From the NCBI GenBank assembly GCA_001771545.1, contig MEUC01000002.1, forward strand, positions 3,909 through 67,908: a stretch of 64,000 nucleotides of DNA, given 5' to 3'. This stretch comes from a candidate division WOR-1 bacterium RIFOXYB2_FULL_42_35 (GTDB lineage: Bacteria; Margulisbacteria; WOR-1; O2-12-FULL-45-9). The position numbers were made by a program, and so were the translations under genes. The notes under the pieces are model-generated. The model did not search any database. It was not told where the DNA came from and saw nothing but the letters and a program-made list of their open reading frames with translations. Each line of letters opens with the position of its first letter. Position 1 is the first letter of the stretch. Below are positions 1 to 64,000 of the stretch, piece after piece.

Positions 1-1022
1 GAACCATTGGCCATAACAAAACCAGCAATACCGGTTGGCTTTAAATGATGAATAAAATGCTGGATCCAGGCATAATTGGCATTACCAGTCGGCGGCACCC
101 CATACTTCCAACGCACATCATTCTTTAACCCTTCCCCGCCCCAATCGCTGATATTAAACGGCGGATTAGCTAAGATAAAATCAGCTTTTAAATCTTGATG
201 TAAATCATTATTAAAACTGTCGGCATGATGCTGACCAAGATTACCGCTTATTCCCCGCAGCGCTAAATTCATTTTACACAAACGCCAGGTAGTAGGATTA
301 GACTCCTGGCCATAAACTGAAATATCATCAGTTCTGCCATCATGTGCTGCAATAAAAAGCTCGCTTTGCACAAACATACCACCACTACCACAACAAGGGT
401 CATAAACCCGGCCTTTAAATGGCTCAAGCATGGCAACCAGCAGCTTAACAACTGATTGAGGCGTAAAAAATTCACCGCCGCCTTTTCCTTCGGCGCTAGC
501 AAATCGACCTAGAAAGTATTCATAAATCCGACCTAAAATATCTTTTGACTGGCTTGCTTTATCCCCTAAGCCAATAGTGCCAAGCAAATCAATTATTTCA
601 CCCAACCGTGTTTTATCCAAAGCCGGCCTGGCATAACTTTTCTCCAAAACACCTCGCAAGCCCGGATTATCTTTTTCAATGACAATCATTGCATCATCAA
701 TAATTTTGCCAATTTCCGGTTTCTTGGCATTGTCTCTTAGATAGCTCCACCTGGCTTTTTTAGGCACCCAAAAGACATTTTTGGCTAAATATTCGTCTCG
801 ATCCTCTGCATCAGCATGAGAATCTTTTATTAGTTCGGCATGGAGTTCTTCAAATGAGTCGGAAATATATTTTAAAAAGATTAAACCAAGCACAACATGC
901 TTGTATTCGGCTGGATCCATATTGTTGCGCATTTTGTCAGCAGTTGCCCAGAGTTTTTCTTCAAAGCCGATGTTGGCTGAGGTTAATTTTATAGCCTGTA
1001 TTTTTTTCTTTTTAGTCATCAT
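1..1022 (-). CDS. hsdM: Type I restriction-modification N6-adenine DNA methyltransferase HsdM (partial; C-terminus runs off window start)
   Basis: Minus-strand translation from ATGATG at 1022-1017 gives [59 protein letters not shown]...[14 protein letters not shown]...[14 protein letters not shown]... (AdoMet motif I and NPPF motif IV). There is no stop before position 1, so the ORF track missed it. Confidence 0.85.
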
Positions 1023-1123
1023 AGCCCCCTTCATGTTTAATCTTTGTCTTCATTCTACAACTTTTCCTATTCCTATGCGAGTTGCTCCCCAACTCTGTAT
1101 TATGTTATATTATTACCAACAAA

Positions 1124-3361
1124 ATGTTTTTAAAATCTTTAATCTTACGCGGATTTAAGACCTTCGCAGATTTGACCGAGATCGAATTCCAAGAAGACGC
1201 TCGCATCACTGCGATCGTCGGACCCAACGGCTGCGGCAAAAGCAACCTGATGGACGCCACCCGCTGGGTGCTGGGGGAAGACAACTCCAGAGAACTTCGC
1301 GTTGCAACCCTTTCTGACATTATTTTTGCCGGCACAGCTACCAAACGATCCCTGTCCATGGCCGAAGTCACCCTGGTTTTTGACAACACCTCTGGCAAGC
1401 TGCCCATTGCTTTCTCAGAAGTCGGCATCAAACGCCGCACCTTCCGAGAAGGAGAAAGCGAATTTTTTATCAATAAAAACCTGTGCCGCTTAAAAGACAT
1501 TAGAGACCTTTTGCTTGATACAGGCATGGGCGAAGCCAGCTATTCTGTTATTACCCAGGGCCAGGTTGATTCTATTCTTTCCAGCAAAGGCGAAGAGCGA
1601 CGAGCAGTTTTTGAAGAAGCCGCTGGAATTAATAAATATAAATATCGCAAGAGCTCCGCAGAAAAAAAACTGATCGCTGCCGAACAAAACATCCTGCGCA
1701 TCAACGACCTGAAGATTGAAGTTGGCGAACAGATTATCACCCTGGAAGATCAAGCCGGAAAAGCCCGAGAATATCTTGATATTCAAACCAGGGTCAAAGA
1801 AACCGATATTGGGCTGAGTAAAAAACTGGTCAACGGCATCTTAGAGAAAAGAGGCCAGCTCTCCGCTGATTTAGAAAAGATTAAACAGGAAAACTCTGTT
1901 AAAAGAGAAGCGGAACAAAAAGACACCAATGAATTAGCAGCCTTTAAAGAAAAACACCGCAATCTTGAAATTGAGCTGGACGAACTACTAATTAAGCTTG
2001 AAGCCGATAAAGACGGCTTACGAGACATTGAACTTGACCGGCGCTTTGCTGAAGGGGAATTCAGGAGAGAAGAAAAAACCCTGATTGAGCTGGACAACAA
2101 AAAGAAAGACTTGGCAGAGAAGATTAGTGGCCTGAAACACTCCTTGGAGCAGTCAAGAACTGGCCTTGATTTAGCCAATATCCCTCACAGTGACTTTTTT
2201 AATCAAATGATCGAACAAATCTCGCACCTAGTCAGGGCCCTATCTGGTCTAATTACTTTTCTAGGCAAAGAGAACACTATCTCTCTTAATCTGGGGGGAT
2301 CAGAAGATAAAAGAGAGACCCTTAAATTAAAACTGGAGATGCTGGCCGAAGAAAATTCAAAAATTGACGAAGAAAAAGAAAAACTTACCTTTGCTCTCCA
2401 GGCCCACCGAGCTCAACTTGAAAACCTTAGCACCAAAATGACCGAAACCAAAGACAAACAAACCTCTTTTACCCTTATGCAAATCAAGAAAAAAGAGAAA
2501 GAGGACCTGTCACAAAATATTTTCACATTAGAAGAAAAAATTCGGGCGGAGGAAAAAGCCGAACGCGAAACACTGGGCAGAGAAACAACACTTGAAATTG
2601 CCTTGGCTAAGCTGGACGGAGAAATTGTTGGCATTAGCGAGCGGCTTTCGCTGGAATATAATATTTCTATGGAAGAATTGGAAGCCCTGCCCTATGAAGT
2701 CGGCAGCATTGCTAAGGCCAAAATGGATGTTGCCGCCGGCCGGGCCAGGTTGCGTGATCTTGAGCCGGTTAATCTTTTAGCTATTGAGGAATTTGAAAAA
2801 GCCAAAGAGCGTTTATCTTTTATTGAAGCCCAGCTGATTGATTTAAACTCAGCCAGAGAAAACCTAAGAAGTTTAATGGCAGAATTAGACATCAAAGCCG
2901 AGCAAGACTTTTTGCAAACCATGGAACAGGTCTCTCAAGTATTTTCTGAGACTTTTTCCAAACTCTTTGTTGGGGGTGAAGCCAGGATTTCGCTTTCAAC
3001 GGATAAGCCGGCACTAGAAGCCGAGATAGAAATTTCCGTTCGGCCGGCCGGGCGTAAGTGGCTCCCCTTGCCTCTTTTGTCCGGAGGAGAAAGATCTTTA
3101 TCGGCCATTGCGATTCTTTTCTCGCTGTTAAAAATCAGACCGAGCCCGTTCTGTTTTTTGGATGAAGTTGATGCGGCCCTTGATGACGCCAATGTTAATC
3201 GCTTTACGGAAATGCTCAAAGATTTTTCCGGTCAGAGCCAGATTATTGTTATCACTCATAACAAACGCACCATGGCTATTGCCGATAACATCTACGGGGT
3301 CACCATGGAAGAGCCAGGGATTTCCAAGGTAATCTCGATGAAGCTAGCCCAAGCCGTTTAA
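1124..3361 (+). CDS. smc: SMC-family chromosome segregation ATPase, unusually short (about 745 aa) with a minimal hinge
   Basis: N-terminus MFLKSLILRGFKTFADLTEIEF...ITAIVGPNGCGKSNLMDATRWVLGEDNS (Walker A, SMC N-head). C-terminus LSGGERSLSAIAILFSLLKIRPSPFCFLDEVDAALDDANV (ABC signature plus Walker B). Long coiled-coil (E/K-rich) region between the heads. Start chosen at MFLKS (1124) rather than ORF-track 1082. Confidence 0.85.
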   Translation: MFLKSLILRGFKTFADLTEIEFQEDARITAIVGPNGCGKSNLMDATRWVLGEDNSRELRVATLSDIIFAGTATKRSLSMAEVTLVFDNTSGKLPIAFSEVGIKRRTFREGESEFFINKNLCRLKDIRDLLLDTGMGEASYSVITQGQVDSILSSKGEERRAVFEEAAGINKYKYRKSSAEKKLIAAEQNILRINDLKIEVGEQIITLEDQAGKAREYLDIQTRVKETDIGLSKKLVNGILEKRGQLSADLEKIKQENSVKREAEQKDTNELAAFKEKHRNLEIELDELLIKLEADKDGLRDIELDRRFAEGEFRREEKTLIELDNKKKDLAEKISGLKHSLEQSRTGLDLANIPHSDFFNQMIEQISHLVRALSGLITFLGKENTISLNLGGSEDKRETLKLKLEMLAEENSKIDEEKEKLTFALQAHRAQLENLSTKMTETKDKQTSFTLMQIKKKEKEDLSQNIFTLEEKIRAEEKAERETLGRETTLEIALAKLDGEIVGISERLSLEYNISMEELEALPYEVGSIAKAKMDVAAGRARLRDLEPVNLLAIEEFEKAKERLSFIEAQLIDLNSARENLRSLMAELDIKAEQDFLQTMEQVSQVFSETFSKLFVGGEARISLSTDKPALEAEIEISVRPAGRKWLPLPLLSGGERSLSAIAILFSLLKIRPSPFCFLDEVDAALDDANVNRFTEMLKDFSGQSQIIVITHNKRTMAIADNIYGVTMEEPGISKVISMKLAQAV

Positions 3362-3477
3362 AGACAAACCGCCTCGTTGCCCTCCCCATTAAAATTAACA
3401 ATAAACAATGACCGATTTTGGTATATAATAATTCATATCAAACACAACTGGGCTTCCCTTGTTGTAGATTATTAATT

Positions 3478-6198
3478 ATGAATACTAATTATTTAACTGC
3501 TAATTGGTTGCTAAGGTTGCTGGGCTTGTTGTTTCTTGCCGCTTCGTTCTTTTTGCCCGGCCCGGTCTCGGCGGATAGTCCCAAAGCACTCTGGGACGCA
3601 AATGGCAAAGTCATCAACAATACCCCGGGAAACACTGTCCAACAAAACCCTAAAATAATTTCTGACAGTCAGGGCAATTCTCTTGTGGTTTGGGAAGATG
3701 GACGAGCTGGCAATTATGATCTTTATGCCCAAAAGCTCGACTCCTCCGGTAAAAAACTTTGGCTGAGCAGCGGCGTAGTTGTTTGCCGCCATTTTGGCAA
3801 TCAAAATTCCGCTCAAATAATTAGCGACGGGAACGGAGGAGCCATAATTGTCTGGCAGGATTATCGGGATAAAAATGCCGACATTTTCGTTCAACATCTT
3901 GATAGCCAAGGACAAGCTGTTTGGGGGGAGGCCGGTAAAGCGGTTTGTCAGTTGGCAGAAGGACAATTTGCCCCCCAGTTAATTACTGATAATAACGGCG
4001 GCGCAATAATCACTTGGCACGATTATCGCAGTAAAATAGGCGAAGACATTTATGCTCAAAGGATTGACAGTAGCGGTCAGGCTCTTTGGCTGGAGAATGG
4101 TCAAGCTGTCTGTACTGTTAATGGCACCCAATGGTACCCAAAAATTGTTACCGACGGTTTAGATGGGGCCATAATTGTTTGGACAGATGGAAGAATTAGC
4201 CCCGCTGATAACAATATTTACGCCCAACGCCTTGATCCAAAAGGAAATTCCCTCTGGCAAAAAGACGGGGTCAGCCTCTGTCAGGCCAAACAAAACCAAG
4301 AATATCCTGCTGTCATAGCCAGTGATGGCGGAGCCATAGTTGTTTGGACCGACTCTCGTTTTAATAACGCCGATATCTTTGGTCAAAAGATTGATCTGAA
4401 TGGACAAAGTCTCTGGCAAAAAGATGGGGTAGAGGTTTGTGCTTTTAACTACGATCAAGAGCACCCTCGGTTGAGTAGCGATGGAGCTGGTGGTGCTGTG
4501 GTAGCCTGGCAAGACCAGCGCGGAACAGAAACAGCAATTTATGCTCAAAAACTCTCAGCAACCGGCCAAAATGAATGGCAGGAAGATGGTCGGCAAATTA
4601 GCCAATTTGGCAATAACCATCAAGACCTTATTATCTCTAAATTAACCGGCGAAGATTGGGTTGTTGTCTGGGAAGAGACCAGAAACAACCAAAATTCTTT
4701 GTTGGCCCAAAAAATAAATAGTTCTGGGATCCCACTCTGGTCAAGCGGGGGAATGGCCCTAACTCAACCAAATTACAGCCAAAAGACTGCTGCAGTTGCT
4801 GCCGGCTCAAAGGGAGAAATAATTGTTGCCTGGCAAGATAAGCGTTTTGGCCAAGATGACATCTATGGGCAAAAGATTTCTTCCGACGGAACCCTCTTGT
4901 GGAGCAAGGGCGGCCAGGAAATTTGCCGAACCCAGGGGGCCGTTACCCAACAGAACATCCAAACAGTACTAACACAAAACCAAGGAGTTGTCTTAGCCTT
5001 TGAAGATGCCAGAGCTGGATTTTTTAATATTTATCTGCAAAAAGTTGGAACCAAGGGAGAATTGCTTTGGGGCCAAAACGCCCTGCCTGTTGATAAGATT
5101 GCTGCCAACCAAGCAAACCCAAGCCTTGTGTCGGATGGCAAGTCAGGAATAATTGTTGTTTGGGAAGACCAACGCGACAAAAAATATTCTTCAATTCGTG
5201 CCCAACATTTTAATGCTCAAGGCGAAAAACTCTGGCCCAGCAGCTTAGTTTTGGCCAAATTCAACTCTCGACAAGTCAATCCCATTATGGTTGCCGATGA
5301 AACTGGCGGAGCAATTGTTGCCTGGCAGGAGAATCGCGATGTGCTAAGTTTGCAGGACATTTACGCCCAACGGATTTCCGCCTCGGGCAAATTACTTTGG
5401 GGAGGGAAGGGTAAAACTATTATTTCCGAGAACGGCGATCAGACAGATTTAACCATGATTCCCGATAGTCAGGGAGGCGCTATTATTGCCTGGACTGATT
5501 ATCGCCATGGCGATAGGAATCCGGATATTTATGCCCAAAGAGTTAATTCTCAAGGCAAACTTTTATGGCCGGATAAAACCGGTATTGCTGTTTGCAGTGC
5601 CCCTGATATCCAACGCAACCCCAAATTAACCGGCGACGAAGAGGGTGGCGCTATTATTGCCTGGACTGATCGTGGTGGTGGCAGTTATGATATTTACGCT
5701 CAGCGGGTTGACCAAAAAGGTAAAACACTTTGGCTAAGAGACGGGATCCCTATTAACCAACTAAGCCGCACCCAGCAAAACCCTAAATTCGGCACCGATA
5801 GCATCGTCGTCTGGGAAGATTATCGCTTTGGCAACTGGGACATTTTTGCCGGTTCAATTAACAAATCAGGCAAACTCCTTTGGGGGGAAATGGGCTCAAA
5901 TATTGCGGTCATCCCCCAAACCCAATACGCACCACAGATTGCCAAATGGAAAGATGAGCAGGTCATTGTTGTTTGGGAAGATTATCGCAGTGGTCAACAA
6001 TATGAAATTTATATTCAAAAGCTAAACAGCAGCGGCCAGCCTTTGTGGACAGAAAATGGTTTCCGAGTAAACACCAGCAATGGAGCCCGATTTCCCCAAT
6101 TAATTACCATCCCCACTAATAATACCTTTTATGTTTTCTGGGAAGATTTTACAGATGGCAACCGCGCCATCTTTGGACAGAAATTCAGCTCCAACTAA
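3478..6198 (+). CDS. Secreted tandem-repeat protein (17 repeats of about 53 aa, beta-propeller-like); function unknown
   Basis: Signal peptide MNTNYLTANWLLRLLGLLFLAASFFLPGPVSA. The body is repeats of the consensus ...LW..G..VC.......P.I..D..GGAIIVW.D.R.G..DIYAQRID..G... ORF-track start 3418 is probably too far upstream; start placed at the M of MNTNY. Confidence 0.6.
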   Translation: MNTNYLTANWLLRLLGLLFLAASFFLPGPVSADSPKALWDANGKVINNTPGNTVQQNPKIISDSQGNSLVVWEDGRAGNYDLYAQKLDSSGKKLWLSSGVVVCRHFGNQNSAQIISDGNGGAIIVWQDYRDKNADIFVQHLDSQGQAVWGEAGKAVCQLAEGQFAPQLITDNNGGAIITWHDYRSKIGEDIYAQRIDSSGQALWLENGQAVCTVNGTQWYPKIVTDGLDGAIIVWTDGRISPADNNIYAQRLDPKGNSLWQKDGVSLCQAKQNQEYPAVIASDGGAIVVWTDSRFNNADIFGQKIDLNGQSLWQKDGVEVCAFNYDQEHPRLSSDGAGGAVVAWQDQRGTETAIYAQKLSATGQNEWQEDGRQISQFGNNHQDLIISKLTGEDWVVVWEETRNNQNSLLAQKINSSGIPLWSSGGMALTQPNYSQKTAAVAAGSKGEIIVAWQDKRFGQDDIYGQKISSDGTLLWSKGGQEICRTQGAVTQQNIQTVLTQNQGVVLAFEDARAGFFNIYLQKVGTKGELLWGQNALPVDKIAANQANPSLVSDGKSGIIVVWEDQRDKKYSSIRAQHFNAQGEKLWPSSLVLAKFNSRQVNPIMVADETGGAIVAWQENRDVLSLQDIYAQRISASGKLLWGGKGKTIISENGDQTDLTMIPDSQGGAIIAWTDYRHGDRNPDIYAQRVNSQGKLLWPDKTGIAVCSAPDIQRNPKLTGDEEGGAIIAWTDRGGGSYDIYAQRVDQKGKTLWLRDGIPINQLSRTQQNPKFGTDSIVVWEDYRFGNWDIFAGSINKSGKLLWGEMGSNIAVIPQTQYAPQIAKWKDEQVIVVWEDYRSGQQYEIYIQKLNSSGQPLWTENGFRVNTSNGARFPQLITIPTNNTFYVFWEDFTDGNRAIFGQKFSSN

Positions 6199-6199
6199 A

Positions 6200-6234
6200 A
6201 GGGCAAGGGATGAACCCTTGCCCTATATTATTTT
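6200..6234. terminator. Bidirectional rho-independent terminator between the convergent repeat-protein gene and metK
   Basis: Perfect 10-bp stem AGGGCAAGGG-atgaa-CCCTTGCCCT followed by ATATTATTTT. Confidence 0.7.
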
Positions 6235-6252
6235 CAGCGATCCAACAGAAAC

Positions 6253-7449
6253 CTAAAGTTTGCTCGCTCTTTTCTTTAATTCGGCTGCCTTATCAGTCTT
6301 TTCCCAGGGCAGATCAAGCTCTGGCCGGCCAAAGTGACCGTAAGCAGCAACTTGTTGATAGATAGGTCGCCTTAGTTTTAGGTGTTTGATAATCATGCCC
6401 GGCCGTAGATCAAAAACCTCTTCAACAAGTTTGCCAATTTTAACATCGGGAATCACCCCTGAATTGTAAGTATCAACCATTACCGAAAGAGGCCGCGCAA
6501 TGCCAATGCCGTAGGCAATCTGCACTTCGCATCTTCTGGCCAAGCCGGCGGCTACAACGTTTTTTGCTACCCAACGAGCCGCATAAGTGCCGGAGCGGTC
6601 AACCTTGGTTGGATCTTTGCCGGAAAAAGCTCCGCCGCCATGTCTGGCATAGCCGCCATAGGTATCAACAATAATTTTGCGGCCTGTAACACCACTGTCT
6701 CCTTGTGGTCCACCAATGACAAATCTGCCGGTTGGATTAACATAATATTTTGTTTCGTTATCAATCAGCTCCGCCGGCAAAGTAGGCAAAATAACCCGCT
6801 CAATAATATCGGTTCTAATCTGCTTAACATCTACTTCCGGGGCATGCTGTGCCGCGATCAAAGCAGTGGTAATTCTAAATGGCTTGCCGTCTTTATATTC
6901 TACGGTTACCTGGGATTTTCCGTCCGGCCGCAGATAAGAGAGTTCGCCGGTTTTTCTGACCTCAGCTAATTTCTTCGCCAATTTATGGGACAAGACAATT
7001 GGCAAAGGCATTAATTCTTCTGTTTCGCTGCAAGCAAAACCAAACATTAGACCCTGATCCCCGGCTCCCAAGCCTTCTAAATCTTCTTTGGTTACTTCCC
7101 CACCCTTAATTTCCAAGGCTTTATCAACCCCGCGGGCAATATCTTTGGATTGTTCTTTGATAGCCACTAAAACGCCACAGGTTTCATAATCAAAACCATA
7201 TTTCGCTCTGGTATAACCAATGTCTTTAATGGTTTTTCTGACAATTTGGGGAATATCAACGTAACAACCGGTAGTAACTTCGCCAGCCACAACACACAAC
7301 CCATTGGTAACCAAGGTTTCTACTGCTACGCGGCCAACAGGATCTTTTTCCAGGATAGCATCGAGAATAGCATCGGAAATCTGGTCGCAGACTTTATCGG
7401 GGTGGCCTTCAGTCACAGATTCGGACGTAAACAAACCGTTCTTCTTCAT
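6253..7449 (-). CDS. metK: S-adenosylmethionine synthetase
   Basis: [33 protein letters not shown]...; full-length 398 aa; GGGAGG RBS upstream. Confidence 0.95.
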
Positions 7450-7524
7450 CTTATTTTTCCTCCCTCTTGCGAGCGGACCGGAATTCTTTTTGAAGATCCA
7501 ATCTCACTATTTAATTATCGATTA

Positions 7525-7553
7525 ATTATACCCAGCAGGGTTTGCTTTGTCAA
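7525..7553 (-). promoter_or_regulatory. Consensus sigma70-type promoter for metK (TTGACA-N17-TATAAT on minus strand)
   Basis: Plus strand TGTCAA at 7548-7553 and ATTATA at 7525-7530 with a 17-nt spacer. The 5'UTR is about 65 nt, too short for an S-box riboswitch. Confidence 0.6.
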
Positions 7554-7578
7554 ACATCTCATAATATAATGGTTAAGT

Positions 7579-8001
7579 ATGGGTAACCTAAGCGAACATT
7601 TTAACAGTAAAGACTTTGCCTGCCATTGCCCAGAATGCCGCGGTGAATATAAAATTCATCTTGGCTTGGTTGGCGCCCTGGAAATGATTGGCGGGCACTT
7701 CAGGAAAAAAGTTCGCGTCCTTTCTGCGTTTTGGTGTGATACTTATAACGAAAGACAAAACCGACCGAAGCGCAGTTGGCATGCCAGAGGGAAAGCCGCT
7801 CATATTATTATTGAGGGTGTTTCTATTCAAGACCTTTTCAAATTTGCCGAAACGATTCCAGAAGCCCGCGGACTAGGTTTATATCCTAAAGAAAATTTAG
7901 TTCATATCGACACCCGTCCAGGCGACCCTGTTAGATTTGTTAAAGAAGGGAACGATTATCATCCCCTCACCGATGACAGAAGAACCAAATACGGATTATG
8001 A
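7579..8001 (+). CDS. Peptidase M15A / DUF882 (YcbK-like) zinc D,D-carboxypeptidase-like protein
   Basis: FACHCPEC...SAFWCDTYNERQNRPKRSWHARGKAAHIII...NLVHIDTRPGD matches the YcbK/Peptidase_M15_3 pattern. Its stop overlaps the xerC start (ATGA). Confidence 0.65.
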   Translation: MGNLSEHFNSKDFACHCPECRGEYKIHLGLVGALEMIGGHFRKKVRVLSAFWCDTYNERQNRPKRSWHARGKAAHIIIEGVSIQDLFKFAETIPEARGLGLYPKENLVHIDTRPGDPVRFVKEGNDYHPLTDDRRTKYGL

Positions 8002-8894
8002 GCCCGCAACTCGGAACTCGGAACCCGAAATTAATAGATAAGTTCATCAACTACCTCAAGACCGAACGCAATTACTCACCACATACAACCAGCAACTACC
8101 AACGCGACCTAATCTTTCTCATGGATCTTTTAAAGGGGAAGAAATTTGATCGCTCGGCTGCACGGGAATACTTGATTGCCTTGGAACAAAAACATTTTTC
8201 CCGTCGTTCAGTGGCTAGAAAGCTTTCTGCGGCACGCTCATTTTTCCGTTATCTCTTGAGAGAGAAACTGGTTGAGCAGAATCCGTTTGCCAACTTAGTA
8301 ACCCCTAAGCTGCCTAGAAAACTCCCCAACTTCCTCTATCCGGAAGAACTGGACCGCTTACTGAAAGGTCCTGATTTAAAGGCTCCCCTTGGTCTACGCG
8401 ACAAAGCTATCTTGGAAATGATTTATGGCACAGGGCTACGGGTAGCGGAACTTATTATGATTAACAAGAACGATGTTGATTTTGAGGAAGGAGAAGTAAA
8501 GGTCTTGGGTAAAGGTTCTAAAGAACGGATTGTTTTGTTTGGTTCTCATGCTAAAGGCGCCCTATTAACATATCTAAAAGACGCCAGGGATAAACTCAGA
8601 AGCAATAAAGAAATTGCGGCTTTTTTTGTTAATCGTCGCGGCGGCCGTTTAACCGCTCGATCGATCGAAAGGATGCTAGTATATTATAGTAAAAAGGCAG
8701 GAATAACCAAGAAGGTAACTCCCCACACTCTAAGACACTCCTTTGCTACCCATCTTTTAGCTGGCGGCGCTGACCTTCGAATGGTTCAGGAATTGCTTGG
8801 GCATGTTTCACTTTCAACCACTCAAGTCTACACCCATATTACCAAAGAACGCCTCAAGGAAGTCTACGATTCTGCTCATCCACGATCGAGTTAG
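7998..8894 (+). CDS. xerC: Tyrosine site-specific recombinase XerC/XerD
   Basis: C-terminal catalytic region RHSFATHLLAGGADLRMVQELLGHVSLSTTQVYTH. The N-terminus carries an extra MSPQLGTRNPK extension encoded by a heptamer repeat. Confidence 0.88.
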   Translation: MSPQLGTRNPKLIDKFINYLKTERNYSPHTTSNYQRDLIFLMDLLKGKKFDRSAAREYLIALEQKHFSRRSVARKLSAARSFFRYLLREKLVEQNPFANLVTPKLPRKLPNFLYPEELDRLLKGPDLKAPLGLRDKAILEMIYGTGLRVAELIMINKNDVDFEEGEVKVLGKGSKERIVLFGSHAKGALLTYLKDARDKLRSNKEIAAFFVNRRGGRLTARSIERMLVYYSKKAGITKKVTPHTLRHSFATHLLAGGADLRMVQELLGHVSLSTTQVYTHITKERLKEVYDSAHPRSS

Positions 8895-9003
8895 CTTGCT
8901 CCGCCCTACAAAATCCAGTATAATCATTAGTTGTTGTCCCGACGTCTGCTTCACCGAGTCGGGATCCCGAAACACATTGAAAATTTAATAGCAAGGAATC
9001 GGG

Positions 9004-9447
9004 ATGAAAATTGACCTAACAAAGCTAGTACAAAAGATTGGTGAAGAAGCTGATATAGAAGAGACCCTGGATCAAGCCAGGATCAGTTCACAAGAAGATG
9101 GCTTGCAGGTTACAGCCCCAGTAAAGATTAATTTGCATTTAATTAATACGGGGAATTCGGTTCTGGTTCGCGGGACAGTTGAAACAGAACTCGAGCTAGA
9201 ATGCTCTAGATGCCTGAAAGCTTACAATCTGCCTGTTGCAGTGAAAATTGACGAAGCCTATGGCCAGGCTGTCCCGGAAAAGACCGGCAAAGAAGTAGAG
9301 CTTAAGGAAGAAGATTTTGTTTTCCCGATTGAAAAAGACAACCGCATTGATCTCTCGGAAACAATCAGACAAAATCTGCTTCTGGCCATACCAATTAAAA
9401 CTTTGTGTCAAGAAGACTGTAAGGGAATAAAACAAAAAGGAGAATAG
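9004..9447 (+). CDS. yceD: YceD/DUF177 family protein (23S rRNA accumulation protein), upstream of rpmF
   Basis: Conserved position before rpmF-plsX; CSRCL ... CQEDCKG cysteine motifs. Confidence 0.75.
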   Translation: MKIDLTKLVQKIGEEADIEETLDQARISSQEDGLQVTAPVKINLHLINTGNSVLVRGTVETELELECSRCLKAYNLPVAVKIDEAYGQAVPEKTGKEVELKEEDFVFPIEKDNRIDLSETIRQNLLLAIPIKTLCQEDCKGIKQKGE

Positions 9448-9451
9448 AATC

Positions 9452-9658
9452 ATGCCGCAACCGAAAAAGAGACACTCGAATCGACGCCAGGGAAAGAGAC
9501 GCTTTTCCAATTATAAGCTTAAGGCCACAGCCCTCGGAACCTGCCCCCAATGCAGCGCCCCAATCCTCCCCCATCATGCTTGTCCGACCTGTGGAACCTA
9601 CAAGGGGATCGGCATCGTAGAAATTAAGACAAAGAAGACCGGTAAGGGGAAAAAATAG
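9452..9658 (+). CDS. rpmF: 50S ribosomal protein L32
   Basis: MPQPKKRHSNRRQGKRR...CPQCSAPILPHHACPTCGTYKG. Confidence 0.9.
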   Translation: MPQPKKRHSNRRQGKRRFSNYKLKATALGTCPQCSAPILPHHACPTCGTYKGIGIVEIKTKKTGKGKK

Positions 9659-10651
9659 GTGATCAGAATCGCCCTTGATGCCATGGGCGGGGATTTTGCT
9701 CCTGATGAAATAGTCAAAGGAGCAGTACTTGCTAGCCAAGAATTGCCTGATTTAGAAATTTTCCTGGTAGGCTCCCCAGACAAAATAATCCAAGCCCTCA
9801 AAAAACACCAAGAAAAGGGCAAGCTTCCGATTGTCACTGCTTCTGAAGTAATCGGAATGAACGAACATCCGGTTCAGGCAGTTAAACAAAAAAAAGACGC
9901 TTCCATCAATGTCGCCGTCTCACTGGTTAAAGATGGTAAGGCTGACGCAGTTATTTCCGCAGGAAACACCGGGGCTATTATGGCGGCAGCCCTCTTTAAG
10001 CTGGGAAGAATCCCGGGGGTTGAGCGACCCGCTATTGCGACAGAATTTCCCCTGCCAACAGGCAAAGTTCTCCTGCTTGATATGGGCGCCAACGTAGATT
10101 GCAAACCAAAACATTTGGTCCAGTTCGCCATGATGGGACGCTTGTACTCACAAGACGTGATGCGGGTAGAAAACCCCAGGGTGGGCTTGCTTAATCTTGG
10201 CGAAGAAAAAGAAAAAGGCAATGAACTGACCAGAGAAACCTGGCCACTTTTAAAACAAGCCCAGGTTAATTTTATCGGCAATGTGGAATCAAAAGAAATC
10301 TTTAATGGCACGGTTGACGTAATAGTTTGCGATGGCTTTGTTGGCAACCTAATTCTTAAATTTGGGGAAAGCTTGGGTACTGCAATTTATAAGATGATGA
10401 AGAAAGAGCTCTCCGGCGGCATTATGAACAAACTCGGACTAGCCCTGCTATATCCCGGCCTTAAACGGCTTAAAAAACTAGTCACTTATGATGAGTATGG
10501 GGCAGCTCCCTTGCTCGGCATTCAAGGAATCGTCTATAAAGCCCACGGTCGATCCAAAGCAGCGGCAATTAAAACTGCCATTAAAAATACTGCCGAGGCA
10601 ATTAAGGGTGATCTAATTAGTTCAATTTCGAAAGTTAGCGAAAAAATATGA
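9659..10651 (+). CDS. plsX: Phosphate acyltransferase PlsX
   Basis: GTG start; VIRIALDAMGGDFAP... canonical PlsX N-terminus. Confidence 0.92.
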   Translation: MIRIALDAMGGDFAPDEIVKGAVLASQELPDLEIFLVGSPDKIIQALKKHQEKGKLPIVTASEVIGMNEHPVQAVKQKKDASINVAVSLVKDGKADAVISAGNTGAIMAAALFKLGRIPGVERPAIATEFPLPTGKVLLLDMGANVDCKPKHLVQFAMMGRLYSQDVMRVENPRVGLLNLGEEKEKGNELTRETWPLLKQAQVNFIGNVESKEIFNGTVDVIVCDGFVGNLILKFGESLGTAIYKMMKKELSGGIMNKLGLALLYPGLKRLKKLVTYDEYGAAPLLGIQGIVYKAHGRSKAAAIKTAIKNTAEAIKGDLISSISKVSEKI

Positions 10652-11610
10652 GAGCAAAAATTATTGGTGTCGGATCCTGTGTCCCCGAAAAAGTTGTCAC
10701 TAATCACGAATTAACAAAAACCGTTGATACTTCTGACGAATGGATCAGAACTCGCACCGGTATCCAGGAAAGAAGACTTAGTGACGAAGCCACGGCAACT
10801 TCTGATTTAGCTATTGTAGCAGCAGAACGAGCCTTGGCCAAAGCTAATCTCTCGGCCCAAGATCTGGATCTTATAATAGTAGGCACCACCACCCCAGACA
10901 CTCTCTTTCCTTCTGTCGCCTGCATTTTGCAAGGCAAACTCAGCGCTGTTAAGGCAGCTGCTTTTGATGTTTCTGCCGCCTGTTCTGGTTTTAATTTTGC
11001 CTTAACCACTGCCACCCAATTCATTGAAAATGGCCTGTACAAAAATGTACTAGTAATTGGAGCCGATACATTAACTAAATATGTAGATTGGAACGATCGT
11101 GGCACCTGCGTACTTTTTGGTGATGGCGCTGGCGCTGTTGTACTAACAGCCTCTGATGATGGTTCCGGGGTTTTAGCCAGTTGGTTAAAAGCCGAAGGTC
11201 ATTTGAGTGACAAGTTAATTATGCCAGGTGGCGGCTCACGTGATCCGGGACAGAAGAACGGCCGCTTCATTACTATGGATGGAAAAAATGTCTTTAAGTT
11301 TGCTACCCGAGTGCTGGAAGAATCCATTCTGGCCGTCTTAAAGAAGGCTAATTTAGAAACTAAAGATATTGATCTCTTGATACCGCATCAAGCCAACAGC
11401 AGAATTATCAGCCATGTCGTCAAAAAGATGGACTTGCCAAATGAAAAAGTTTTTGTTAATCTTCACAAGTACGGTAACACCTCAGCTGCTTCAATCCCCA
11501 TTGCTCTTGATGAAGCTTTCGCTGAAGGGATAATAAAAGCCGGTGATATCGTTGTCTTGTCAGGCTTTGGCGCCGGCCTCACTTGTGGGGCAAATATAAT
11601 AAAGTGGTAA
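10648..11610 (+). CDS. fabH: 3-oxoacyl-ACP synthase III
   Basis: MRAKIIGVGSCVPEKVVTNHELTKTVDTSDEWIRTRTGIQERR...; active-site Cys and HN motifs; overlaps the plsX stop. Confidence 0.93.
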   Translation: MRAKIIGVGSCVPEKVVTNHELTKTVDTSDEWIRTRTGIQERRLSDEATATSDLAIVAAERALAKANLSAQDLDLIIVGTTTPDTLFPSVACILQGKLSAVKAAAFDVSAACSGFNFALTTATQFIENGLYKNVLVIGADTLTKYVDWNDRGTCVLFGDGAGAVVLTASDDGSGVLASWLKAEGHLSDKLIMPGGGSRDPGQKNGRFITMDGKNVFKFATRVLEESILAVLKKANLETKDIDLLIPHQANSRIISHVVKKMDLPNEKVFVNLHKYGNTSAASIPIALDEAFAEGIIKAGDIVVLSGFGAGLTCGANIIKW

Positions 11611-11763
11611 AATAGAAGTTGGGTTTTGGTTGTGGAAGCTGGTCTGGAAGTTAGAAATGGTTGTGGAAGCTGGAATTTTCTAGCTTCAAGCTTCTACTTC
11701 TAACATCTTAACTAGCATCTAAAACAAACAACTAGCTTCAAATAAACAGGGGGTAAAAATAGA

Positions 11764-12921
11764 ATGTTAGATTACGGTTTATCAGATGAACAGAAAATGA
11801 TCCTGGAATTGATTAAAAAGATTGGTGAAGAAAAGATTAAGCCAGTACGCGAAAAGCTCGACGAAACAGGTGAGTTTCCTTGGGAGATTATGAAGGCTTT
11901 TGCTGCTGCTGACCTTTGCGGTCTCTATATTCCGGAAGAGCTTGGTGGTTTTGGTCAAAGCGTTTTCAATTTTTGCTTAGCTACTGAAGAAGTTAGTCGC
12001 TATTGTGGCGGCGTTGGTGTTACCTTTGCTGCTTCAGCTTTAGGCTCAACTCCTATCCTACTCTTTGGTTCTGATGAACAAAAGAAAAAGTATATGCCAG
12101 ATATTGCAGCAGGAAAAAAGCTAGCTGCTTTTGGTTTAACTGAAGCTAACGCTGGCTCCGATGCTGGTGGCATGGAAACAACTGCTAAAAAAGAGGGCGA
12201 CTACTACATTCTCAATGGCACCAAACAGTGGATCACCAACGGTGGCGAAGCTGACACCTACACTGTGATTGCTATGACTAATAAAAGTAAAGGGAGTCGT
12301 GGGGCAACTGCTTTTATCGTAGAAAAAGGGACCCCTGGTTTTGATTTTGGTAAAAAAGAAAACAAGATGGGCATTCGCTGCTCTGCTACTCGCGAATTAG
12401 TTTTCCAGGATTGTAAAATTCATAAAGATCAGCTATTGGGCAAAGAAGGCCAAGGCTTTATCGTAGCGATGAAGACTTTAGATATGACCAGACCTGGCAT
12501 TGGGGCTCAAGCTGTTGGTATTGCTCAAGGCGCTTTAGACGAATCAATTAAATATGCCAAAGAACGCGTTCAATTTGGCAAACCGATTATCACACTTCAA
12601 GCGATCCAACATATGTTAGCTGATATGGCTACTCAAGTTGAAGCTGCTCGGGCTTTAGTTTATGCCTGTGCTCGGATGATTGACGCTGGTGCCAAGAACT
12701 ATACCCTCCCAGCTTCTGAAGCCAAGCTTTTTGCTTCTGATGTTGCCATGAGGGTTACAACTGACGCTGTGCAGATCTTTGGTGGTTATGGCTACATGAA
12801 AGAGTATCCTGTGGAAAAAATGATGCGGGATGCTAAGATTACCCAGATTTATGAAGGTACCAACCAGATTCAAAGAAATCAGATTGGGTTAGCTTTGATC
12901 AAAGAGTCGGCGAGGAAGTAG
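11764..12921 (+). CDS. Acyl-CoA dehydrogenase (butyryl-CoA dehydrogenase-like)
   Basis: 385 aa; typical ACAD motifs (GLTEANAGSD..., YEGTNQIQR). Confidence 0.88.
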   Translation: MLDYGLSDEQKMILELIKKIGEEKIKPVREKLDETGEFPWEIMKAFAAADLCGLYIPEELGGFGQSVFNFCLATEEVSRYCGGVGVTFAASALGSTPILLFGSDEQKKKYMPDIAAGKKLAAFGLTEANAGSDAGGMETTAKKEGDYYILNGTKQWITNGGEADTYTVIAMTNKSKGSRGATAFIVEKGTPGFDFGKKENKMGIRCSATRELVFQDCKIHKDQLLGKEGQGFIVAMKTLDMTRPGIGAQAVGIAQGALDESIKYAKERVQFGKPIITLQAIQHMLADMATQVEAARALVYACARMIDAGAKNYTLPASEAKLFASDVAMRVTTDAVQIFGGYGYMKEYPVEKMMRDAKITQIYEGTNQIQRNQIGLALIKESARK

Positions 12922-12949
12922 CAAATCGCCAATATTGATTAAAAATTTG

Positions 12950-14080
12950 TCAAGCCAAAAACACTGATAGCCACATTGGCAGGTTTTCTGGTTTAATTTG
13001 ATTGGCCTGGTAAAACTTTTTTATTCTCTCTGGCAACTTCCCCTCGGCAAATAAAAACCTCAAGGGATTATTAAAAGCGATTTGTTGGCGACTACTCTCG
13101 GACAATTTATCACAAGCCCTGCAGAAATCCCCTTCTGTCCAAGTGTGGCGAGTCATTAGCCAGTCGGTACCAAAAATTATTCGCTCGGCAACAGTCTCAT
13201 CTTCCATCAACTCGGCTAAGACCTTAAAATATTGCTCTTTTGTTTTTTTCTCCAGGGCTTTTGTATGATACGAAGTATCAGCATATACATTGGCAAAGTT
13301 TTTCATCAGTTTTAATATCTGGTTAGCCCAAGAGAGAGCGTTTTCATGGTCCAATAAGGCTTCATCGCTACCAAAGTGGGCCAGATTAAGCCTTAGCTCC
13401 GGATGCTTCTTCAGAACAGGTTCCCAATTTGCTGGATGGCATAGCTCTTCGGACTGGAGAATTGCCTTATTATAAGCACCACCCTTAGAACAGTGGACTG
13501 TAATAGGGATATTTTCTGCTTCACAATAATCATAAAGATCATTCAAGGCCTTGTTAACCTCTTTACTATTATATGGGTTATCTGGGTCTGGATGATAACC
13601 AAGGGAGGGATAAAGTTTCACCCCCAGAAAACCGAGGTTTTCTAGGGCATTAACAGTTAGAGCAATTGCTCCCGGGCGGCGGGGATCAAACATAATAAAG
13701 GGCATTAGCTCGCCAGGATATTTTAGGCAGGCTTGGGAAATCTTTTCAACTTGATTCTCATAATCAATGTCGGACTTCTGCTTAGAGTAGGCAAATTCAA
13801 AATCCATCATCAAGGGGGTAGCCAAAATAATGCCTGACTCTCTCATTTCCGCAACGAATGCTTCTGCTACCCGATCAATATTTTGTCGCAGCAACCAGAG
13901 AACTTGATGGGAACGGTCATAATTGTTGCCGGGCAAAACAACAGTAGCAATTCTGGCCGCAAACGAGGTTAAATAACGACGCAACAACCACTCACGGATT
14001 GGGGCCCGGCTCTTAAAAAAACTGTCCGGCACAAATTTGAAGGTTAAAAGGTGGCAGTGAGCATTGATAAAGTCCGTCAT
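12950..14080 (-). CDS. Metal-dependent amidohydrolase-family (TIM-barrel) protein
   Basis: N-terminal FINAHCHL metal-binding motif; 376 aa. Confidence 0.55.
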   Translation of the reverse strand: MTDFINAHCHLLTFKFVPDSFFKSRAPIREWLLRRYLTSFAARIATVVLPGNNYDRSHQVLWLLRQNIDRVAEAFVAEMRESGIILATPLMMDFEFAYSKQKSDIDYENQVEKISQACLKYPGELMPFIMFDPRRPGAIALTVNALENLGFLGVKLYPSLGYHPDPDNPYNSKEVNKALNDLYDYCEAENIPITVHCSKGGAYNKAILQSEELCHPANWEPVLKKHPELRLNLAHFGSDEALLDHENALSWANQILKLMKNFANVYADTSYHTKALEKKTKEQYFKVLAELMEDETVAERIIFGTDWLMTRHTWTEGDFCRACDKLSESSRQQIAFNNPLRFLFAEGKLPERIKKFYQANQIKPENLPMWLSVFLA

Positions 14081-14103
14081 TATGCTAGTAATTTTAGCAC
14101 ATA

Positions 14104-15042
14104 CTAATTTTCTTGTGGGGTAACAAAACTTCTTCTCGATAAACGACCAAGAAAGTTAAAAACAGCAGGCAAAGATTCTTGCAATAAAGACAAAGTCTCC
14201 CTTTTGAGTTCTTGCCCAGAATGGTAAATCTCACCATCATCATAATGTGTAGCAACCTGTTGTCCTAAAATCCTAACAGAGTCTTCCAGCCTGCCCTGCA
14301 TCAGAGAGACTGTTTCAGCAACTTCCGCTAATTCATTGATTGGCACAAACAAGAAAAGCTGTGCTCTCCACAACAGATTAAGGCCTGTCTTGCCCTTATT
14401 TAACTCAACCATTCTACCAAGCAAACCAACTGCTAATAGGTCTTGGTTTCCTTGCTTAACCATGGCAAAGCCCAACTCTACAATAGTTAGTGCCCCCCGA
14501 TCTAATCCCTTGACCATAATTGGTCTAGTCACAATATTTTTTGCCTGCGCAGAAATATCCCAATATAAATGCTCCATTGCTGCCATAATGCCAAAACCTC
14601 CGCTTCGCCCTGCTCCAGCAAGCAAAGGAAATTGACTAGCCCGGACATAAGGGTGGAGACCTAAGCTCCCTGCCCAAGGCAGAGACAAACCGACTAAATA
14701 CTCTGTTCTGTCTTCTTTCACCAGGAGGCCGGTGTAAGACAGCGGCTCCCCAACCCCTACTGAATCGTTAAGAATTGGGAGATCAACGCTAACAATTGTC
14801 ACATCAAGACCTTCTTCTTTGGCTAATTCTTGGCCAGCGACGATCGCTGCCAATTCAGGATCATGAAACCTTACTTGTGAAGCATCAGTGATTGAGGGAG
14901 CTGTGACAACAATAACTCGAGTCTCACCACGAGAGGCAACGTGCAAACTTCCCTGCTTCAACAATTCAGTCTTATTGGCTTTATCTGCAGTAAAATAACC
15001 TTGTAAGACCCTGACTGTTCTATTAATAATTGGTGGTGACAT
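14104..15042 (-). CDS. Conserved hypothetical protein (312 aa)
   Basis: Long ORF with glycine-rich motif LLAGAGRSGGFGIMAAMEHL; no confident family assignment from sequence alone. Confidence 0.5.
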   Translation of the reverse strand: MSPPIINRTVRVLQGYFTADKANKTELLKQGSLHVASRGETRVIVVTAPSITDASQVRFHDPELAAIVAGQELAKEEGLDVTIVSVDLPILNDSVGVGEPLSYTGLLVKEDRTEYLVGLSLPWAGSLGLHPYVRASQFPLLAGAGRSGGFGIMAAMEHLYWDISAQAKNIVTRPIMVKGLDRGALTIVELGFAMVKQGNQDLLAVGLLGRMVELNKGKTGLNLLWRAQLFLFVPINELAEVAETVSLMQGRLEDSVRILGQQVATHYDDGEIYHSGQELKRETLSLLQESLPAVFNFLGRLSRRSFVTPQEN

Positions 15043-15356
15043 TATTTTAATTCCTTATTGGTATCTCTTGCACTTTATTATCAGTCATTGAGCAGTAATT
15101 TTCCCCGATAACACTAGCTTGCTCTACTCCTCTCCATCATCCGGCCTCTCTACTATATACATCGTGCAAAAGAGAGACAAATTTCAACTACAACAATTAT
15201 TTGCCCAAACAAAGACTTAAGCCGGAACAAGATATTATTGCTTTTGCTCAACTAATGAAACATGTTTACCAGGTAGTAACTTCCTAAGGCTTCGATCATT
15301 ACAAAAGCCTGGCTTCCCCACTTTTTTATTTTATGATATACTTTTGCTTTAAACAC

Positions 15357-16139
15357 ATGGACATAATAGTTTGTATAAAACAGGTTCCAGATACTACCGA
15401 GGTCAAGATAAACCCAGAAACCAATACTCTTGTTAGAGAGGGCGTGCCATCTATTGTTAACCCTTTTGACGAAAATGCCATTGAAGCAGCTTTAAAGCTC
15501 AAGGAACTGCATGGCGGCAAGGTCACTGCTATTACCATGGGACCACCTCAAGCAGCCGAAGCCCTAAAAACCGTGCTAGCCATGGGGGTTGATGATGTAA
15601 TCTTGGTCTCAGACCGCTCTTTTGCCGGCTCTGACACCTGGGCAACCTCATATACCTTGGCTCAAACTATTAAAAAGCTGGGTAATTATGATCTGATTAT
15701 CTGTGGAAAACAGGCTATTGATGGCGATACCGCCCAAGTTGGTCCCGGAATTGCTGAATGGCTCAAACTTCCCCAAGTTACTTTTGCAGTTAAGATTGAA
15801 GTTAATGGCAAAATCGCCAAAGTAGAAAGGTTACTGGAAGAAGTCAACGAAGTCGTTGAAACTCCCCTTCCTGCAGTTTTAACCGTTGTTAAACAGATCA
15901 ATGAACCGAGAATGCCATCCCTACGCGGCATGATGAAGGCTAAAAAAGCTGAAGTCAAAACCATGAATGCGGCGGCAATTGATGCTGACCCTAAAAATCT
16001 CGGTTTAAATGGTTCCCCCACTCAAGTAGTTAAGATTTTCACCCCTCCACCTAAGGGGGGCGGTGAAATCTTGACCGGAGAACCGAACGAAATCATCACA
16101 AAGTTGATTGAAAAGATTCAAGAGAGGAAAATCATCTAA
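15357..16139 (+). CDS. etfB: Electron transfer flavoprotein beta subunit
   Basis: MDIIVCIKQVPDTTEVKINPETNTL... Start set at MDII rather than ORF-track 15333. Confidence 0.9.
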   Translation: MDIIVCIKQVPDTTEVKINPETNTLVREGVPSIVNPFDENAIEAALKLKELHGGKVTAITMGPPQAAEALKTVLAMGVDDVILVSDRSFAGSDTWATSYTLAQTIKKLGNYDLIICGKQAIDGDTAQVGPGIAEWLKLPQVTFAVKIEVNGKIAKVERLLEEVNEVVETPLPAVLTVVKQINEPRMPSLRGMMKAKKAEVKTMNAAAIDADPKNLGLNGSPTQVVKIFTPPPKGGGEILTGEPNEIITKLIEKIQERKII

Positions 16140-17353
16140 TGGGCATCAATGTTTTATTAGATAAATGCACCGGTTGTACCCTATGTATCAAGGCTTGTCC
16201 CTTCCAAGCCATTGAAATGAAGGAAGTCGAAGGATTTCCTCGTAAAAAAGCTGTTATTGACTTAGATAAGTGCACACTTTGTAATGCTTGTGTTGCCTCT
16301 TGTAAATTCACGGCCATTGAAATTAAAGCCGAGAAAGAAACCTCAACTGATTTATTTCACTATAAAGGGGTTTGGATTTTTGCGGAACAACGCGAAGGGA
16401 AAGTTCAATCAGTTGCTTATGAGTTATTGGGCGAAGGCAAGAAACTAGCTGCTGACCTTAAAACCGATGTTTCCGCTGTCCTTTGCGGTGGAGAAAACAT
16501 TGAGGAAGAAGTTGCCAACCTATTTGCTTACGGCGCTGACAAGGTTTACCTTCTACATCATGACGAACTAAAAGATTATAAATCCCTCCCCTACACTCGG
16601 GCTGTGTCAGAATTAATAACCAAACATAAGCCGGAAGTTTTCTTACTTGGCGCAACAACTATGGGTCGAGATTTGGCCGCAAGATTAGCCATCCGTGTTG
16701 GTGCAGGGTTAACAGCTGACTGTACTGGCTTGGCAATTGATCCCGAAAAAAAAATATTGCAACAAACCCGCCCAGCCTTTGGCGGCAACATCATGGCAAC
16801 TATTATTGCCCCCAATAACCGACCACAAATGTCGACAGTGCGGCCTAAGGTTTTTAGAAAAGCGGAAAAACAAGCTGGCAGAAAGGGTGAATTGATCAAG
16901 TTTAACCCAATCCTCAACCCCGAAGACCTAGTTGTGAAGCTAATCGAGATCCTTAAAGACGAGAGTGTTAAGGTTAACCTGCAAGAAGCAGAAATTATTG
17001 TTTCTGGCGGCCGCGGGATTGGGGATGCCAAGAATTTTACCATGATTAACGAGCTGGCCAAGGTTCTTGGTGGCGCTGTTGGCGCTTCTCGTGCAACTGT
17101 AGATGCTGGCTGGATCTCTGCCCATCACCAAGTGGGACAAACAGGCAAGACTGTTGCTCCTAAGCTTTATATTGCCTGTGGTATTTCCGGCAAGATCCAA
17201 CATCTGGTTGGCATGCAGTCTTCCGATATAATAGTAGCAATCAATAAAGACGCAGACGCCCCCATCTTTAAAGTCGCCACTTATGGCATTGTTGGTGACG
17301 TCCACGAATTTGTGCCGCTGTTGACCAGGAAGCTTAAAGAAATCCGCGGTTAA
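16139..17353 (+). CDS. etfA: Electron transfer flavoprotein alpha subunit with N-terminal 2x[4Fe-4S] ferredoxin domain (FixB/CarE-like)
   Basis: N-terminus CTGCTLCIKACP...CTLCNACVASC (two CxxCxxCxxxCP motifs) followed by the EtfA body. Start overlaps the etfB stop. Confidence 0.88.
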   Translation: MGINVLLDKCTGCTLCIKACPFQAIEMKEVEGFPRKKAVIDLDKCTLCNACVASCKFTAIEIKAEKETSTDLFHYKGVWIFAEQREGKVQSVAYELLGEGKKLAADLKTDVSAVLCGGENIEEEVANLFAYGADKVYLLHHDELKDYKSLPYTRAVSELITKHKPEVFLLGATTMGRDLAARLAIRVGAGLTADCTGLAIDPEKKILQQTRPAFGGNIMATIIAPNNRPQMSTVRPKVFRKAEKQAGRKGELIKFNPILNPEDLVVKLIEILKDESVKVNLQEAEIIVSGGRGIGDAKNFTMINELAKVLGGAVGASRATVDAGWISAHHQVGQTGKTVAPKLYIACGISGKIQHLVGMQSSDIIVAINKDADAPIFKVATYGIVGDVHEFVPLLTRKLKEIRG

Positions 17354-18495
17354 GTTATAATTTCCCCGCTCCACAATCTTTCCAAAAACTCTTGCCAGGG
17401 TAAAATCAAGATATTTTCCTCTAGCCTTGGCTTAGGGACAAGGGCAACAACAATTGAGCTTTTAGTTGTATATTCCTCATTAAAAGCTTTTAAGCCGCGT
17501 AAATGTTGCGCTCCAATATTTTCTGAAGATTTAACCTCAATTGCAACTTCGTGGTCGCCCAAGATAAAATCAACTTCTAATTGCGAGGCAGTTCGCCAAT
17601 AGGCCAAATTAAAGCTTTTGGCTGAATAGTGGCTGTAAGCAATTATTTCTTGTAAAATAAAGTGCTCAAATGCCCGGCCAAAATTTTCACTGCCCTGCTT
17701 AATATTCTCGCGCTTTAATAAATAGTTGGCAACTCCAACGTCGAAAAAATAAAAACGGGGCGCTTGGATCACCCGGCGTTTGGGTCTTTTTTGGAAAGAC
17801 GGCACAAAGCGGCCAATCAGCGTATCAAGCAAGATCTGAAAATAACCTTTTACTGTCACGGCGCTGACACCGCAGTCAGCCGCCAGGTTTTGGTAATTTA
17901 CTATTCCGCCATTGCTAAAAGCCGCCGCCTCCAAAAACCTGGCAAAGGCTGGCATGTTGCGGGTAACGGCTTCGGCAGCAATTTCTTCTTTTAGATAATC
18001 AGCTATATAGGCTTGCAAAAGCAATTCTGGCTTGGCGGCTAAATAATGCCGGGGCAGCAAGCCATGATTGACCGCACGCAGCAAATCGAACTGGGGTATT
18101 TCCTTGTAAACCAAAGGAAATAATTCATAACGCAAAGCTCTTCCTCCCAGCAAGTTTGCCCCGCCGCGTTTAAGCTTGCGCGCGCTGGAACCGCATAAAA
18201 TAAATTGCATCCCCTGGTTAACAATCATCCATTGCACTTCATCAAGCAAAGCAGGGATCTTTTGCACTTCATCAATAATAACCGGATTATTGCCCGGGGG
18301 TTTAGCCAAAAGCTCTTTACGCAGTAAGCTGGGGTTGGCGGTCAAGCGGGCAAATTCATCGGAAAGCAACAAATCATATCTGGGAGAATGGGGAAAATGC
18401 GACTGCAAAAGAGTGCTTTTGCCTGTTTGTCTTGCTCCCCATAAAAAGCAAGATTCTTGGCCTAAATCAGTAAATTTTTGTTCTCTTTTATACAT
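17350..18495 (-). CDS. AAA+ ATPase with C-terminal DUF4143 (ATP-binding protein of AAA_14/DUF4143 family)
   Basis: Walker A GARQTGKSTLL near the N-terminus; 381 aa; its own TTGACA-N16-TATAAT promoter at about 18520-18553 (minus strand). Confidence 0.75.
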   Translation of the reverse strand: MYKREQKFTDLGQESCFLWGARQTGKSTLLQSHFPHSPRYDLLLSDEFARLTANPSLLRKELLAKPPGNNPVIIDEVQKIPALLDEVQWMIVNQGMQFILCGSSARKLKRGGANLLGGRALRYELFPLVYKEIPQFDLLRAVNHGLLPRHYLAAKPELLLQAYIADYLKEEIAAEAVTRNMPAFARFLEAAAFSNGGIVNYQNLAADCGVSAVTVKGYFQILLDTLIGRFVPSFQKRPKRRVIQAPRFYFFDVGVANYLLKRENIKQGSENFGRAFEHFILQEIIAYSHYSAKSFNLAYWRTASQLEVDFILGDHEVAIEVKSSENIGAQHLRGLKAFNEEYTTKSSIVVALVPKPRLEENILILPWQEFLERLWSGEIIT

Positions 18496-18623
18496 GGTTA
18501 GTCATGATAAACTAAATATGAGATTTATTATATCATGATAAACAGAATTGTCAATGGCGCGGCAAATTGTTACCTGCTTGGGCCTGTGCCGCTGTTGACC
18601 AGGAAGTTGCAGGAGATTAGGAG

Positions 18624-18842
18624 CTAATCAGGCTTTTTTGTTTCGGGTAGACCAAGCCACCTATCTACCCTTGGTCCCGTAATAGGGCTAGCCCACAAAG
18701 CTAGTAAACCCATTCCCGCTATGGTTGCAAGCGGAGCTAGAACTACAAAAAAAACAGCCGTTTTCACATTGTGCAAAAAAATTTCTCTTGGGGTGGTTGG
18801 GATCGATGGTTTTCTAGGGCTATTTACAATTGACATTGACAT
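18624..18842 (-). CDS. Small hydrophobic/membrane protein (72 aa), hypothetical
   Basis: AGGAGA RBS 7 nt upstream; one predicted TM segment AVFFVVLAPLATIAGMGLLALWA. Confidence 0.45.
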   Translation of the reverse strand: MSMSIVNSPRKPSIPTTPREIFLHNVKTAVFFVVLAPLATIAGMGLLALWASPITGPRVDRWLGLPETKKPD

Positions 18843-18873
18843 AGTTTATTTCTCCTTTGCAAACAAAATTTAG

Positions 18874-19248
18874 ATGCCGCTCTGCTTTTTGCTTCTACTC
18901 TTTGCTGAGAGCTCTGAAAAATTGACTCTCAAGCTCTCGCTCGTCAAACTTTCCTTCACCCAAATGTTTATCGTTAATACCCCCCCCCGATTTCACTTTT
19001 TCTCAAAATTCCTGAAAAATATTTTTGGGGTCATTGGTTACACCCGGGATGATCAGCCTGACCATCGGGAATGGACTAAAATCAATGCTTCCTTTTCTAT
19101 GAAGATTCGGCTCGATCAAAATAACCCTGAAGGCTGGAATGGCTTTCAAGCCCTGATTACCACTTATATGCGCTGGTATGTGCGGCCTAAACATTCGGAA
19201 GCATTGCTTAAATTCTTAAAAAAGATTCCTTGCTATGAGATTAGCTGA
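18874..19248 (+). CDS. Hypothetical protein (124 aa) containing a C9 homopolymer tract
   Basis: ORF without a clear RBS; the poly-C run 18980-18988 lies inside it. It may be a phase-variable or decayed gene. Confidence 0.3.
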   Translation: MPLCFLLLLFAESSEKLTLKLSLVKLSFTQMFIVNTPPRFHFFSKFLKNIFGVIGYTRDDQPDHREWTKINASFSMKIRLDQNNPEGWNGFQALITTYMRWYVRPKHSEALLKFLKKIPCYEIS

Positions 19249-19569
19249 AGCGCGCAAACTCCTTAAAAAGCACTATCGACACCATGAAGAGTGGACTTGT
19301 GGACAAGCTAAAATTTAGGCCACTGGATCGGACAGCAACCCCCGCTTTGACCAAAGAATAGAAATCTTTTTGGATTTAAGCCCTTATTCCGTAGATATCA
19401 AGAAAGTTGCCGCCTTACTTAAATTGTTTGATAAATTGGGAAGAAAAATTTTCTTCGGCCGCCACCTGCGGCGAAGATAAAAACTCCCAAATGTTTAGAC
19501 TTTTATCATTATCCATATTTGGATAATGGCCATAGCCAACCAGCCTAAATTTTGCTAAAATATCCTAAT

Positions 19570-20430
19570 ATGAAAACAGCCTTTGTGTTTCCCGGCCAGG
19601 GCTCGCAAACGGTCGGGATGGGTAAAGATCTGGCTGAATCTCTGCTAGATCAAGCTAACCAAATATTGGGTTTTGATCTCAAAAAGCTCTGTTTTGAAGG
19701 TCCGGAAGAAGAACTTAAGAAGACCGAGATCACTCAGCCTGCTATTCTAACTGTCAGCGTGGCTGCCTTCCAACAACTCGCAACCCGCAACCCGCAACCC
19801 GCAACAGTAGCTGGCCACAGCTTGGGAGAATACTCTGCACTAGTAGCAGCTGGAGCTATTAAGTTTGGAGATGCGGTTAAGATCGTTAACCTCCGCGGTA
19901 AGTTTATGCAAGAAGCTGTGCCAATTGGCCAAGGAGCCATGGCCGCTATTATTGGTGGGGAACGAGCTAAAATTGAAGAGGTTTGCGCTGGGATCGAGGG
20001 TGTCTGGCCAGCCAACTTTAACTCTCCTGGTCAAATCGTTATTTCCGGCCAAAAAGAGGCTGTTGAAAAGGCTTCTGCTGCTTGCAAGGATGCCGGAGCA
20101 AAAAGAGCCATCCCCTTGCCTGTTTCCGCTCCTTTTCATTGCCCACTCATGCAGCCTGCTGCTGATAAATTAAAAATGGAACTTGATAAAATTGAAGTCA
20201 AAGACGCAACTATTCCTGTTATTGCCAACGTTACAGCTGCTGCGGTAACCAGCGCTGCTGAAATTAGAGACTTATTAGTCAAACAAGTCACCTCCCCTGT
20301 TTTGTGGGAGGATTCTGTTAAGAAAATGATTGCTGATGGAGTGAGTTCGTTTGTTGAAGTTGGGCCTGGCAAGGTTTTGTCTGGGCTAATTAAAAAGATT
20401 GATAGAAACGTAGAAACTAGTAATGCGTAA
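19570..20430 (+). CDS. fabD: Malonyl-CoA:ACP transacylase
   Basis: MKTAFVFPGQGSQTVGMGKDL...AGHSLGEYSALV. Contains an in-frame (CAAC[CT]CG)4 repeat at 19774-19801. Confidence 0.93.
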   Translation: MKTAFVFPGQGSQTVGMGKDLAESLLDQANQILGFDLKKLCFEGPEEELKKTEITQPAILTVSVAAFQQLATRNPQPATVAGHSLGEYSALVAAGAIKFGDAVKIVNLRGKFMQEAVPIGQGAMAAIIGGERAKIEEVCAGIEGVWPANFNSPGQIVISGQKEAVEKASAACKDAGAKRAIPLPVSAPFHCPLMQPAADKLKMELDKIEVKDATIPVIANVTAAAVTSAAEIRDLLVKQVTSPVLWEDSVKKMIADGVSSFVEVGPGKVLSGLIKKIDRNVETSNA

Positions 20431-20492
20431 CGGGTAATGCGAATAGGGAATAATACAATTCTCATTCCCCATTACTTCATTCTCATTACTTT
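20419..20492. repeat. GTAATG-family palindromic intergenic element, copy A (overlaps fabD stop, upstream of fabG)
   Basis: AGTAATGCGTAACGGGTAATGCGAATAGGGAATAATACAATTCTCATTCCCCATTACTTCATTCTCATTAC. Confidence 0.7.
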
Positions 20493-20503
20493 AGGAGGTT
20501 ATC

Positions 20504-21235
20504 ATGAAACTTAAAGACAAAGTCGCTCTTATAACCGGATCCGCGCAAGGCATTGGTAAATCAATTGCCCAAGCCATGGCGGCCGAAGGAGCAAAGGTTG
20601 TAATTTCTGATGTTAATCTTGAGCTGGCAGAACAAACCGCCCAAGAATTTGGCCCGGATACGCTGGCCTTAAAACTCAACGTAGCAGATAACAACGAAGT
20701 TGACGCTACAATTAAACAAATCGTAGAAAAACTGGGACGCCTGGATATAGTGGTAAATAATGCCGGCATAACCAAAGACGGCTTGCTGATCCGCATGAAA
20801 AAAGAAGACTGGGACGCAGTTATCAATATTAATTTAAGTGGCGTATTTAATGTTGCCAAAGCCGCGGCTATTGTAATGATGAAACAGCGCTCCGGTAAAA
20901 TCGTTAACATTGCTTCTATAGTCGGACAAATGGGTAATTTTGGCCAGGCTAATTATTCTGCCTCCAAAGCTGGTGTAATTGGTTTTACTAAAACAGCTGC
21001 CAAAGAATTGGCCAGCCGAGGAGTAACAGTTAATGCCATTGCTCCGGGCTTTATTAAAACCGCAATGACTGATAAAATACCAAATGAGATTAAGCAAAAA
21101 ATGCTGGAGCAGATTCCTTTGGGGAAACTTGGTCTGCCGGAAGATATTGCCAAAGCAGCCGTGTTTTTAGCCAGCAGTGATGCTGACTATATTACCGGTC
21201 AAGTTCTCGCCGTTAACGGCGGGATGTACATGTGA
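20504..21235 (+). CDS. fabG: 3-oxoacyl-ACP reductase
   Basis: MKLKDKVALITGSAQGIGKSIA...; SDR motifs; GGAGG RBS. Confidence 0.93.
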   Translation: MKLKDKVALITGSAQGIGKSIAQAMAAEGAKVVISDVNLELAEQTAQEFGPDTLALKLNVADNNEVDATIKQIVEKLGRLDIVVNNAGITKDGLLIRMKKEDWDAVININLSGVFNVAKAAAIVMMKQRSGKIVNIASIVGQMGNFGQANYSASKAGVIGFTKTAAKELASRGVTVNAIAPGFIKTAMTDKIPNEIKQKMLEQIPLGKLGLPEDIAKAAVFLASSDADYITGQVLAVNGGMYM

Positions 21236-21244
21236 TCAAAGTTT

Positions 21245-21320
21245 TGAGTAATGTGTAATGGGTAATGTGAATAGGGAATAATAATATTCACATTACGCAT
21301 TACTATGTTCACATTACTAA
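21245..21320. repeat. GTAATG-family palindromic intergenic element, copy B (between fabG and acpP)
   Basis: AGTAATGTGTAATGGGTAATGTGAATAGGGAATAATAATATTCACATTACGCATTACTATGTTCACATTAC. Confidence 0.7.
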
Positions 21321-21345
21321 TAAAAACGAAGGGAGGTGAGTTGAA

Positions 21346-21591
21346 TTGAACGAACAGGAAGTTTACGAAAAAGTAGTCAAGGTTGTGATAGAACAATTAG
21401 GAGTGTCTGAAGCAGAAATCAAGAAGGAATCATCATATGTTGATGATTTAGGCGCTGACTCACTTGATACAGTTGAGTTGGTTATGGCCCTTGAAGAAGC
21501 TTTTAGCACAGAAATTCCGGACGAAGACGCCGAAAAGATTAAATCTATTGGAGACACTGTTAGCTATATTTTGTCTCACACAAAAAATTAA
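21346..21591 (+). CDS. acpP: Acyl carrier protein
   Basis: [19 protein letters not shown] (phosphopantetheine-attachment Ser motif). Confidence 0.93.
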
Positions 21592-21594
21592 TTA

Positions 21595-22548
21595 ATGAAT
21601 CTGCCAGAATTAAAAATTGATCGATATACCGCCCGCGTCCCTATCATTCAGGGAGGCATGGCAATTAGAATTTCTACTGGTTCTCTGGCTGGAGCGGTTG
21701 CAGCAGCCGGAGGCATTGGCGTTATTGGCGCCTCTGGCATGAGCTTTGAAGAGCTGGCCTCAGAAATCAAAATTGCCAGGGATAAAGCCCAAGGCGGAGT
21801 AGTTGGGATCAATATTATGTTTGCGGCCAGGGAGTTTTGGGGGATTGTAAATACTGCTATCAAGGAAAAAATCGACCTCATCTTCGTTGGGGCTGGTTTT
21901 TCCCGAGATATTTTTAAAGTTGGGCAGGATAACAATACCCCCATTGTCCCAATTGTCTCTTCTGCTAGATTAGCAAAAACCTCGGAACGTTGTGGGGCTG
22001 CTGCTATTGTAGTTGAAGGCAAAGAAGCTGGGGGGCACCTGGGCACTGATCGTTCTATCAAAGAAATTCTGCCAGAAGTGCTTAAGGCAGTTAAACTGCC
22101 AGTTATCGCTGCTGGCGGCATAACTAACGGTCAAGATATTGTTGATATGTTGAAAATGGGAGCAAGCGGAGTTCAAATTGCCACCCGCTTTGTTTTGTCC
22201 GAAGAATGTAATGCGGCCCTGCCCTACAAACAGCTGTACCAAAAGGCAACAGAAAAAGATATTGCAGTTATTTCCTCTCCTGTGGGGCTACCAGGACGAG
22301 CGATTAGAAGCGCCTTTGTCGAAAAACTGCTAAAAAAAGAAGCCCCAAAACCCGTAGGTTGTGATTTTTGTCTTAAGTCATGTTCTCTTGAATACTGTAT
22401 CATTCAAGCCCTGATCAATGCCCTTAAGGGTGATGTTGATCATGGCGTGGTGTTTTCAGGACAAAATGTCTGGAAGATAAAAGACCGCACCATTAAGCCT
22501 GCCGCTGAAATAATTAACGAATTAGTTAAGGAGGTCTCCGAACTTTGA
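21595..22548 (+). CDS. fabK: Enoyl-ACP reductase II (FMN-dependent nitronate monooxygenase family)
   Basis: NMO-family N-terminus ...[14 protein letters not shown]...; located in the fab operon. Confidence 0.8.
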
Positions 22549-23786
22549 GCAAAAGAGTTGTTGTAACAGGCTTAGGAGTTGTTTCCCCAATTGGAATTGG
22601 CAAAGACGATTTTTGGTCGGCTTTAAGCCAGGGCAAAAACGGGATTGACAAGATCACTCTTTTTGATACCACTAATTTCCCAACTAGAATTGCTGGTGAG
22701 GTCAAAGATTTTAACCCTGGGAACTATCTTGACAAAAAAGAAGCCCGTCGCTTAGTTCGTTTCATTCAGTTTGCCATTGCCGCCTCACAACTAGCCCTCA
22801 CAGACTCCGGTTTGACTATTTCTGACAACAACGCCAATGATGTTGGGGTTGTGATTGGTTCAGGGATCGGTGGAATTGATATTTTGGAAAGCGCTGCCTA
22901 TACTTTGAGAGATAAGGGCCCGGACAAACTTAGTCCTTTTACTGTCCCATTTATGATTGCTGATATGGCCGCAGGCTATGTCTCGATCAGTGTTGGCGCT
23001 AAAGGCCCGAATTCTTGTGTTGTCACTGCCTGTGCCTCAGGGACACATTCAATTGGCGAAGCTTATAAAATCATTCAGCGTGGCGCAGCCAAAGCCATGT
23101 TAGCTGGTGGATCCGAAGCATGCATTACCCCGTTAGGAGTAGCAAGTTTTTGCGCAGCTCGCGCCCTTTCAACTCGCAACGATGACCCTCAACACGCCAG
23201 TCGGCCATTTGAGGCCAATCGCGAAGGCTTTGTGATAGGCGAAGGTGCCGGGATTTTGCTTTTAGAAGGTTTGGAAGAAGCCCTTGCTCGCAACGCCAAA
23301 ATCTATGCCGAAGTTATCGGCTATGGCATGAGCGGTGATGCCAATCATATTACTGCCCCCGCCCCCGGCGGAGAAGGCGCTGTTCGCGCAATGCAAGCTG
23401 CCCTTAAAGATGCCAATATCAGCCCGGAGCAAGTTGACTATGTTAACGCTCACGGGACTTCAACCAAACTAAACGACAAGTTTGAAACCATGGCCATAAA
23501 AACTTTCTTTGGTGAACACGCCAAAAAATTAGCTGTTAGCTCAAACAAGTCTATGACTGGTCACATGTTGGGCGCAACAGGAGCAGTTGAGTTTATTGCT
23601 TCTATTCTTTCAATTGTCAACGACACGGCCCCACCAACAATTAACTATGAAGTCCCTGATCCAGAGTGTGATCTCGATTACGTTCCCAACCAAGCCAGGA
23701 AAATGCCGATTAATATTGCTATGTCCAATTCTTTTGGCTTTGGTGGCCATAACGCTATTTTGCTGGCCAAAAAGTATTCTCCTTAA
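22545..23786 (+). CDS. fabF: 3-oxoacyl-ACP synthase II
   Basis: [17 protein letters not shown]...; KAS II motifs; 413 aa. Confidence 0.93.
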
Positions 23787-23795
23787 GAGAGAATA

Positions 23796-26700
23796 ATGAA
23801 AGATCAAAGATCAAAGATCAAAGATCAAAACAAATCCAAAGGTAAAAGCTCCGAAATCCAAACAAATCTAATAATCAAAGGTTCAAGGATTTTGATCTTT
23901 GGGCTTGGATCTTGGAGCTTGTTTTGCGCTTTGATCTTGGGACTTTGGATTTCTTGCCCCTCATTGGCCTACGCTCAAAGCACGATCTATCCTAAATTCG
24001 ACATTTCCGGTTATAAGAAGTGGGAATATAAACGGGTAGATGTTGATCCTTCAAGCAACTATTTCAGCGGCTTAACCCAGCTGGGTGGTTTTTATCAAAC
24101 TTACAGCGGAGGACCATGGCAAGAAAGGCTTAAGCTTAAAATTATCGGCGAGCTCTCAAAAGATCTTTCTGTTACGTACAATATCAATCAACAGCCCGAA
24201 ACCCCCGACCAATTTGACGTACAAGTCAAATATAAAGACACAGAACTAACCTTCGGTGATTTTTCTGCAACTTTTTCTGGCAACGAGTTTGCTTCCGTTT
24301 CTAAAACATTGAATGGGGTAAAGTTGACCTCTAAAAATTCCTGGCACGACGTTCTGGTGGTGCCCTCAACAAAACTTAAAAGCCAAACCCAAGCCTTAAC
24401 CGCCCAAAAAGGCAATAATACCAAGGGCCCCTATAGTCTTGGTCGCGGCTCAATCGTTGAAGACTCTGAAAAGGTTGAACTCAACAACGTCCCATTAAAG
24501 CGCAATGTTGACTATACCATTAACTACTTTGAAGGCAAGATTACCTTCAATAAAATATTAACCACTCTCGATGAGTTTAAATATAGCTATGAGTACACCA
24601 ACATGCTGGATCTCTTTTTCCCTTCGCTCTCAAAAAGAGACTTTTTTGGTTTTCAATCAAGATTTACAATTGATCCCAAAGAAGTTGGCAAGCCACCGCT
24701 CAAAAAGCAGTTGGTTGTTTTATCCGATCAACAGCAATTTCCTTCTTCGGGCAGCCTTGAGGCCGGTTTAACGGAAGCAGAAAGCAGTGGCCGCTATCTA
24801 ATCAACAATTACCCCCTCGTCGATTTCAGCGAAAAAATAACTTTTCTTGGTGCGGAGCTGCAAAAAAATACTCATTATATTGTTCGTTACGAGACAGGAG
24901 AAATAAAGCTTTTAACCAATACCTTGCCAACCGCAGCCGACCCCCTGACTGTTCAGTACAAATACTATAAAGTTTCCGCGGAAACAGACGCAATCTTAGG
25001 CATTGGGGGGCGCGGTCCTTATCAACTGAAAAATAATGGGCTTGTCTCCGAGAGTGAACGAGTGGAGGTTAATGGCCAGCTCAATGTCCGTAATTTAGAT
25101 TATTCTATTGATTACACCACCGGCCAAATTGTTTTTGGTATTCCGGTTAGTGAAACTTCACAGATTAAAGTTTCATACAAATACAAAGCCCTGGAAACCC
25201 CCGTTGAAACAAAGTCTAAATTTCCAACCGAACTAACAGTTGGCGCAACTTATCTGCGAGAATCAGCCAAAAAAACCAGCGGAACCAACATTGTTACAGT
25301 AATTGAAAGTATCACCGGACAAACAATTATTAACAAGAATTACCTAGCCTATCTAGCCAACCGTCCTTTGGCTGACAGCAGCGAAGCAACCACAACCCTA
25401 ATTGTTAAGGTTGATGGGCAAACCCTGACCCGGGAGGTTGATTATACTGTTCCCACAACCTACGTTGATCCCAGCACCGGCTACGCAGTTGTTACCCCGG
25501 AAGCAACCCTAGCCTACATCAATGATCGCGCTGATACTACTAATGGTTATGGCACCGGTACAATCTTATTTTTAAACCCGAGCACTGTTCTGGCTACCAG
25601 CTCAGTTACCGTAACCTATACGTATCAAAAAAACATTGTTGGCAAATTTTCCGGTGTGGGCAACGAAACCACTGGCCCATATTATTTAAGAAACGTTAGA
25701 AATGTTGTCCCCGGATCGGAAACTCTTCAGGTTTGGGAAAGGGGCTCCTCGACCATTACCACCTACACCCGCAACTCAAGCTTTGAACCAGACGCTGGCA
25801 GCACCGGCTATTCAATCAATTATGACGCTGACAACCCTTACATAACTTTTAACAATGGACTTTCCAGCACCAAGAACTTTCAGTTGATTTATCAATATGT
25901 TCCACCCTTGGGAGCAACAAATAACGCTGATTTAGCCCAATCCATTCTCGGTTTTGATACCAGTTTTAAAATCGGCAACCTCTTTAAAATAGACAGCGCT
26001 TATGCCCGCAGTGAAACTGACCAGGTTTTTATGGCTGAAGCAACCAGCGAAAGTTTTACCGGCAACGGAACCAAAACGTATTTACTACACTCTAGCGCGA
26101 CTCTGATCGAAAACAGTGAAAAAGTTTCGGTCAATAATAATACCCTTAATAAAGACTTGGACTATTTTGTTAGCTATACTAGCCCTGGCAAGGTTGTTTT
26201 CTATTATATTACCCCAACAACTGCCGATGCTATTGTTGTTGACTATAAATACCAATCCCTTTCCGGTATAGCCTCCGGGCAAACCAGTAAAGTTGACAGC
26301 GCTTATAGCCTTGGCGCAGAAACCAAAGTTTTTGGAGACACCTTGACCCTCTCTGGGGTGACCAAAAAGATTGGTCAAGATTTTACCCCCATGGGCGGCA
26401 CATCAATTGGTTTGGGCTCGAGTTATAATGCCTATGATCTTAAATTCCAACAAAAAAACTTCCACTCATTAACTGCTAATTATTCCTACAAAGAAAACAC
26501 CAATCCTTTAAGCACTTACCGGGATCGTTTTTTAAAAAGTTATGACAACTCAATAAACCTTGGGATTGACCCTAACAAGTTAGTAAAAATAGCTCTTTAC
26601 TATCGAGACTACCGGACAATTGACGACCTTTTGCCTGCTAGCACCGCCCACGCCAGTGACAACCAACAACAATCTTATTCCCTTAGTCTTGTGCCAAAAA

Positions 26701-28016
26701 CCTTGCAGCATCAAGAGTTGTCTTTTACCCAACAATATAGCGCCAGCAGAACCTTCTCGCAACAAGACACCTTAAGAGACAGTCGTAATTTTTCCGAAAG
26801 CACTATTGACTATCTTACTGCCAGCGGGGCACTTAAATTTACCAAGAGGTTTTCCGCTAATTATAACTATCAACAAAGTAATCCAAAAACAATCTCGCTT
26901 AAGTCCAGCACCACCGAAGCCACCCATGAAGCTGTTTACTCGCAAAAACATGTTGTCGATACAACTTATGCCTTCTCTGCCGACTTAACTTTCCCTCAAA
27001 TAAGTAGCTGGGTCGCCCGCGTCAGTGTCATTGATCATAAGGACTATAATCTTTACACTGCCTTTTCTACAACCAATGAAATTGTCAGCACCAGAAACGA
27101 AAGCTATAACACAACCTTTGTTCCTTTTCAACAACTGAGCACTTCACTCGACCACAATCGCTCAGAGCAAACCAGTGTTGTGGTGGGCGGGGCTAACCCT
27201 AAAACAGAAAGGACTACAACTAAAACAGCCTATAGTCCTTTTAGTTGGCTTTCCGGAGGCTGGACATATTCACAGAGTGAGTCAATCCCTCAAACAGGCA
27301 TCGTTTATAAAACCAGCGGTAAAGGCAATACTTATACTGCTATCTACAAACCAATTTCTTTAACTTATTTTAGCCTTGTCTCCACTTTCTCAATAACCGA
27401 CAACCGGCAGGTAGCTCCTTCTGGAACAACTCCCGAGGTAACAACCGACACAAACACTTTTTCGCAAAATTATGTTTTAGGCTTCACCCCTCATAGTTTA
27501 TTACCGTTTAAAGTTGGTCTAACTCTGGAAAATTATCGTAATACCAACGATCATCCCAGCGTTGCCAGTAGAATTGATACGAAAACTGAAAATCAGACCG
27601 TCAGCTTGGGGTTAAAAACGACCCCCTTCACAAGTTTCACTTATAGCACAAGCTATGATCATAAAATTACTCGAGTTATAAGGGATTTGACTGTTGCTCC
27701 TCAAAACAAATTAAAAAGCACCTTTAATAATGCCTTGTCTTATCAAGTCAATAAAATGAGCACTCTTAATTACAGCCGACAGGATGAAAACAATGGCGGA
27801 GAAATTCAAGGGGGGAAAGTAGCCGCTTTAAACATTAATAAAACTACTCAAGCCCTGAGCCTAAGCATTATCGTGCCTATAGATAACGTTGTCATAACTA
27901 GCTTTGTTTTTACAACTTCTTTAAAAACCGTGGACTATCGCAATCTGGACAAGCCAAACAAAGCCGATGATTTTATTGCTTCGTTACTAACGTTTGAAGG
28001 GACCATAAATTTCTAG
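23796..28016 (+). CDS. Giant (1406 aa) secreted beta-rich protein, probable outer-membrane protein, with an extended N-terminal leader shared with the downstream subtilase
   Basis: N-terminus MKDQRSKIKDQNKSKGKSS...ILIFGLGSWSLFCALILGLWISCPSLAYA|QS (long signal peptide). Internal modules of about 100 aa recur, of the form ..V.VNG..L.....DY.I.Y..G.I.F. C-terminal strand ...LLTFEGTINF ends in Phe, as in OM beta-barrels. Confidence 0.6.
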   Translation: MKDQRSKIKDQNKSKGKSSEIQTNLIIKGSRILIFGLGSWSLFCALILGLWISCPSLAYAQSTIYPKFDISGYKKWEYKRVDVDPSSNYFSGLTQLGGFYQTYSGGPWQERLKLKIIGELSKDLSVTYNINQQPETPDQFDVQVKYKDTELTFGDFSATFSGNEFASVSKTLNGVKLTSKNSWHDVLVVPSTKLKSQTQALTAQKGNNTKGPYSLGRGSIVEDSEKVELNNVPLKRNVDYTINYFEGKITFNKILTTLDEFKYSYEYTNMLDLFFPSLSKRDFFGFQSRFTIDPKEVGKPPLKKQLVVLSDQQQFPSSGSLEAGLTEAESSGRYLINNYPLVDFSEKITFLGAELQKNTHYIVRYETGEIKLLTNTLPTAADPLTVQYKYYKVSAETDAILGIGGRGPYQLKNNGLVSESERVEVNGQLNVRNLDYSIDYTTGQIVFGIPVSETSQIKVSYKYKALETPVETKSKFPTELTVGATYLRESAKKTSGTNIVTVIESITGQTIINKNYLAYLANRPLADSSEATTTLIVKVDGQTLTREVDYTVPTTYVDPSTGYAVVTPEATLAYINDRADTTNGYGTGTILFLNPSTVLATSSVTVTYTYQKNIVGKFSGVGNETTGPYYLRNVRNVVPGSETLQVWERGSSTITTYTRNSSFEPDAGSTGYSINYDADNPYITFNNGLSSTKNFQLIYQYVPPLGATNNADLAQSILGFDTSFKIGNLFKIDSAYARSETDQVFMAEATSESFTGNGTKTYLLHSSATLIENSEKVSVNNNTLNKDLDYFVSYTSPGKVVFYYITPTTADAIVVDYKYQSLSGIASGQTSKVDSAYSLGAETKVFGDTLTLSGVTKKIGQDFTPMGGTSIGLGSSYNAYDLKFQQKNFHSLTANYSYKENTNPLSTYRDRFLKSYDNSINLGIDPNKLVKIALYYRDYRTIDDLLPASTAHASDNQQQSYSLSLVPKTLQHQELSFTQQYSASRTFSQQDTLRDSRNFSESTIDYLTASGALKFTKRFSANYNYQQSNPKTISLKSSTTEATHEAVYSQKHVVDTTYAFSADLTFPQISSWVARVSVIDHKDYNLYTAFSTTNEIVSTRNESYNTTFVPFQQLSTSLDHNRSEQTSVVVGGANPKTERTTTKTAYSPFSWLSGGWTYSQSESIPQTGIVYKTSGKGNTYTAIYKPISLTYFSLVSTFSITDNRQVAPSGTTPEVTTDTNTFSQNYVLGFTPHSLLPFKVGLTLENYRNTNDHPSVASRIDTKTENQTVSLGLKTTPFTSFTYSTSYDHKITRVIRDLTVAPQNKLKSTFNNALSYQVNKMSTLNYSRQDENNGGEIQGGKVAALNINKTTQALSLSIIVPIDNVVITSFVFTTSLKTVDYRNLDKPNKADDFIASLLTFEGTINF
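23801..23828. repeat. (AGATCAA)x4 heptanucleotide tandem repeat at the 5' end of the giant-protein CDS (four GATC sites)
   Basis: aagatcaaagatcaaagatcaaagatcaaaac encodes KDQRSKIKDQN. Confidence 0.8.
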
Positions 28017-28020
28017 GGGT

Positions 28021-30300
28021 TTAAAGGGCGATTAACTTGCCCTTGGCAATTACTTTGTTTCCTGATATTACTTGAAAAATATATACACCGTTGGGTACAC
28101 TTGTCCCAAACAGATCAATTCCATTCCAACTGGGATCATTACTGCCGGCCTTGGCTCCGTTTTCACCAGCAATATAATTCTGCTGCCAGATTAGCGTCCC
28201 GGTTAAATCAAAAAGATAAATACTGGTGTTGAAGTTTCCTTGCAGACTATAATTAAAAGTCACCGTGGAGGCAGAACTGCGCACAAAAGGATTGGGTAAA
28301 GCATAGGCCATTGGCAAACCAGTTTGGGTTTCCGCCGCCTTGGCGGGTTCCGAACTGTTTTGCAGATTAAGTAAAATTGTTTCCAGGCTCGTTGCCCCTG
28401 TTTGATCATAAGCTGTTAATTTTAAAGTGTATTGGCCGGATAATCCGGCTGTTTCCCAGGTTCCCAAAACGCCAGCTTCTACTGTGCTATAAGATTCCTC
28501 ACCATAAGCCGGTAATGGCCGCAATCTTATTTTGGTAAAAATTGTTGGGGAAGCGCCCTGGCCATATTCCAGATAATATTTATCGAAATTAAAATCTGTA
28601 GCTGTTCCGGAAATAGTAACATCTCCGGTAACGGTGGCTCCCGATGTAGGGGTAGCAATCAGGGCTTGGGGCGGCGTGTTATCAATAACTATCGCGATTG
28701 AGGCTTCATCACTAACTCCCGCAACTGTAGAATAGACATTAACTGCAACAGTATAGTTGCCGTCTGTTACAGCTGTTGTATCCCAAGTTGCCAACAAATT
28801 AGCGGTTGCGGCGGTTGTGCTGCTGCCAATACTGGCCACAACACTGCCAGCCTGCAAAGCTAGAACTTCATAACTGCTAAAAGTTTGACCGGCAGCTGTC
28901 CCATAAATTTCTACGCTCCCTTTGATGTATGAATTGGACTCTGGCGAGGCAATTGCTGCGGTTATTGCTGCCAAAGCCTTACTAACATTAATCCTGCCAC
29001 TCCCTAAATCACCTAGGTACGTTGGGTTTTGCGCATCAATATTATCAGCAGAGGTTGTCACTGCATTGGTTATGTCTGCAACAGTCATAGCCGGATATTG
29101 GGCTTTCATTAAAGCAGCTAAGCCCGCCACAAAAGGAGCAGCAAAAGAGGTTCCATTGTTCCCCAAATAATAACTGCCATCCATGGTAGTCGTCATTATG
29201 CTGCTGCCGGGAGCACAAACACTGATCCAACTGCCATAATTAGAAAAGCTTGATTTAATATCGCTACTATCAACAGACGCAATTGCCAGCACTGTATCGT
29301 AACCGGCAGGATAGCGCAGAGAGGTAACGTTGTCATTGCCGGCAGCTGCTACCAGAACGGCCCCATTGTTATAAGCATCGGAACAAGTACTCTGCAGGCC
29401 AGAGGGAGAAGAATTAAAACCAAAACTCATGTTCATCACATCAACATTACGTGAGCTAGCATAAGCAATAGCGGCTTTTATATTAGTATTTGTTCCTGTT
29501 CCACTACTGTCTAAAACTTTAAGCGGCAAGATCTTTGCTTGCCAATCAACACCAGCCACTCCCTTACCATTATTGGTCACTGCGCCAAGGACACCAGAAA
29601 CTTTGGTGCCATGACCAAAATCATCTTCCGGGTCATCATCATTATTAACAAAGTCCCAACCATGCGAGTCAATCTTGGCAGCTAAATCTTCATGGTTAGA
29701 ATCAATGCCAGAATCCAAAACTGCAATAACCACACTGGAAGAACCCGTGGTCTGATCCCAGCCGGACGGGGCCGATATATTTGTTAATCCATATTGACTA
29801 CTGTAATAAGTGTCATTGGGAATAGTCGCATACGCTTGGGCAATCTCGTCTGGAGAAGCTGAGACAACATCAGGATTATTTTGGTATTCCGCTGCTACAG
29901 TTTCAACATTTTTATCTTCAGGAAAGTAAATAACATAGTAATCTTTGAGATGGGTCCAATCTGGTCGGTTTTCTAAAGCCTTGCTATAAAGCTGTTTAAT
30001 TTTATAAACCCCGGTTTTGTAGCTTAAGGCTTGAACCGAATTAGACAGGAACTGGGCTTTATCAACAGAAAAGGCTGTTGCCCCTTGAGGTAAAACAATT
30101 TGTTCCGGTTTAAACTGGACCAAGATTTGACCGGGGGCATAGTCAGCCAGAGATAAAGATGACAAAGAAACCCAAAACCCAAAGATCAAAATCCCCAGCA
30201 AGCTCCAAATCCCAAATCCCAAGTTCCAAATTGCTTTTGATTTTGAAATTGGAGCCTGAAGCCCATTTTGATCTTTGATCTTTGATCTTTGGTCTTCCAT
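28021..30300 (-). CDS. Subtilisin-like serine protease (peptidase S8) with a C-terminal FlgD-Ig / T9SS-type sorting-domain-like tail and the shared extended N-terminal leader
   Basis: Catalytic triad blocks VAVLDSGID (Asp), HGTKVSGV (His), GTSFAAPFVAGLAAL (Ser). C-terminus LPNPF...IYLFDLTGTLIW...PNGVYIFQVISGNKVIAKGKLIAL. N-terminus MEDQRSKIKDQN...NLGFGIWSLLGILIFGFWVSLSSLSLA|D. Confidence 0.85.
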   Translation of the reverse strand: MEDQRSKIKDQNGLQAPISKSKAIWNLGFGIWSLLGILIFGFWVSLSSLSLADYAPGQILVQFKPEQIVLPQGATAFSVDKAQFLSNSVQALSYKTGVYKIKQLYSKALENRPDWTHLKDYYVIYFPEDKNVETVAAEYQNNPDVVSASPDEIAQAYATIPNDTYYSSQYGLTNISAPSGWDQTTGSSSVVIAVLDSGIDSNHEDLAAKIDSHGWDFVNNDDDPEDDFGHGTKVSGVLGAVTNNGKGVAGVDWQAKILPLKVLDSSGTGTNTNIKAAIAYASSRNVDVMNMSFGFNSSPSGLQSTCSDAYNNGAVLVAAAGNDNVTSLRYPAGYDTVLAIASVDSSDIKSSFSNYGSWISVCAPGSSIMTTTMDGSYYLGNNGTSFAAPFVAGLAALMKAQYPAMTVADITNAVTTSADNIDAQNPTYLGDLGSGRINVSKALAAITAAIASPESNSYIKGSVEIYGTAAGQTFSSYEVLALQAGSVVASIGSSTTAATANLLATWDTTAVTDGNYTVAVNVYSTVAGVSDEASIAIVIDNTPPQALIATPTSGATVTGDVTISGTATDFNFDKYYLEYGQGASPTIFTKIRLRPLPAYGEESYSTVEAGVLGTWETAGLSGQYTLKLTAYDQTGATSLETILLNLQNSSEPAKAAETQTGLPMAYALPNPFVRSSASTVTFNYSLQGNFNTSIYLFDLTGTLIWQQNYIAGENGAKAGSNDPSWNGIDLFGTSVPNGVYIFQVISGNKVIAKGKLIAL
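30268..30296. repeat. (AGATCAA)x3-4 heptanucleotide repeat at the 5' end of the subtilase CDS (minus strand)
   Basis: Plus strand tttgatctttgatctttgatctttggtc. Confidence 0.8.
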
Positions 30301-30344
30301 TCAGGTTGAAGTATACCATGATCTAGGAGTATAATAAATTCACC

Positions 30345-31538
30345 ATGAAATTTAATAAGCGAGCTAAAAAAGTTTTCTCCCCCGTTCTGGGCAAGTATTT
30401 TGGTGATTTTGAGATCGACAAAGCTAAAGGTTGTTATCTTTATAGTACCGACGGTAAAAAACACTTGGACATGTCTGCCGGTATTGCTGTATGCGGCACT
30501 GGTCACTGTCACCCACAGGTAGTCGCTGCTGCAACCAAGCAACTCAACAAACTAATCCACGTCTGTATTGGGGTAGCCTGTTATGAACCATACGTTAAGT
30601 TGGCAGAAATGCTGCAAAAAGTTGTCCCGATAAAAAACGCCCAATTTTTCTTTTGCCAAAGTGGCTCGGAAGCAACTGAAGCGGCAATAAAACTGGCAAA
30701 GTATTCAACAAAAAAGCCCGGCATTATTGCGCTAGAAGGCGGCTTTCATGGTCGAACCTATGGGGCCCTTTCGATGACCAGTTCAAAGATGAAATATCGC
30801 GAAGGCTATGAGCCGCTAGTGCCAGAAATTTATCTTGCCAAGCCAGACCTGGCAGAAATTGAAACACTTATAAAGAGTAAACAAATCGCGGCAGTTATAA
30901 CCGAGTTAATTCTCGGAGAAGGCGGCTATGCCGTACGGCCCAAAGAATTTATTACCGGCTTGCGCAAGCTTTGCGATAAATACAATGTGCTCTTGATTGT
31001 TGATGAAGTACAAAGCGGCATTGCTCGAACCGGCAAATGGTTTTTATCTGAACACTATGGCCTTCAACCAGATATTGTTTGTATGGCCAAAGGCCTGGCT
31101 TCCGGCTTTCCTTTGGGCGGCATTGCCGCTTCTGCTAAATTGATGGCCAAATGGTCACCCGGCTCGCATGGTGGAACCTTTGGCGGCAACCCGGTTTGTT
31201 GCGCAGCAGCAATTGCCACGCTAGAAGTAATTAAAAAGGAAAAACTCTTGCAAAATGCCACTAAAACGGGCGCATACCTAACGACTCAATTGAAAAAAAT
31301 GCAAAAGAAATATCCGTTGATAAAAGATGTACGAGGTTTCGGCTTAATGATCGGGGTAGACATTGGTGATTGGGATACTGTTAGCAAAATTATGACTTAT
31401 TGTTTAAAAAATAAAGTAGTAATCATCCCAACTGGCGGCGGCGGCACAGCTCTTCGCTTTATACCTCCGTTGACCATAAAGAAGAAAGAAATTGACCAAG
31501 CCTTAAAGGTTTTTGAGCAAGCACTGAAAAGTTTATAG
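30345..31538 (+). CDS. Class-III pyridoxal-phosphate-dependent aminotransferase (acetylornithine/GABA aminotransferase family)
   Basis: 397 aa; GHCHP, DEVQSG and PLP-lysine region motifs typical of AT-III. Confidence 0.85.
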   Translation: MKFNKRAKKVFSPVLGKYFGDFEIDKAKGCYLYSTDGKKHLDMSAGIAVCGTGHCHPQVVAAATKQLNKLIHVCIGVACYEPYVKLAEMLQKVVPIKNAQFFFCQSGSEATEAAIKLAKYSTKKPGIIALEGGFHGRTYGALSMTSSKMKYREGYEPLVPEIYLAKPDLAEIETLIKSKQIAAVITELILGEGGYAVRPKEFITGLRKLCDKYNVLLIVDEVQSGIARTGKWFLSEHYGLQPDIVCMAKGLASGFPLGGIAASAKLMAKWSPGSHGGTFGGNPVCCAAAIATLEVIKKEKLLQNATKTGAYLTTQLKKMQKKYPLIKDVRGFGLMIGVDIGDWDTVSKIMTYCLKNKVVIIPTGGGGTALRFIPPLTIKKKEIDQALKVFEQALKSL

Positions 31539-31829
31539 TTGTTTAGCAACCCCTTCTACTTCAAGGGTTTCTACATCAAAAATAGAAATAGGGAGAGGAT
31601 CTCTTCGTGCAGCAAAAGCAACAACGTAAGTAATAAAGGTGCCGGTCTTTGTTTCTTTTGCCCCCTGCTTAATTGCTGTAACGGCTCCTCTAGGCTTGTA
31701 CCGTCCACTGCCCGATCCAACAGGAATAACTTCTTTTCCTTTAAAACCTGTTTCCTTTGTGGCTCTTTCCCCAACTTTCAATTCCCCTCTTCCACCAGTT
31801 ATTTTTTTTAAAACTTGACTCCTAAGCAA
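31533..31829 (-). CDS. Hypothetical small protein (98 aa)
   Basis: ORF only; basic, G-rich N-terminus; no family recognised. Confidence 0.35.
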   Translation of the reverse strand: MLRSQVLKKITGGRGELKVGERATKETGFKGKEVIPVGSGSGRYKPRGAVTAIKQGAKETKTGTFITYVVAFAARRDPLPISIFDVETLEVEGVAKQL

Positions 31830-31849
31830 AAATAGTTGAAAATCTAAAT

Positions 31850-32353
31850 ATGGTTAACTACACGGATTTAAGTCAATTAATCGAGCCAAACAATATCAAG
31901 CCAAAGTTTCTCCTTGTCCTCGACGGGATTGAAGATCCTCACAACTTTGGCGCGATTTTAAGGACCGCTGAAACCGCAGGTGTTGACGGAGTAATTATCC
32001 GCAAAAACAGGCAGGTACAAGTTACCGATACCGTCGTCAAAGTATCGACTGGTGCGGCCAACTTAGTCCCAATCGCCCGAGTGTCAAACATTGCCGAAAC
32101 TATCTCGACGCTAAAAGATCAAGCAATTTTGGTTGTAGGTGTTGAAATCGACGGAAACAAGGTTTATAATGAAGCGGATTTCCGGCAGAACATTGCCTTG
32201 GTCATTGGCAGCGAAGGGAAAGGGCTCTCAAGATTGGTCAAAGAAAGATGTGACGAAGTCGTGCACATCCCCATGATGGGCAAGATCAATTCACTTAACG
32301 CATCGGTTGCAACGGGAATTGTCCTGTTTGAAGTTTTAAAACAAAGGAGGTGA
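31850..32353 (+). CDS. SpoU/TrmH-family RNA 2'-O-methyltransferase (catalytic domain only)
   Basis: DGIEDPHNFGAILRTAETAGVDGVII...ALVIGSEGKGLS...NSLNASVATGIVLFE (SPOUT motifs). Confidence 0.85.
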   Translation: MVNYTDLSQLIEPNNIKPKFLLVLDGIEDPHNFGAILRTAETAGVDGVIIRKNRQVQVTDTVVKVSTGAANLVPIARVSNIAETISTLKDQAILVVGVEIDGNKVYNEADFRQNIALVIGSEGKGLSRLVKERCDEVVHIPMMGKINSLNASVATGIVLFEVLKQRR

Positions 32354-32359
32354 AGTAAC

Positions 32360-32488
32360 ATGGCAGAAAAAGTATTAAAGTGTGGTATCAAGAAAGAAAA
32401 GGGCTATTTATATTTCATCGACAAAAAAGGTGATATTTCTAGAGCAGCAATGGCTCGCGGCAGAAAGAAAAAGAAAAAGAAAAAATAA
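32360..32488 (+). CDS. Small basic protein (42 aa), hypothetical
   Basis: GGAGG RBS 6 nt upstream; MAEKVLKCGIKKEKGYLYFIDKKGDISRAAMARGRKKKKKKK; followed by a terminator. Confidence 0.35.
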   Translation: MAEKVLKCGIKKEKGYLYFIDKKGDISRAAMARGRKKKKKKK

Positions 32489-32491
32489 GGT

Positions 32492-32540
32492 TTTCCTAGG
32501 TTGCGGTTAGGATTTAGTGTCTTAACCGCAGCCTTTTTTT
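32492..32540 (+). terminator. Rho-independent terminator
   Basis: GGTTGCGGTTAGG...CTTAACCGCAGCC stem followed by TTTTTTT. Confidence 0.7.
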
Positions 32541-32599
32541 CAGCCCCGTGCCTGAGCCTGCGCCTCTAACAGGAAAAGGAGCAGGAACAGGGTTACGAC

Positions 32600-32685
32600 G
32601 GAGGGGTAGCAAAGCGGTCAAATGCTCCTGACTGTAAATCAGGCGACTTCGGTCTTCGGAGGTTCAAATCCTCCCCCCTCCACCA
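32600..32685 (+). tRNA. tRNA-Tyr (anticodon GTA), long variable arm, encoded CCA
   Basis: Acceptor GGAGGGG/CCCCTCC; anticodon loop cuGTAaa; T-arm GGAGG-TTCAAAT-CCTCC; discriminator A followed by CCA. Confidence 0.85.
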
Positions 32686-32730
32686 CTCCCCCATTCGCAT
32701 TCCCCCCCACTATGGTGCTATACTATATGT

Positions 32731-33951
32731 ATGAAGCATCCGGAACAAGACGATAAGCGCACCTTTTTTGGTTTGGGCATTGCCCCCAAAATCTTAGAGC
32801 TCTTGGAGAAAATGGAGTTTACAACTCCAACCCCTATTCAATATAAAGCTATTCCCATTGGCCTTGAAGGCAAGGATATTATTGGAGTAGCTCAAACCGG
32901 CACAGGCAAAACCCTAGCCTTTGGCATTCCTATGATCCAACGCTTAACCCAAGATAAATCGCTAGGATTAGTGGTTGTGCCTACTCGTGAGCTGGCCATC
33001 CAGGTTGACGAAACAATTAATAAAATTGGCTCTCCCTTTGGCATCAGAACTGCAGTTTTAATTGGTGGGGCGGCTATGTACAACCAACTTAAAGCCTTAC
33101 GTCGCAGTCCTCGCGTAGTCATTGCTACCCCTGGCAGACTGAATGACCATTTAAACCAAAAAACAATTCGCTTAGAAAACGTTAAAGTTTTTGTTCTGGA
33201 CGAAGCAGACCGCATGCTTGATATGGGTTTTATGCCCCAAATTGAGCGAATCATGCAGCACTTGCCAAAAGAGCGACAAACTATGCTTTTTTCGGCCACT
33301 ATTCCCGAAAAGATTGTTAGGATCGCAGCCAAATATATGAAGCTGCCAATTGGGGTAGAGATTGCTCCATCAGGAACTGCGGCCAAAAATATTGCTCAAG
33401 AATTATTTATTATTAATAGGGAAGAAAAGCCCAAGTTGCTGGAAAAGTTGCTTCATGAGTACCGTGGCACAGTATTGCTTTTTAGCCGGACAAAACGTGG
33501 CGCTACTCGCATAACCAAAGGATTAAAAAACATGGGTCACCGTGTAGCTGAAATCCATTCTGACCGCTCTTTAGCACAACGCCGAGAAGCCTTGGATGGC
33601 TTTAAATCTGGCAGATATCGAATCTTGGTTGCTACCGATATTGCAGCTCGTGGTATTGACGTTAAAGGGATTGAGCTGGTAATTAATTATGATCTGCCTG
33701 ATGATTCTGAAAATTATGTTCATCGCATTGGCAGAACTGGTCGCGCTGGTCATGAAGGTCGGGCGATCTCTTTTGCTACTCCAGACCAACGCCGTGATGT
33801 GCGCAACATTGAAAATGTGATGAAGAAGAGCTTGCCGGTGGCAGAACATCCGGAAGTGCCGGCCGCCGGTTTTGAAGTTGCCGCTACCAGAACCTTTCGT
33901 CCTCGCGGCCGTCAGTTTAACCGCTTTCGTGGTCCGAGGAAAAGACGATAG
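32731..33951 (+). CDS. DEAD-box ATP-dependent RNA helicase
   Basis: Q-motif ...FTTPTPIQ, AQTGTGKT, DEAD, SAT, HRIGRTGR; R-rich C-terminal tail. The extended -10 (TGcTATACT) ends 7 nt before the ATG, so the transcript is probably leaderless. Confidence 0.92.
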   Translation: MKHPEQDDKRTFFGLGIAPKILELLEKMEFTTPTPIQYKAIPIGLEGKDIIGVAQTGTGKTLAFGIPMIQRLTQDKSLGLVVVPTRELAIQVDETINKIGSPFGIRTAVLIGGAAMYNQLKALRRSPRVVIATPGRLNDHLNQKTIRLENVKVFVLDEADRMLDMGFMPQIERIMQHLPKERQTMLFSATIPEKIVRIAAKYMKLPIGVEIAPSGTAAKNIAQELFIINREEKPKLLEKLLHEYRGTVLLFSRTKRGATRITKGLKNMGHRVAEIHSDRSLAQRREALDGFKSGRYRILVATDIAARGIDVKGIELVINYDLPDDSENYVHRIGRTGRAGHEGRAISFATPDQRRDVRNIENVMKKSLPVAEHPEVPAAGFEVAATRTFRPRGRQFNRFRGPRKRR

Positions 33952-34025
33952 TTAATAAGACTAAACCTGAAAGCCTATTCTTCGCTTCGGTTTTTCCTCG
34001 TCAACCTGCAACAATCTCTTAAGCG

Positions 34026-34295
34026 CTATGGCAAGGTACGTCTCCCTCCCCAACCTGTCATGCCGGCAGGTAGACTTGACATCACAATCTGTGATTTCAA
34101 GATAGCAAACTCTTCTCTGTTTAACTGAAACATAAAATCTACCGGAAATCTCCCTTGGTTCCGTTTCACTGCTTGGTTAAGGACAAACGTCTTAACCCAA
34201 TACAACTCAGCCAAATCTCTATCCAACATCACCTTCTGCCCTCTAATCAAGTAAATCTTGTTTTCTATGCTTTCAATTGGGATTAGACCTTTCAT
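34026..34295 (-). pseudogene. ORF6N (KilA-N-like) domain protein, truncated after the N-terminal domain (phage antirepressor-like remnant)
   Basis: [47 protein letters not shown]...[16 protein letters not shown] then stop. The usual C-terminal half is absent. Strong AGGAGG RBS. Confidence 0.6.
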
Positions 34296-34465
34296 AATTC
34301 ACCTCCTACTGCGTAGTAGCAAGGTTTTTGCCAGGGGGCAAGAATTGAGGGTTGTTGATATTTTGGGCATCTCGACAAAAATGGCATTGCCGGTTCAGCC
34401 CTAAATGAGGGAGGGTCGGCCGTAGGCTTATTTCATTCACTGTGGTTGAAATTTTTTTGTCTTAC

Positions 34466-35386
34466 TTAAGCAGCCAACCGATAAAAATCAACCGGACTCT
34501 GCCATAAAATAGCGTGTTGTTCTTCTTGAGAAAGGTTTGCTTCTGCGGCTAAACGATCAAAAGCCCCTTGCCCAACACCAACGCTCATATGAGGGAAGTC
34601 ATATCCGCCAAAAGTTCTCCCTGTCCCAACATCACTGATTACCCGACGAAAAGTAGCTCCATTGGTTCGAACAATGTAGGGGTACTCTGTTTCCATCGGA
34701 TAAACGTAGGCTAGATCAAACGCAATTCCCTCAAGACCAATCAGATGAACTCGAACCTCTTCCCAGGCGTCATTGCCTAAATGAGCGGCGACCATTCTTA
34801 TCCTTCCAGCATAGCGCTCATAAATATCAGCAATTTTTTTAGCCGTGGCAACATTAACAGGATCTTTCATTCGGGATCCCATATGCCAGACAATCATCAT
34901 ATCCCGATCAGCAACGGCTTTGTAAAAAGGCTCAAGTCGGCAGTCAGCAGGATCAAACTCTTGAAAGGCTGGCCCAGCCATTGGAATCAATTTAACCCCA
35001 GAGATTAATTTACTTCTCTTGATTCGATCCAATTCTCCCGCTATCTCAACCTGGCTCATTGTGGTAGGGTTTATTGCGCCCAAAGACCTTACTTGACCAC
35101 AACTTTCTTCGTGTTGACCAAGACACCATTCGTTAATGGCAGCAACACCAGCGGCTTTTTTTCCCCTGTTTGCTACGGGCAAATTAACGGCCAACCTAAC
35201 CCCATGTGGCCTGGCATGCTCTAAATAAGCCTTGGCCGTAAATTCACCTGGCAAGTCCGTTAAGTGTGAGGAGGGAATTTGAAATCCATTTTCACCGTAA
35301 AGAACTCGACGTAAATTATTTGTAGCTGCTCCTGATGGATAGATATGGATGTGCGGATCACAAATTCTTCTTTTTACTATAGTCAT
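34466..35386 (-). CDS. Amidohydrolase-2 family (TIM-barrel metal-dependent hydrolase)
   Basis: N-terminal CDPHIHIY metal-binding motif; 306 aa. Confidence 0.6.
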   Translation of the reverse strand: MTIVKRRICDPHIHIYPSGAATNNLRRVLYGENGFQIPSSHLTDLPGEFTAKAYLEHARPHGVRLAVNLPVANRGKKAAGVAAINEWCLGQHEESCGQVRSLGAINPTTMSQVEIAGELDRIKRSKLISGVKLIPMAGPAFQEFDPADCRLEPFYKAVADRDMMIVWHMGSRMKDPVNVATAKKIADIYERYAGRIRMVAAHLGNDAWEEVRVHLIGLEGIAFDLAYVYPMETEYPYIVRTNGATFRRVISDVGTGRTFGGYDFPHMSVGVGQGAFDRLAAEANLSQEEQHAILWQSPVDFYRLAA

Positions 35387-35533
35387 AATTGTTTTTATTC
35401 CCGTTGTCCCATTCCAACTAAAAAAATCATTTTAAAAGCTCCTAAAGTTATATCGAAAATCTTTAAAACAAATTTCAGAAAAATTGAAATTTAGCTTGTT
35501 TTATCGCGACAACTCTTTAGGAGAAATACCAGC

Positions 35534-36058
35534 ATGGCTTTTTTATCTGTTACAACTAGATTGGCCAAAGTAGCAGGGCTTGCACTTAGGCAAGGAGACT
35601 TTCTCATCGCAGAAGCAAGAAATCATTTGTTGTCCCCTGCTAAGCAGGCAGTTCAAAGGCGTATCGCAAAAGCCAAAGCCTTAGCTCAAATTCCTCTCTT
35701 AGAAATGGAAATCGCTCGTCATGATATTGAGGCTAGAATGGCAATAATTGATCGAACCTACACTGCTCCAACCAACCCCTTGCTCCAAACCATTAGCTGT
35801 ATTAAGGACGAACACAGAAGGGCTTTGCCAGCCCAAAAAGTTGCTCAAGAATTAGTGGAGTTACCATTATTATTGGCACTGGCCTACAAAAGAGCCGGTA
35901 AAAATCCCCAGGTTATTATTGACCGTTTTAGCCAGGCTGTTTCTAGTGACACAGATAAACAAGCTAGATACTCACGTGCTATGGAAAGTTTGGTCTGGGT
36001 CTCTTTTGATTATAGCCTTGAAAGATGTTTTGCTTTTATAAAAATAGCAACTATTTAA
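35534..36058 (+). CDS. Hypothetical protein (174 aa)
   Basis: ORF only. Confidence 0.35.
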   Translation: MAFLSVTTRLAKVAGLALRQGDFLIAEARNHLLSPAKQAVQRRIAKAKALAQIPLLEMEIARHDIEARMAIIDRTYTAPTNPLLQTISCIKDEHRRALPAQKVAQELVELPLLLALAYKRAGKNPQVIIDRFSQAVSSDTDKQARYSRAMESLVWVSFDYSLERCFAFIKIATI

Positions 36059-36097
36059 TTGGTAGAAGCATAGGTTGATTTTTTGTATAATTAATCC

Positions 36098-36682
36098 ATG
36101 CCTAAAAAGAAACTGGTAATGGTTTTAGCCTCTGCCTCCCCTAGACGAAAAAAACTGCTCAAAAAGATTGTTAAAAAGTTTAAAATTGTTACCAGCCAGG
36201 TTAAAGAAACTAAAATTAAGGCAAATACTCCATTAGGCTTTGCTGTTAAAGCCGCTTTAGCCAAAGCAGAAGATGTTGCCAAGAAACAAAAGGACGCTTT
36301 AGTTGTTGGTGCTGACACGATTGTTGTTCTGGGCAACAAAATCCTCGGCAAACCTAAAACAAAAAAAGAGGCCGTGGCCATGTTAAAAAGTTTGGCCGGC
36401 AAAACCCATCAGGTAATCACTGGGATTGCGGTGGTTGACACAGAAACAGGAGAAAAGGCCACTGACTATGAAATCACCAAAGTAAAAATGAAGAAGGTTA
36501 CTGACCAAAACATTCTTGATTATGTTGCCAGCGGTAAACCAATGGATAAGGCTGGGGCTTATGGTATCCAGGAAATTGAACAATCGTTTGGCATCAATAT
36601 CAAGGGGGATTATGACAATGTCGTCGGCCTACCGGTCAAGAAATTGAAAAGCCTAATTCAATATGTTAAGGTAAATAAGTAA
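36098..36682 (+). CDS. maf: Maf-like nucleoside triphosphate pyrophosphatase (septum formation protein)
   Basis: LASASPRRKKLL... canonical Maf N-terminus. Confidence 0.88.
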   Translation: MPKKKLVMVLASASPRRKKLLKKIVKKFKIVTSQVKETKIKANTPLGFAVKAALAKAEDVAKKQKDALVVGADTIVVLGNKILGKPKTKKEAVAMLKSLAGKTHQVITGIAVVDTETGEKATDYEITKVKMKKVTDQNILDYVASGKPMDKAGAYGIQEIEQSFGINIKGDYDNVVGLPVKKLKSLIQYVKVNK

Positions 36683-36687
36683 CAATT

Positions 36688-37125
36688 ATGAAAAAACAGT
36701 TCTTAATTATCATCTTCTGCCTAACTTTACTGGGGATCTCTTTTGCCCTGCCCAGCACTAGCGTTGATGGCGTTAACCTAAGAACCGGCCCGGGGGAAAA
36801 GTATCCTGTAAAAATGGATTTCCCCAAATATTATCCACTGAAAATTATTGGTCGTTCCGGAGAGTGGCGCAAAGTAGTTGACTGGCAGAATACCAGCGGT
36901 TGGGTGCACAATTCTATGATCTCTTCCCAACAAACTGCTGTTGTGAATAGACTACGAGTAAATTTAAGGTCTGGCCCTGGTCGCGGTTATCGTCAAGTTG
37001 CTAATTTATATAATGGGTACACCCTGAAAATCATCAAAAAACGTGGTTCCTGGTATAACGTTCTTGTTGTTGATCCCCCAGGCAATACAACCGGCTGGAT
37101 TGCCAGCTGGCTAATTTGGGGCTAA
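36688..37125 (+). CDS. Secreted protein with two bacterial SH3 (SH3b) domains
   Basis: Signal peptide; two copies of VNLR.GPG..Y.V........LKII..RG.W..V. Confidence 0.7.
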   Translation: MKKQFLIIIFCLTLLGISFALPSTSVDGVNLRTGPGEKYPVKMDFPKYYPLKIIGRSGEWRKVVDWQNTSGWVHNSMISSQQTAVVNRLRVNLRSGPGRGYRQVANLYNGYTLKIIKKRGSWYNVLVVDPPGNTTGWIASWLIWG

Positions 37126-37134
37126 AATAGCTCT

Positions 37135-38883
37135 ATGCAGTCCCAAATCAAAATCCTCCCCGAAGACCTGATTAATAAAATTGCCGCCGGTGAAGTGATT
37201 GAACGGCCGGCTTCTGTAGTCAAAGAATTGGTTGAAAATGCCATTGATGCTAAGGCCACAAAAATCAGCGTGGAAATTCAAAGCGCTGGTCGAAAATTAA
37301 TTCGCGTCTCTGATAATGGCCAAGGGATGACTAAAGATGAAGTTAAGCTTGCCATTGAACGACATTCGACCTCGAAAATCAACAAGTTAGACGACCTGTT
37401 CAATATTCAAAGTCTTGGGTTTCGTGGAGAAGCCCTTCCTTCTATCGCTAGTGTGTCGCGGCTGGAAATTAGAAGTGGGGTTAGGGGTGAAGATGCCGGT
37501 ATGGAAGTGGGAACTGAGATGTTGGTAGAGGGAGGGAAGGTAGAAAAATTGGAGGAGGCAGGTTGTCCGGTTGGAACCACTGTCTCTGTCAAAGATTTGT
37601 TTTTTAACACTCCAGCCAGGAAAAAATTTCTGAAATCCCCAGCCACAGAAATGGGGCACATTGGTGACATTGTCACAAAATATGCCCTGGTCAACCCACA
37701 GATTGCTTTTTCTCTTGTTTCTGACGGCAAACCACTTTTTTCTTCGGCCGGAACAGGTAAGTTACTTGATACGATTGTCTCTGTTTACGGAGCTGAGCTG
37801 GCTAAAGGGTTAATCGAAATTAACTATAGTAATGTAAGGGGCTATGTTAATAAGCCCAATATAAGTCGGATTGGCCGCGATTATATGTCATTCTTTGTTA
37901 ATGGCCGATATGTTAAAAACTTTTTGCTTAACCGGGCTTTGGAAGATGCCTATAGAACTTTGATTCCTAACAACCGCCACCCAATTGCTGTCCTTTTTCT
38001 GGAAGTTAATCCTAAGGAAGTTGACGTTAACGTCCATCCCAGCAAGCGGGAAGTTAAATTTCTGAAAACTAACGAGGCAATGGAAGCTGTGCGTAGTGCG
38101 GCAAAAACTGCCCTGTCAAAGATTCTAGATAATCAGGGTATCGGTGGATCAGAACGAGAAGATCAGAATACCAGATCATCAGAGTATCAGACAGGAAAAC
38201 AAAGCTGGGAACCTGGCATGGCAGATGTCTTGTTTCCACCAGAGGAAGTTTTTCCGGCTGATAACTCGCAACTAGTAACTCATAACCTTGTCGAGATGGA
38301 AGTTACCTCCATTCAACCGTATTTTCCCATTTACCAATTCAAAAATACTTATATCATTGCAACGGATGGAGAAGAATTGGTTCTAATTGACCAACATGCT
38401 GCACAGGAGAGGATCATTTATGACCAGCTAAGTAGCACAGTAGCCAGTGAGCCGGGTAGCCAAGTCCGACTGTTGCCAGAAACTATTGAGCTAGACACAA
38501 AGGCAACGATTATCTTACAAGAAAACTTGGGCTATTTAAAAAGTTTAGGCTTTGATCTAGAAGAATTTGGGGCTAATTCGTACCTCATGCGTTCTGTGCC
38601 TGCTTCGGCAGTTAAATCATCAGCAAAACAGTTGGTCATGGACATTATTGCTGAGTTGCAGAGCCTAGGCAAATCCGCCCAGCTTGAAACTAAGCAAGAA
38701 AACATCCGTAAAACCATTGCCTGCAAAGCTGCTGTTAAGGCTGGAGATAAATTAAGCCGGGCAGAAATGAGCGGTCTGATCAGAGATTTATATAGTACGC
38801 AAAACCCCCTCACCTGCCCCCATGGCCGGCCTACTATTATAAAGATCACTGAAGATGAGTTAAAGAAACACTTTAAAAGGTAG
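37135..38883 (+). CDS. mutL: DNA mismatch repair protein MutL
   Basis: IKILPEDLINKIAAGEVIERPASVVKELVENAIDA; DNGQGM; C-terminal dimerisation/endonuclease region. Confidence 0.92.
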   Translation: MQSQIKILPEDLINKIAAGEVIERPASVVKELVENAIDAKATKISVEIQSAGRKLIRVSDNGQGMTKDEVKLAIERHSTSKINKLDDLFNIQSLGFRGEALPSIASVSRLEIRSGVRGEDAGMEVGTEMLVEGGKVEKLEEAGCPVGTTVSVKDLFFNTPARKKFLKSPATEMGHIGDIVTKYALVNPQIAFSLVSDGKPLFSSAGTGKLLDTIVSVYGAELAKGLIEINYSNVRGYVNKPNISRIGRDYMSFFVNGRYVKNFLLNRALEDAYRTLIPNNRHPIAVLFLEVNPKEVDVNVHPSKREVKFLKTNEAMEAVRSAAKTALSKILDNQGIGGSEREDQNTRSSEYQTGKQSWEPGMADVLFPPEEVFPADNSQLVTHNLVEMEVTSIQPYFPIYQFKNTYIIATDGEELVLIDQHAAQERIIYDQLSSTVASEPGSQVRLLPETIELDTKATIILQENLGYLKSLGFDLEEFGANSYLMRSVPASAVKSSAKQLVMDIIAELQSLGKSAQLETKQENIRKTIACKAAVKAGDKLSRAEMSGLIRDLYSTQNPLTCPHGRPTIIKITEDELKKHFKR

Positions 38884-39028
38884 TCTTGCTTAAATTGCTG
38901 CCTGGCGAAATTTCGTACAGGTCTGTCCGGTTTTTCGACACTCAGATAGCTGGTTTCTTCGTCGTTTCCTGGTTCTGCCCTGGCAATAAGATTGCTACAA
39001 ATAATCTATCCGGCCAAACTAGGGCAAA

Positions 39029-39057
39029 TTGACACAAAACCCGTCGTCTGATACTAT
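39029..39057 (+). promoter_or_regulatory. Consensus promoter for topA (TTGACA-N17-TACTAT)
   Basis: TTGACA at 39029-39034 and TACTAT at 39052-39057, followed by GGAGG at 39067-39071. Confidence 0.6.
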
Positions 39058-39079
39058 TCAAAAGTTGGAGGAGAAATTT

Positions 39080-41251
39080 TTGACGAAAAAACTGGTAATT
39101 GTTGAGTCACCTGCTAAGGCAAAAACCTTAAAAAAGTTCTTGGGTAACGATTACGTTATCGAAGCTTGTGCTGGACATATTAGGGATTTGCCAGCCAAAT
39201 CGCTGGGCGTAAAAGTAGAAAAAGACTTTGAGCCCAACTACAAGATAATCAAAACCAAAGAAAAGATTATTAAACACCTCAAAGCTGCCGCTGCCAAAGC
39301 AGACATAGTCTTTCTGGCTCCCGATCCTGACCGTGAAGGGGAAGCTATTGCCTGGCATCTAAAATACCTACTGGACAAGAATAAAAATATCAAAAGGATT
39401 GAGTTTCACGAAATCACCAAAGAAGCTGTTACCAAGGCTGTCAAGAACCCCCGCGAAATTGATATGGGTCGCGTTAATGCCCAACAAGCCAGACGTATCC
39501 TTGACCGCTTAGTCGGGTATAAAATTAGCCCTCTTTTGTGGAAAAAAGTTCGCAAAGGTCTTTCTGCCGGGCGCGTCCAGTCTGTAGCGGTTCGCTTAAT
39601 CTGTGAACGAGAAGAACAGGTAAAAGCTTTTAACCCTCAAGAATATTGGGATATTATTGCCCAACTGGAAACAGCAGAGAAAAAATCACTCTCCGCTAAA
39701 TTAATTGCCAAAGCTGACAAACCTTTGGGTGTTAATCCTAAAGATAAGGGTCGGGTTGTTGTCTCTCAAATCGAAGCCGACAAGATAGTCAAAGACTTAG
39801 AAAGGGCTCAGTACACTGTCACCAAGATTGAGCGCAAAGAGCAGAAAAGATACCCTGCCCCACCATTTATCACCAGTACCTTACAACAGGAGGCCTCACG
39901 CAAGCTAGGCTTCTCTGCCAAAAGAACAATGATGATCGCTCAAAAATTGTATGAAGGTATAAGCATTAAGGGCGAAGATGAAGTTGGTCTTATCACCTAT
40001 ATGAGAACCGACTCTGTTCGCTTAGCGGATGAGGCTGAAGTTAAAGTAAGGGAATATATTAGCGAATCTTTTGGCCAAGAATATTTACCGGAACAGATCA
40101 TCAAGTATAAAAAGAAAAAACAGGCCCAAGATGCTCACGAAGCTATCCGACCAACTTCTGCCCTACGGCATCCGGAGAAGATAAAAGACAGTTTGAGCCC
40201 TGATGAGTTTAAGCTTTATGATTTAATTTGGAAAAGATTTGTCGCTTGTCAGATGAATCCAGCTGTTTTTGATCGGACCAGCCTTGATATCATGGCCAAG
40301 GATTATAAATTCCGGGCTAATGGTTCAGTCATAAAGTTTGATGGTTTTATCAAACTCTACCTAGAAGGTCAAGATGAGGAAGATGCCGAAGAAAAAGAAG
40401 GCTTTCTGCCGGAATTAAAAGAAGAGGAAATTCTTTCTCTCCTGGAACTTTTGCCAGCTCAACACTTTACCCAGCCACCACCACGTTACACCGAAGCCTC
40501 TCTTGTTAAAGAGCTGGAAAAACGGGGCATTGGCCGACCATCAACCTACGCCCCTATTATGGCTACCATCCAAGATCGTGGTTATGTGGAAAAAGAGGGC
40601 AAAGCCCTTAAGCCAACTGAAATTGGTATTACTACCAACGGGCTACTGGTAAAACATTTTCCCAAGATTCTTAATATTAAATTTACTGCCGGACTTGAAG
40701 ATCAACTCGATGACATCCTTGAAGGCAAAAAAGATTGGATCGAGATACTACATGAATTTTATGAGCCTTTTGCCCTCGCCCTAAAAGAGGCTGATCAGAA
40801 CATGGAAAAGATAAAAACTGAAACAATGACCAAAGAAGTCTGTCCAAAATGCGGAAAATTCTTGGTTATTCGCGACGGACGTTTTGGTAAATTCTACGCC
40901 TGCTCCGGCTATCCCAAGTGTAAACATACCAGGCCCTTAGAAGAAGAAAAAGCTCCTAGCGATGAAAAATGCCCCAAGTGCGGACGGCCAATGGTCCTAA
41001 AGCACAGTCGTTTTGGTAGTTTCTTGGCTTGCTCTGGCTACCCACAATGCAAAAGCATTAAATCAATCATAATAAAAATCGACGTTAAATGCCCGGACTG
41101 TGATGGGGAGCTGACCGAAAGAAGAACCCGTCGGGGTAAAGTCTTTTACGGTTGCAGCAACTATCCAAAATGCAAGTACGCCACCTGGCAGCGGCCGGCA
41201 ACACCAACAACAGCTCCCCCACCAGTTAAAAAGGAGACGGAAGATGCTTAA
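39080..41251 (+). CDS. topA: DNA topoisomerase I
   Basis: TTG start 8 nt after GGAGG, giving MTKKLVIVESPAKAKTLKKFLGNDY... The ORF-track start 39029 is the -35 hexamer itself. Toprim domain plus C-terminal CxxC zinc-ribbon repeats. Confidence 0.92.
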   Translation: MTKKLVIVESPAKAKTLKKFLGNDYVIEACAGHIRDLPAKSLGVKVEKDFEPNYKIIKTKEKIIKHLKAAAAKADIVFLAPDPDREGEAIAWHLKYLLDKNKNIKRIEFHEITKEAVTKAVKNPREIDMGRVNAQQARRILDRLVGYKISPLLWKKVRKGLSAGRVQSVAVRLICEREEQVKAFNPQEYWDIIAQLETAEKKSLSAKLIAKADKPLGVNPKDKGRVVVSQIEADKIVKDLERAQYTVTKIERKEQKRYPAPPFITSTLQQEASRKLGFSAKRTMMIAQKLYEGISIKGEDEVGLITYMRTDSVRLADEAEVKVREYISESFGQEYLPEQIIKYKKKKQAQDAHEAIRPTSALRHPEKIKDSLSPDEFKLYDLIWKRFVACQMNPAVFDRTSLDIMAKDYKFRANGSVIKFDGFIKLYLEGQDEEDAEEKEGFLPELKEEEILSLLELLPAQHFTQPPPRYTEASLVKELEKRGIGRPSTYAPIMATIQDRGYVEKEGKALKPTEIGITTNGLLVKHFPKILNIKFTAGLEDQLDDILEGKKDWIEILHEFYEPFALALKEADQNMEKIKTETMTKEVCPKCGKFLVIRDGRFGKFYACSGYPKCKHTRPLEEEKAPSDEKCPKCGRPMVLKHSRFGSFLACSGYPQCKSIKSIIIKIDVKCPDCDGELTERRTRRGKVFYGCSNYPKCKYATWQRPATPTTAPPPVKKETEDA

Positions 41252-41363
41252 GGCTTTTTTTACCCGAAACGTTTCTATTAAGGTTCTAGCTGTTATTTTA
41301 TCAGTTTTGCTTTGGGCAATTGCCCGCTTCTGGGTAATAAAGTAAGTCCTGGGGTTTTAGAAA

Positions 41364-42212
41364 ATGAGAATTATCAAAAATATTGACGAGATGCGCGCCT
41401 ACTCACAAAAGAAAAAAAACCACGGCAAAACCATTGGGTTTATTCCTACGATGGGCTGCCTACATGACGGGCACCTTTCTTTAGTTCAGGCGGCAAAAAA
41501 ACAGGCCGATATCGTAGTAGTTAGCATTTTTGTTAACCCAATTCAATTTGGCCCAGGGGAAGACTTTAAGCGCTATCCGAAAAACCTCTCTAACGACAAA
41601 AGACTCCTCAACAACTTTGACATTGACGTCCTCTTTTTGCCCGATACAAAAAAGATGTTCCCTCAAGGCTTCAAAACCTACCTGGAGGTAGAGGAATTTT
41701 CCAGAAAAATGTGCGGCCGCTCCCGACCCAACCATTTCCGCGGTGTTACCACAATTGTCGCCAAGTTGTTTTGCCTTGTTTGTCCTGATTTTGCTTTTTT
41801 TGGGCAAAAAGATTTCCAACAACAATTAATAATCAAGACCATGGTTCGAGACATGGACTTCCCTGTTGAGGTTGTCGCTCTGCCGACAGTTCGCGAGTTT
41901 GATGGTTTGGCAATGAGCTCGAGAAATAGATATTTAAAGCCCAAAGAAAGAGAGTTGGCAACGGTACTGTATAAGGCTCTTTGCTTGGCTAAAGAAGAGA
42001 TTGAAAACGGAGAAAAGGATTTGAGAAAGATCCTTATTCGCATGCGCTCATTAATTGGAACTGTGCCAAGTATCCGCCTGGATTATGTGGTTATTGCTGA
42101 CCCGGAAACATTAGAAGAAGTAAAGGCGATCAAGGGGAAACTCTTGGTCGCATTATCCGGCTCAATTGGCAAAGCCCGCTTGATCGACAACTTAATCGTC
42201 CAAGCAAAATAA
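41364..42212 (+). CDS. panC: Pantoate--beta-alanine ligase
   Basis: IGFIPTMGCLHDGHLSLV (HIGH-like motif). Confidence 0.92.
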   Translation: MRIIKNIDEMRAYSQKKKNHGKTIGFIPTMGCLHDGHLSLVQAAKKQADIVVVSIFVNPIQFGPGEDFKRYPKNLSNDKRLLNNFDIDVLFLPDTKKMFPQGFKTYLEVEEFSRKMCGRSRPNHFRGVTTIVAKLFCLVCPDFAFFGQKDFQQQLIIKTMVRDMDFPVEVVALPTVREFDGLAMSSRNRYLKPKERELATVLYKALCLAKEEIENGEKDLRKILIRMRSLIGTVPSIRLDYVVIADPETLEEVKAIKGKLLVALSGSIGKARLIDNLIVQAK

Positions 42213-42242
42213 GGCTACAAAAAAACCCAAAGAGGTTCTGCG

Positions 42243-42617
42243 ATGAAAAAACGTTTGGCTTTCACTCTGGTTGAAATTATAGTTGTTATGGCTGTTTGTT
42301 CTGTGTTGTTTTCCGTCAGCTTTGCCTCTCTCAGGGGCTTTTTGGGACAGATACAACTTGAGGCCACCACAAAAAGCCTGGTTTCGGATTTGCGAAAAAT
42401 GCAAAGCCAATCAAGACTGGAACACAAAACTCTGGCCATGGACTTAAACGGACTAGTTCTCCCAACCGGAATAAACTTCGCCCAGACAAGCCAGATAAAA
42501 TTTGCTCCGTCTGGCGCCACAGCCTTTGGGGGTTCTGGTTCTTTGGTATTACAAAACTCCTTAGGTCGAACAAAAAAGATTATTGTTTCCTCAATAGGCA
42601 GGGTACGTGTTGAATAA
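42243..42617 (+). CDS. Type IV pilin-like / pseudopilin with prepilin N-terminal cleavage-methylation motif
   Basis: MKKRLAFTLVEIIVVMAV (G/A-FTLxE class-III signal). Confidence 0.8.
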   Translation: MKKRLAFTLVEIIVVMAVCSVLFSVSFASLRGFLGQIQLEATTKSLVSDLRKMQSQSRLEHKTLAMDLNGLVLPTGINFAQTSQIKFAPSGATAFGGSGSLVLQNSLGRTKKIIVSSIGRVRVE

Positions 42618-42954
42618 CAAGGGCTTTACTTTAGTTGAGCTGCTGGTTGTCAGCACAATTTTCCTTGTGAGCGTTATTGCCTTTACGGCTGGGGCTAGGG
42701 TCTGCCTGTCCTCTGTCAAAGCTGCCAGCCAACTAAACAAGACTGTTTATGTCCTTCAGGGGGAGATGGAAAGGATAAAGACAATTCCTTTTGCCCAACT
42801 CATAAAATTAAATGGGCAAACTTTTGCTGCTAGCCAGGGGAAAGTTGCGACGTCCTCTCTCCTGCCCGATTTGGTTTCCATTAAGGTAGAGCTGAAATAT
42901 AGCCCCAATAAAAATCTCTTGGAAATTTATACTTTGAGGAGCAAATATGAATAA
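42607..42954 (+). CDS. Pseudopilin (prepilin-type N-terminal domain)
   Basis: NKGFTLVELLVVSTIFLV. Confidence 0.8.
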   Translation: MLNNKGFTLVELLVVSTIFLVSVIAFTAGARVCLSSVKAASQLNKTVYVLQGEMERIKTIPFAQLIKLNGQTFAASQGKVATSSLLPDLVSIKVELKYSPNKNLLEIYTLRSKYE

Positions 42955-43372
42955 GAACTCAAAACTGGGCTTCACCCTGGTTGAGCTGCTTGTTTCCCTT
43001 TGTATTTTCTCTGTTTTAAGTGGGGCCATGTTTTTTGCTTTAGGCTCTCAGCTTAGAAACTGGAAAAGGGTTGCTGCCTTTTGCGAAAGCGCTCAGATCA
43101 ACAACTTTGCACTGTCCGGAATAACGACTGACATCAGAGCAGCGGCAGAAATCATCCCTACCTCCGGTCAGGATATGTTGATTCTAAAAATTGGCGCTGA
43201 TGTTATTGAATATAGTTTATCTGACAAAAAAATAAAAAGAAGAAAAAACAATTATTCGGCTTACCTGACAGATGTCAACGAAGTTAAACAGCTGACCTTT
43301 GACTATCCCGAAGCTAAGCTGGTAAGGGTCTCAACAGAAGCCTTTACAGCCCAAGCAGCCATAAGGAATTAA
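42947..43372 (+). CDS. Pseudopilin (prepilin-type N-terminal domain)
   Basis: KLGFTLVELLVSLCIFSVL. Confidence 0.8.
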   Translation: MNKNSKLGFTLVELLVSLCIFSVLSGAMFFALGSQLRNWKRVAAFCESAQINNFALSGITTDIRAAAEIIPTSGQDMLILKIGADVIEYSLSDKKIKRRKNNYSAYLTDVNEVKQLTFDYPEAKLVRVSTEAFTAQAAIRN

Positions 43373-43373
43373 A

Positions 43374-43787
43374 ATGAAAAAAGGTTCTGCCCTTATCTTA
43401 ACCATTTTCATGATTGCCCTCTTTTTAGCCCTGGGAACATCTTTGGCCAAGATAGTTAATAATTATTATCGGGGGACGAATAGCCTGCTTGTTCGGGAAC
43501 AAGCCTTTTATCTGGCTGAGGCTGGTCTGGAAAGGGCTAAGGTTGAACTAGTTAAAAACCCCAATTGGTATACCGATCCACCCTACTATCCCATAGATAA
43601 CGATAATTGGCTCGTCAATGTCGCTCTGGGACACAAAGAAAATCTTGGCCACGGCTCATTTAAGATTGTTAGGGAAAAGAGTAAAGGCTGGTTATATTCG
43701 ATTGGCCTCAAGGGAAAAGGTGTTATAATATTAAAGCTTAAGTTCTCTAATCCACCGTTCAAAACTTTAAGTTGGGAAGAGCTTTAG
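43374..43787 (+). CDS. Minor pilin, PilX-N/GspK-like
   Basis: Hydrophobic N-terminus followed by QAFYLAEAGLERA (PilX_N-like motif). Confidence 0.6.
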   Translation: MKKGSALILTIFMIALFLALGTSLAKIVNNYYRGTNSLLVREQAFYLAEAGLERAKVELVKNPNWYTDPPYYPIDNDNWLVNVALGHKENLGHGSFKIVREKSKGWLYSIGLKGKGVIILKLKFSNPPFKTLSWEEL

Positions 43788-43800
43788 CAACAAAGGAGTA

Positions 43801-44163
43801 ATGATGACAAACTATCTTCTGTTGATTATTTCCATTTCGCTAGCTGTAGCGGGACAGTTGTTGATGAAAAAAGGGATGGTGCTGTTCGGCTCTTTCCCTG
43901 CCAGCCAGTTCTTGGTAAAGATTATTCCCATGTTTTTGAACCCTTATGTTTTTTTTGGCTTTACCTGTTTTGGCCTAAGCTCTCTTTTTTGGTTGGTGGT
44001 TCTCTCTCGCCTGCCGCTTAGCTTTGTCTATCCAATGGTCAGCATTGCCTATGTGATTGTTGCTTTTGCCTCAGTAATTTTCTTCAAAGAACACGTCAGC
44101 TTAATCCGCTGGATGGGAATTGGGATAATAATTTTAGGGGTATTCTTTATTTCGAGGAGTTAG
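43801..44163 (+). CDS. Small four-TM EamA/SMR-like transporter (ArnE/F-like)
   Basis: 120 aa with four hydrophobic helices; resembles the DMT-superfamily half-transporter pattern. Confidence 0.55.
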   Translation: MMTNYLLLIISISLAVAGQLLMKKGMVLFGSFPASQFLVKIIPMFLNPYVFFGFTCFGLSSLFWLVVLSRLPLSFVYPMVSIAYVIVAFASVIFFKEHVSLIRWMGIGIIILGVFFISRS

Positions 44164-44164
44164 C

Positions 44165-45868
44165 CTAAGGTTTCAGATGCTTAAGCCAATCCACCAATGC
44201 CTTTGCTGGTGGCGTAAAAGTAGGTTGCCCCGCCCATCCATAAAGAGTTTTATCCGGAACCCACAGGTTAAACATCATATGGCCGGGTTGTGAAGGAAGC
44301 GGGGTACTTGTGCTATTGATAACAGTAAGGACCAACTTGCCATCAAGATAATATTTAATAAAATTTGTTGTCTTGTGAACCCCATAATTATGAAAGTCTT
44401 TACAAGCGTCAAAATTACCCCCTGGATAGACCATTGTTTCATGACCGCCTACACCTTTGAGATAATAATTTAATTGGAATCCCTTACAATCTTTACCAGG
44501 GATCTCAACAATGTCTACCTCATCCTTAGAATTCCCCCAAATAAAGAAAGCACTAATTAACCCTGATCCCTGAGCACCTTTCATTCTGGCCTCAAAATAT
44601 CCATCAGTATAAATTTGTTGTATTGTGCGATATTCTCCAGAATCATAAGAGTATTGGCTGCCAGAAGGACTTTTGACAAGGGTAATGGTCATGAACCCAT
44701 TCGCAAAAGTGATTTGACTGGATTTCCACATAACATCAAAAGGGGAACCGTTTGCCCAGGTAGACATCTGCCAATTAGCGGAATCATGGGCATTCATATT
44801 ATGAACATAGGTTGGGGTTCCTGTAATTAATTGCCCAGAGGGAGCTGCTCCTGTATCTGGTTTTAGGATATCAGTAATAAAATAATCGGGGATTACCCCA
44901 TCAGGGGAAACCCCGCTCTGATCAATAACCACTAAACCATCCGAATAACCTTGATCAACAACGGGGCCCTCCTTGATAACAGCATCGTAAGAGCCCTGTT
45001 CCACATAAACACCTGAATCAGGAAGCCTAACTAAGTCAGGCTGAACCCCTTGATCCCCTAACCCACCATCGGCAACGTTGCCACAATTAAAAGAAACATT
45101 TTTTATTAAAACATCAACATCTGCTCCCTTGGTCTCAACAAAAAACCGAATCCGCCCTACTGTTTTTGGCAGAAGAGAGAGAGGAATTATCAGCGTTTGC
45201 TTTACCCAAGCATTAATCCCAGGGATAGTGCTTAGCTCAAGGTTCGGGGTATTAGAATTGTTTCCCTTAAAATAAATTTGTACTTTTGGCTGAGCCTTCA
45301 ACCCAGAAACAAGTTTAATTTTGCTAGAAATTTCAAAACTGAGTTGGCTTTGATAATTTAGCTGCCAGTCATTAGAATTGATTGAACTGATTGATACTCC
45401 CGGATTAGTTGCGTCTTTAGCATAAAACCGCAAAACTCTGCCACTAAGTTCCGAACTTGTTTTGTCAGAAGTGGTTACAATTACGTTAGAATCGTCCAGC
45501 TTTACTCCTAGATAATTACAAGTTATGCCGTCTGGGTTAATAAAGTCATGAGGCGGCCCATCTAGACGAGGACCCGCATCGTTTGCAGGCGGACTTTCAG
45601 GATCGCTGCAGCTGGCAGGAAAAAGAGCGATTACGCCATAACCAACAGCAACAACAGGAACAAGTGCTCTTTCTGCGGCTGTAACATGCTGAGGCTCTTT
45701 GACAAAGGTATATGCAGCAATACTATCAACCCCATCTGTAAAGGTGTTAGCGGCTTTCATAGCTAGTTTATCAGCTTTTTCAACAGTTGAACCAAAAACA
45801 CTGTCAAAGGCTTCTTGACAAGCACAACCAAGACTCCAAATTGTATTTGATATCGATAAATCACCCAT
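44165..45868 (-). CDS. Glycoside hydrolase family 16 (beta-glucanase/laminarinase-like) with N-terminal membrane/lipid anchor region and extra beta-rich domains
   Basis: C-terminal GH16 fold with the catalytic motif DEVDIVEI (ExDxxE beta-bulge variant). Hydrophobic anchor LVPVVAVGYGVIALFPASC. GGAGG RBS. Confidence 0.65.
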   Translation of the reverse strand: MGDLSISNTIWSLGCACQEAFDSVFGSTVEKADKLAMKAANTFTDGVDSIAAYTFVKEPQHVTAAERALVPVVAVGYGVIALFPASCSDPESPPANDAGPRLDGPPHDFINPDGITCNYLGVKLDDSNVIVTTSDKTSSELSGRVLRFYAKDATNPGVSISSINSNDWQLNYQSQLSFEISSKIKLVSGLKAQPKVQIYFKGNNSNTPNLELSTIPGINAWVKQTLIIPLSLLPKTVGRIRFFVETKGADVDVLIKNVSFNCGNVADGGLGDQGVQPDLVRLPDSGVYVEQGSYDAVIKEGPVVDQGYSDGLVVIDQSGVSPDGVIPDYFITDILKPDTGAAPSGQLITGTPTYVHNMNAHDSANWQMSTWANGSPFDVMWKSSQITFANGFMTITLVKSPSGSQYSYDSGEYRTIQQIYTDGYFEARMKGAQGSGLISAFFIWGNSKDEVDIVEIPGKDCKGFQLNYYLKGVGGHETMVYPGGNFDACKDFHNYGVHKTTNFIKYYLDGKLVLTVINSTSTPLPSQPGHMMFNLWVPDKTLYGWAGQPTFTPPAKALVDWLKHLKP

Positions 45869-46118
45869 GATTGCTTTCCTCCTGTTTTGTCTCTAGAGAG
45901 AGCTCCGAAAAACTCGCTTTCTCCGCGTAGGCGACCCTCTTAGGGTCGCAAGTTGTCGTCGAGAAGCAGAGCCTAAGAGGCTCCGCTACGCGATTTGAAG
46001 GGCAATTTTTCGGAGGTCTCCTAGATAGATATCTATCGCAATATTTATACAAAAATTTCACTAAATTAAGGGGGTTGTTTCGAGATTATGAAAAAGTAAC
46101 TCTGCGGGGAGCTGTCTG

Positions 46119-46607
46119 TTAATCTTTCTTATAATACTTGGTAAAATCTTCCGGCTTCATGTTTTCGATAAAGTCTTTAAACTTCTTGGTTTCTTCGGCA
46201 TCTTTCTCCGCGTTTACCAACTTAGCCTGCATCATGACCGTTTCTGTAGCAAATACCGGTAAATGGCGGCGAACGGCCAGGGCAATTGCATCTGAAGGGC
46301 GGGCATCAATATTCATATTTTTGCCATCTTTTTCCAGCTCAACATTGGCATAAAATGTCCCCTCTTTAACATCGGTAATTACAACTTTTAGAAGTTTGCC
46401 CCCAAGCTTATCCACGAATTCCAAAAGAAGATCGTGGGTCATTGGCCGAGGCGGCTTAACGCTTTGTAACTCCATTGCAATAGCTGAGGCTTCAAATACC
46501 CCGATCCAAATGGGCAGAAAATTCATCTCTTCTTGATCACGAAGTAAGACCAGGGGAGACATGTTGCGGGGATCAAAGCCTAGACCACCTACTTGCAGCT
46601 CTATCAT
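46119..46607 (-). CDS. Bifunctional nuclease family protein (DUF151/BFN)
   Basis: ...[34 protein letters not shown]...[14 protein letters not shown] is the typical BFN-domain pattern. Confidence 0.7.
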
Positions 46608-46954
46608 TTACCCTTTACCGTCTCAACAATCTTAATAAAATCATTGTGGTGGTTAACAGCTAAATCTGCTAGAACCTTACGATCAAGTGATATCTTGGCC
46701 TTTTTTAACCCGGCAATAAAGAGACTGTAATTCATTCCTAAGGCTCTTACAGCTGCATTAATGCGAGCAATCCAAAGTCGGCGCATAGAGCCCTTTCTCT
46801 GTTTGCGGTGTCTAGTAGCGTGTTTCTTGGCCTTCAGCACCGCCTGTTTGGCCCGGGTGATTTTTCTACCTACGGTCTTACGAAAACCCTTGGTGCGTTT
46901 AAAAACTTTATTTCTTCTCTTGCGTGCAGCCTTCCCCCTTTTAACTCGTACCAT
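46604..46954 (-). CDS. rplT: 50S ribosomal protein L20
   Basis: [17 protein letters not shown]...[15 protein letters not shown]. Confidence 0.92.
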
Positions 46955-46960
46955 GGAAAG

Positions 46961-47158
46961 TTATCCTCCTACCAGCATTTGTTTAACTCTGGGAACGTCG
47001 GACGCAGAAACCAATCCAGACTGTCTCAGTTTACCCCTTTGTTTTGGGGTTTTACAGGCAAGCAAATGGCGCATTTTTGTGTGGCCACGTAAGACCTTGC
47101 CTTTTTTGGTGATCCGAAATCTTTTTTTTGCCGCTCTTCTTGTTTTTTGTTTTGGCAT
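46961..47158 (-). CDS. rpmI: 50S ribosomal protein L35
   Basis: MPKQKTRRAAKKRFRITKKGKVLRGH. Confidence 0.9.
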   Translation of the reverse strand: MPKQKTRRAAKKRFRITKKGKVLRGHTKMRHLLACKTPKQRGKLRQSGLVSASDVPRVKQMLVGG

Positions 47159-47165
47159 ACTTTCC

Positions 47166-47669
47166 CTATTTTGGAGACAATATTACAAACATGTTTTTGC
47201 CGATCTTCTTCGGCGGGCCTTCTGCCTTCCCTATTTCAGCTACGGCCTCAAGCAACCGGTCAACAACATTTCGACCCAAATCGACGTGATTATTTTCTCG
47301 ACCTCTAAAATACATGGAGATTTTAACTTTGTGTTTTTTCTCCAATAATTCTTTTGTCTTTGTCACTCTCACCTCAAAATCATGTTGAGCAATTTTGGGC
47401 GAGATTTTAACTTCTTTTAAAGTGCTGGTCCGCTGAGACTTGCGGGTTTCTTTTTCCTTTTTGGACAACTCGTATTTAATCTTACCAACATCTGAGATTC
47501 GGGCAACAGGGGGTTGCGCGTTAGGCACAACCAAAACCAAATCGTATCCCTTTTCTTTCGCTAATCGCAACGCATCCGGAGTTAACACAACTCCCAATTG
47601 CTTGTTTTCTTCGTCTATTAACCTGACTTCTTTAGAGCGAATGCGTTCGTTTGTTATGAGATATCGAAT
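47166..47669 (-). CDS. infC: Translation initiation factor IF-3 (probable non-ATG ATT start)
   Basis: Extending the ORF-track protein upstream in frame gives I..ITNERIRSKEVRLIDEENKQLGVVLTPDALRLAKEKGYDLVLV... ATT at 47669 with GAGG upstream fits the known AUU start of infC. Exact start is uncertain (47657-47669). Confidence 0.8.
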   Translation of the reverse strand: MRYLITNERIRSKEVRLIDEENKQLGVVLTPDALRLAKEKGYDLVLVVPNAQPPVARISDVGKIKYELSKKEKETRKSQRTSTLKEVKISPKIAQHDFEVRVTKTKELLEKKHKVKISMYFRGRENNHVDLGRNVVDRLLEAVAEIGKAEGPPKKIGKNMFVILSPK

Positions 47670-47703
47670 ACTCTTTTAACCTCGTTGGATAATTATAGCG
47701 GAT

Positions 47704-49422
47704 TTAAGCGCGGTTGTCCACGTCCTGACAAAGTTGATCAAGAATCTCTGCGATGTTTTTAGTACCTAAGTCCCCTTCTTTTCTGTGGCGAACAGAGACG
47801 GTCTCGGATTCCAGCTCTTTATCGCCAACAATTAACATGTAGGGAATTTTTTGCAATTGCGCATTCCTAATTTTAGCCCCGATCTTTTCATTGCGTTTAT
47901 CAATCTCAACACGAAAGCCCCTTTGTTGTAATTGCTGGGCAATTTTATCGGCATAGTCCAGATGGCTATCTGTTATTGGTAAAAGACTAACCTGAACTGG
48001 AGCCAACCATAAGGGAAAGGCTCCGGCATAGTGTTCTATTAGAGCTCCTAAAAAGCGCTCAATACTGCCTAAAATAGCCCGGTGAACCATAACCGGAGTT
48101 TGCTTTGAACCATCATTAGCTGTATAAATTAAATCAAACCTTTGCGGCAGGTTAAAATCTACTTGAACAGTTGGTCCCTGCCAAACCCGGCCCAAGGCAT
48201 CTTTAAGTTTAACATCTATCTTGGGACCGTAGAAAACCCCTTCCCCAGGATCAACCTCAAAGGGAACATTTCTATCTTGTAAAGATTTTTCCAGGATTGC
48301 GGTAGCTTTATCCCAGTTTTCTATTGTGCCGGCATATTTTTCCGGTCGAGTAGAAAGCTTAACTTCATAATCAAACTTAAAGACCTGCATAATATAATGT
48401 ATAAAGTCGAGCACGGAGATAATTTCATCTTCTAGCTGATCTAACCGACAAAAAATATGAGCATCGTCCTGGGTAAAACCACGCACTCTAAGTAAACCAT
48501 GTAAAACCCCTGATTTTTCGTAACGATAAACTGTGCCTAGCTCAAAATAGCGCACCGGCAGATCTCGATAACTAGTTAACTTCCTCTTATAAATAAGAAT
48601 GTGTCCGGGGCAATTCATCGGCTTAACCACATAATCCTGCTCATCAATCTGCATAAAATACATGTTTTCTTTGTAATAATTAGTGTGGCCGGAAGTGTTC
48701 CACAAATCTATTTTGGCAATATGGGGAATGCTAACTAGCTCATAGCCACGCTTGAGATTTTCTTCTTTTAAAAAGTTTTCTAAAGTGTTTTTAACCGTTG
48801 CACCTTTGGGATGATAATAAACAAAGCCGGTGCCAGCTTCTTCGTGAATAGAAAAAAGATCCAGCTCTTTGCCTAGTTTACGATGGTCTCTTTTTTTAGC
48901 TTCTTCTAAGTTCTCCAGATATTTGTCTAAATCTTCTTTTTTTTCAAAGGCTGTGCCATAAATTCGCTGCATAACTGGATTAGTCTCAATCCCCCGCCAG
49001 TAGGCCCCGGCAATAGAAAGAACTTTAAAGGCTTTGATCTTGCCTGTTGTTTCAACGTGCGGCCCCCGACAAAGGTCAACAAAGTCAGCATTCTTGTAAA
49101 GGGTGACTTTTTCCGCTTCAAGCTCACTTAATATTTCAACTTTGTATTTCTCCCCCTTCTCCTCCATAAGCCTGATAGCCTCTTCTTTTTTCATCTCAAC
49201 ACGCTCAAACTTGTGGTTTTGTTTGATAATATGTTTCATCTTCTTTTCGATTTTAACCAGGTCTTCGGGGGTTAATTGTTCCGGCAAGTCAAAATCGTAG
49301 TAAAAGCCATTCTCAATCGCTGGCCCAATGCCAAGCTTTACGCCGGGAAACAACTCTTGGACAGCTTGAGCCATCACGTGTGAAGCAGAGTGTCGTAGGG
49401 TTTCGAGGTTTGTTTCGTTCAT
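47704..49422 (-). CDS. thrS: Threonyl-tRNA synthetase (short form, lacks N-terminal TGS domain)
   Basis: MNETNLETLRHSASHVMAQAV...; class II aaRS motifs; 572 aa. Confidence 0.92.
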   Translation of the reverse strand: MNETNLETLRHSASHVMAQAVQELFPGVKLGIGPAIENGFYYDFDLPEQLTPEDLVKIEKKMKHIIKQNHKFERVEMKKEEAIRLMEEKGEKYKVEILSELEAEKVTLYKNADFVDLCRGPHVETTGKIKAFKVLSIAGAYWRGIETNPVMQRIYGTAFEKKEDLDKYLENLEEAKKRDHRKLGKELDLFSIHEEAGTGFVYYHPKGATVKNTLENFLKEENLKRGYELVSIPHIAKIDLWNTSGHTNYYKENMYFMQIDEQDYVVKPMNCPGHILIYKRKLTSYRDLPVRYFELGTVYRYEKSGVLHGLLRVRGFTQDDAHIFCRLDQLEDEIISVLDFIHYIMQVFKFDYEVKLSTRPEKYAGTIENWDKATAILEKSLQDRNVPFEVDPGEGVFYGPKIDVKLKDALGRVWQGPTVQVDFNLPQRFDLIYTANDGSKQTPVMVHRAILGSIERFLGALIEHYAGAFPLWLAPVQVSLLPITDSHLDYADKIAQQLQQRGFRVEIDKRNEKIGAKIRNAQLQKIPYMLIVGDKELESETVSVRHRKEGDLGTKNIAEILDQLCQDVDNRA

Positions 49423-49477
49423 TGCAAAATAAAGTATAACAGAACAATGATGGGGGACACAAGGCAGGAGAGAACAA

Positions 49478-49557
49478 AGTAATGCGTAATGGGTAATGCG
49501 AATATTCTCATTACCTGCTGGCCGGCAGGCACATTACTCTATTCACATTACTTTCAT
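49478..49557. repeat. GTAATG-family palindromic intergenic element, copy C (between thrS and a small ORF)
   Basis: AGTAATGCGTAATGGGTAATGCGAATATTCTCATTACCTGCTGGCCGGCAGGCACATTACTCTATTCACATTAC. Confidence 0.7.
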
Positions 49558-49620
49558 GCAAGTTTGGCCCAACTTAATACGATATATATCGTGATGGGGT
49601 ATCACAAGGAGGAATAAACC

Positions 49621-49866
49621 GTGTCACCAACTCTAGTCCAAGGCTTACTTTCAGGAGAAATTAGCTTAGAAAAAGCGGTCGCGAGGCTGGCGAGGCTGCC
49701 AGAGGACGCAATTGTTGATTTTGTGGGACAACTCTCAGAACAAAGTCAAGACTTAATTGAAAAAAAGATCCTGGTTTTGGTCTATAGAGAAATTGCAAAA
49801 ACAGATGTGGAAAAAGCTGTTAACATGCTAAGGATTGCAGCAGACAGAAAGGTTCCGCCTAGTTAA
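49621..49866 (+). CDS. Hypothetical protein (81 aa, GTG start)
   Basis: GGAGG RBS 8 nt upstream of the GTG; the 3' end overlaps dxr convergently. Confidence 0.4.
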   Translation: MSPTLVQGLLSGEISLEKAVARLARLPEDAIVDFVGQLSEQSQDLIEKKILVLVYREIAKTDVEKAVNMLRIAADRKVPPS

Positions 49867-50998
49867 CCTCTGCTCTTGCCCAATTATCCGCTTCCAGGAT
49901 ATCAGCAAGAGTAGGGGTTTTTTTATTCTGATGTCGAGTCATGATCTCGTTTATCCTCTGAGGCAATTGAGCAAAGTTAAGTTTCCCCCTCAAAAACAAT
50001 TTAATTGCTGCTTCGTTGGCCGCATTTAAGACGGCTGGCAATGTTCCGCCAACCTTCCCGGCATCATAAGCATATTGTAAGCAAGGAAACTTTTGTTTAT
50101 CTGGCTCCTGAAAGGTCATTTGGGTTAGTTTAGCAAAATTTAAACTGGGCCAGTGATTGGCGCTTCTTTTCTCTTCCAACAAAGCATATTGAATTGGAAC
50201 CCTCATATCTGCCGCACCAAGTTGAGCCTTAACTGAACCGTCAACAAACTCAACCATTGAATGAATAATGCTTTGTGGATGAACAAGCACTTCTATTTTA
50301 GAATAGTCCAAACCAAATAAATAATGCGCCTCCATGACCTCAAAGCCCTTATTCATCAAGGTCGAGGAATCAATGGTTATCTTGGGACCCATCTTCCAAG
50401 TGGGATGTTTGAGCGCATCCTTGGCAGTCATCTGGGCAAATTTTTCAATTGGGGTTTTTAAAAATGGACCGCCAGAAGCCGTTAAAACTATTTTTTTGAT
50501 TGTCTTGGGATCTTCGCCCTTAAGACATTGGACAATAGCGCTATGTTCAGAATCAATGGGAAAAACTTTGACTCCAGCAGCTTTGACTTCTTGCATAAAA
50601 AGATCCCCAGCCACAACCAAGACTTCTTTTGTTGCTAAGGCAAGATCTTTTTTAGACTTAACGGCTTCAAGGGTAGGAACAAGACAAAGAGAACCAGGGA
50701 TTGCAACCACAACCATCTTGGCGGTTGGCTCAGTAGCTACCTTAAGCAAGCCTTCCTCTCCCACCATAATCTGAACCTTGCTAGCTCCTAACTTGGCTTC
50801 AACCTGTTGTTTGACTTCTGCGGTTGCAACCGAAACAATTTTAGGGGAGAATTTTTTTATTTGCTCAACGATTAGATCAACTTCATCTTTAGCCGCCAAA
50901 GCAACAACAGTTAGGCTGGAGGGAAAAATAGAGACGACCTCTAATGTTTGCTTGCCGATTGAACCGGTGGAGCCCAAGATTGCAATGCCTTTTTTCAT
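49859..50998 (-). CDS. dxr: 1-deoxy-D-xylulose 5-phosphate reductoisomerase
   Basis: MKKGIAILGSTGSIGKQTLEVV... Start set at MKKG rather than ORF-track 51040. Confidence 0.92.
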   Translation of the reverse strand: MKKGIAILGSTGSIGKQTLEVVSIFPSSLTVVALAAKDEVDLIVEQIKKFSPKIVSVATAEVKQQVEAKLGASKVQIMVGEEGLLKVATEPTAKMVVVAIPGSLCLVPTLEAVKSKKDLALATKEVLVVAGDLFMQEVKAAGVKVFPIDSEHSAIVQCLKGEDPKTIKKIVLTASGGPFLKTPIEKFAQMTAKDALKHPTWKMGPKITIDSSTLMNKGFEVMEAHYLFGLDYSKIEVLVHPQSIIHSMVEFVDGSVKAQLGAADMRVPIQYALLEEKRSANHWPSLNFAKLTQMTFQEPDKQKFPCLQYAYDAGKVGGTLPAVLNAANEAAIKLFLRGKLNFAQLPQRINEIMTRHQNKKTPTLADILEADNWARAEVN

Positions 50999-51191
50999 GA
51001 TGTAATTATTATACTCACAAACAACACTTCTGACAAACAAATAATTAACAATTAATAATTAAACAATTAACAACTTGGTATCCCCTTCGGCGAGATATTA
51101 CATATAACCAACAAATACATTGTTATTAATTTAGTCATTGTTAATTATTGATTTAGATTTCAGTGTATAATATCCCCACAAGGAGATAATT

Positions 51192-52991
51192 ATGAAAAAA
51201 CTATTTAAATGGGTTGGAATCATTGTTGGTGCTTTGCTCGCTATATTAATAGTAGGCGCTATCGCCCTCCCCCTTCTCCTTCCTTTAGACAAGATCAAGG
51301 ACATGGCTACTGCCAAGATCTCGGAGGCCATCAATCGAGAGGTCAAGATTGAAAAGGTTTCTTTCAACCTCTTCTCTGGGATACAGCTCGAAAAGATATC
51401 TATCGCTAACCGCAAGGGATTCTCTGACAAGCCCCTTATCTCTGCCGATGGAATTGAGCTGCGTTATGCTTTTTGGCCAATTTTTAAGCGCCAATTACTT
51501 ATTAAAGAGGTGCGATTGGTTAAACCTGAAATATTAATAGAAAAAACCGCTGGCGGAACATTTAACTGCTCTGATATGACTAACAAAAAGGCGAAGGGCA
51601 AAGGCAGAGGCCAAGGTGATACCGAGGCTAAGGAAGAAAAACAGAAACAATCTTTTTCGTTGGTTGTTGATTCTTTTGCCGTTAAAGATGGTTTGATTAC
51701 CTATATTGACCAGGGAACAGGCGCTCAAAGCGAAATTAAGAATGCCAATTTAAGTCTTTCTGGTTTTACCCTAGCTTTAATCCGACCCATTGATTTGAAC
51801 TTTTCTGCGACAGCGACATATCAGAAGAAAAACATTCCTTTGTCTCTGCGGGGAAAGATTGGGGTTGATTTAAATAAGCAGGCAATTGATTTTCCTGCCT
51901 TAAGCCTAGAAATTACTGGAGAAAAGGCTATAATTTCGGCCAAAGTCAGTCAATGGAAAACCGCTCCGCATGTTGATTTTTCTATCTCTTCTGATAAATT
52001 ATCAATAGATCCTTTCCTGGCAATTTTTGCCGGCGGCGAAAAGAAGGCTAAGCCCCAAAAAGGGGAATTATCCAAAAAGGTTGATCAGGCAACTAAATCA
52101 ATTTCCCGCCAATACAGCGTCAACGGAAGAATTAGCATTAATAAGCTTAGTCTCTTAGATTTTGAAATGGACAAGTTTGACTGTGCCGTCACCCTAGCCA
52201 ATAAGCAAGTTACTCTGGATATAAAGGAAATTGCTTTATATGAAGGGACACTTTCTGGCCAAGCAAAAATTAATCTGGCCACCTCAGGCCTGGCTTACAA
52301 CATTAATAATCTAAAGCTAAAAGACTTCAACGTAACCCCATTTACCAACGATTTGGTCGAAACATTTTTAACCAAGCTAAAAGACTACCAAGATCTTAAG
52401 GATAAGGTTTATGGCAAGCTAAACCTTTCGTTGACTCTAAATGGTCACGGGGTAGAGCCGGAAGATATTCTAACCAATGCGGTTGGCCAAGGTTCTTTTG
52501 CTTTAACTGACGGCGAGATAAAAAGGGTTAAAACCCTGGCCGAAGTTGGCAAGTTTATTAAGTCCAATGCTCTGCAGGATGATATTAAGTTTAAAGACCT
52601 GGGCGCTTCTTTTGCGATCAAGAACAGGGTTTTGTCTACAAAGGATTTAAGGCTTGATAGCAAAAACATTAAAGTCGGTTTTTCTGGCGGAGCAGATTTG
52701 GGCCAGCTCGTTTGGGTTAGCGGCAATCGTTTAACCCTCAAACTTTCTCCGGAACTAACTCAAGGCCTGCCCAAAGAACTTGAGCTGTTACGAAATGATC
52801 AAGGCTGGCTGGAAGCAACTTTTGAGCTGACCGGATCGTTAAAACTGCCCATTCCTAAGCCGATTTTTGACAAACCAATTGAAAAAGTTATTGGGAATAT
52901 TAAACTAAAAATTGATGCTGGTAAGGTTGAAATCGAGAAAAAAGTTGTTGATGAGGCCAAGAAACAGTTGCAGGATTTTCTTAAGTTTTAA
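51192..52991 (+). CDS. asmA: AsmA-family outer-membrane assembly protein
   Basis: N-terminal TM anchor plus the characteristic AsmA N-domain (...KVSFNLFSGIQLEKISIAN...); 599 aa. Confidence 0.7.
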   Translation: MKKLFKWVGIIVGALLAILIVGAIALPLLLPLDKIKDMATAKISEAINREVKIEKVSFNLFSGIQLEKISIANRKGFSDKPLISADGIELRYAFWPIFKRQLLIKEVRLVKPEILIEKTAGGTFNCSDMTNKKAKGKGRGQGDTEAKEEKQKQSFSLVVDSFAVKDGLITYIDQGTGAQSEIKNANLSLSGFTLALIRPIDLNFSATATYQKKNIPLSLRGKIGVDLNKQAIDFPALSLEITGEKAIISAKVSQWKTAPHVDFSISSDKLSIDPFLAIFAGGEKKAKPQKGELSKKVDQATKSISRQYSVNGRISINKLSLLDFEMDKFDCAVTLANKQVTLDIKEIALYEGTLSGQAKINLATSGLAYNINNLKLKDFNVTPFTNDLVETFLTKLKDYQDLKDKVYGKLNLSLTLNGHGVEPEDILTNAVGQGSFALTDGEIKRVKTLAEVGKFIKSNALQDDIKFKDLGASFAIKNRVLSTKDLRLDSKNIKVGFSGGADLGQLVWVSGNRLTLKLSPELTQGLPKELELLRNDQGWLEATFELTGSLKLPIPKPIFDKPIEKVIGNIKLKIDAGKVEIEKKVVDEAKKQLQDFLKF

Positions 52992-52996
52992 CAGGT

Positions 52997-55093
52997 CTAC
53001 TTCATAAAGTCCAGATCTTTAATGTCTATAGCCTCAAACTTGTCGTCTCGACCATAGTGCACATGCTGGTGCCCATAATCGCTCAGGTCAATTTCCACCT
53101 TAACATCCTCTTCGGTTTCTACTTCCCATTTGTCACAAATATTTTCCGGCAGTTCCTCAAGATAACGAGAGACCTTCATCAACACTTCGCCATCGTAACC
53201 AGAATAAATTATCGGGTAAGTTAAAAAGAGTTCGTCTTTCGCCCGGGTAACAGCCACATAAAACAATCTACGCTCTTCTTCCATTTCTTCGTCTTTAGTA
53301 AAGCTTAAGTGGGAGGGGAAGCGACCGTCAGCCAACCAAACCACAAAAACAACCTTCCATTCCAAGCCCTTGGCCTGGTGAACGGTAGTTAAAACGCAAG
53401 CTTCACTATCTCTGGCCTCTCCCTCAACCACTGTTTCTGCTTCAATGCCAGCAACAAGTGCCAGATTGCTCAACAATTCTTCCAAATCCTTATATTGAAC
53501 AGCATAGCTACCTAGCTGCTCCAAATCTTCCAGGCGTTCACGGAAATCATTATATTGAGCTTTTACGTGTTCCTGGTAATTTGATTCGGAAATTATCCTG
53601 ATCATCTCAGCCGGAGAATCTTTTGTGTTGCTCAAGAGCTTCATTAGTCCCTGAAAGTTTTTAAAACCTCTTTCCCCTGCCTTTGGCACTGTTTTCAAGA
53701 TCTGCTCAGAAAAGATTGCTTCTAAGGGGTTCTGGCTTTGCATTAATTGGCCGAAGATTTTCTCTGCTGTACGAGGGCCAACCTTATCAAGCAACTTTAG
53801 GATTCTATGCCAGGAGATTTCATCATAAGGATTATGAAAAACCTTCAAATGGGCTAGAACATCTTTAATGTGGGCTTCTTCAAAAAAGCGTAAACCAGAA
53901 CGAACCTCAAAGGGAATGCCCCTTTTAGTTAGCTCCATTTGAATCTCCATGGATTGATAGTGGGAACGATACAAAACCGCCATATCATTTAGGGAGTGCC
54001 CTTCTTCTCTTAGCTCCAACATTCTCTGAGCCACAAAAGTAGCTTGCTCAAAAACCGTATTAAACGGCACAACTGTCGGCTTTTGGCCTTCAGATCGCCC
54101 AGCCCTTAGAACCTTTTTAAAGCTTTCTTTGGCCAAAGAAATTGAAGCATTGGCCAAGTTGATAATCTGGGGGGTGGAGCGATGGTTCATTTCCAGCTTA
54201 AACACCCTGGCATCTTTATACACTTTAGGAAAATTGATGATATTCTTAAAGTGTGCCCCACGGAAAGAGTAGATGCTTTGTGAGTCGTCTCCTACCACCA
54301 TAATATTACGGTGATGAACAGCCAGGATGTTAATAATTTTTGCTTGCAATAAATTGGTGTCTTGATATTCATCAACCAAGACATGCATAAATTTTCCGGC
54401 ATACGTTTCCGCTACCTCGGGATTATCGGCTAAAAGCTTCCACCAGTAATAGAGCAGGTCATCAAAGTCCATCATATTATTCTTTTTTTTGCGCGCCTGA
54501 TAAAGATTAAAAATATGCTCGATAGAATCTGTTAGCTCTTCAAATTGGGCATAATTAAAAGCCATCACATCAACGAGTTTTCTGCCAGTATTAACGACTA
54601 AGCCAAAAATCGCCAGCAGCGTATCGGCCTTAGGAAAACGAGTTGCTTTAACGTCAATATTTGTCTCGGCAATACAAGCGCTGACAACTTCTTTTGAATC
54701 AGCCCGGTCCAAAATTGTGTAGTTGGAGTTAAAGCCCGCCAGCTTGGCATGCTTTCTGAGCATTCTGTTGCCCAGGCTATGAAAAGTCCCCCCCCAAATT
54801 TCCTTAAGATCGCATTTTAAAAGCAGCTCGGCCCGCGACATCATCTCTTTAGCCGCTTTATTGGTAAAGGTAACTAAAAGGATTCTATCCAGTGGCACTC
54901 CGGATTCAACCAAGTAGGCAACACGGTAAGTAACCGTACGTGTTTTTCCGGAGCCGGCTCCGGCAATGACCAGCATAGGACCAGGCGCAGCTGTAGCTAC
55001 GGCCAGCTGTTCGGCAGTTAGCTCTGTAGCATAATCAATGCGGAACTTGTTATCGGTATTAAAATGAGATTTTAGGATGTACTTGTGAGGCAT
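52997..55093 (-). CDS. pcrA: ATP-dependent DNA helicase, UvrD/PcrA/Rep family
   Basis: LVIAGAGSGKTRTVTYRVAYL (motif I); DEYQDTN (motif II); 698 aa. Confidence 0.9.
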   Translation of the reverse strand: MPHKYILKSHFNTDNKFRIDYATELTAEQLAVATAAPGPMLVIAGAGSGKTRTVTYRVAYLVESGVPLDRILLVTFTNKAAKEMMSRAELLLKCDLKEIWGGTFHSLGNRMLRKHAKLAGFNSNYTILDRADSKEVVSACIAETNIDVKATRFPKADTLLAIFGLVVNTGRKLVDVMAFNYAQFEELTDSIEHIFNLYQARKKKNNMMDFDDLLYYWWKLLADNPEVAETYAGKFMHVLVDEYQDTNLLQAKIINILAVHHRNIMVVGDDSQSIYSFRGAHFKNIINFPKVYKDARVFKLEMNHRSTPQIINLANASISLAKESFKKVLRAGRSEGQKPTVVPFNTVFEQATFVAQRMLELREEGHSLNDMAVLYRSHYQSMEIQMELTKRGIPFEVRSGLRFFEEAHIKDVLAHLKVFHNPYDEISWHRILKLLDKVGPRTAEKIFGQLMQSQNPLEAIFSEQILKTVPKAGERGFKNFQGLMKLLSNTKDSPAEMIRIISESNYQEHVKAQYNDFRERLEDLEQLGSYAVQYKDLEELLSNLALVAGIEAETVVEGEARDSEACVLTTVHQAKGLEWKVVFVVWLADGRFPSHLSFTKDEEMEEERRLFYVAVTRAKDELFLTYPIIYSGYDGEVLMKVSRYLEELPENICDKWEVETEEDVKVEIDLSDYGHQHVHYGRDDKFEAIDIKDLDFMK

Positions 55094-55234
55094 CGTTCCC
55101 CCGTTCTTTTAGCATTATAACAAAAATTCAATTTCATATCTAGGCAGCCAAAAGTGATACTAATTATCCGACAGAACAACAAAATAATTTCAATAAAGAT
55201 AATTTAAGTCGCGTGGTTTGGAGGGGGTTATGAA

Positions 55235-56098
55235 TCAGGTTCGGAGATCCAAGCTAATATCCAACGCCTTAGCGGAATGAGTCAGGGCCCCGACTGAAAT
55301 ATAGTCAACGCCGGTTTTGGCAATCGCTCGCACAGTTTTTAAATTAACCCCACCAGAAGCTTCGGTTTTAATTTTAGTTTGCTTACAAAGCTTAATGGCT
55401 TTGCGCAAGGTTTTTAAATTCATGTTATCTAGAAGGATTATGCTAACCCCTATCTTAATAGCTTCTTTGACCTGAATTAAAGTTTTACACTCGATCTCAA
55501 CTTCCTTTACCTTAGCCTTACCTAAGCCTTTGCCCTTCGCCTTTTTTATCGCCACCTCAACCCCACCGGCTAAAGCAATATGGTTATCTTTGATAAGGAC
55601 AGCATCCCACAACCCCAAGCGATGATTTGTTCCACCTCCACACTTAACCGCATACTTTTCTAGCGCTCTTAAACCGGGGGCTGTCTTTCTAGTGTCCAAG
55701 ATCGTGGCTCGTGATTCGTTGTTAGTGGCTCGTAAAACAAATTGGCTTGTTAGCGTAGCTATTCCTGAAAGTCTTTGCAGAAAATTCAGAGCGACTCTTT
55801 CTCCCGTTAGTATCCCTCTGGCTGGCCCGGAGATGGTGGCGATAATTTGCCCTTTTTTAACCTTGTCCCCATCTTTGGTTTTAGCGGTAAACTTAATTCT
55901 TTTATCAACCTGTTGAAAAACTTCTCGCGCCACAACAAGACCACAAACTACGCCCGCTTCTTTGATTAAAATGTTCCCCTGCACTACCGCACCACTGTCT
56001 ACTACGCTACAAGTAGTTATGTCCCCCTCCCCCACATCTTCTGCCAACGCCACTGTAACAAGTTTTTTAATTTGGGGTTGTTTTTTTGCTTTTTGCAT
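55235..56098 (-). CDS. nadC: Nicotinate-nucleotide pyrophosphorylase (quinolinate phosphoribosyltransferase)
   Basis: Typical NadC length of 287 aa and motifs (...DITT.S......LIKEAGVVCGL...DNH). Confidence 0.88.
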   Translation of the reverse strand: MQKAKKQPQIKKLVTVALAEDVGEGDITTCSVVDSGAVVQGNILIKEAGVVCGLVVAREVFQQVDKRIKFTAKTKDGDKVKKGQIIATISGPARGILTGERVALNFLQRLSGIATLTSQFVLRATNNESRATILDTRKTAPGLRALEKYAVKCGGGTNHRLGLWDAVLIKDNHIALAGGVEVAIKKAKGKGLGKAKVKEVEIECKTLIQVKEAIKIGVSIILLDNMNLKTLRKAIKLCKQTKIKTEASGGVNLKTVRAIAKTGVDYISVGALTHSAKALDISLDLRT

Positions 56099-56112
56099 TT
56101 TATTTTTTTATT

Positions 56113-56916
56113 TTATCGCAGGATTACCCAAACCAAATAGTAGTACACCACCGGTGTGGTAAGGATAAAACTATCCATGCGATCAAGCACGCCACCATGC
56201 CCAGGAACCAAAGCGGAGGAATCTTTAAGTCCTGCATCTCGTTTAATTAGCGACTCAACCAAATCACTTAGCTGAGCAAAGCCCCCAATAATGCCCCCCA
56301 AAACCAATGAATGGATCAATTCAAAGCCAGCATAATGACCAAAAACACCAGCAGCAATTAGGCAAAAAACAAAGCCTGCCAGAGCCCCTTCAACGCTTTT
56401 ATTGGGAGAAACCGAGGGCCACAATTTGTGTCGACCAAATTTTTTCCCCACCAAATAAGCAATAGTATCAAAAGCCCAAACTGTAGCCATCAAGAAGAAA
56501 ATGTAGGCCCCATGATCAGTTAAGGCTCTAATAAATATTAGGTAGCTGAAAAACCAGCCAATGTATATCATGCCCAGCAAGGTCACCGCAATATCAACAA
56601 TAGCTTCTTTAGGTCGTTGCTTTAAATAAAGAGTGGCAATCATTGTTACTACTGCTGCCCAGGTTAGAATAGCCGAATGCGCCGGCTCCCAGCTTTTCCT
56701 TAAGCCATAATAAGCAAAGATAATAAAAAAAGCGGTAAAAAAATTGCCGACCCAATAAGCCGGATGAAAATCTTTGGCCTTCATCATATTATAAAACTCG
56801 TTGATCGAAACCATGCCTAGCAGTAAAACCAAAAAGAGAAAAGCCACCCCCCCAAAATAAACACAAGCAATAATTATTGGCACTGTCACCAGGATGGTTA
56901 AAAGCCTAAGCAGCAT
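56113..56916 (-). CDS. cdsA: Phosphatidate cytidylyltransferase
   Basis: C-terminal signature SLIKRDAGLKDSSALVPGHGGVLDRMDS; multi-TM. Confidence 0.9.
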   Translation of the reverse strand: MLLRLLTILVTVPIIIACVYFGGVAFLFLVLLLGMVSINEFYNMMKAKDFHPAYWVGNFFTAFFIIFAYYGLRKSWEPAHSAILTWAAVVTMIATLYLKQRPKEAIVDIAVTLLGMIYIGWFFSYLIFIRALTDHGAYIFFLMATVWAFDTIAYLVGKKFGRHKLWPSVSPNKSVEGALAGFVFCLIAAGVFGHYAGFELIHSLVLGGIIGGFAQLSDLVESLIKRDAGLKDSSALVPGHGGVLDRMDSFILTTPVVYYYLVWVILR

Positions 56917-57625
56917 GTTTTATTTGCTCCTCTGTTTGGCCAAACTTTCTGAGCCTTTGTTGATAAGCTTCTATGGCTTCTTTCAATTGTTCCCGTCTAA
57001 AGTCCGGCCAAAGAACAGGGGTAACATAAATTTCTGCGTAAGCAATTTGCCAAAGCAGAAAATTGGAAATTCTCATTTCGTTAGCTGTGCGAATTAATAG
57101 GTCGGGATCTGGCATTCCTTTGGTGTAAAGATGTTTGCCAATTGTTTCTTCGTCGACATTGTTAATTGTTAATTGTTCCTTGATCATTGATTGCATTGCA
57201 TCCACCAGCTCCGCCCGACCACCATAATTAGCCATTATGTTTAAAACAACCCCGGCATTGTGCTTGGTTTTCTCGGCGGCTCCTTGCATCTTCTGCTGTA
57301 ATTCTGCGGAAAACTCTTGGGTGCGGCCCAAAAAATTGATTTTAACCTGGTTGGCCATTAGCTCTTCCAGTTCGCTCTCAATTTTTTCGGCAAAGAGCGA
57401 CATTAAAAACTCTACTTCTTCTTTTGGTCGCTGCCAATTTTCTGTGGAAAAAGCATAAACAGTTAAGTATTTGATCCCAAACTCAGCACAGGCCCTGAGA
57501 ATTTCTCTGAGAGCTTCGGTCCCTTCGCGGTGACCGGCAAGCCGCGGCAACCCGCGCTCTTTGGCCCAACGGCCATTGCCATCCATTATCGCGGCAATAT
57601 GTTGAGGAATGTTTTTAGAGTCCAT
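56906..57625 (-). CDS. uppS: Undecaprenyl pyrophosphate synthase
   Basis: HIAAIMDGNGRWA... Confidence 0.92.
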   Translation of the reverse strand: MDSKNIPQHIAAIMDGNGRWAKERGLPRLAGHREGTEALREILRACAEFGIKYLTVYAFSTENWQRPKEEVEFLMSLFAEKIESELEELMANQVKINFLGRTQEFSAELQQKMQGAAEKTKHNAGVVLNIMANYGGRAELVDAMQSMIKEQLTINNVDEETIGKHLYTKGMPDPDLLIRTANEMRISNFLLWQIAYAEIYVTPVLWPDFRREQLKEAIEAYQQRLRKFGQTEEQIKHAA

Positions 57626-57632
57626 AACCCGG

Positions 57633-58187
57633 CTAAACTTCCATGACTTCTTTTTCTTTAGCCGAAAAGAGCTTGTCCGCTTCGCTGCAGTATTTATTGG
57701 TCAGATCTTGAACTTTCTTATCGAGGTTTTTTTCGTCGTCCTCGGTAATGGTTTTGTCTTTCTTTTGCCCTTTTAATATCTCAATTGCGTCCCTTCTAAT
57801 GTTACGAATAGACACTTTGCTGTCTTCTGTTCCTTTTTTTATTATCTTGACCAGTTCTCTTCTTCTTTCTTCTGATGGCTCTGGTAAGCTTAGGCGAATA
57901 CCGGCTGCTTCCCTCTTTGGATTGATACCCAAGTCTGATTGCATAATTGCTTTTTCAATTTCAGCTGCCGCATTTTTATCAAAAGGAATAACGAATAAAC
58001 AACGTGGATCAGGCACAGAAACTGAGGCCAGCTGTTTTAAGGAAACCGGAGAACCATAATAGTCGACCATTACATGATCAAGCAAGGCTGGGCTTGCCCG
58101 ACCAGTTCGAACTGCAGCAAAGCTCATCTTTAGTGCATCCATCGACTTTTGCATTTTGCTTTCGCTTTCTTTTACTACATCTTGCAT
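57633..58187 (-). CDS. frr: Ribosome recycling factor
   Basis: 184 aa; typical Frr sequence. Confidence 0.92.
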   Translation of the reverse strand: MQDVVKESESKMQKSMDALKMSFAAVRTGRASPALLDHVMVDYYGSPVSLKQLASVSVPDPRCLFVIPFDKNAAAEIEKAIMQSDLGINPKREAAGIRLSLPEPSEERRRELVKIIKKGTEDSKVSIRNIRRDAIEILKGQKKDKTITEDDEKNLDKKVQDLTNKYCSEADKLFSAKEKEVMEV

Positions 58188-58200
58188 AAACGGCCCCTCC

Positions 58201-58917
58201 TTATTTATCCTTTACTAATGTTCCGATCTTCTTGCCTAAAACTGCTTTTTTAACGTTGCCCGACTTGGTCAGATTCAAAACTATTATTGGGATATTATTC
58301 TCCATACAAAGAGAAGCAGCGGTAAAGTCCATTACTTTTAAGCGTTTGCGAATTAAAGACATGTAACTGATAGTGTTATATTTTTTGGCGTCTGGGTGCA
58401 AGGCAGGATCTTTGTCATAAATGCCCCCTACCTTGGTGGCTTTCAAAACAACGTCAACGTTCAGCTCCGCCGCCCTAAGTGCTGCTGTTGTGTCGGTGGA
58501 AAAGTAAGGGTTGCCCGTGCCTGCGGCTAAAATAACCACTCTCCCTTTCTCCATATGACGAATTGCTCGGCGCCTAATAAAAGGCTCGGCAACAGAACGC
58601 ATTTCTATGGCTGTTTGGACACGAGAAGGAACCTTGATTTTTTCCAGCGCATCTTGAAGGGCCAAAGAGTTAATGACGGTAGCTAACATGCCCATGTAAT
58701 CGCCAGTCGCTCGATCGATCCCGTTAACCGCCCCAGACACTCCTCGGAAAATATTACCACCACCAACCACAATAGCGATGTCTACCCCAACCTGGCGGAC
58801 GTTTTTTATTTCTTCGGCAATAACTCCCAAGGTCTTTAGGTCAATCCCGTATTTTCGCTCTCCACCAAAGACTTCTCCTGACAATTTTAACAAGATTCGT
58901 TTATATTTCTTAGCCAC
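58201..58917 (-). CDS. pyrH: UMP kinase
   Basis: GTG start 6 nt after GGAGGG, giving [19 protein letters not shown]... The ORF-track start 58974 is probably too long. Confidence 0.9.
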
Positions 58918-58998
58918 AAATTTCCCTCCACCCTTTGAAAAAATTATAACATACCCATATCCTTGCCACAACACGCCCGGTATAATATAATTCAGTTA

Positions 58999-60036
58999 AT
59001 GATCCTCTATTCATACTTTGAATTAGCGGCTTCTCTTTTTATCCTTTTGTTGGCTTTTCATCTGTTTACCAGTCACCATGAGTGTCGTTCGGCTAGGTTT
59101 TTTGTGCGCTTTGCTTTAATTGCTTTTCTGGCTTGTCTTTTCACTTATTCTTTAAGGATCGCCTTTACTCTTGAGTTGGCCAGAAATATTAATCGTATCT
59201 CGGCCACCTTAATCGCTTTTGCTTTTGCCGCCTTTACCCATTTTGTTTTGATCTTCACCAAAAAGGAACGCTTCTTAAATAGCCGGTGGGCACTGCCGCT
59301 TCTTTATGTTCCCCCGGCAATAATTGGCTGTTTATTTGTGTTTACCAACCTAATGTATTCTCGTTATGAAATCCTCTCTTATGGCATTGTCAGCCAACCC
59401 GCACCGCTCTACTTTCTCTTCCTACTACAAACCACTGCCTATAATTTTATTGGCATTTATTTGCTTTTCCTTTACTCTCGTTTGGCTCATCAAAAACTAG
59501 AACAACAACAAGCCTTGTTTTTGGCCATTGGCTCGATCGTTCCTGTAGCTCTGGGTATTTTTGCTGATCAAATCTTGCCGTTATTTTTAAATGGCCGATT
59601 GATCCCTCCTACTGTAGTGTTTGATTTTGCCTTGTGGAACTTTTTTATTTATCTGGCCATGCGCAAGTGTAGTCTGTTTGCAATTTCCCCCGGGGCAGCG
59701 GCCAGAACAATTATCGAAACCATGCCAGACTCTTTAATTGTTACGGATGTTGTTGGTCGGATTATGTTTATCAACGAGGAAGCCAAAAAATACTTTCATG
59801 CCACCAAGGAAGAGGTTCGCGGCAAAGAGATTCGCTCGCTTTTTGAGCAAAAAGACAAATATGATCAGCTTTACAAAGAGGTTGTCAACAATAACATGGC
59901 TGTTGAGCGTTTCGGGGTCACCTTATGTGATCCGCTGGGAGAATGCCTGCCATCTTTTATAAACGCCAATACTTTCCGCGATGACATCGGCGCCTTACTC
60001 GGTATTATTTTTGTGATCAGAGATGTGAGGGGATAA
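58999..60036 (+). CDS. Membrane sensor protein: multi-pass (about 7 TM) N-terminal domain plus C-terminal PAS domain, no output domain
   Basis: Hydrophobic helices through residue 250, then ...TIIETMPDSLIVTDVVGRIMFINEEAKKYFHATKEEVRGKEI... (PAS). Start uncertain (58963 or 58999). Confidence 0.6.
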   Translation: MILYSYFELAASLFILLLAFHLFTSHHECRSARFFVRFALIAFLACLFTYSLRIAFTLELARNINRISATLIAFAFAAFTHFVLIFTKKERFLNSRWALPLLYVPPAIIGCLFVFTNLMYSRYEILSYGIVSQPAPLYFLFLLQTTAYNFIGIYLLFLYSRLAHQKLEQQQALFLAIGSIVPVALGIFADQILPLFLNGRLIPPTVVFDFALWNFFIYLAMRKCSLFAISPGAAARTIIETMPDSLIVTDVVGRIMFINEEAKKYFHATKEEVRGKEIRSLFEQKDKYDQLYKEVVNNNMAVERFGVTLCDPLGECLPSFINANTFRDDIGALLGIIFVIRDVRG

Positions 60037-60657
60037 GCCACAACAAAAACAGCCTTATTTAACCGGGCTACCCCATCCAAAGAGGCCAGTAGGCATGTCC
60101 TGATAATCTAAACAACCCTCTGGGCTTATCCTCGGCTGGCCAGCCTATCCCAAAAGTTTTGCTAGCGGGGGCCTTCGCACCTTGGAACAAAACAAGGCGG
60201 CATACAACCAGAAGGAACTTGGCCAAAATCGCGCGAAAGTTCCCATCTGGTTTTTGATCCGGAAGAAACGTTATCCAGAAGTTTTTGGTTTGTTTTAGAT
60301 GTATCCAAAGGCCCGATTAATGTAGAAATTTTATCTCTATCAAATCTTCCTGACTTCCGCGTTTGCCTATTAATATTGGCTACTTGCCGTCTAAGTCTAA
60401 GCAAAAGAGAACCCCTATTATTTAAAAAATTAAGATTTTCAGTTGAACGCGGAAGTGGTCTACCTGAATAAGCACTTTTTTTGTAAAATAATTTGGAAGA
60501 TTTTCCCGCTGACACTAAAATATAATTATGGAAAATCGGGATCCCGACGTTTTCCAATTATTATCATATTATAATGTCCGTCGGGACACTTTTTCTGTAA
60601 ATTCCTTATTTTGGTCAAAACAGAGAAAAGCCCGGGTTTCTCTAGTTTACAATACTA

Positions 60658-60686
60658 TTGACACTTGGTTTACAATAGTTTACAAT
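60658..60686 (+). promoter_or_regulatory. Perfect-consensus promoter TTGACA-N17-TACAAT embedded in three direct GTTTACAAT repeats; the -10 lies 6 nt before the ATG, implying a leaderless mRNA
   Basis: TTGACA 60658-60663; TACAAT 60681-60686; GTTTACAAT at 60645, 60668 and 60678; palindrome AGAGAAAAGCCCGGGTTTCTCT at 60622-60643 just upstream. Confidence 0.6.
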
Positions 60687-60692
60687 CTTTCT

Positions 60693-61727
60693 ATGGTCAA
60701 AGACACTCCGGCAATAACCAAAGAAATACTTAAGGCTCGGGGGCAAATTACCAGCGACAAACTGGCTGGCTTTGCCCGGATCTCTCGACAAGCGGCGCAT
60801 AAATATTTGGCCAAGTTGGTTAAGCAAAAAAAACTACTCAAAATTGGCAAAACCAGGAAATCTTATTATCTGCCTTACTCCAGCCAAAAAGCCAAGCGCC
60901 TTGCACGGCGATCCAAAACAATCCGTTTGCAGCTTAAAAACAAAAACCTGCAAGAAGATCTAATTTTTGATCGTTTAAGCCTAACAGCTAACCTGGTTAG
61001 GCAGTTGCCTGATAATGCCAAAGGCATTTTTCGCTATGCTTTTACAGAAATACTTAACAATGCTATTGAACATTCTAAATCACCCAATATTGCCATTGAC
61101 ATCTATGAGCAGCAAGGTTTTATTTTTTTTAAGATTGTTGACCACGGCATTGGGATCTTTAACAAATTAAAGTCAAAATACCGCTTAAAAGACAACTTTG
61201 AAGCGGTTCAAGAACTGCTAAAAGGCAAAATAACCACCGCTCCCAAGGCCCATTCAGGGGAAGGCATTTTCTTTACTTCAAAAATTGCCGATTGCTTTAT
61301 TGTTGAAGCTGCTAAAATTAAGTTGGTGATAGACAACAAGGCCGCGGACGTGTTTGTTGAAGACATTGCTAACAAAAAAGGCACCGGAGTTACTTTTCAG
61401 TTCAATAAAAACTCAAAAAAAGAACTGAAAACATTGTTTGCTGAATATACTAACGAAGACTTCAAATTTTCTAAGACCAAAGTAACAGTAAAGCTCTACC
61501 AACATGGGGTAGATTATGTTTCCCGCTCACAAGCCAGACGGCTACTTTATGGCTTAGAAAAGTTTGAAGAAATCCTTCTGGACTTTAAAGGGATCAAAGG
61601 CATTGGCCAAAGCTTTGCTGATGAAATTTTTAGGGTCTTTGCCTCTGAGCACCCTAACATTGCTTTAATGCCTAACAATACGGCCGCTTCAGTTGTCTTT
61701 ATGATCAAAAGAGCTCAGGAAGGTTAA
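60693..61727 (+). CDS. Winged-helix DNA-binding domain fused to a GHKL (HATPase_c, RsbW-like) ATPase/kinase and a C-terminal STAS-like (DUF4325-like) domain
   Basis: wHTH ...[32 protein letters not shown]...; N-box [10 protein letters not shown]; G1 DHGIGI; G2 SGEGIFF; C-terminus ...[40 protein letters not shown]. Start moved from ORF-track 60528 to the ATG at 60693, directly behind the promoter. Confidence 0.65.
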
Positions 61728-61729
61728 AG

Positions 61730-63520
61730 ATGAGTTGTCCTACGCTTTATCCTAAACGCTACGATGTCATTGTCATCGGTGCCGGGCATGCGGGGATTGA
61801 AGCCGCCTTGGCCGCTGCTCGTTTGGGTTGCCAGACCTTGCTCTTAACAATGAACATCGACACCATTGCTTTTATGCCTTGTAATCCGGCCATTGGCGGT
61901 CCAGCCAAAAGTCAGCTTGTGCGAGAAGTTGATGCCTTGGGCGGGCAAATGGGAATTACAACAGACTTAACCTTTCTGCAAACGAAAACCTTAAACACCA
62001 ACAAAGGCCCGGCCGTCCATGCTTTACGTGCGCAATCAGACCGTTTGCAATACCATCAAGTTATGAAACGTCTGTTAGAAGAACAAAAAAATCTTGATTT
62101 AAAACAAGGGATGGTCGAAGAAATCTTGACGAATAAAACTCGCAACTCGCAACTCGCAACTATCGGGGTTAGAACAAAGCTAGAAACCATTTATCATGGC
62201 AAAACTGTTGTTGTAACAACTGGGACCTTTTTAAAAGGACGAATCCATACTGGCATGGTACACATGGAAAGTGGCCGGGCTGGAGAATTTCCAGCCGTAG
62301 GCCTATCTGCCAGTTTAAAAAAGCTAGGCTTGAAACTCGGTCGGCTTAAAACCGGCACCCCAGCCAGGTTAAATAAAAGATCCATAGATTTTTCCAAGAT
62401 GAGAATTCAACCGGGAGACGAACCGGTCAAACAGTTTTCTTTTACTTGGGAATACAAACAATATGGTTTAAAGGTTCCGGAAAACCCTCAACTAGAACTG
62501 CCTCAGGTTCCCTGTCACTTAACCTGGACAAATAATAAGACCCATAGAATTATAAGAAAAAACTTACATCGTTCCCCTCTTTTCTCCGGAAAAATCAAGG
62601 GGACGGGCCCAAGGTATTGTCCTTCTATTGAGGACAAGGTTGTTCGCTTTCCCGACAAAGACCGGCAGCAATGTTTTATTGAACCAACCGGCCGGGACAC
62701 CCTAGAAATGTATGCCCAAGGAATGAATAGTAGTTTACCGGCAGATGTTCAACTGGCGATGTTCCAAACTATGCCCGGCCTGGAAAAAGTGGAAATTATC
62801 CGCCCTGGTTATGCGGTTGAGTATGATTATGTGCCGCCTTATCAGCTCACTTATTCATTAGAAACAAAAATAGTTGGCGGTCTGTTTTGTGCCGGACAGA
62901 TTAACGGCACTTCAGGCTATGAAGAAGCTGCGGCTCAAGGCATTGTTGCTGGTATCAACGCAGTAATGAAGGTCAAAGGGAAAAAGCCAGTTCTGTTTGG
63001 CCGGGAAGAGTCTTATATTGGCACCTTAATTGACGACTTAATTACTAAAGATATTGAAGAGCCCTATCGCATGCTAACTTCACGATCAGAATACCGACTG
63101 CTGCTTAGGCAGGACAATGCTGACCTGCGTTTAACAGAAAAAGGTCATAAGGTTGGACTAATCTCAAAGAGCAGATATAACTGTTTTCGGAAAAAGAAAG
63201 AAGCACTTGAAGATAAAGCCAGGATTTCTCCGGAAGTATCGGAGCAAATCGATATTACCCAAAAATACGCTGGCTACATCGTCAGACAGCTGCAGCAAGT
63301 GGAAAGAGCTAAAAGATTAGAATATAAAACCATCCCTAAAAACCTAGATTTTAAGAACCTGCACGGCCTCTCAAAAGAAGCCAGATATAAACTGGAAAAG
63401 CTCCGGCCCGCTTCCATTGGCCAGGCCACCAGGATTGCCGGGGTCTCCCCTGCTGACATCTCTGTGCTGCTGGTTCACCTGGAAACATATAGACGCAAAA
63501 CCGGCTGCGTGATAAAATAA
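61730..63520 (+). CDS. mnmG: tRNA uridine 5-carboxymethylaminomethyl modification enzyme MnmG (GidA)
   Basis: [23 protein letters not shown]... (FAD fold). Contains an in-frame (CAACTCG)3 repeat at 62136-62160. Confidence 0.93.
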
Positions 63521-63550
63521 ACCTGTTCACAACAAACAGGAGGTATTCAA

Positions 63551-64000
63551 GTGAAAAAAATAATCGTTTTATTTCTAGTCCTACTATTCTCTGCCAGCCT
63601 CGCCTCGGCCGCCTTTACCAACCTTGGCTACATTGACGTACAAAAGGTTTTCAAGGATTATAAAGAAACCAGCAAAGCCCAAAAAGAGTTGAGCAAAGAA
63701 GAGGAAGCCTTTAAAAAAGCTTTTGAAGACAGTCAGGATAAACTAAAAAAAGCCGAAAAAGACGGCAAAAGCAAAGCCGAGATTGAAAAGCTAACTAAAG
63801 AGCTGGAAAAAGATCTTGAGCCAAAAAGAACAACCCTGATGCAGCTTAACCAGCAATTGACCGGTAAGCTCCAACTGGAAATTCTTGCGGCAGTAAAAAA
63901 GGTTGCCAAAAAAGTTGGCGTAGATTTGGTTTTAGACAAACAAGTTGTTATTACCGGCGGCATGGATCTGTCTGATATGACTGTCAACGAACTCAATAAA
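63551..64000 (+). CDS. skp: OmpH/Skp-family periplasmic chaperone (partial, runs off window end)
   Basis: AGGAGG RBS then GTG; signal peptide VKKIIVLFLVLLFSASLASA; GYIDVQKVFKDYKETSKAQKEL... K/E-rich coiled coil. Confidence 0.75.
   Translation, partial: MKKIIVLFLVLLFSASLASAAFTNLGYIDVQKVFKDYKETSKAQKELSKEEEAFKKAFEDSQDKLKKAEKDGKSKAEIEKLTKELEKDLEPKRTTLMQLNQQLTGKLQLEILAAVKKVAKKVGVDLVLDKQVVITGGMDLSDMTVNELNK

Follow-up and report, generated by a model that had tools for sequence, protein, structure and literature searches.

Two neighbouring genes on opposite strands of a 64,000-nucleotide stretch of DNA (the window) from a candidate division WOR-1 bacterium start with the same seven-nucleotide tandem repeat, which a first-pass annotation interpreted as a candidate phase-variation switch that might also be subject to methylation. 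The locus thus raises the question whether these arrays form a dedicated regulatory device or represent heptamer-rich DNA that two protein N-termini have accommodated.

Heptanucleotide arrays in the window and beyond

The first array is a perfect (AAAGATC)x4.4 repeat on the plus strand (23799..23829) directly 3′ of the ATG at 23796 of gene 1 (23796..28016, plus strand), an ORF coding for a predicted exported protein of 1406 aa, and encodes residues 2–12 (KDQRSKIKDQN). It is identical, in another register, with the AGATCAA repeat previously placed at 23801-28. The second (AAAGATC) array (30267..30296, minus strand) follows the ATG at 30300 of a gene encoding a 759-aa S8 subtilase with a T9SS type-A C-terminal sorting domain (28021..30300, minus strand; PF00082, E = 1e-53; TIGR04183 Por_Secre_tail, 28.7 bits at a cut-off of 23). 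It encodes EDQRSKIKDQN and consists of 3.6 perfect units at 30267-30291, followed by a degenerate GAAGACC unit adjoining the start codon. Tandem Repeats Finder reported AAAGATC x4.4 with 100% matches at 23799-23829 and TTTGATC x4.3 with 95% matches at 30267-30296. The 14-mer AAAGATCAAAGATC, allowing up to two mismatches, is present seven times in the window, whereas 100 shuffles gave 1.06 occurrences on average and never as many as seven. Both arrays are far above chance expectation, and the agreement of repeat finder and shuffles bears out the claim that a heptanucleotide repeat opens both genes, including the subtilase gene on the opposite strand.

Both genes are long ORFs in which the array begins in frame, 0–1 unit past the start codon, and the translated N-termini read MKDQRSKIKDQN and MEDQRSKIKDQN, respectively; the same perfect 26-mer is found at both starts. 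The ORFs also agree with the earlier statements that both copies are presently in frame (counted here as 4.4 units, and as 3.6 perfect units plus one degenerate) and that gain or loss of one unit causes a frameshift: a change by one or two units in either direction introduces a stop after 11–54 codons in either gene, shortening the products to 11–54 aa, and a change by three units keeps the reading frame. Export of both products, likewise proposed before, is predicted from the sequence and from orthologue alignments.

Of perfect period-7 arrays with 2.5 or more copies, the window contains six and 30 shuffles contain none; at other periods, such arrays are absent (5 and 8–12) or found twice (6), and 16 of the 46 Tandem Repeats Finder rows for the window have period 7. 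Further arrays are located in frame in fabD (19774), where the repeat falls in a loop of FabD, in mnmG (62137) and in frr (57157), and directly 3′ of the ATG of an XerC-like gene (8008; 5′ end at 7998). Intergenic hairpins with heptameric arms were identified at 20430-20500, 21230-21314, 49476-49554 and 51035-51154; compared with the locus L022, their position is kept but their sequence is not. The units differ between the arrays of the window.

The unit itself recurs far outside this genome. Arrays of at least three AAAGATC units were found at no fewer than 119 loci from many phyla, where about 0.3 would be expected by our own estimate, and these loci contain 55 other perfect heptamer arrays as compared to 2–7 at periods 5, 6, 8 and 9. 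Heptamer-armed hairpins were also detected in other metagenomic DNA (L142, P0124). The heptamer excess is phylum-wide as well as window-wide; at the protein level, 15 of 120 gene-1 orthologues show repetition at a 7-aa lag within their first 45 residues, as compared to 0.9% of control windows. An excess of heptamer SSRs is known from many bacteria, with slippage of the polymerase as its proposed cause (PMC4692102); the finding is credited to a 2007 survey. The arrays described here presumably exist because this genome, like its phylum and many bacteria, is prone to making and keeping 7-nt tandem repeats. Among the papers searched, none tied the Margulisbacteria/WOR-1 phylum to tandem repeats.

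Each unit of both arrays carries GATC, as had been noted, so that each locus has four of these sites in 28 bp. One might suppose that the arrays act at the DNA level, with GATC as a target of Dam-type methylation that controls transcription or with the T-rich array as an UP-like element of the promoter of the divergent aminotransferase gene. The subtilase array indeed immediately precedes the −35 box (TTGAAG) of a putative sigma-70-like promoter (TTGAAG-18-TATAAT, 30306..30335, plus strand), which probably serves the aminotransferase gene. The flanking motif is kept in orthologous loci, which carry A/T-rich repeats at this place too. However, GATC is present 250 times in the window as compared to 234 expected occurrences (observed/expected 1.07), so that a genomic signature of a GATC system is missing there; the other heptamer arrays of the window are devoid of GATC; and the gene-1 array, situated 12 nt past the fabF stop codon in an operon-like arrangement, has no divergent promoter. 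The ratio of 1.07 and the GATC-free arrays leave the proposed methylation-dependent regulation unsupported, and we consider a DNA-level site of either kind highly improbable.

Predicted signal peptides and the hairpins that encode them

Gene 1 is conserved across Margulisbacteria/Saganbacteria and its product is weakly similar to the T9SS translocon protein SprA (TIGR04189, 29 bits, far under the cut-off of 200). The first 60 residues (23796..23975, plus strand) are predicted to constitute a Sec signal peptide with an n-region of residues 1–31 (net charge +6), an h-region of residues 32–54 (ILIFGLGSWSLFCALILGLWISC) and the terminal segment PSLAYA. Cleavage is predicted between AYA and QS, because orthologue signal peptides end with A-x-A right before YPQLDISG; the mature start YPQLDISGFKKWEYK is common to more than 120 gene-1 orthologues. 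For the subtilase, a Sec signal peptide of 52 aa is predicted (30145..30300, minus strand), composed of MEDQRSKIKDQNGLQAPISKSKA, IWNLGFGIWSLLGILIFGFWVSL and SSLSLA with a net charge of +2. Its cleavage is predicted between SLA and DY, since the orthologue signal peptides end right before a conserved DY[AV]PGxI. The charges of +6 and +2, h-regions of 23 aa each and small residues before the mature start suggest that both leaders act as Sec signal peptides, even if 23 aa is long for an h-region of this type. In L151 and L152, the subtilase start codon occupies the same place with respect to the conserved GGTATACTTCAACC, which renders a downstream TTG start unlikely. A downstream TTG start of gene 1, which would shift the array into the 5′ UTR, is considered unlikely as well, since gene 1 and L022 have identical initiation regions as far as the start codon. 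Both leaders are thus probably translated over their whole length.

The DNA encoding each leader is an imperfect palindrome. In gene 1, an imperfect RNA/DNA hairpin (23798..23953, plus strand) corresponds to the inverted repeat I1, the longest in the window, with arms of 58 nt that are 71% complementary. Its 5′ arm comprises the AAAGATC array and degenerate A-rich heptamers, and the 3′ arm (23890-23947), made of TTGGATC-, TTGGAGC- and TTTGATC-type heptamers, encodes the h-region. The equivalent hairpin of the subtilase gene (30148..30297, minus strand) corresponds to I2 (arms of 51 nt, 73% complementary), where the array pairs with distal h-region codons (TTTTGATCTTTGGGTTTTGGGTTTC). I1 and I2 are the two longest inverted repeats in the 64 kb. 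The predicted folds have MFE values of -62.1 kcal/mol (z = -3.5) for gene 1 and -68.3 kcal/mol (z = -3.3) for the subtilase gene.

The two leaders are homologous: they align with 74–77% DNA identity, and each of them matches its partner in both orientations. A third copy was not found in the 64-kb window. An exhaustive HMMER search with the leader recovered fragments of the same protein (P0121, P0122), P0121 being located on a chimeric 992-nt contig which carries the same array, and otherwise other ORFs. Among these, P0124 was rejected as a relative since it is an unrelated ORF built of similar heptamer hairpins, and two further matches were attributed to chance. As a protein motif, the leader is therefore not widespread. 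A word-index search with the alignment of both leader peptides gave no scorable candidate, a PDB sequence search found nothing, and scanning metagenomes for the leader pattern yielded a single match (L142), an unrelated intergenic hairpin, and no population variants.

Comparison of orthologous loci, a check suggested in the first-pass annotation, showed that the array is present in none of the orthologues listed. The KDQRSKIKDQ leader is absent from all of them (at least 119 for gene 1 and about 48 for the subtilase); among these matches, signal peptides of 20–35 aa are found in nearly all and other long N-terminal extensions in a few. In the closest orthologue among the matches listed (77% aa identity), the upstream DNA including TATTCTCCTTAAGAGAGAAT is identical, and the whole signal-peptide segment is different and free of repeats. 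As more than 160 orthologues, the closest one included, have ordinary signal peptides, the leader module is lineage-specific, and it looks recently acquired. Some other species carry different repeats at the same place: L150 contains about 12 units of TGGTTAC/TGGTTTC encoding LLVTGYWFLISGFW, and L152 contains three copies of AAAAATCG past the ATG, followed by a T-rich complement.

These observations are best accommodated, at about even confidence, by the assumption that the arrays are slippage-prone heptamer DNA which is tolerated in, and forms, Sec signal peptides, without being a dedicated switch. The arrays would be the youngest and still perfect part of a lineage-specific module of ~160 nt, palindromic and built of degenerate heptanucleotide repeats by slippage or recombination, which would serve two adjacent exported proteins as a Sec signal peptide. 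The A-rich arm, consisting of (AAAGATC)n and its decayed relatives, would yield a long n-region rich in Lys, Arg, Asp and Gln, and the complementary T/G-rich arm the hydrophobic h-region followed by an A/S-x-A cleavage site. This division would arise because, by the genetic code, A-rich codons specify hydrophilic and their complements hydrophobic residues. Repeats would be tolerated in signal-peptide coding regions because constraint acts there on charge and hydrophobicity only. Changes by one or two units would then be plain null mutations, and changes by three units would be tolerated.

The conserved fold also allows a different interpretation, namely that a 5′-terminal hairpin or a protein-binding array acts as a cis-acting RNA element and jointly tunes translation initiation or mRNA stability of both genes. 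Both hairpins are significant by their z scores and begin at the start codon. Their consensus structure of 40 pairs is fully kept in each copy (40/40), with 11 one-sided and two two-sided changes and no broken pair; however, among only two sequences this covariation is not significant, as 127 of 500 shuffles do as well. The complementarity may, moreover, come from a palindromic origin. No candidate binding protein was found, and Rfam returned no match at E ≤ 1 in 19000-32000, a tRNA being the sole match in the whole window. CA- and A-rich sequences 3′ of the AUG boost translation of leaderless mRNAs. With a divergent spacer of only 44 nt and a conserved TATACT 9 nt before its ATG, the subtilase gene could give rise to such an mRNA, with the array as its 5′ terminus. 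Of 123 (AAAGATC)n arrays in other phyla, 17 are followed within 0–40 nt by the ATG of an ORF no shorter than 100 aa. The positional conservation of the intergenic hairpins points in the same direction, and a comparable role was proposed for TAACTGA repeats in the MacGregor paper (TAACTGA: PMC4679880). The shared 26-mer, the fully kept pairing and the placement at the start codon could all stem from selection for a function in cis and not from tolerance. The orthologues, however, manage without the element, and we regard an RNA-level role as rather unlikely.

Tolerated heptamer DNA remains our preferred explanation, and it permits a bolder proposal, which we put forward only tentatively: palindromic heptamer modules may supply proteins with signal peptides, be they new ones or substitutes for existing ones, and may be copied between genes, whose expression they may couple through the hairpin. 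A hairpin-forming repeat inserted or expanding in frame past a start codon would automatically encode a positively charged hydrophilic segment followed by a hydrophobic one. Here, copying would have occurred between a putative T9SS translocon-like protein and the neighbouring T9SS cargo protease. If so, the long unexplained heptanucleotide repeats of Cyanobacteria-related lineages would be tied to protein innovation. In any case, repeat-plus-complement modules can encode complete predicted signal peptides that differ between close relatives, and the locus offers a testable case of slippage-prone DNA reshaping protein N-termini.

Unit number and the phase-variation interpretation

The alternative originally proposed for the locus is that of a phase-variable contingency locus, in which frameshifts caused by slipped-strand mispairing would turn the SprA-like protein and the subtilase on and off, for instance when phages or predators exert pressure on surface structures. 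In its favour, perfect copies of a unit that is not a multiple of three lie directly past the ATG of two predicted exported or surface proteins, where small changes truncate the products as described above, and heptanucleotide SSRs were proposed to mediate phase variation in Haemophilus influenzae (PMC2651432; PMC8262952).

Variation of unit number should then be visible among related sequences. At both loci, 31 nt of array are present in all of about 30 contigs, which come from no fewer than 12 samples or assemblies, and every contig spanning an array has the same ON allele; as the contigs are 100% identical consensus clones, this absence of unit-number variants is of low power. Contigs anchored on the flanking FabF and aminotransferase proteins likewise gave the identical sequence and no variant repeat number. 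Six apparent mismatches in GCA_001772455.1 turned out to be Ns, and a 1404-aa 'variant' of gene 1 merely reflected a contig end at the array. An assembly artefact was dismissed because the same sequence was obtained from independent assemblers and samples. Two independent Logan contigs stop exactly at the array (window positions 23800 and 23801); a branching node formed by the periodic 31-mer of the array would produce such ends. These ends are ambiguous: they could mean length heterogeneity in the reads, but the same 31-mer is present at 31 of 119 loci from genomes other than this one, among them groundwater CPR bacteria, which offers another explanation for the break.

Against a contingency locus, the tracts comprise 4.4 and 3.6 units as compared to 6–38 in Haemophilus (PMC2651432), like arrays are present in housekeeping genes (fabD, frr, mnmG) for which switching ON and OFF would be deleterious, and the array, part of a larger palindromic leader, is missing from all orthologues listed. 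The dedicated switch has no positive evidence in its favour, and we judge it quite improbable. The ordinary explanation by tolerated repeats, if it holds, calls for caution: in heptamer-rich genomes, a 7-nt repeat at a gene start does not by itself define a contingency locus.

Comparison with known repeat systems

In H. influenzae, heptanucleotide tracts of 6–38 units were proposed to be phase-variable, e.g. at hmw1A/hmw2A (PMC2651432), and an AACAACC tract is located at a TonB-dependent receptor (PMC2651432, PMC8262952). The arrays described here share with these loci the 7-nt unit, surface or exported products (predicted in our case) and a frameshift position close to the 5′ end, with a non-triplet unit in the 5′ coding region. 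They differ in their 3.6–4.4 units, which fall below the tract length for high slippage, in the lack of an OFF allele or length polymorphism among the clonal contigs, in the free-living groundwater host and in the presence of like arrays in housekeeping genes. In systems of the pap/agn43 type, GATC is part of regulator-binding promoter sites and acts together with a methyltransferase, whereas the present arrays are situated in coding DNA.

REP- or MITE-like palindromes are similar in that an imperfect palindrome of ~150 nt is present in more than one copy and similar heptamer-armed hairpins lie between genes. Unlike such elements, both copies found here are not intergenic but located in frame inside genes, where they replace a signal-peptide segment; two copies are known from the 64-kb window, and terminal repeats or target-site duplications were not detected at the leaders.

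The closest resemblance is to bacterial heptanucleotide SSRs, including the STRR-type repeats of Cyanobacteria, among which the arrays can be placed as dispersed period-7 repeats in tolerant positions. The origin and function of bacterial heptanucleotide repeats are still debated (PMC4692102, PMC4679880). GGGAATC and GGGGAYT heptamers were described for Xanthomonas and Nostoc (PMC4692102), and TAACTGA repeats for Beggiatoaceae, Cyanobacteria and Bacteroidetes, near start codons and at ORF ends (PMC4679880). Common features are tandem arrays in which a 7-nt unit is present 2 to about 10 times, many such arrays per genome with varied units, an enrichment of period 7 over the other periods tested and, shared also with the TAACTGA repeats, locations near start codons, at ORF ends or in inverted pairs able to form stem-loops. 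As the host phylum is sister to Cyanobacteria (PMC6349859), the heptamer-repeat habit of Cyanobacteria extends to their non-photosynthetic sister lineage, and the AAAGATC unit recurs as arrays in many unrelated phyla. In contrast to the STRR-type repeats, the AAAGATC unit is located here inside the coding region directly past the ATG, and its complementary arm appears to be translated as well, so that both arms together make up the predicted signal peptide.

Hairpin leaders of two genes for exported proteins

Two convergent genes of the window, one for a 1406-aa exported protein (gene 1; 23796-28016, plus strand) and one for a 759-aa protein (28021-30300, minus strand), begin with AAAGATC repeats. 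In gene 1, the ATG at 23796 is directly followed by 4.4 perfect units (23799-23829); in the second gene, the ATG at 30300 is followed by GAAGACC and then by 3.6 units, the whole array occupying 30267-30296. Both arrays are read in the frame of the long ORFs, as the first-pass annotation had described. The 14-mer AAAGATCAAAGATC, allowing up to two mismatches, occurs seven times in the window versus a mean of 1.06 in shuffled sequences, none of which reached seven.

The 759-aa protein was identified as an S8 subtilase (PF00082, E = 1e-53), of which the window copy carries a T9SS C-terminal sorting domain (TIGR04183, 28.7 bits versus a cut-off of 23). The gene 1 product resembles the T9SS translocon SprA only weakly, with a score below threshold, and a PDB sequence search revealed no relative. 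The identical subtilase is annotated under the name candidate division WOR-1 bacterium RIFOXYB2_FULL_42_35. The two proteins may be a translocon of the T9SS type and its cargo, in a sister phylum of Cyanobacteria. More than 120 orthologues of gene 1 bear the source names Candidatus Margulisbacteria, Saganbacteria or candidate division WOR-1, and the order fabF, gene 1, convergent subtilase and divergent aminotransferase is kept within the phylum. The gene 1 product is specific to Margulisbacteria/Saganbacteria; in the window, in the locus of the closest relative (L022) and in the corresponding loci of other species (L150-L152), its gene always follows fabF and converges with the subtilase gene.

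The AAAGATC arrays constitute the 5' arms of the longest inverted repeats in the 64-kb window, with arms at 23805-23862 and 23890-23947 in gene 1 (plus strand) and at 30173-30223 and 30234-30284 in the subtilase gene (minus strand). The 3' arm is a degenerate heptamer run (TTTGATC, TTTGGGC, TTGGATC, TTGGAGC and others) which codes for the signal peptide's hydrophobic core (ILIFGLGSWSLFCALILGLWISC for gene 1, IWNLGFGIWSLLGILIFGFWVSL for the subtilase). These hairpin-shaped leaders of about 150-160 nt are homologous, sharing 74-77% DNA identity and a perfect 26-mer, and they match each other in both orientations because they are palindromic; the window holds no third copy. RNA folding yielded -62.1 kcal/mol (z = -3.5) for the gene 1 leader and -68.3 kcal/mol (z = -3.3) for the subtilase leader. 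A cis-acting RNA role of hairpin or array would agree with a common 40-pair structure of which all pairs form in both leaders. However, the covariation of these two sequences was not significant, 127 of 500 shuffles being as good, and no Rfam family matched the leaders. We consider such a role unlikely.

Upstream of gene 1, the DNA TATTCTCCTTAAGAGAGAAT is identical in L022 and the sequences diverge from the start codon on, and the position of the subtilase ATG relative to the conserved motif GGTATACTTCAACC is kept in L151 and L152. Given these conserved contexts, we take the ATGs at 23796 and 30300 to be the probable real starts. In all orthologues of both proteins, the signal peptide ends just before the conserved mature start, YPQLDISGFKKWEYK in the gene 1 product and DY[AV]PGxI in the subtilase; the arm coding for the h-region should therefore be translated here, too. 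The arrays would then code for part of an unusually long n-region, the predicted signal peptides measuring 60 and 52 aa. With moderate confidence, we interpret the arrays as that portion of a palindromic leader, built from heptamers, which has remained perfect; this leader would have replaced the ancestral signal peptides of both neighbouring exported proteins. Its A-rich arm would have provided the charged n-region and the complementary arm the hydrophobic h-region, the repeat itself arising from a general tendency of the genome to form 7-nt repeats, which signal-peptide regions tolerate.

The leader position in orthologues

The first-pass annotation had suggested a comparison of orthologous loci. 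The KDQRSKIKDQ motif was found in none of 119 gene 1 and none of about 48 subtilase orthologues among the matches listed, and in an exhaustive profile search for the leader only fragments of the same protein carried it. The signal peptides of nearly all listed orthologues comprise 20-35 aa, with other long N-terminal extensions in a few. The flanks align well with those of L022 (77% aa identity), but its signal-peptide segment differs over the entire length and lacks repeats. Judged from these alignments, the leader is lineage-specific.

Other repeats were detected at the same position. About 12 units of TGGTTAC/TGGTTTC code for the h-region in L150, AAATTCA-type units occur in L151, and L152 starts with ATG TGG AAG (AAAAATCG)x3, behind which a T-rich complement folds back on the repeats. 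By this comparison, the array is absent from the orthologues listed and the leader position attracts other repeats in other species. Within the first 45 aa, 15 of 120 gene 1 orthologues showed identity runs at a lag of seven residues (runs of at least four in 8), versus 0.9% of control windows; lags of 6, 8 and 9 gave about 2%, and lag 5 was also raised (8.3%).

Heptamer arrays of the window and repeat-number change

Perfect period-7 tandem repeats of at least 2.5 copies occur six times in the window and in none of 30 shuffles; the count is zero for periods 5 and 8-12 and two for period 6, and period 7 accounts for 16 of 46 TRF rows. The remaining arrays are built from units other than AAAGATC. 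In fabD, (CAACCCG)x4.6 (19774-19805) codes in frame for LATRNPQPAT, which immediately precedes the active-site motif GHSLGE; the loop length is presumably unchanged relative to E. coli FabD. Further in-frame arrays lie in mnmG ((AACTCGC)x3.6, 62137-62161), in frr (CATTGTT-type, 57157-57189) and, immediately behind the ATG at 7998, in the gene for a XerC/D-like recombinase ((AACTCGG)x2.4, 8008-8024). Intergenic hairpins have heptamer-array arms at 20430-20500, 21230-21314 and 49476-49554, with units such as (GTAATGY)n/(RCATTAC)n, and at 51035-51154 and 11620-11720; (AATTAAC)n is also among the intergenic units. The fabG-acpP spacer of L022 (1456-1547) forms a hairpin too, but from a different heptamer, GTCCAAA/TTTGGAC; by this comparison, the hairpin position is conserved and its sequence replaced between window and L022. 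A nested pair of 24-nt inverted repeats (45898-46020) separates the minus-strand ORFs 44165-45868 and 46119-46607 and has no Rfam match at the gathering threshold.

The first-pass annotation had proposed a phase-variation switch in which one unit gained or lost shifts the frame. Computation confirmed the frameshift: in both genes, a change by one or two units leads to a stop after 11-54 codons, and a change by three keeps the frame. Look-ups in NCBI, JGI, ENA and Logan with both proteins and the flanking FabF and aminotransferase yielded about 30 loci, drawn from 12 or more samples or assemblies and including METW01000001.1 (GCA_001772415.1), which derives from Rifle aquifer data. All were 100% identical to the window, the only 'mismatches' being Ns. 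No length variants appeared, the 31 nt being identical in every array-spanning contig, which is a weak test in consensus assemblies of one clonal population. Two independent Logan contigs (L147 and L148; SRR3989308 and SRR3989311) stop at the 5' edge of the gene 1 array, at 23800 and 23801. Such breaks are expected of a k=31 graph that branches at a purely periodic 31-mer; the branch could stem from longer alleles in the reads, as true phase variation would produce, or equally from a k-mer shared with other organisms of the community. The identical 31-mer is present in 31 of 119 foreign loci among the matches listed, including groundwater CPR genomes. The tracts of 4.4 and 3.6 units are short compared with the 6-38 units of Haemophilus heptanucleotide loci (PMC2651432). 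Like arrays lie inside fabD, frr and mnmG, which argues that heptamer arrays are not, as a class, switches. True phase variation through unit number appears quite improbable.

A Dam-dependent or other DNA-level role appears highly improbable: GATC is neither avoided nor enriched in the window (250 observed versus 234 expected), and the other heptamer arrays lack it. A putative, good sigma-70-like promoter of the aminotransferase gene (TTGAAG-18-TATAAT, 30306-30335) has the subtilase array just upstream of its -35 box, and a side effect on this divergent promoter is possible, which cannot apply to the gene 1 copy. The start codons of subtilase and aminotransferase are separated by only 44 nt (30301-30344), and the ATG at 30345 lies 9 nt after TATAAT, suggesting a leaderless aminotransferase mRNA. 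Likewise, the subtilase mRNA could be leaderless, with TATACT within GGTATACTTCAACC as the -10 box.

AAAGATC arrays in other genomes

Scanning one genome of each species for (AAAGATC)3 revealed at least 119 loci with three or more units, versus about 0.3 expected by chance according to our estimate. The hosts among the matches listed include Acidobacteriota (Pyrinomonadaceae, Blastocatellaceae), Bacteroidales, many Patescibacteria, Cyanobacteriota, Planctomycetota and others. The listed arrays comprise 3-10 units and often adjoin arrays of other heptamers; in 17 of 123 cases, an ATG that opens an ORF of at least 100 aa follows 0-40 nt downstream. None of the arrays lies within an opposite-strand ORF, since GATCTTT repeats contain TGA stops in all frames. 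The loci listed contain 55 further perfect 7-nt arrays, versus 2-7 for periods 5, 6, 8 and 9. Some genomes hold many AAAGATC copies, e.g. CAYMJH01 (Bacteroidales) and CAYUGW01 (Blastocatellaceae). Related heptamers form hairpin elements elsewhere, too: the ORF of a 126-aa protein from the profile search (P0124) is made up of (AAGATCC)/(AAGCTCC) arms, in two copies, together with their complement, and a metagenome match (L142, 2160-2290) has an intergenic AAAGATC/AAAAATC arm paired with GGATTTGATTGGAGCTTGG.

Heptameric SSRs were previously found to be over-represented, with slippage proposed as the explanation (PMC4692102), and TAACTGA repeats were described near start codons and at ORF ends (PMC4679880). 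The wide heptamer distribution fits both this published excess and the TAACTGA repeats.

What the first reader, a model, noticed from the sequence alone, without database searches (positions are those of the whole stretch)
60693..61727. Orphan wHTH–GHKL kinase-like–STAS-like (DUF4325-like) fusion protein with a self-contained partner-switching architecture and an iteron-built leaderless promoter
The protein combines an N-terminal winged helix, an RsbW-like GHKL ATPase (N-box [11 protein letters not shown]1 DHGIGI, G2 SGEGIF) and a C-terminal domain with the [21 protein letters not shown] motif that I associate with the STAS-like DUF4325. In canonical systems an anti-sigma kinase (RsbW) and its STAS antagonist (RsbV) are separate proteins; here both appear fused to a DNA-binding domain, suggesting a one-component ATP-dependent switch. 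Its promoter is a textbook TTGACA-N17-TACAAT made from three GTTTACAAT direct repeats, a possible autoregulatory iteron arrangement, with the ATG 6 nt after the -10. There are no partner genes nearby. Single-gene loci of this architecture are poorly characterised.
Basis: partly seen in the sequence, partly recalled or inferred. Interest (0 to 1): 0.6.

Follow-up and report, generated by a model that had tools for sequence, protein, structure and literature searches.

The report
Self-repressing kinase–STAS switch gene cassette
One stand-alone gene encodes a DNA-binding domain, an anti-sigma-type ATPase/kinase and a STAS-like domain in a single chain, with a promoter built from the protein's own likely binding sites. 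It belongs to a large, uncharacterised, partly phage-borne family related to the recently described DNA-damage-sensing kinase/STAS regulators of bacterial immunity.

Summary
ORF 60693-61727 encodes a 344-aa protein with three domains: a winged helix, a SpoIIAB-like GHKL domain, and a DUF4325 (STAS-like) domain. Three exact GTTTACAAT repeats form a TTGACA-N17-TACAAT promoter that ends 6 nt before the ATG.

It is not an orphan. The family has at least 1000 clusters at 50% identity, spans many phyla, and includes 56 loci on viral contigs. It always occurs as one gene, with no conserved neighbour.

The strongest result concerns the upstream repeats.
- Nearly every homologue carries 2-5 copies of TT(G/T)ACAA(T/C) upstream, a 30-fold enrichment.
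- The copies are spaced about 11 bp apart and overlap the -35 and -10 elements.
- Base 8 of the site covaries with residue 33 of the recognition helix (p = 2e-12).

The repeats are therefore best read as a self-operator that travels with the gene.

The closest characterised relatives are CapK/CapS and VapK/VapS/VapC (EMBO J 2026); VapS is itself a DUF4325 protein. However, the serine phosphorylated in VapS, and in SpoIIAA by analogy, is an invariant glutamine here. Two family-specific serines (S277, S279) are invariant instead. Classical partner switching is therefore unlikely.

The output of the module is unknown. I rate it a new variant of a known kind, of moderate to high interest.

The parts
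60575..60597 (+). Terminator-like hairpin (TGTCCGTCGGGACA plus a T-run) about 50 nt upstream of the first repeat. It probably insulates the cassette from upstream transcription.
   Evidence: The phage-borne homologues also show a hairpin and T-run just before their own promoter. Function is inferred.
60645..60653 (+). Operator/iteron copy 1, GTTTACAAT.
   Evidence: The motif family is enriched 30-fold upstream of homologues.
60656..60664 (+). Degenerate operator copy ATTGACACT, which contains the -35 hexamer TTGACA (60658-60663).
   Evidence: In many homologues the -35 is supplied by a full TTGACAAT copy.
60668..60676 (+). Operator/iteron copy 2, GTTTACAAT.
60678..60686 (+). Operator/iteron copy 3, GTTTACAAT, which contains the -10 hexamer TACAAT (60681-60686). 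It ends 6 nt before the ATG.
   Evidence: Spacing of 10-12 nt between copies is the family norm.
60693..61727 (+). Coding sequence of 344 aa plus the stop codon. Identical to hypothetical protein A2291_04590 of candidate division WOR-1 bacterium RIFOXYB2_FULL_42_35.
60693..60878 (+). Winged helix-turn-helix domain (aa 1-62). The recognition helix lies around aa 30-41 ([12 protein letters not shown]).
   Evidence: HTH_11 E 4.6e-4. H-H-H-strand-strand topology. IclR and RbkR fold matches. Residue 33 covaries with operator base 8.
60954..61412 (+). SpoIIAB/RsbW-like GHKL ATPase/kinase domain (aa 88-240). N-box E119..N123 at 61047-61061; G1 D150-G154 at 61140-61154; lid K177-G-K-x-T-T; G2 H187-G191 at 61251-61265.
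   Evidence: HATPase_c_2 above its cut-off. Best fold matches are SpoIIAB (1til_E, E 8.8e-7, TM 0.72-0.76). All motif residues are invariant in 131 sequences.
61458..61724 (+). DUF4325 STAS-like domain (aa 256-344). Invariant S277-R278-S279 at 61521-61529. Invariant G305-Q306 at 61605-61610, with Q306 in the place of the STAS phospho-serine.
   Evidence: Pfam DUF4325 E 7.7e-14. The domain model gives STAS fold matches, including RsbS, SpoIIAA, prestin and TM1442. Alignment to VapS S48. Invariance.
61730..63520 (+). mnmG (gidA). It starts 2 nt after the stop codon and its ribosome-binding site lies inside the end of the cassette gene. This is context only, not part of the module.
   Evidence: Downstream genes differ in all homologous loci.

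Best explanation
The locus is an autonomous, self-repressing one-gene signalling cassette.

Step 1, well supported by comparison: the N-terminal winged helix binds the tandem TT(G/T)ACAA(T/C) sites. These sites are phased about 11 bp apart and form the -35 and -10 of the gene's own promoter. The protein therefore shuts off its own transcription. The transcript probably starts at or within a few nucleotides of the ATG.

Step 2, supported by homology and invariance: the middle domain is a catalytically competent SpoIIAB/VapK-type GHKL ATP-binding domain. The C-terminal domain is a VapS-type (DUF4325) STAS domain. Together they are the kinase and its STAS partner of the CapK-CapS / VapK-VapS / SpoIIAB-SpoIIAA kind, joined in one chain.

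Step 3, inferred by analogy with CapS, where STAS phosphorylation breaks the repressor dimer: ATP binding or turnover by the GHKL domain changes how the STAS domain docks or oligomerises. That in turn changes operator occupancy in response to a signal, possibly nucleic-acid or DNA-damage related as for CapK.

The switch cannot be the classical one, because the canonical phospho-serine is an invariant Gln (Q306). Two alternatives remain. Either the acceptor has moved to the nearby invariant S277 or S279, or the STAS domain acts as a non-phosphorylatable pseudo-substrate or ATP-dependent latch.

Step 4, open: the only target seen is the gene itself, and the cassette moves between genomes and phages as a terminator-promoter-gene unit. 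Its pay-off is therefore most likely a conflict or stress function carried out by the protein itself, rather than control of a neighbouring operon.
For: Anatomy of the window locus.

Operator evidence:
- 68 of 84 distinct upstream regions from many phyla hold at least 2 TT[GT]AC[AG]A sites, against 29 of 7381 background windows. Density is 2.18 versus 0.073 sites per 100 nt.
- Spacing between successive sites peaks at 11 nt (42 cases), 10-12 nt (55) and 21-23 nt (42).
- When recognition-helix residue 33 is Q, site base 8 is T (42 loci, against 3 with C). When it is not Q, base 8 is C (21 loci, against 2 with T). Fisher p = 2.4e-12.
- In the window the exact 9-mer occurs only at this promoter.

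Kinase and STAS evidence:
- SpoIIAB is the best fold match.
- The C-terminal domain matches STAS folds.
- VapS homologues are PF14213 members.
- The best PDB sequence hit of the C-terminal profile is VapS.
- Split GHKL + DUF4325 gene pairs exist. The split GHKL of L001 is related both to VapK (E 1e-9) and to the window protein (E 4e-9).
- E119, N122/123, H127, G152/154, G178, H187, G189/191, S277, R278, S279, R283, Q306 and F308 are invariant in 131 sequences, and D150, K177 and K179 nearly so (129-130 of 131), down to about 33% identity.

Mechanistic frame: Chambers et al., EMBO J 2026, PMC13373217.

Autonomy and mobility:
- No recurrent neighbour among 147 flanking genes.
- 56 relatives with the same architecture sit on viral contigs. 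About 15 of them lie between a late regulator and the small terminase subunit, behind a terminator and their own promoter.
- The gene's GC content is slightly below that of its flanks.
Against: - No binding, transcription start, ATPase or phosphorylation data exist for any family member.
- The Q-for-S replacement removes the one step that defines the known systems, so the analogy may fail at the mechanism.
- The VapS alignment is marginal by E-value (0.03). It is, however, reproduced by MAFFT with three other DUF4325 proteins.
- The inter-domain geometry of the model is uncertain (pTM 0.57), and I could not inspect coordinates.
- The covariation test is not corrected for phylogeny.
- There is no PADLOC hit and no enrichment of defence genes next to the chromosomal copies, so a conflict role is conjecture.
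- Start codons in the homologous loci were assigned heuristically, and the Shine-Dalgarno control was uninformative (17% versus 28%).
Confidence: 0.55

Rival explanations
1. It is an ordinary one-component transcription factor with a distant regulon. The GHKL-STAS part is merely a sensory or ATP-gauging module, and autoregulation is a side feature. The protein controls housekeeping or stress genes elsewhere in the genome.
For: - Chromosomal copies sit among housekeeping genes, in small-genome lineages such as Patescibacteria.
- No toxin or effector domain is present.
- A few operator-like clusters occur upstream of other genes in the fetched flanks, for example a Fic-wHTH gene in L052 and small HTH genes in L035 and L072.
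Against: - In the 64-kb window the motif clusters only at the gene's own promoter.
- Only 29 of 7381 background windows in about 0.86 Mb of flanks hold at least 2 sites.
- The family is patchy across species.
- It is carried by phages as a self-contained unit.
- The other genes that carry the motif encode their own similar HTH domain, so they may regulate themselves.
Confidence: 0.2
2. It is a single-gene anti-phage, superinfection-exclusion or addiction module. The kinase is the effector, phosphorylating host or phage proteins, or the DNA-binding domain blocks promoters when derepressed. Tight self-repression keeps it harmless until it is triggered.
For: - The nearest characterised relatives regulate or constitute immune systems (CapKS, VapKSC).
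- Relatives sit in prophages at typical accessory-gene ('moron') positions, behind their own terminator and promoter.
- They are occasionally adjacent to SoFic-like, AbiEi and other candidate defence genes.
- The operator equals the consensus -35 and -10 hexamers, so excess protein could compete with RNA polymerase.
Against: - No PADLOC model matches.
- Defence genes are not enriched among 147 immediate neighbours; the maximum is 3 for any family.
- There are no hits in 50,697 GenBank phage records.
- Nothing shows toxicity.
Confidence: 0.17
3. It is a true anti-sigma module, as the first reader proposed in extended form. The GHKL domain sequesters a sigma or sigma-like factor, and the STAS domain releases it. 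In phages the target would be the sigma-70 region-4-like late regulator encoded just upstream.
For: - SpoIIAB, RsbW and UsfX are the best fold matches.
- In about 15 viral loci the gene directly follows a Sigma70_r4/DUF1492-type late regulator. In the Alicyclobacillus plasmid a Sigma70_r4_2 gene directly precedes the split GHKL + STAS pair.
Against: - No sigma-like gene lies next to the window copy or is recurrent among the 84 chromosomal loci.
- The gap between late regulator and terminase is a general insertion hot spot in phages, so adjacency may be accidental.
- The STAS phospho-serine is missing.
- No PP2C phosphatase is present.
Confidence: 0.06
4. The repeats are only promoter elements or low-complexity chance matches in an AT-rich spacer, and the protein does not bind them.
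For: - TTGACA and TACAAT are expected at any strong promoter.
- The total count of TTKACAAT in the window is not above chance: 9 observed against 8.2 expected.
Against: - Three exact 9-mers fall within 42 nt, where about 0.9 is expected in the whole window.
- The same motif recurs in 2-5 phased copies upstream of homologues in unrelated genomes, including high-GC ones.
- The motif changes together with the recognition helix.
Confidence: 0.02

Closest known systems
CapK + CapS, 'controllers of adjacent pathways' (Chambers et al., EMBO J 2026, PMC13373217)
   Same: - The same three domain types are used: HTH, anti-sigma-type GHKL kinase and STAS.
- A STAS-linked winged-helix repressor binds repeated sites in its own promoter and autoregulates.
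- The kinase resembles SpoIIAB.
   Different: - CapK + CapS is two proteins (CapK is HTH-STAS-GHKL, CapS is STAS-wHTH). Here there is one chain in the order wHTH-GHKL-STAS.
- CapKS sits upstream of an immune operon. Here no operon is controlled.
- CapS has an absolutely conserved phospho-Ser54. Here that position is an invariant Gln.
- The C-terminal domain here shows no similarity to the VapK N-terminal STAS, the CapK-like sensor domain. CapK itself was not compared.
- ssDNA activation has not been tested here.
VapKSC toxin-antitoxin/defence system (same paper)
   Same: - VapS is a PF14213/DUF4325 protein, the same Pfam family as the C-terminal domain here.
- The VapK GHKL domain is distantly related to the one here: E 0.005 directly, or 1e-9 and 4e-9 through the L001 split kinase.
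   Different: - VapKSC is three genes with a PIN toxin. No toxin gene is present here.
- VapS S48 aligns with Q306.
- VapS has a C-terminal toxin-blocking helix that is absent here.
- VapK carries an N-terminal STAS sensor and no wHTH.
SpoIIAB-SpoIIAA / RsbW-RsbV partner-switching modules
   Same: - The GHKL fold is closest to SpoIIAB (TM 0.72-0.76).
- The C-terminal domain has a STAS fold that matches SpoIIAA, RsbS and TM1442.
   Different: - The partners are fused and linked to a DNA-binding domain.
- There is no sigma factor and no PP2C phosphatase.
- The phospho-acceptor Ser/Thr is replaced by Gln.
Pfam PF14213 (DUF4325, STAS-like) and PHROG phrog_3364
   Same: - The protein is a bona fide member of PF14213 (51.6 bits against a cut-off of 23).
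- The wHTH+GHKL part matches phrog_3364 (E 2.5e-10).
- Public annotations read 'DUF4325 domain-containing', 'STAS-like domain-containing' or 'anti-sigma regulatory factor'.
   Different: Both are labels of unknown function. Neither describes the fused architecture, the operator or the Gln substitution.
Autoregulated wHTH modules of mobile single-gene or two-gene systems, such as the AbiEi antitoxin and SoFic-type Fic-wHTH proteins
   Same: - A winged helix binds repeats in its own promoter.
- Some family members hit PF13338 (AbiEi_4).
- A Fic-wHTH gene in L052 carries three CTTTACAAT repeats upstream.
   Different: The attached domains are a kinase and a STAS domain, not a nucleotidyltransferase partner or a Fic domain. 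No toxin activity is known.

Membership tests
Pfam PF14213 (DUF4325, STAS-like) | Sequence score above the curated gathering threshold. | tested here: met
   E 7.7e-14, 51.6 bits against 23, aa 280-322. The same domain is found in phage-borne relatives.
Pfam PF14213 (DUF4325, STAS-like) | STAS-type beta-alpha fold. | tested here: met
   The domain model has pLDDT 82.5. Its top PDB matches are STAS domains (RsbS TM 0.65, SpoIIAA 0.66, TM1442 0.64, prestin). E-values are only about 1e-2.
GHKL ATPase/kinase, SpoIIAB/RsbW subtype | Bergerat fold with an intact N-box (E..N), G1 (DxGxG) and G2 (GxG) motifs. | tested here: met
   HATPase_c_2 scores 29.7 bits against 27.4. The best fold match is SpoIIAB at E 8.8e-7. 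All motif residues are invariant or nearly so in 131 sequences.
GHKL ATPase/kinase, SpoIIAB/RsbW subtype | ATP-dependent serine kinase activity. | not testable with these tools
   Needs biochemistry.
SpoIIAB-SpoIIAA / RsbW-RsbV partner switching | STAS antagonist with a conserved phosphorylatable Ser/Thr at the start of helix 2. | tested here: not met
   The position is Q306 in 131 of 131 family members. It aligns with VapS S48 and with Ser in two other DUF4325 proteins.
SpoIIAB-SpoIIAA / RsbW-RsbV partner switching | Cognate sigma factor gene, usually with a PP2C phosphatase, in the locus. | tested here: not met
   The window flanks are a 7TM-PAS protein and mnmG. No recurrent sigma or PP2C gene occurs among 147 neighbours. 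Sigma-70 r4-like genes precede the gene only in about 15 phage loci and one plasmid locus.
CapK/CapS regulator pair | Two adjacent genes: HTH-STAS-GHKL kinase followed by a STAS-wHTH repressor. | tested here: not met
   There is a single gene in the order wHTH-GHKL-STAS. No second STAS or kinase gene is nearby.
CapK/CapS regulator pair | Located directly upstream of an immune or stress operon whose promoter it represses. | tested here: not met
   Downstream genes differ in every locus and are often convergent.
CapK/CapS regulator pair | The repressor binds repeated sites in its own promoter (autoregulation). | tested here: inconclusive
   Comparative support is strong: enrichment, phasing and covariation. 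No binding experiment exists.
CapK/CapS regulator pair | Kinase activated by single-stranded DNA through a STAS-GHKL groove. | not testable with these tools
   The C-terminal domain is not similar to the VapK sensor STAS. Needs biochemistry or AlphaFold 3 with DNA.
VapKSC toxin-antitoxin | Three-gene operon ending in a PIN (VapC-like) toxin. | tested here: not met
   No PIN gene is present in the window locus or in homologous loci. Compare the E. coli vapKSC locus L091.
Known anti-phage defence systems (PADLOC 2.0) | Match to a defence-protein model. | tested here: not met
   No family at E <= 1.

The most novel reading that the evidence does not exclude
The family is a new kind of portable, one-protein immune or stress switch.
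- The DUF4325 domain, with Gln in place of the phospho-serine, acts as a built-in pseudo-substrate that latches a SpoIIAB-like kinase. Alternatively, the acceptor has moved to S277 or S279.
- A trigger such as infection or DNA damage releases the latch.
- Release has two consequences. The gene is derepressed, since its operator is the consensus promoter itself. The kinase or anti-sigma surface is freed to act on other targets, for example the sigma-like late regulators of phages next to which many copies are encoded, or promoters that resemble its operator.

This would make it a single-gene counterpart of CapKS/VapKSC, with the effector, sensor and regulator all in one chain.
Probability: 0.15. 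Interest if true: 0.8.

Novelty: new variant of a known kind. Interest (0 to 1): 0.6.

Why it matters
GHKL-kinase/STAS pairs were long known only from sigma-factor partner switching. In 2026 they were shown to sense DNA damage and to control immune operons and a toxin.

This locus shows that the same parts also exist as a very widespread single-chain form. That form has more than 1000 clusters at 50% identity, is common in Patescibacteria and other uncultivated phyla, and occurs in gut prophages. It carries its own operator and promoter and has lost the canonical phospho-site.

It provides several things:
- A compact natural test case for how a STAS domain can gate a kinase without the classical serine.
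- A ready-made DNA-recognition code: helix residue 33 against operator base 8.
- A portable, tightly self-regulated promoter that evidently works across phyla.
- A candidate one-gene conflict module, for which clear experiments can now be designed.

Tried and rejected
- Known defence system: no PADLOC match for the protein and no enrichment among neighbours.
- Conserved partner gene: clustering of 815 flanking ORFs and Pfam and PADLOC scans of 147 immediate neighbours found nothing recurrent. The largest group was a Fic-wHTH protein in 6 of 84 loci.
- GenBank phages and plasmids: tblastn gave no phage hit and only two weak plasmid hits. A VapS fragment found nothing in plasmids.
- Permuted CapK idea, in which the C-terminal STAS would be the sensor STAS of CapK/VapK: hhalign against VapK found no similarity, while VapS is in the same Pfam family. 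Rejected.
Rejected.
- Upstream 650-nt gap (60037-60690): no Rfam family at E <= 1, no tRNA, no unusual RNA folding (z = -1.0 and -1.6), no recognisable HisKA or HATPase remnant in the three forward frames by eye (not scanned against Pfam), and no Pfam hit for the minus-strand ORF.
- Shine-Dalgarno depletion as a test of the leaderless start: the control was uninformative, 17% against 28% with crude start calls.
- Flanking direct repeats or target-site duplications around the cassette: none convincing.
- BFVD viral fold search: only separate GHKL, DUF4325 and HTH proteins, with no annotated full-length counterpart.
- Literature: three papers mention DUF4325, none functionally. No paper combines STAS, HATPase and wHTH.
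Full report
**1. What is in the window**

The ORF runs from the ATG at 60693 to the TAA at 61725-61727 and encodes 344 aa. A longer reading from 60528 is possible, but homologues begin at the 60693 position.

The upstream sequence reads GTTTACAAT (60645), ATTGACACT (60656, containing TTGACA), GTTTACAAT (60668) and GTTTACAAT (60678, containing TACAAT), followed by 6 nt and the ATG. TTGACA-N17-TACAAT is the best promoter-like site in the region, matching 11 of 12 positions. The exact 9-mer occurs three times in the 64 kb, all at this spot, where about 0.9 copies are expected from composition. A terminator-like hairpin lies about 50 nt further upstream.

The protein is identical to a hypothetical protein of candidate division WOR-1 bacterium RIFOXYB2_FULL_42_35. 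The flanks are a 7TM-PAS protein and, 2 nt after the stop, mnmG.

**2. Domains**

- Pfam gives DUF4325 (E 7.7e-14), HATPase_c_2 (above its cut-off) and a weak HTH_11 match.
- An AlphaFold2 model built on 40 homologues (pLDDT 79.7) shows three parts: a winged helix (aa 1-61), a GHKL domain, and a C-terminal beta-alpha-beta-alpha-beta-alpha domain.
- Foldseek puts SpoIIAB first (E 8.8e-7, TM 0.72-0.76), followed by RsbW/UsfX-type anti-sigma kinases. IclR and RbkR match the winged helix.
- A separate model of the C-terminal 89 aa (pLDDT 82.5) matches STAS domains best: RsbS, SpoIIAA, TM1442 and prestin. The E-values are modest.

**3. Size and spread of the family**

- A word-indexed search found more than 6700 relatives, nearly all 335-355 aa with the same architecture.
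- An exhaustive profile search of 1.84 billion representatives found 1015 clusters at E <= 1e-30.
They come from Patescibacteria (many), Omnitrophota, Saganbacteria, Melainabacteria, Planctomycetota, Nitrospirota, Actinomycetota, Acidobacteriota, Delta- and Gammaproteobacteria and others.
- IMG/VR holds 56 relatives at 33-45% identity with the same three domains.
- GenBank phages hold none, and plasmids hold two distant relatives.

The gene is therefore not an orphan.

**4. Neighbourhood**

Seven loci with called genes, a clustering of 815 ORFs around 84 genome loci, and Pfam and PADLOC scans of 147 immediate neighbours show no recurrent partner. The maximum is 3 of 147 for any family. The most frequent neighbour within 5 kb is a Fic-wHTH protein, in 6 of 84 loci.

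**5. The repeats are a conserved self-operator**

This is the main new result.

- *Recurrence.* The 70 nt upstream of nearly every homologue carries 2-5 copies of TT(G/T)ACAA(T/C). This holds even in high-GC genomes, where the copies read GTTGACGA or GTTTACGAT.
- *Enrichment.* Site density is 2.18 per 100 nt upstream against 0.073 in about 0.86 Mb of flanks. At least 2 sites occur in 68 of 84 distinct upstream regions, against 29 of 7381 background windows.
- *Phasing.* Successive sites are spaced at 11 nt (42 cases), 10-12 nt (55), 21-23 nt (42) and 32-34 nt (7), which is helical phasing.
- *Two layouts.* One layout uses direct repeats, as in the window. The other has two direct copies of GTTGACAACTT plus an inverted copy that brackets the -10.
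- *Covariation.* The layout and base 8 of the site follow the recognition helix. With Q at residue 33 (SRQA or SRQY), the site ends in T in 42 loci and in C in 3. With A, T or V at 33 and Y at 34, it ends in C in 21 loci and in T in 2. Fisher p = 2.4e-12, not corrected for phylogeny, although both classes span 25-38% pairwise identity.
- *Divergent members.* Those lacking this motif carry other repeats or palindromes at the same place.

A TTGACAAT copy supplies the -35 and a TTTACAAT copy supplies the -10, so operator and core promoter are the same DNA.

I conclude that the winged helix binds these sites and represses its own promoter. This is shown by comparison only, not by experiment.

In about a third of loci the last copy ends 0-11 nt before the start codon. 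That agrees with a leaderless or near-leaderless transcript, but it remains an inference.

**6. Relation to known systems**

The literature search led to Chambers et al., EMBO J 2026 (PMC13373217). That paper describes two systems.

- *CapK and CapS.* CapK (HTH-STAS-GHKL) is a kinase activated by ssDNA. It phosphorylates Ser54 of CapS (STAS-wHTH), which breaks the repressor dimer and derepresses an adjacent immune operon.
- *VapKSC.* VapK phosphorylates Ser48 of the STAS antitoxin VapS, which frees a PIN toxin.

The paper does not mention DUF4325 or a one-chain form.

My tests of the relationship gave these results:

- VapS homologues carry PF14213 (DUF4325).
- VapS is the best PDB hit of the C-terminal profile, at a marginal E of 0.03.
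- A split pair of GHKL (320 aa) and DUF4325 (96 aa) genes lies right next to a fused copy in L001. It is related to VapK at E 1e-9 and to the window protein at E 4e-9 (GHKL) and 9e-5 (DUF4325).
- An Alicyclobacillus plasmid carries another split pair.
- An earlier survey noted VapC-like PIN.4 genes coupled to DUF4325 genes.
- The C-terminal domain has no similarity to the VapK sensor STAS.

The window protein is therefore a fusion of a VapK/SpoIIAB-type kinase with a VapS-type substrate STAS domain, plus a winged helix.

**7. The twist**

VapS Ser48 (FA-S-PFF) aligns with Q306 (IG-Q-SF) in the HMM alignment. The same column is Ser in the Alicyclobacillus and Nostoc DUF4325 proteins, and Q preceded by T in the L001 split protein.

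In 131 distinct family sequences, both genomic and viral, several positions are 100% invariant:

- Q306.
- S277-R278-S279 and R283, at the start of helix 1.
- All GHKL motif residues: E119, N122, N123, H127, G152, G154, G178, H187, G189, G191. D150, K177 and K179 are nearly invariant (129-130 of 131).

Only R278 is shared with other DUF4325 proteins.

The enzyme is therefore under strong selection, but the classical acceptor is absent. Two readings remain. The acceptor may have moved to S277 or S279; by STAS topology these should lie beside the helix-2 N-terminus, though I did not verify this in coordinates. Alternatively, the domain may act as a non-phosphorylatable latch. I could not inspect the inter-domain geometry, and the model's pTM is 0.57.

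**8. Mobility**

- In about 15 viral loci the gene order is: sigma-70 region-4/DUF1492-type late regulator, then a terminator, the gene's own operator-promoter, the gene itself, and then the small terminase, large terminase and portal genes.
- Other viral loci place the gene next to a serine integrase.
- The relevant PHROG, phrog_3364, has no known function.
- In the window the gene's GC content is 0.37-0.40 against 0.42-0.46 in the flanks.

This is the signature of an autonomous accessory cassette. The sigma-like neighbour could be functionally linked to an anti-sigma-like kinase, or it could simply mark an insertion hot spot. I leave this open.

**9. Verdict**

The parts list and the autoregulatory promoter are right. 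'Orphan' and 'partner switching' are not.
- The best explanation is a self-repressing, one-chain member of the kinase/STAS signalling modules with a non-canonical switch and an unknown output. My confidence is about 0.85 for autoregulation and about 0.55 for the whole model.
- It is a new variant of a known kind, and the proposed experiments are straightforward.

Noticed in passing
window 58963-60036 (+): The upstream ORF is HisKA_7TM + PAS (E 7e-13 and 2e-11) and stops right after the PAS domain, with no HisKA or HATPase transmitter. It looks like a sensor kinase without its kinase core, either a stand-alone sensor or a truncated gene.
   Followed up: partly
window 60037-60690: A 650-nt stretch has no convincing ORF and is richer in GC at 60060-60260. 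It gives no Rfam hit, no tRNA and no unusual folding energy, and I saw no HisKA or HATPase remnant in the translated frames. Its nature is unexplained.
   Followed up: partly
window 61725-61732: mnmG starts 2 nt after the stop codon of the cassette gene, and its ribosome-binding site (AGGAAGG) lies inside the cassette's last codons. mnmG may therefore be partly transcribed from the self-repressed promoter in this genome. The arrangement is not conserved elsewhere.
   Followed up: no
L001 9265-14190: Directly after a fused family member lies a split system: a VapK-like GHKL gene (320 aa), a translationally coupled DUF4325 gene (96 aa), an APH-type kinase-like gene and a 782-aa protein of unknown function. 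This is a VapKS-like pair with different downstream genes from the published PIN toxin. The GHKL protein also hits the N-terminus of a PADLOC DrmA model (E 9.5e-15).
   Followed up: partly
L052 1143-2218 (-): A Fic/DOC protein with a C-terminal winged helix has three CTTTACAAT repeats, 11-13 nt apart, just upstream of its start. Its relative in L029 has an 'RQA' recognition helix like the family's. This is the same operator type as the family gene 2.6 kb away, so the operator and helix pair may be shared between different mobile one-gene modules. Fic-wHTH genes lie within 5 kb in 6 of 84 loci.
   Followed up: partly
L035 9296-9640; L072 2201-2500: Small HTH proteins with an 'ISRQ(A/S)' helix are preceded by operator-like TTGACAA/TTGTAAAC clusters. 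In L035 the next ORF overlaps the gene's stop codon, which resembles a toxin-antitoxin pair. The same DNA motif is used by other small regulators in these genomes.
   Followed up: no
L148 79-1748 (Alicyclobacillus acidocaldarius plasmid pAACI02): A Sigma70_r4_2 protein gene, a 297-aa GHKL-like hypothetical gene and a STAS-like (DUF4325) gene lie in a row, next to IS elements. This is a sigma-like + kinase + STAS trio that resembles the order seen in the phage loci.
   Followed up: partly
L117-L145 (IMG/VR contigs, mostly human-gut metagenomes): In about 15 phage contigs the family gene is inserted between the DUF1492/Sigma70_r4-type late regulator and the small terminase subunit. It is preceded by an intrinsic terminator and a palindromic operator that overlaps a TTTACA-N17-TATAGT promoter.
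   Followed up: partly
L125 3914-5906; L126 7872-9724: Two adjacent or overlapping ORFs both match the family in these viral loci. This could be a tandem duplication or a frameshifted copy.
   Followed up: no
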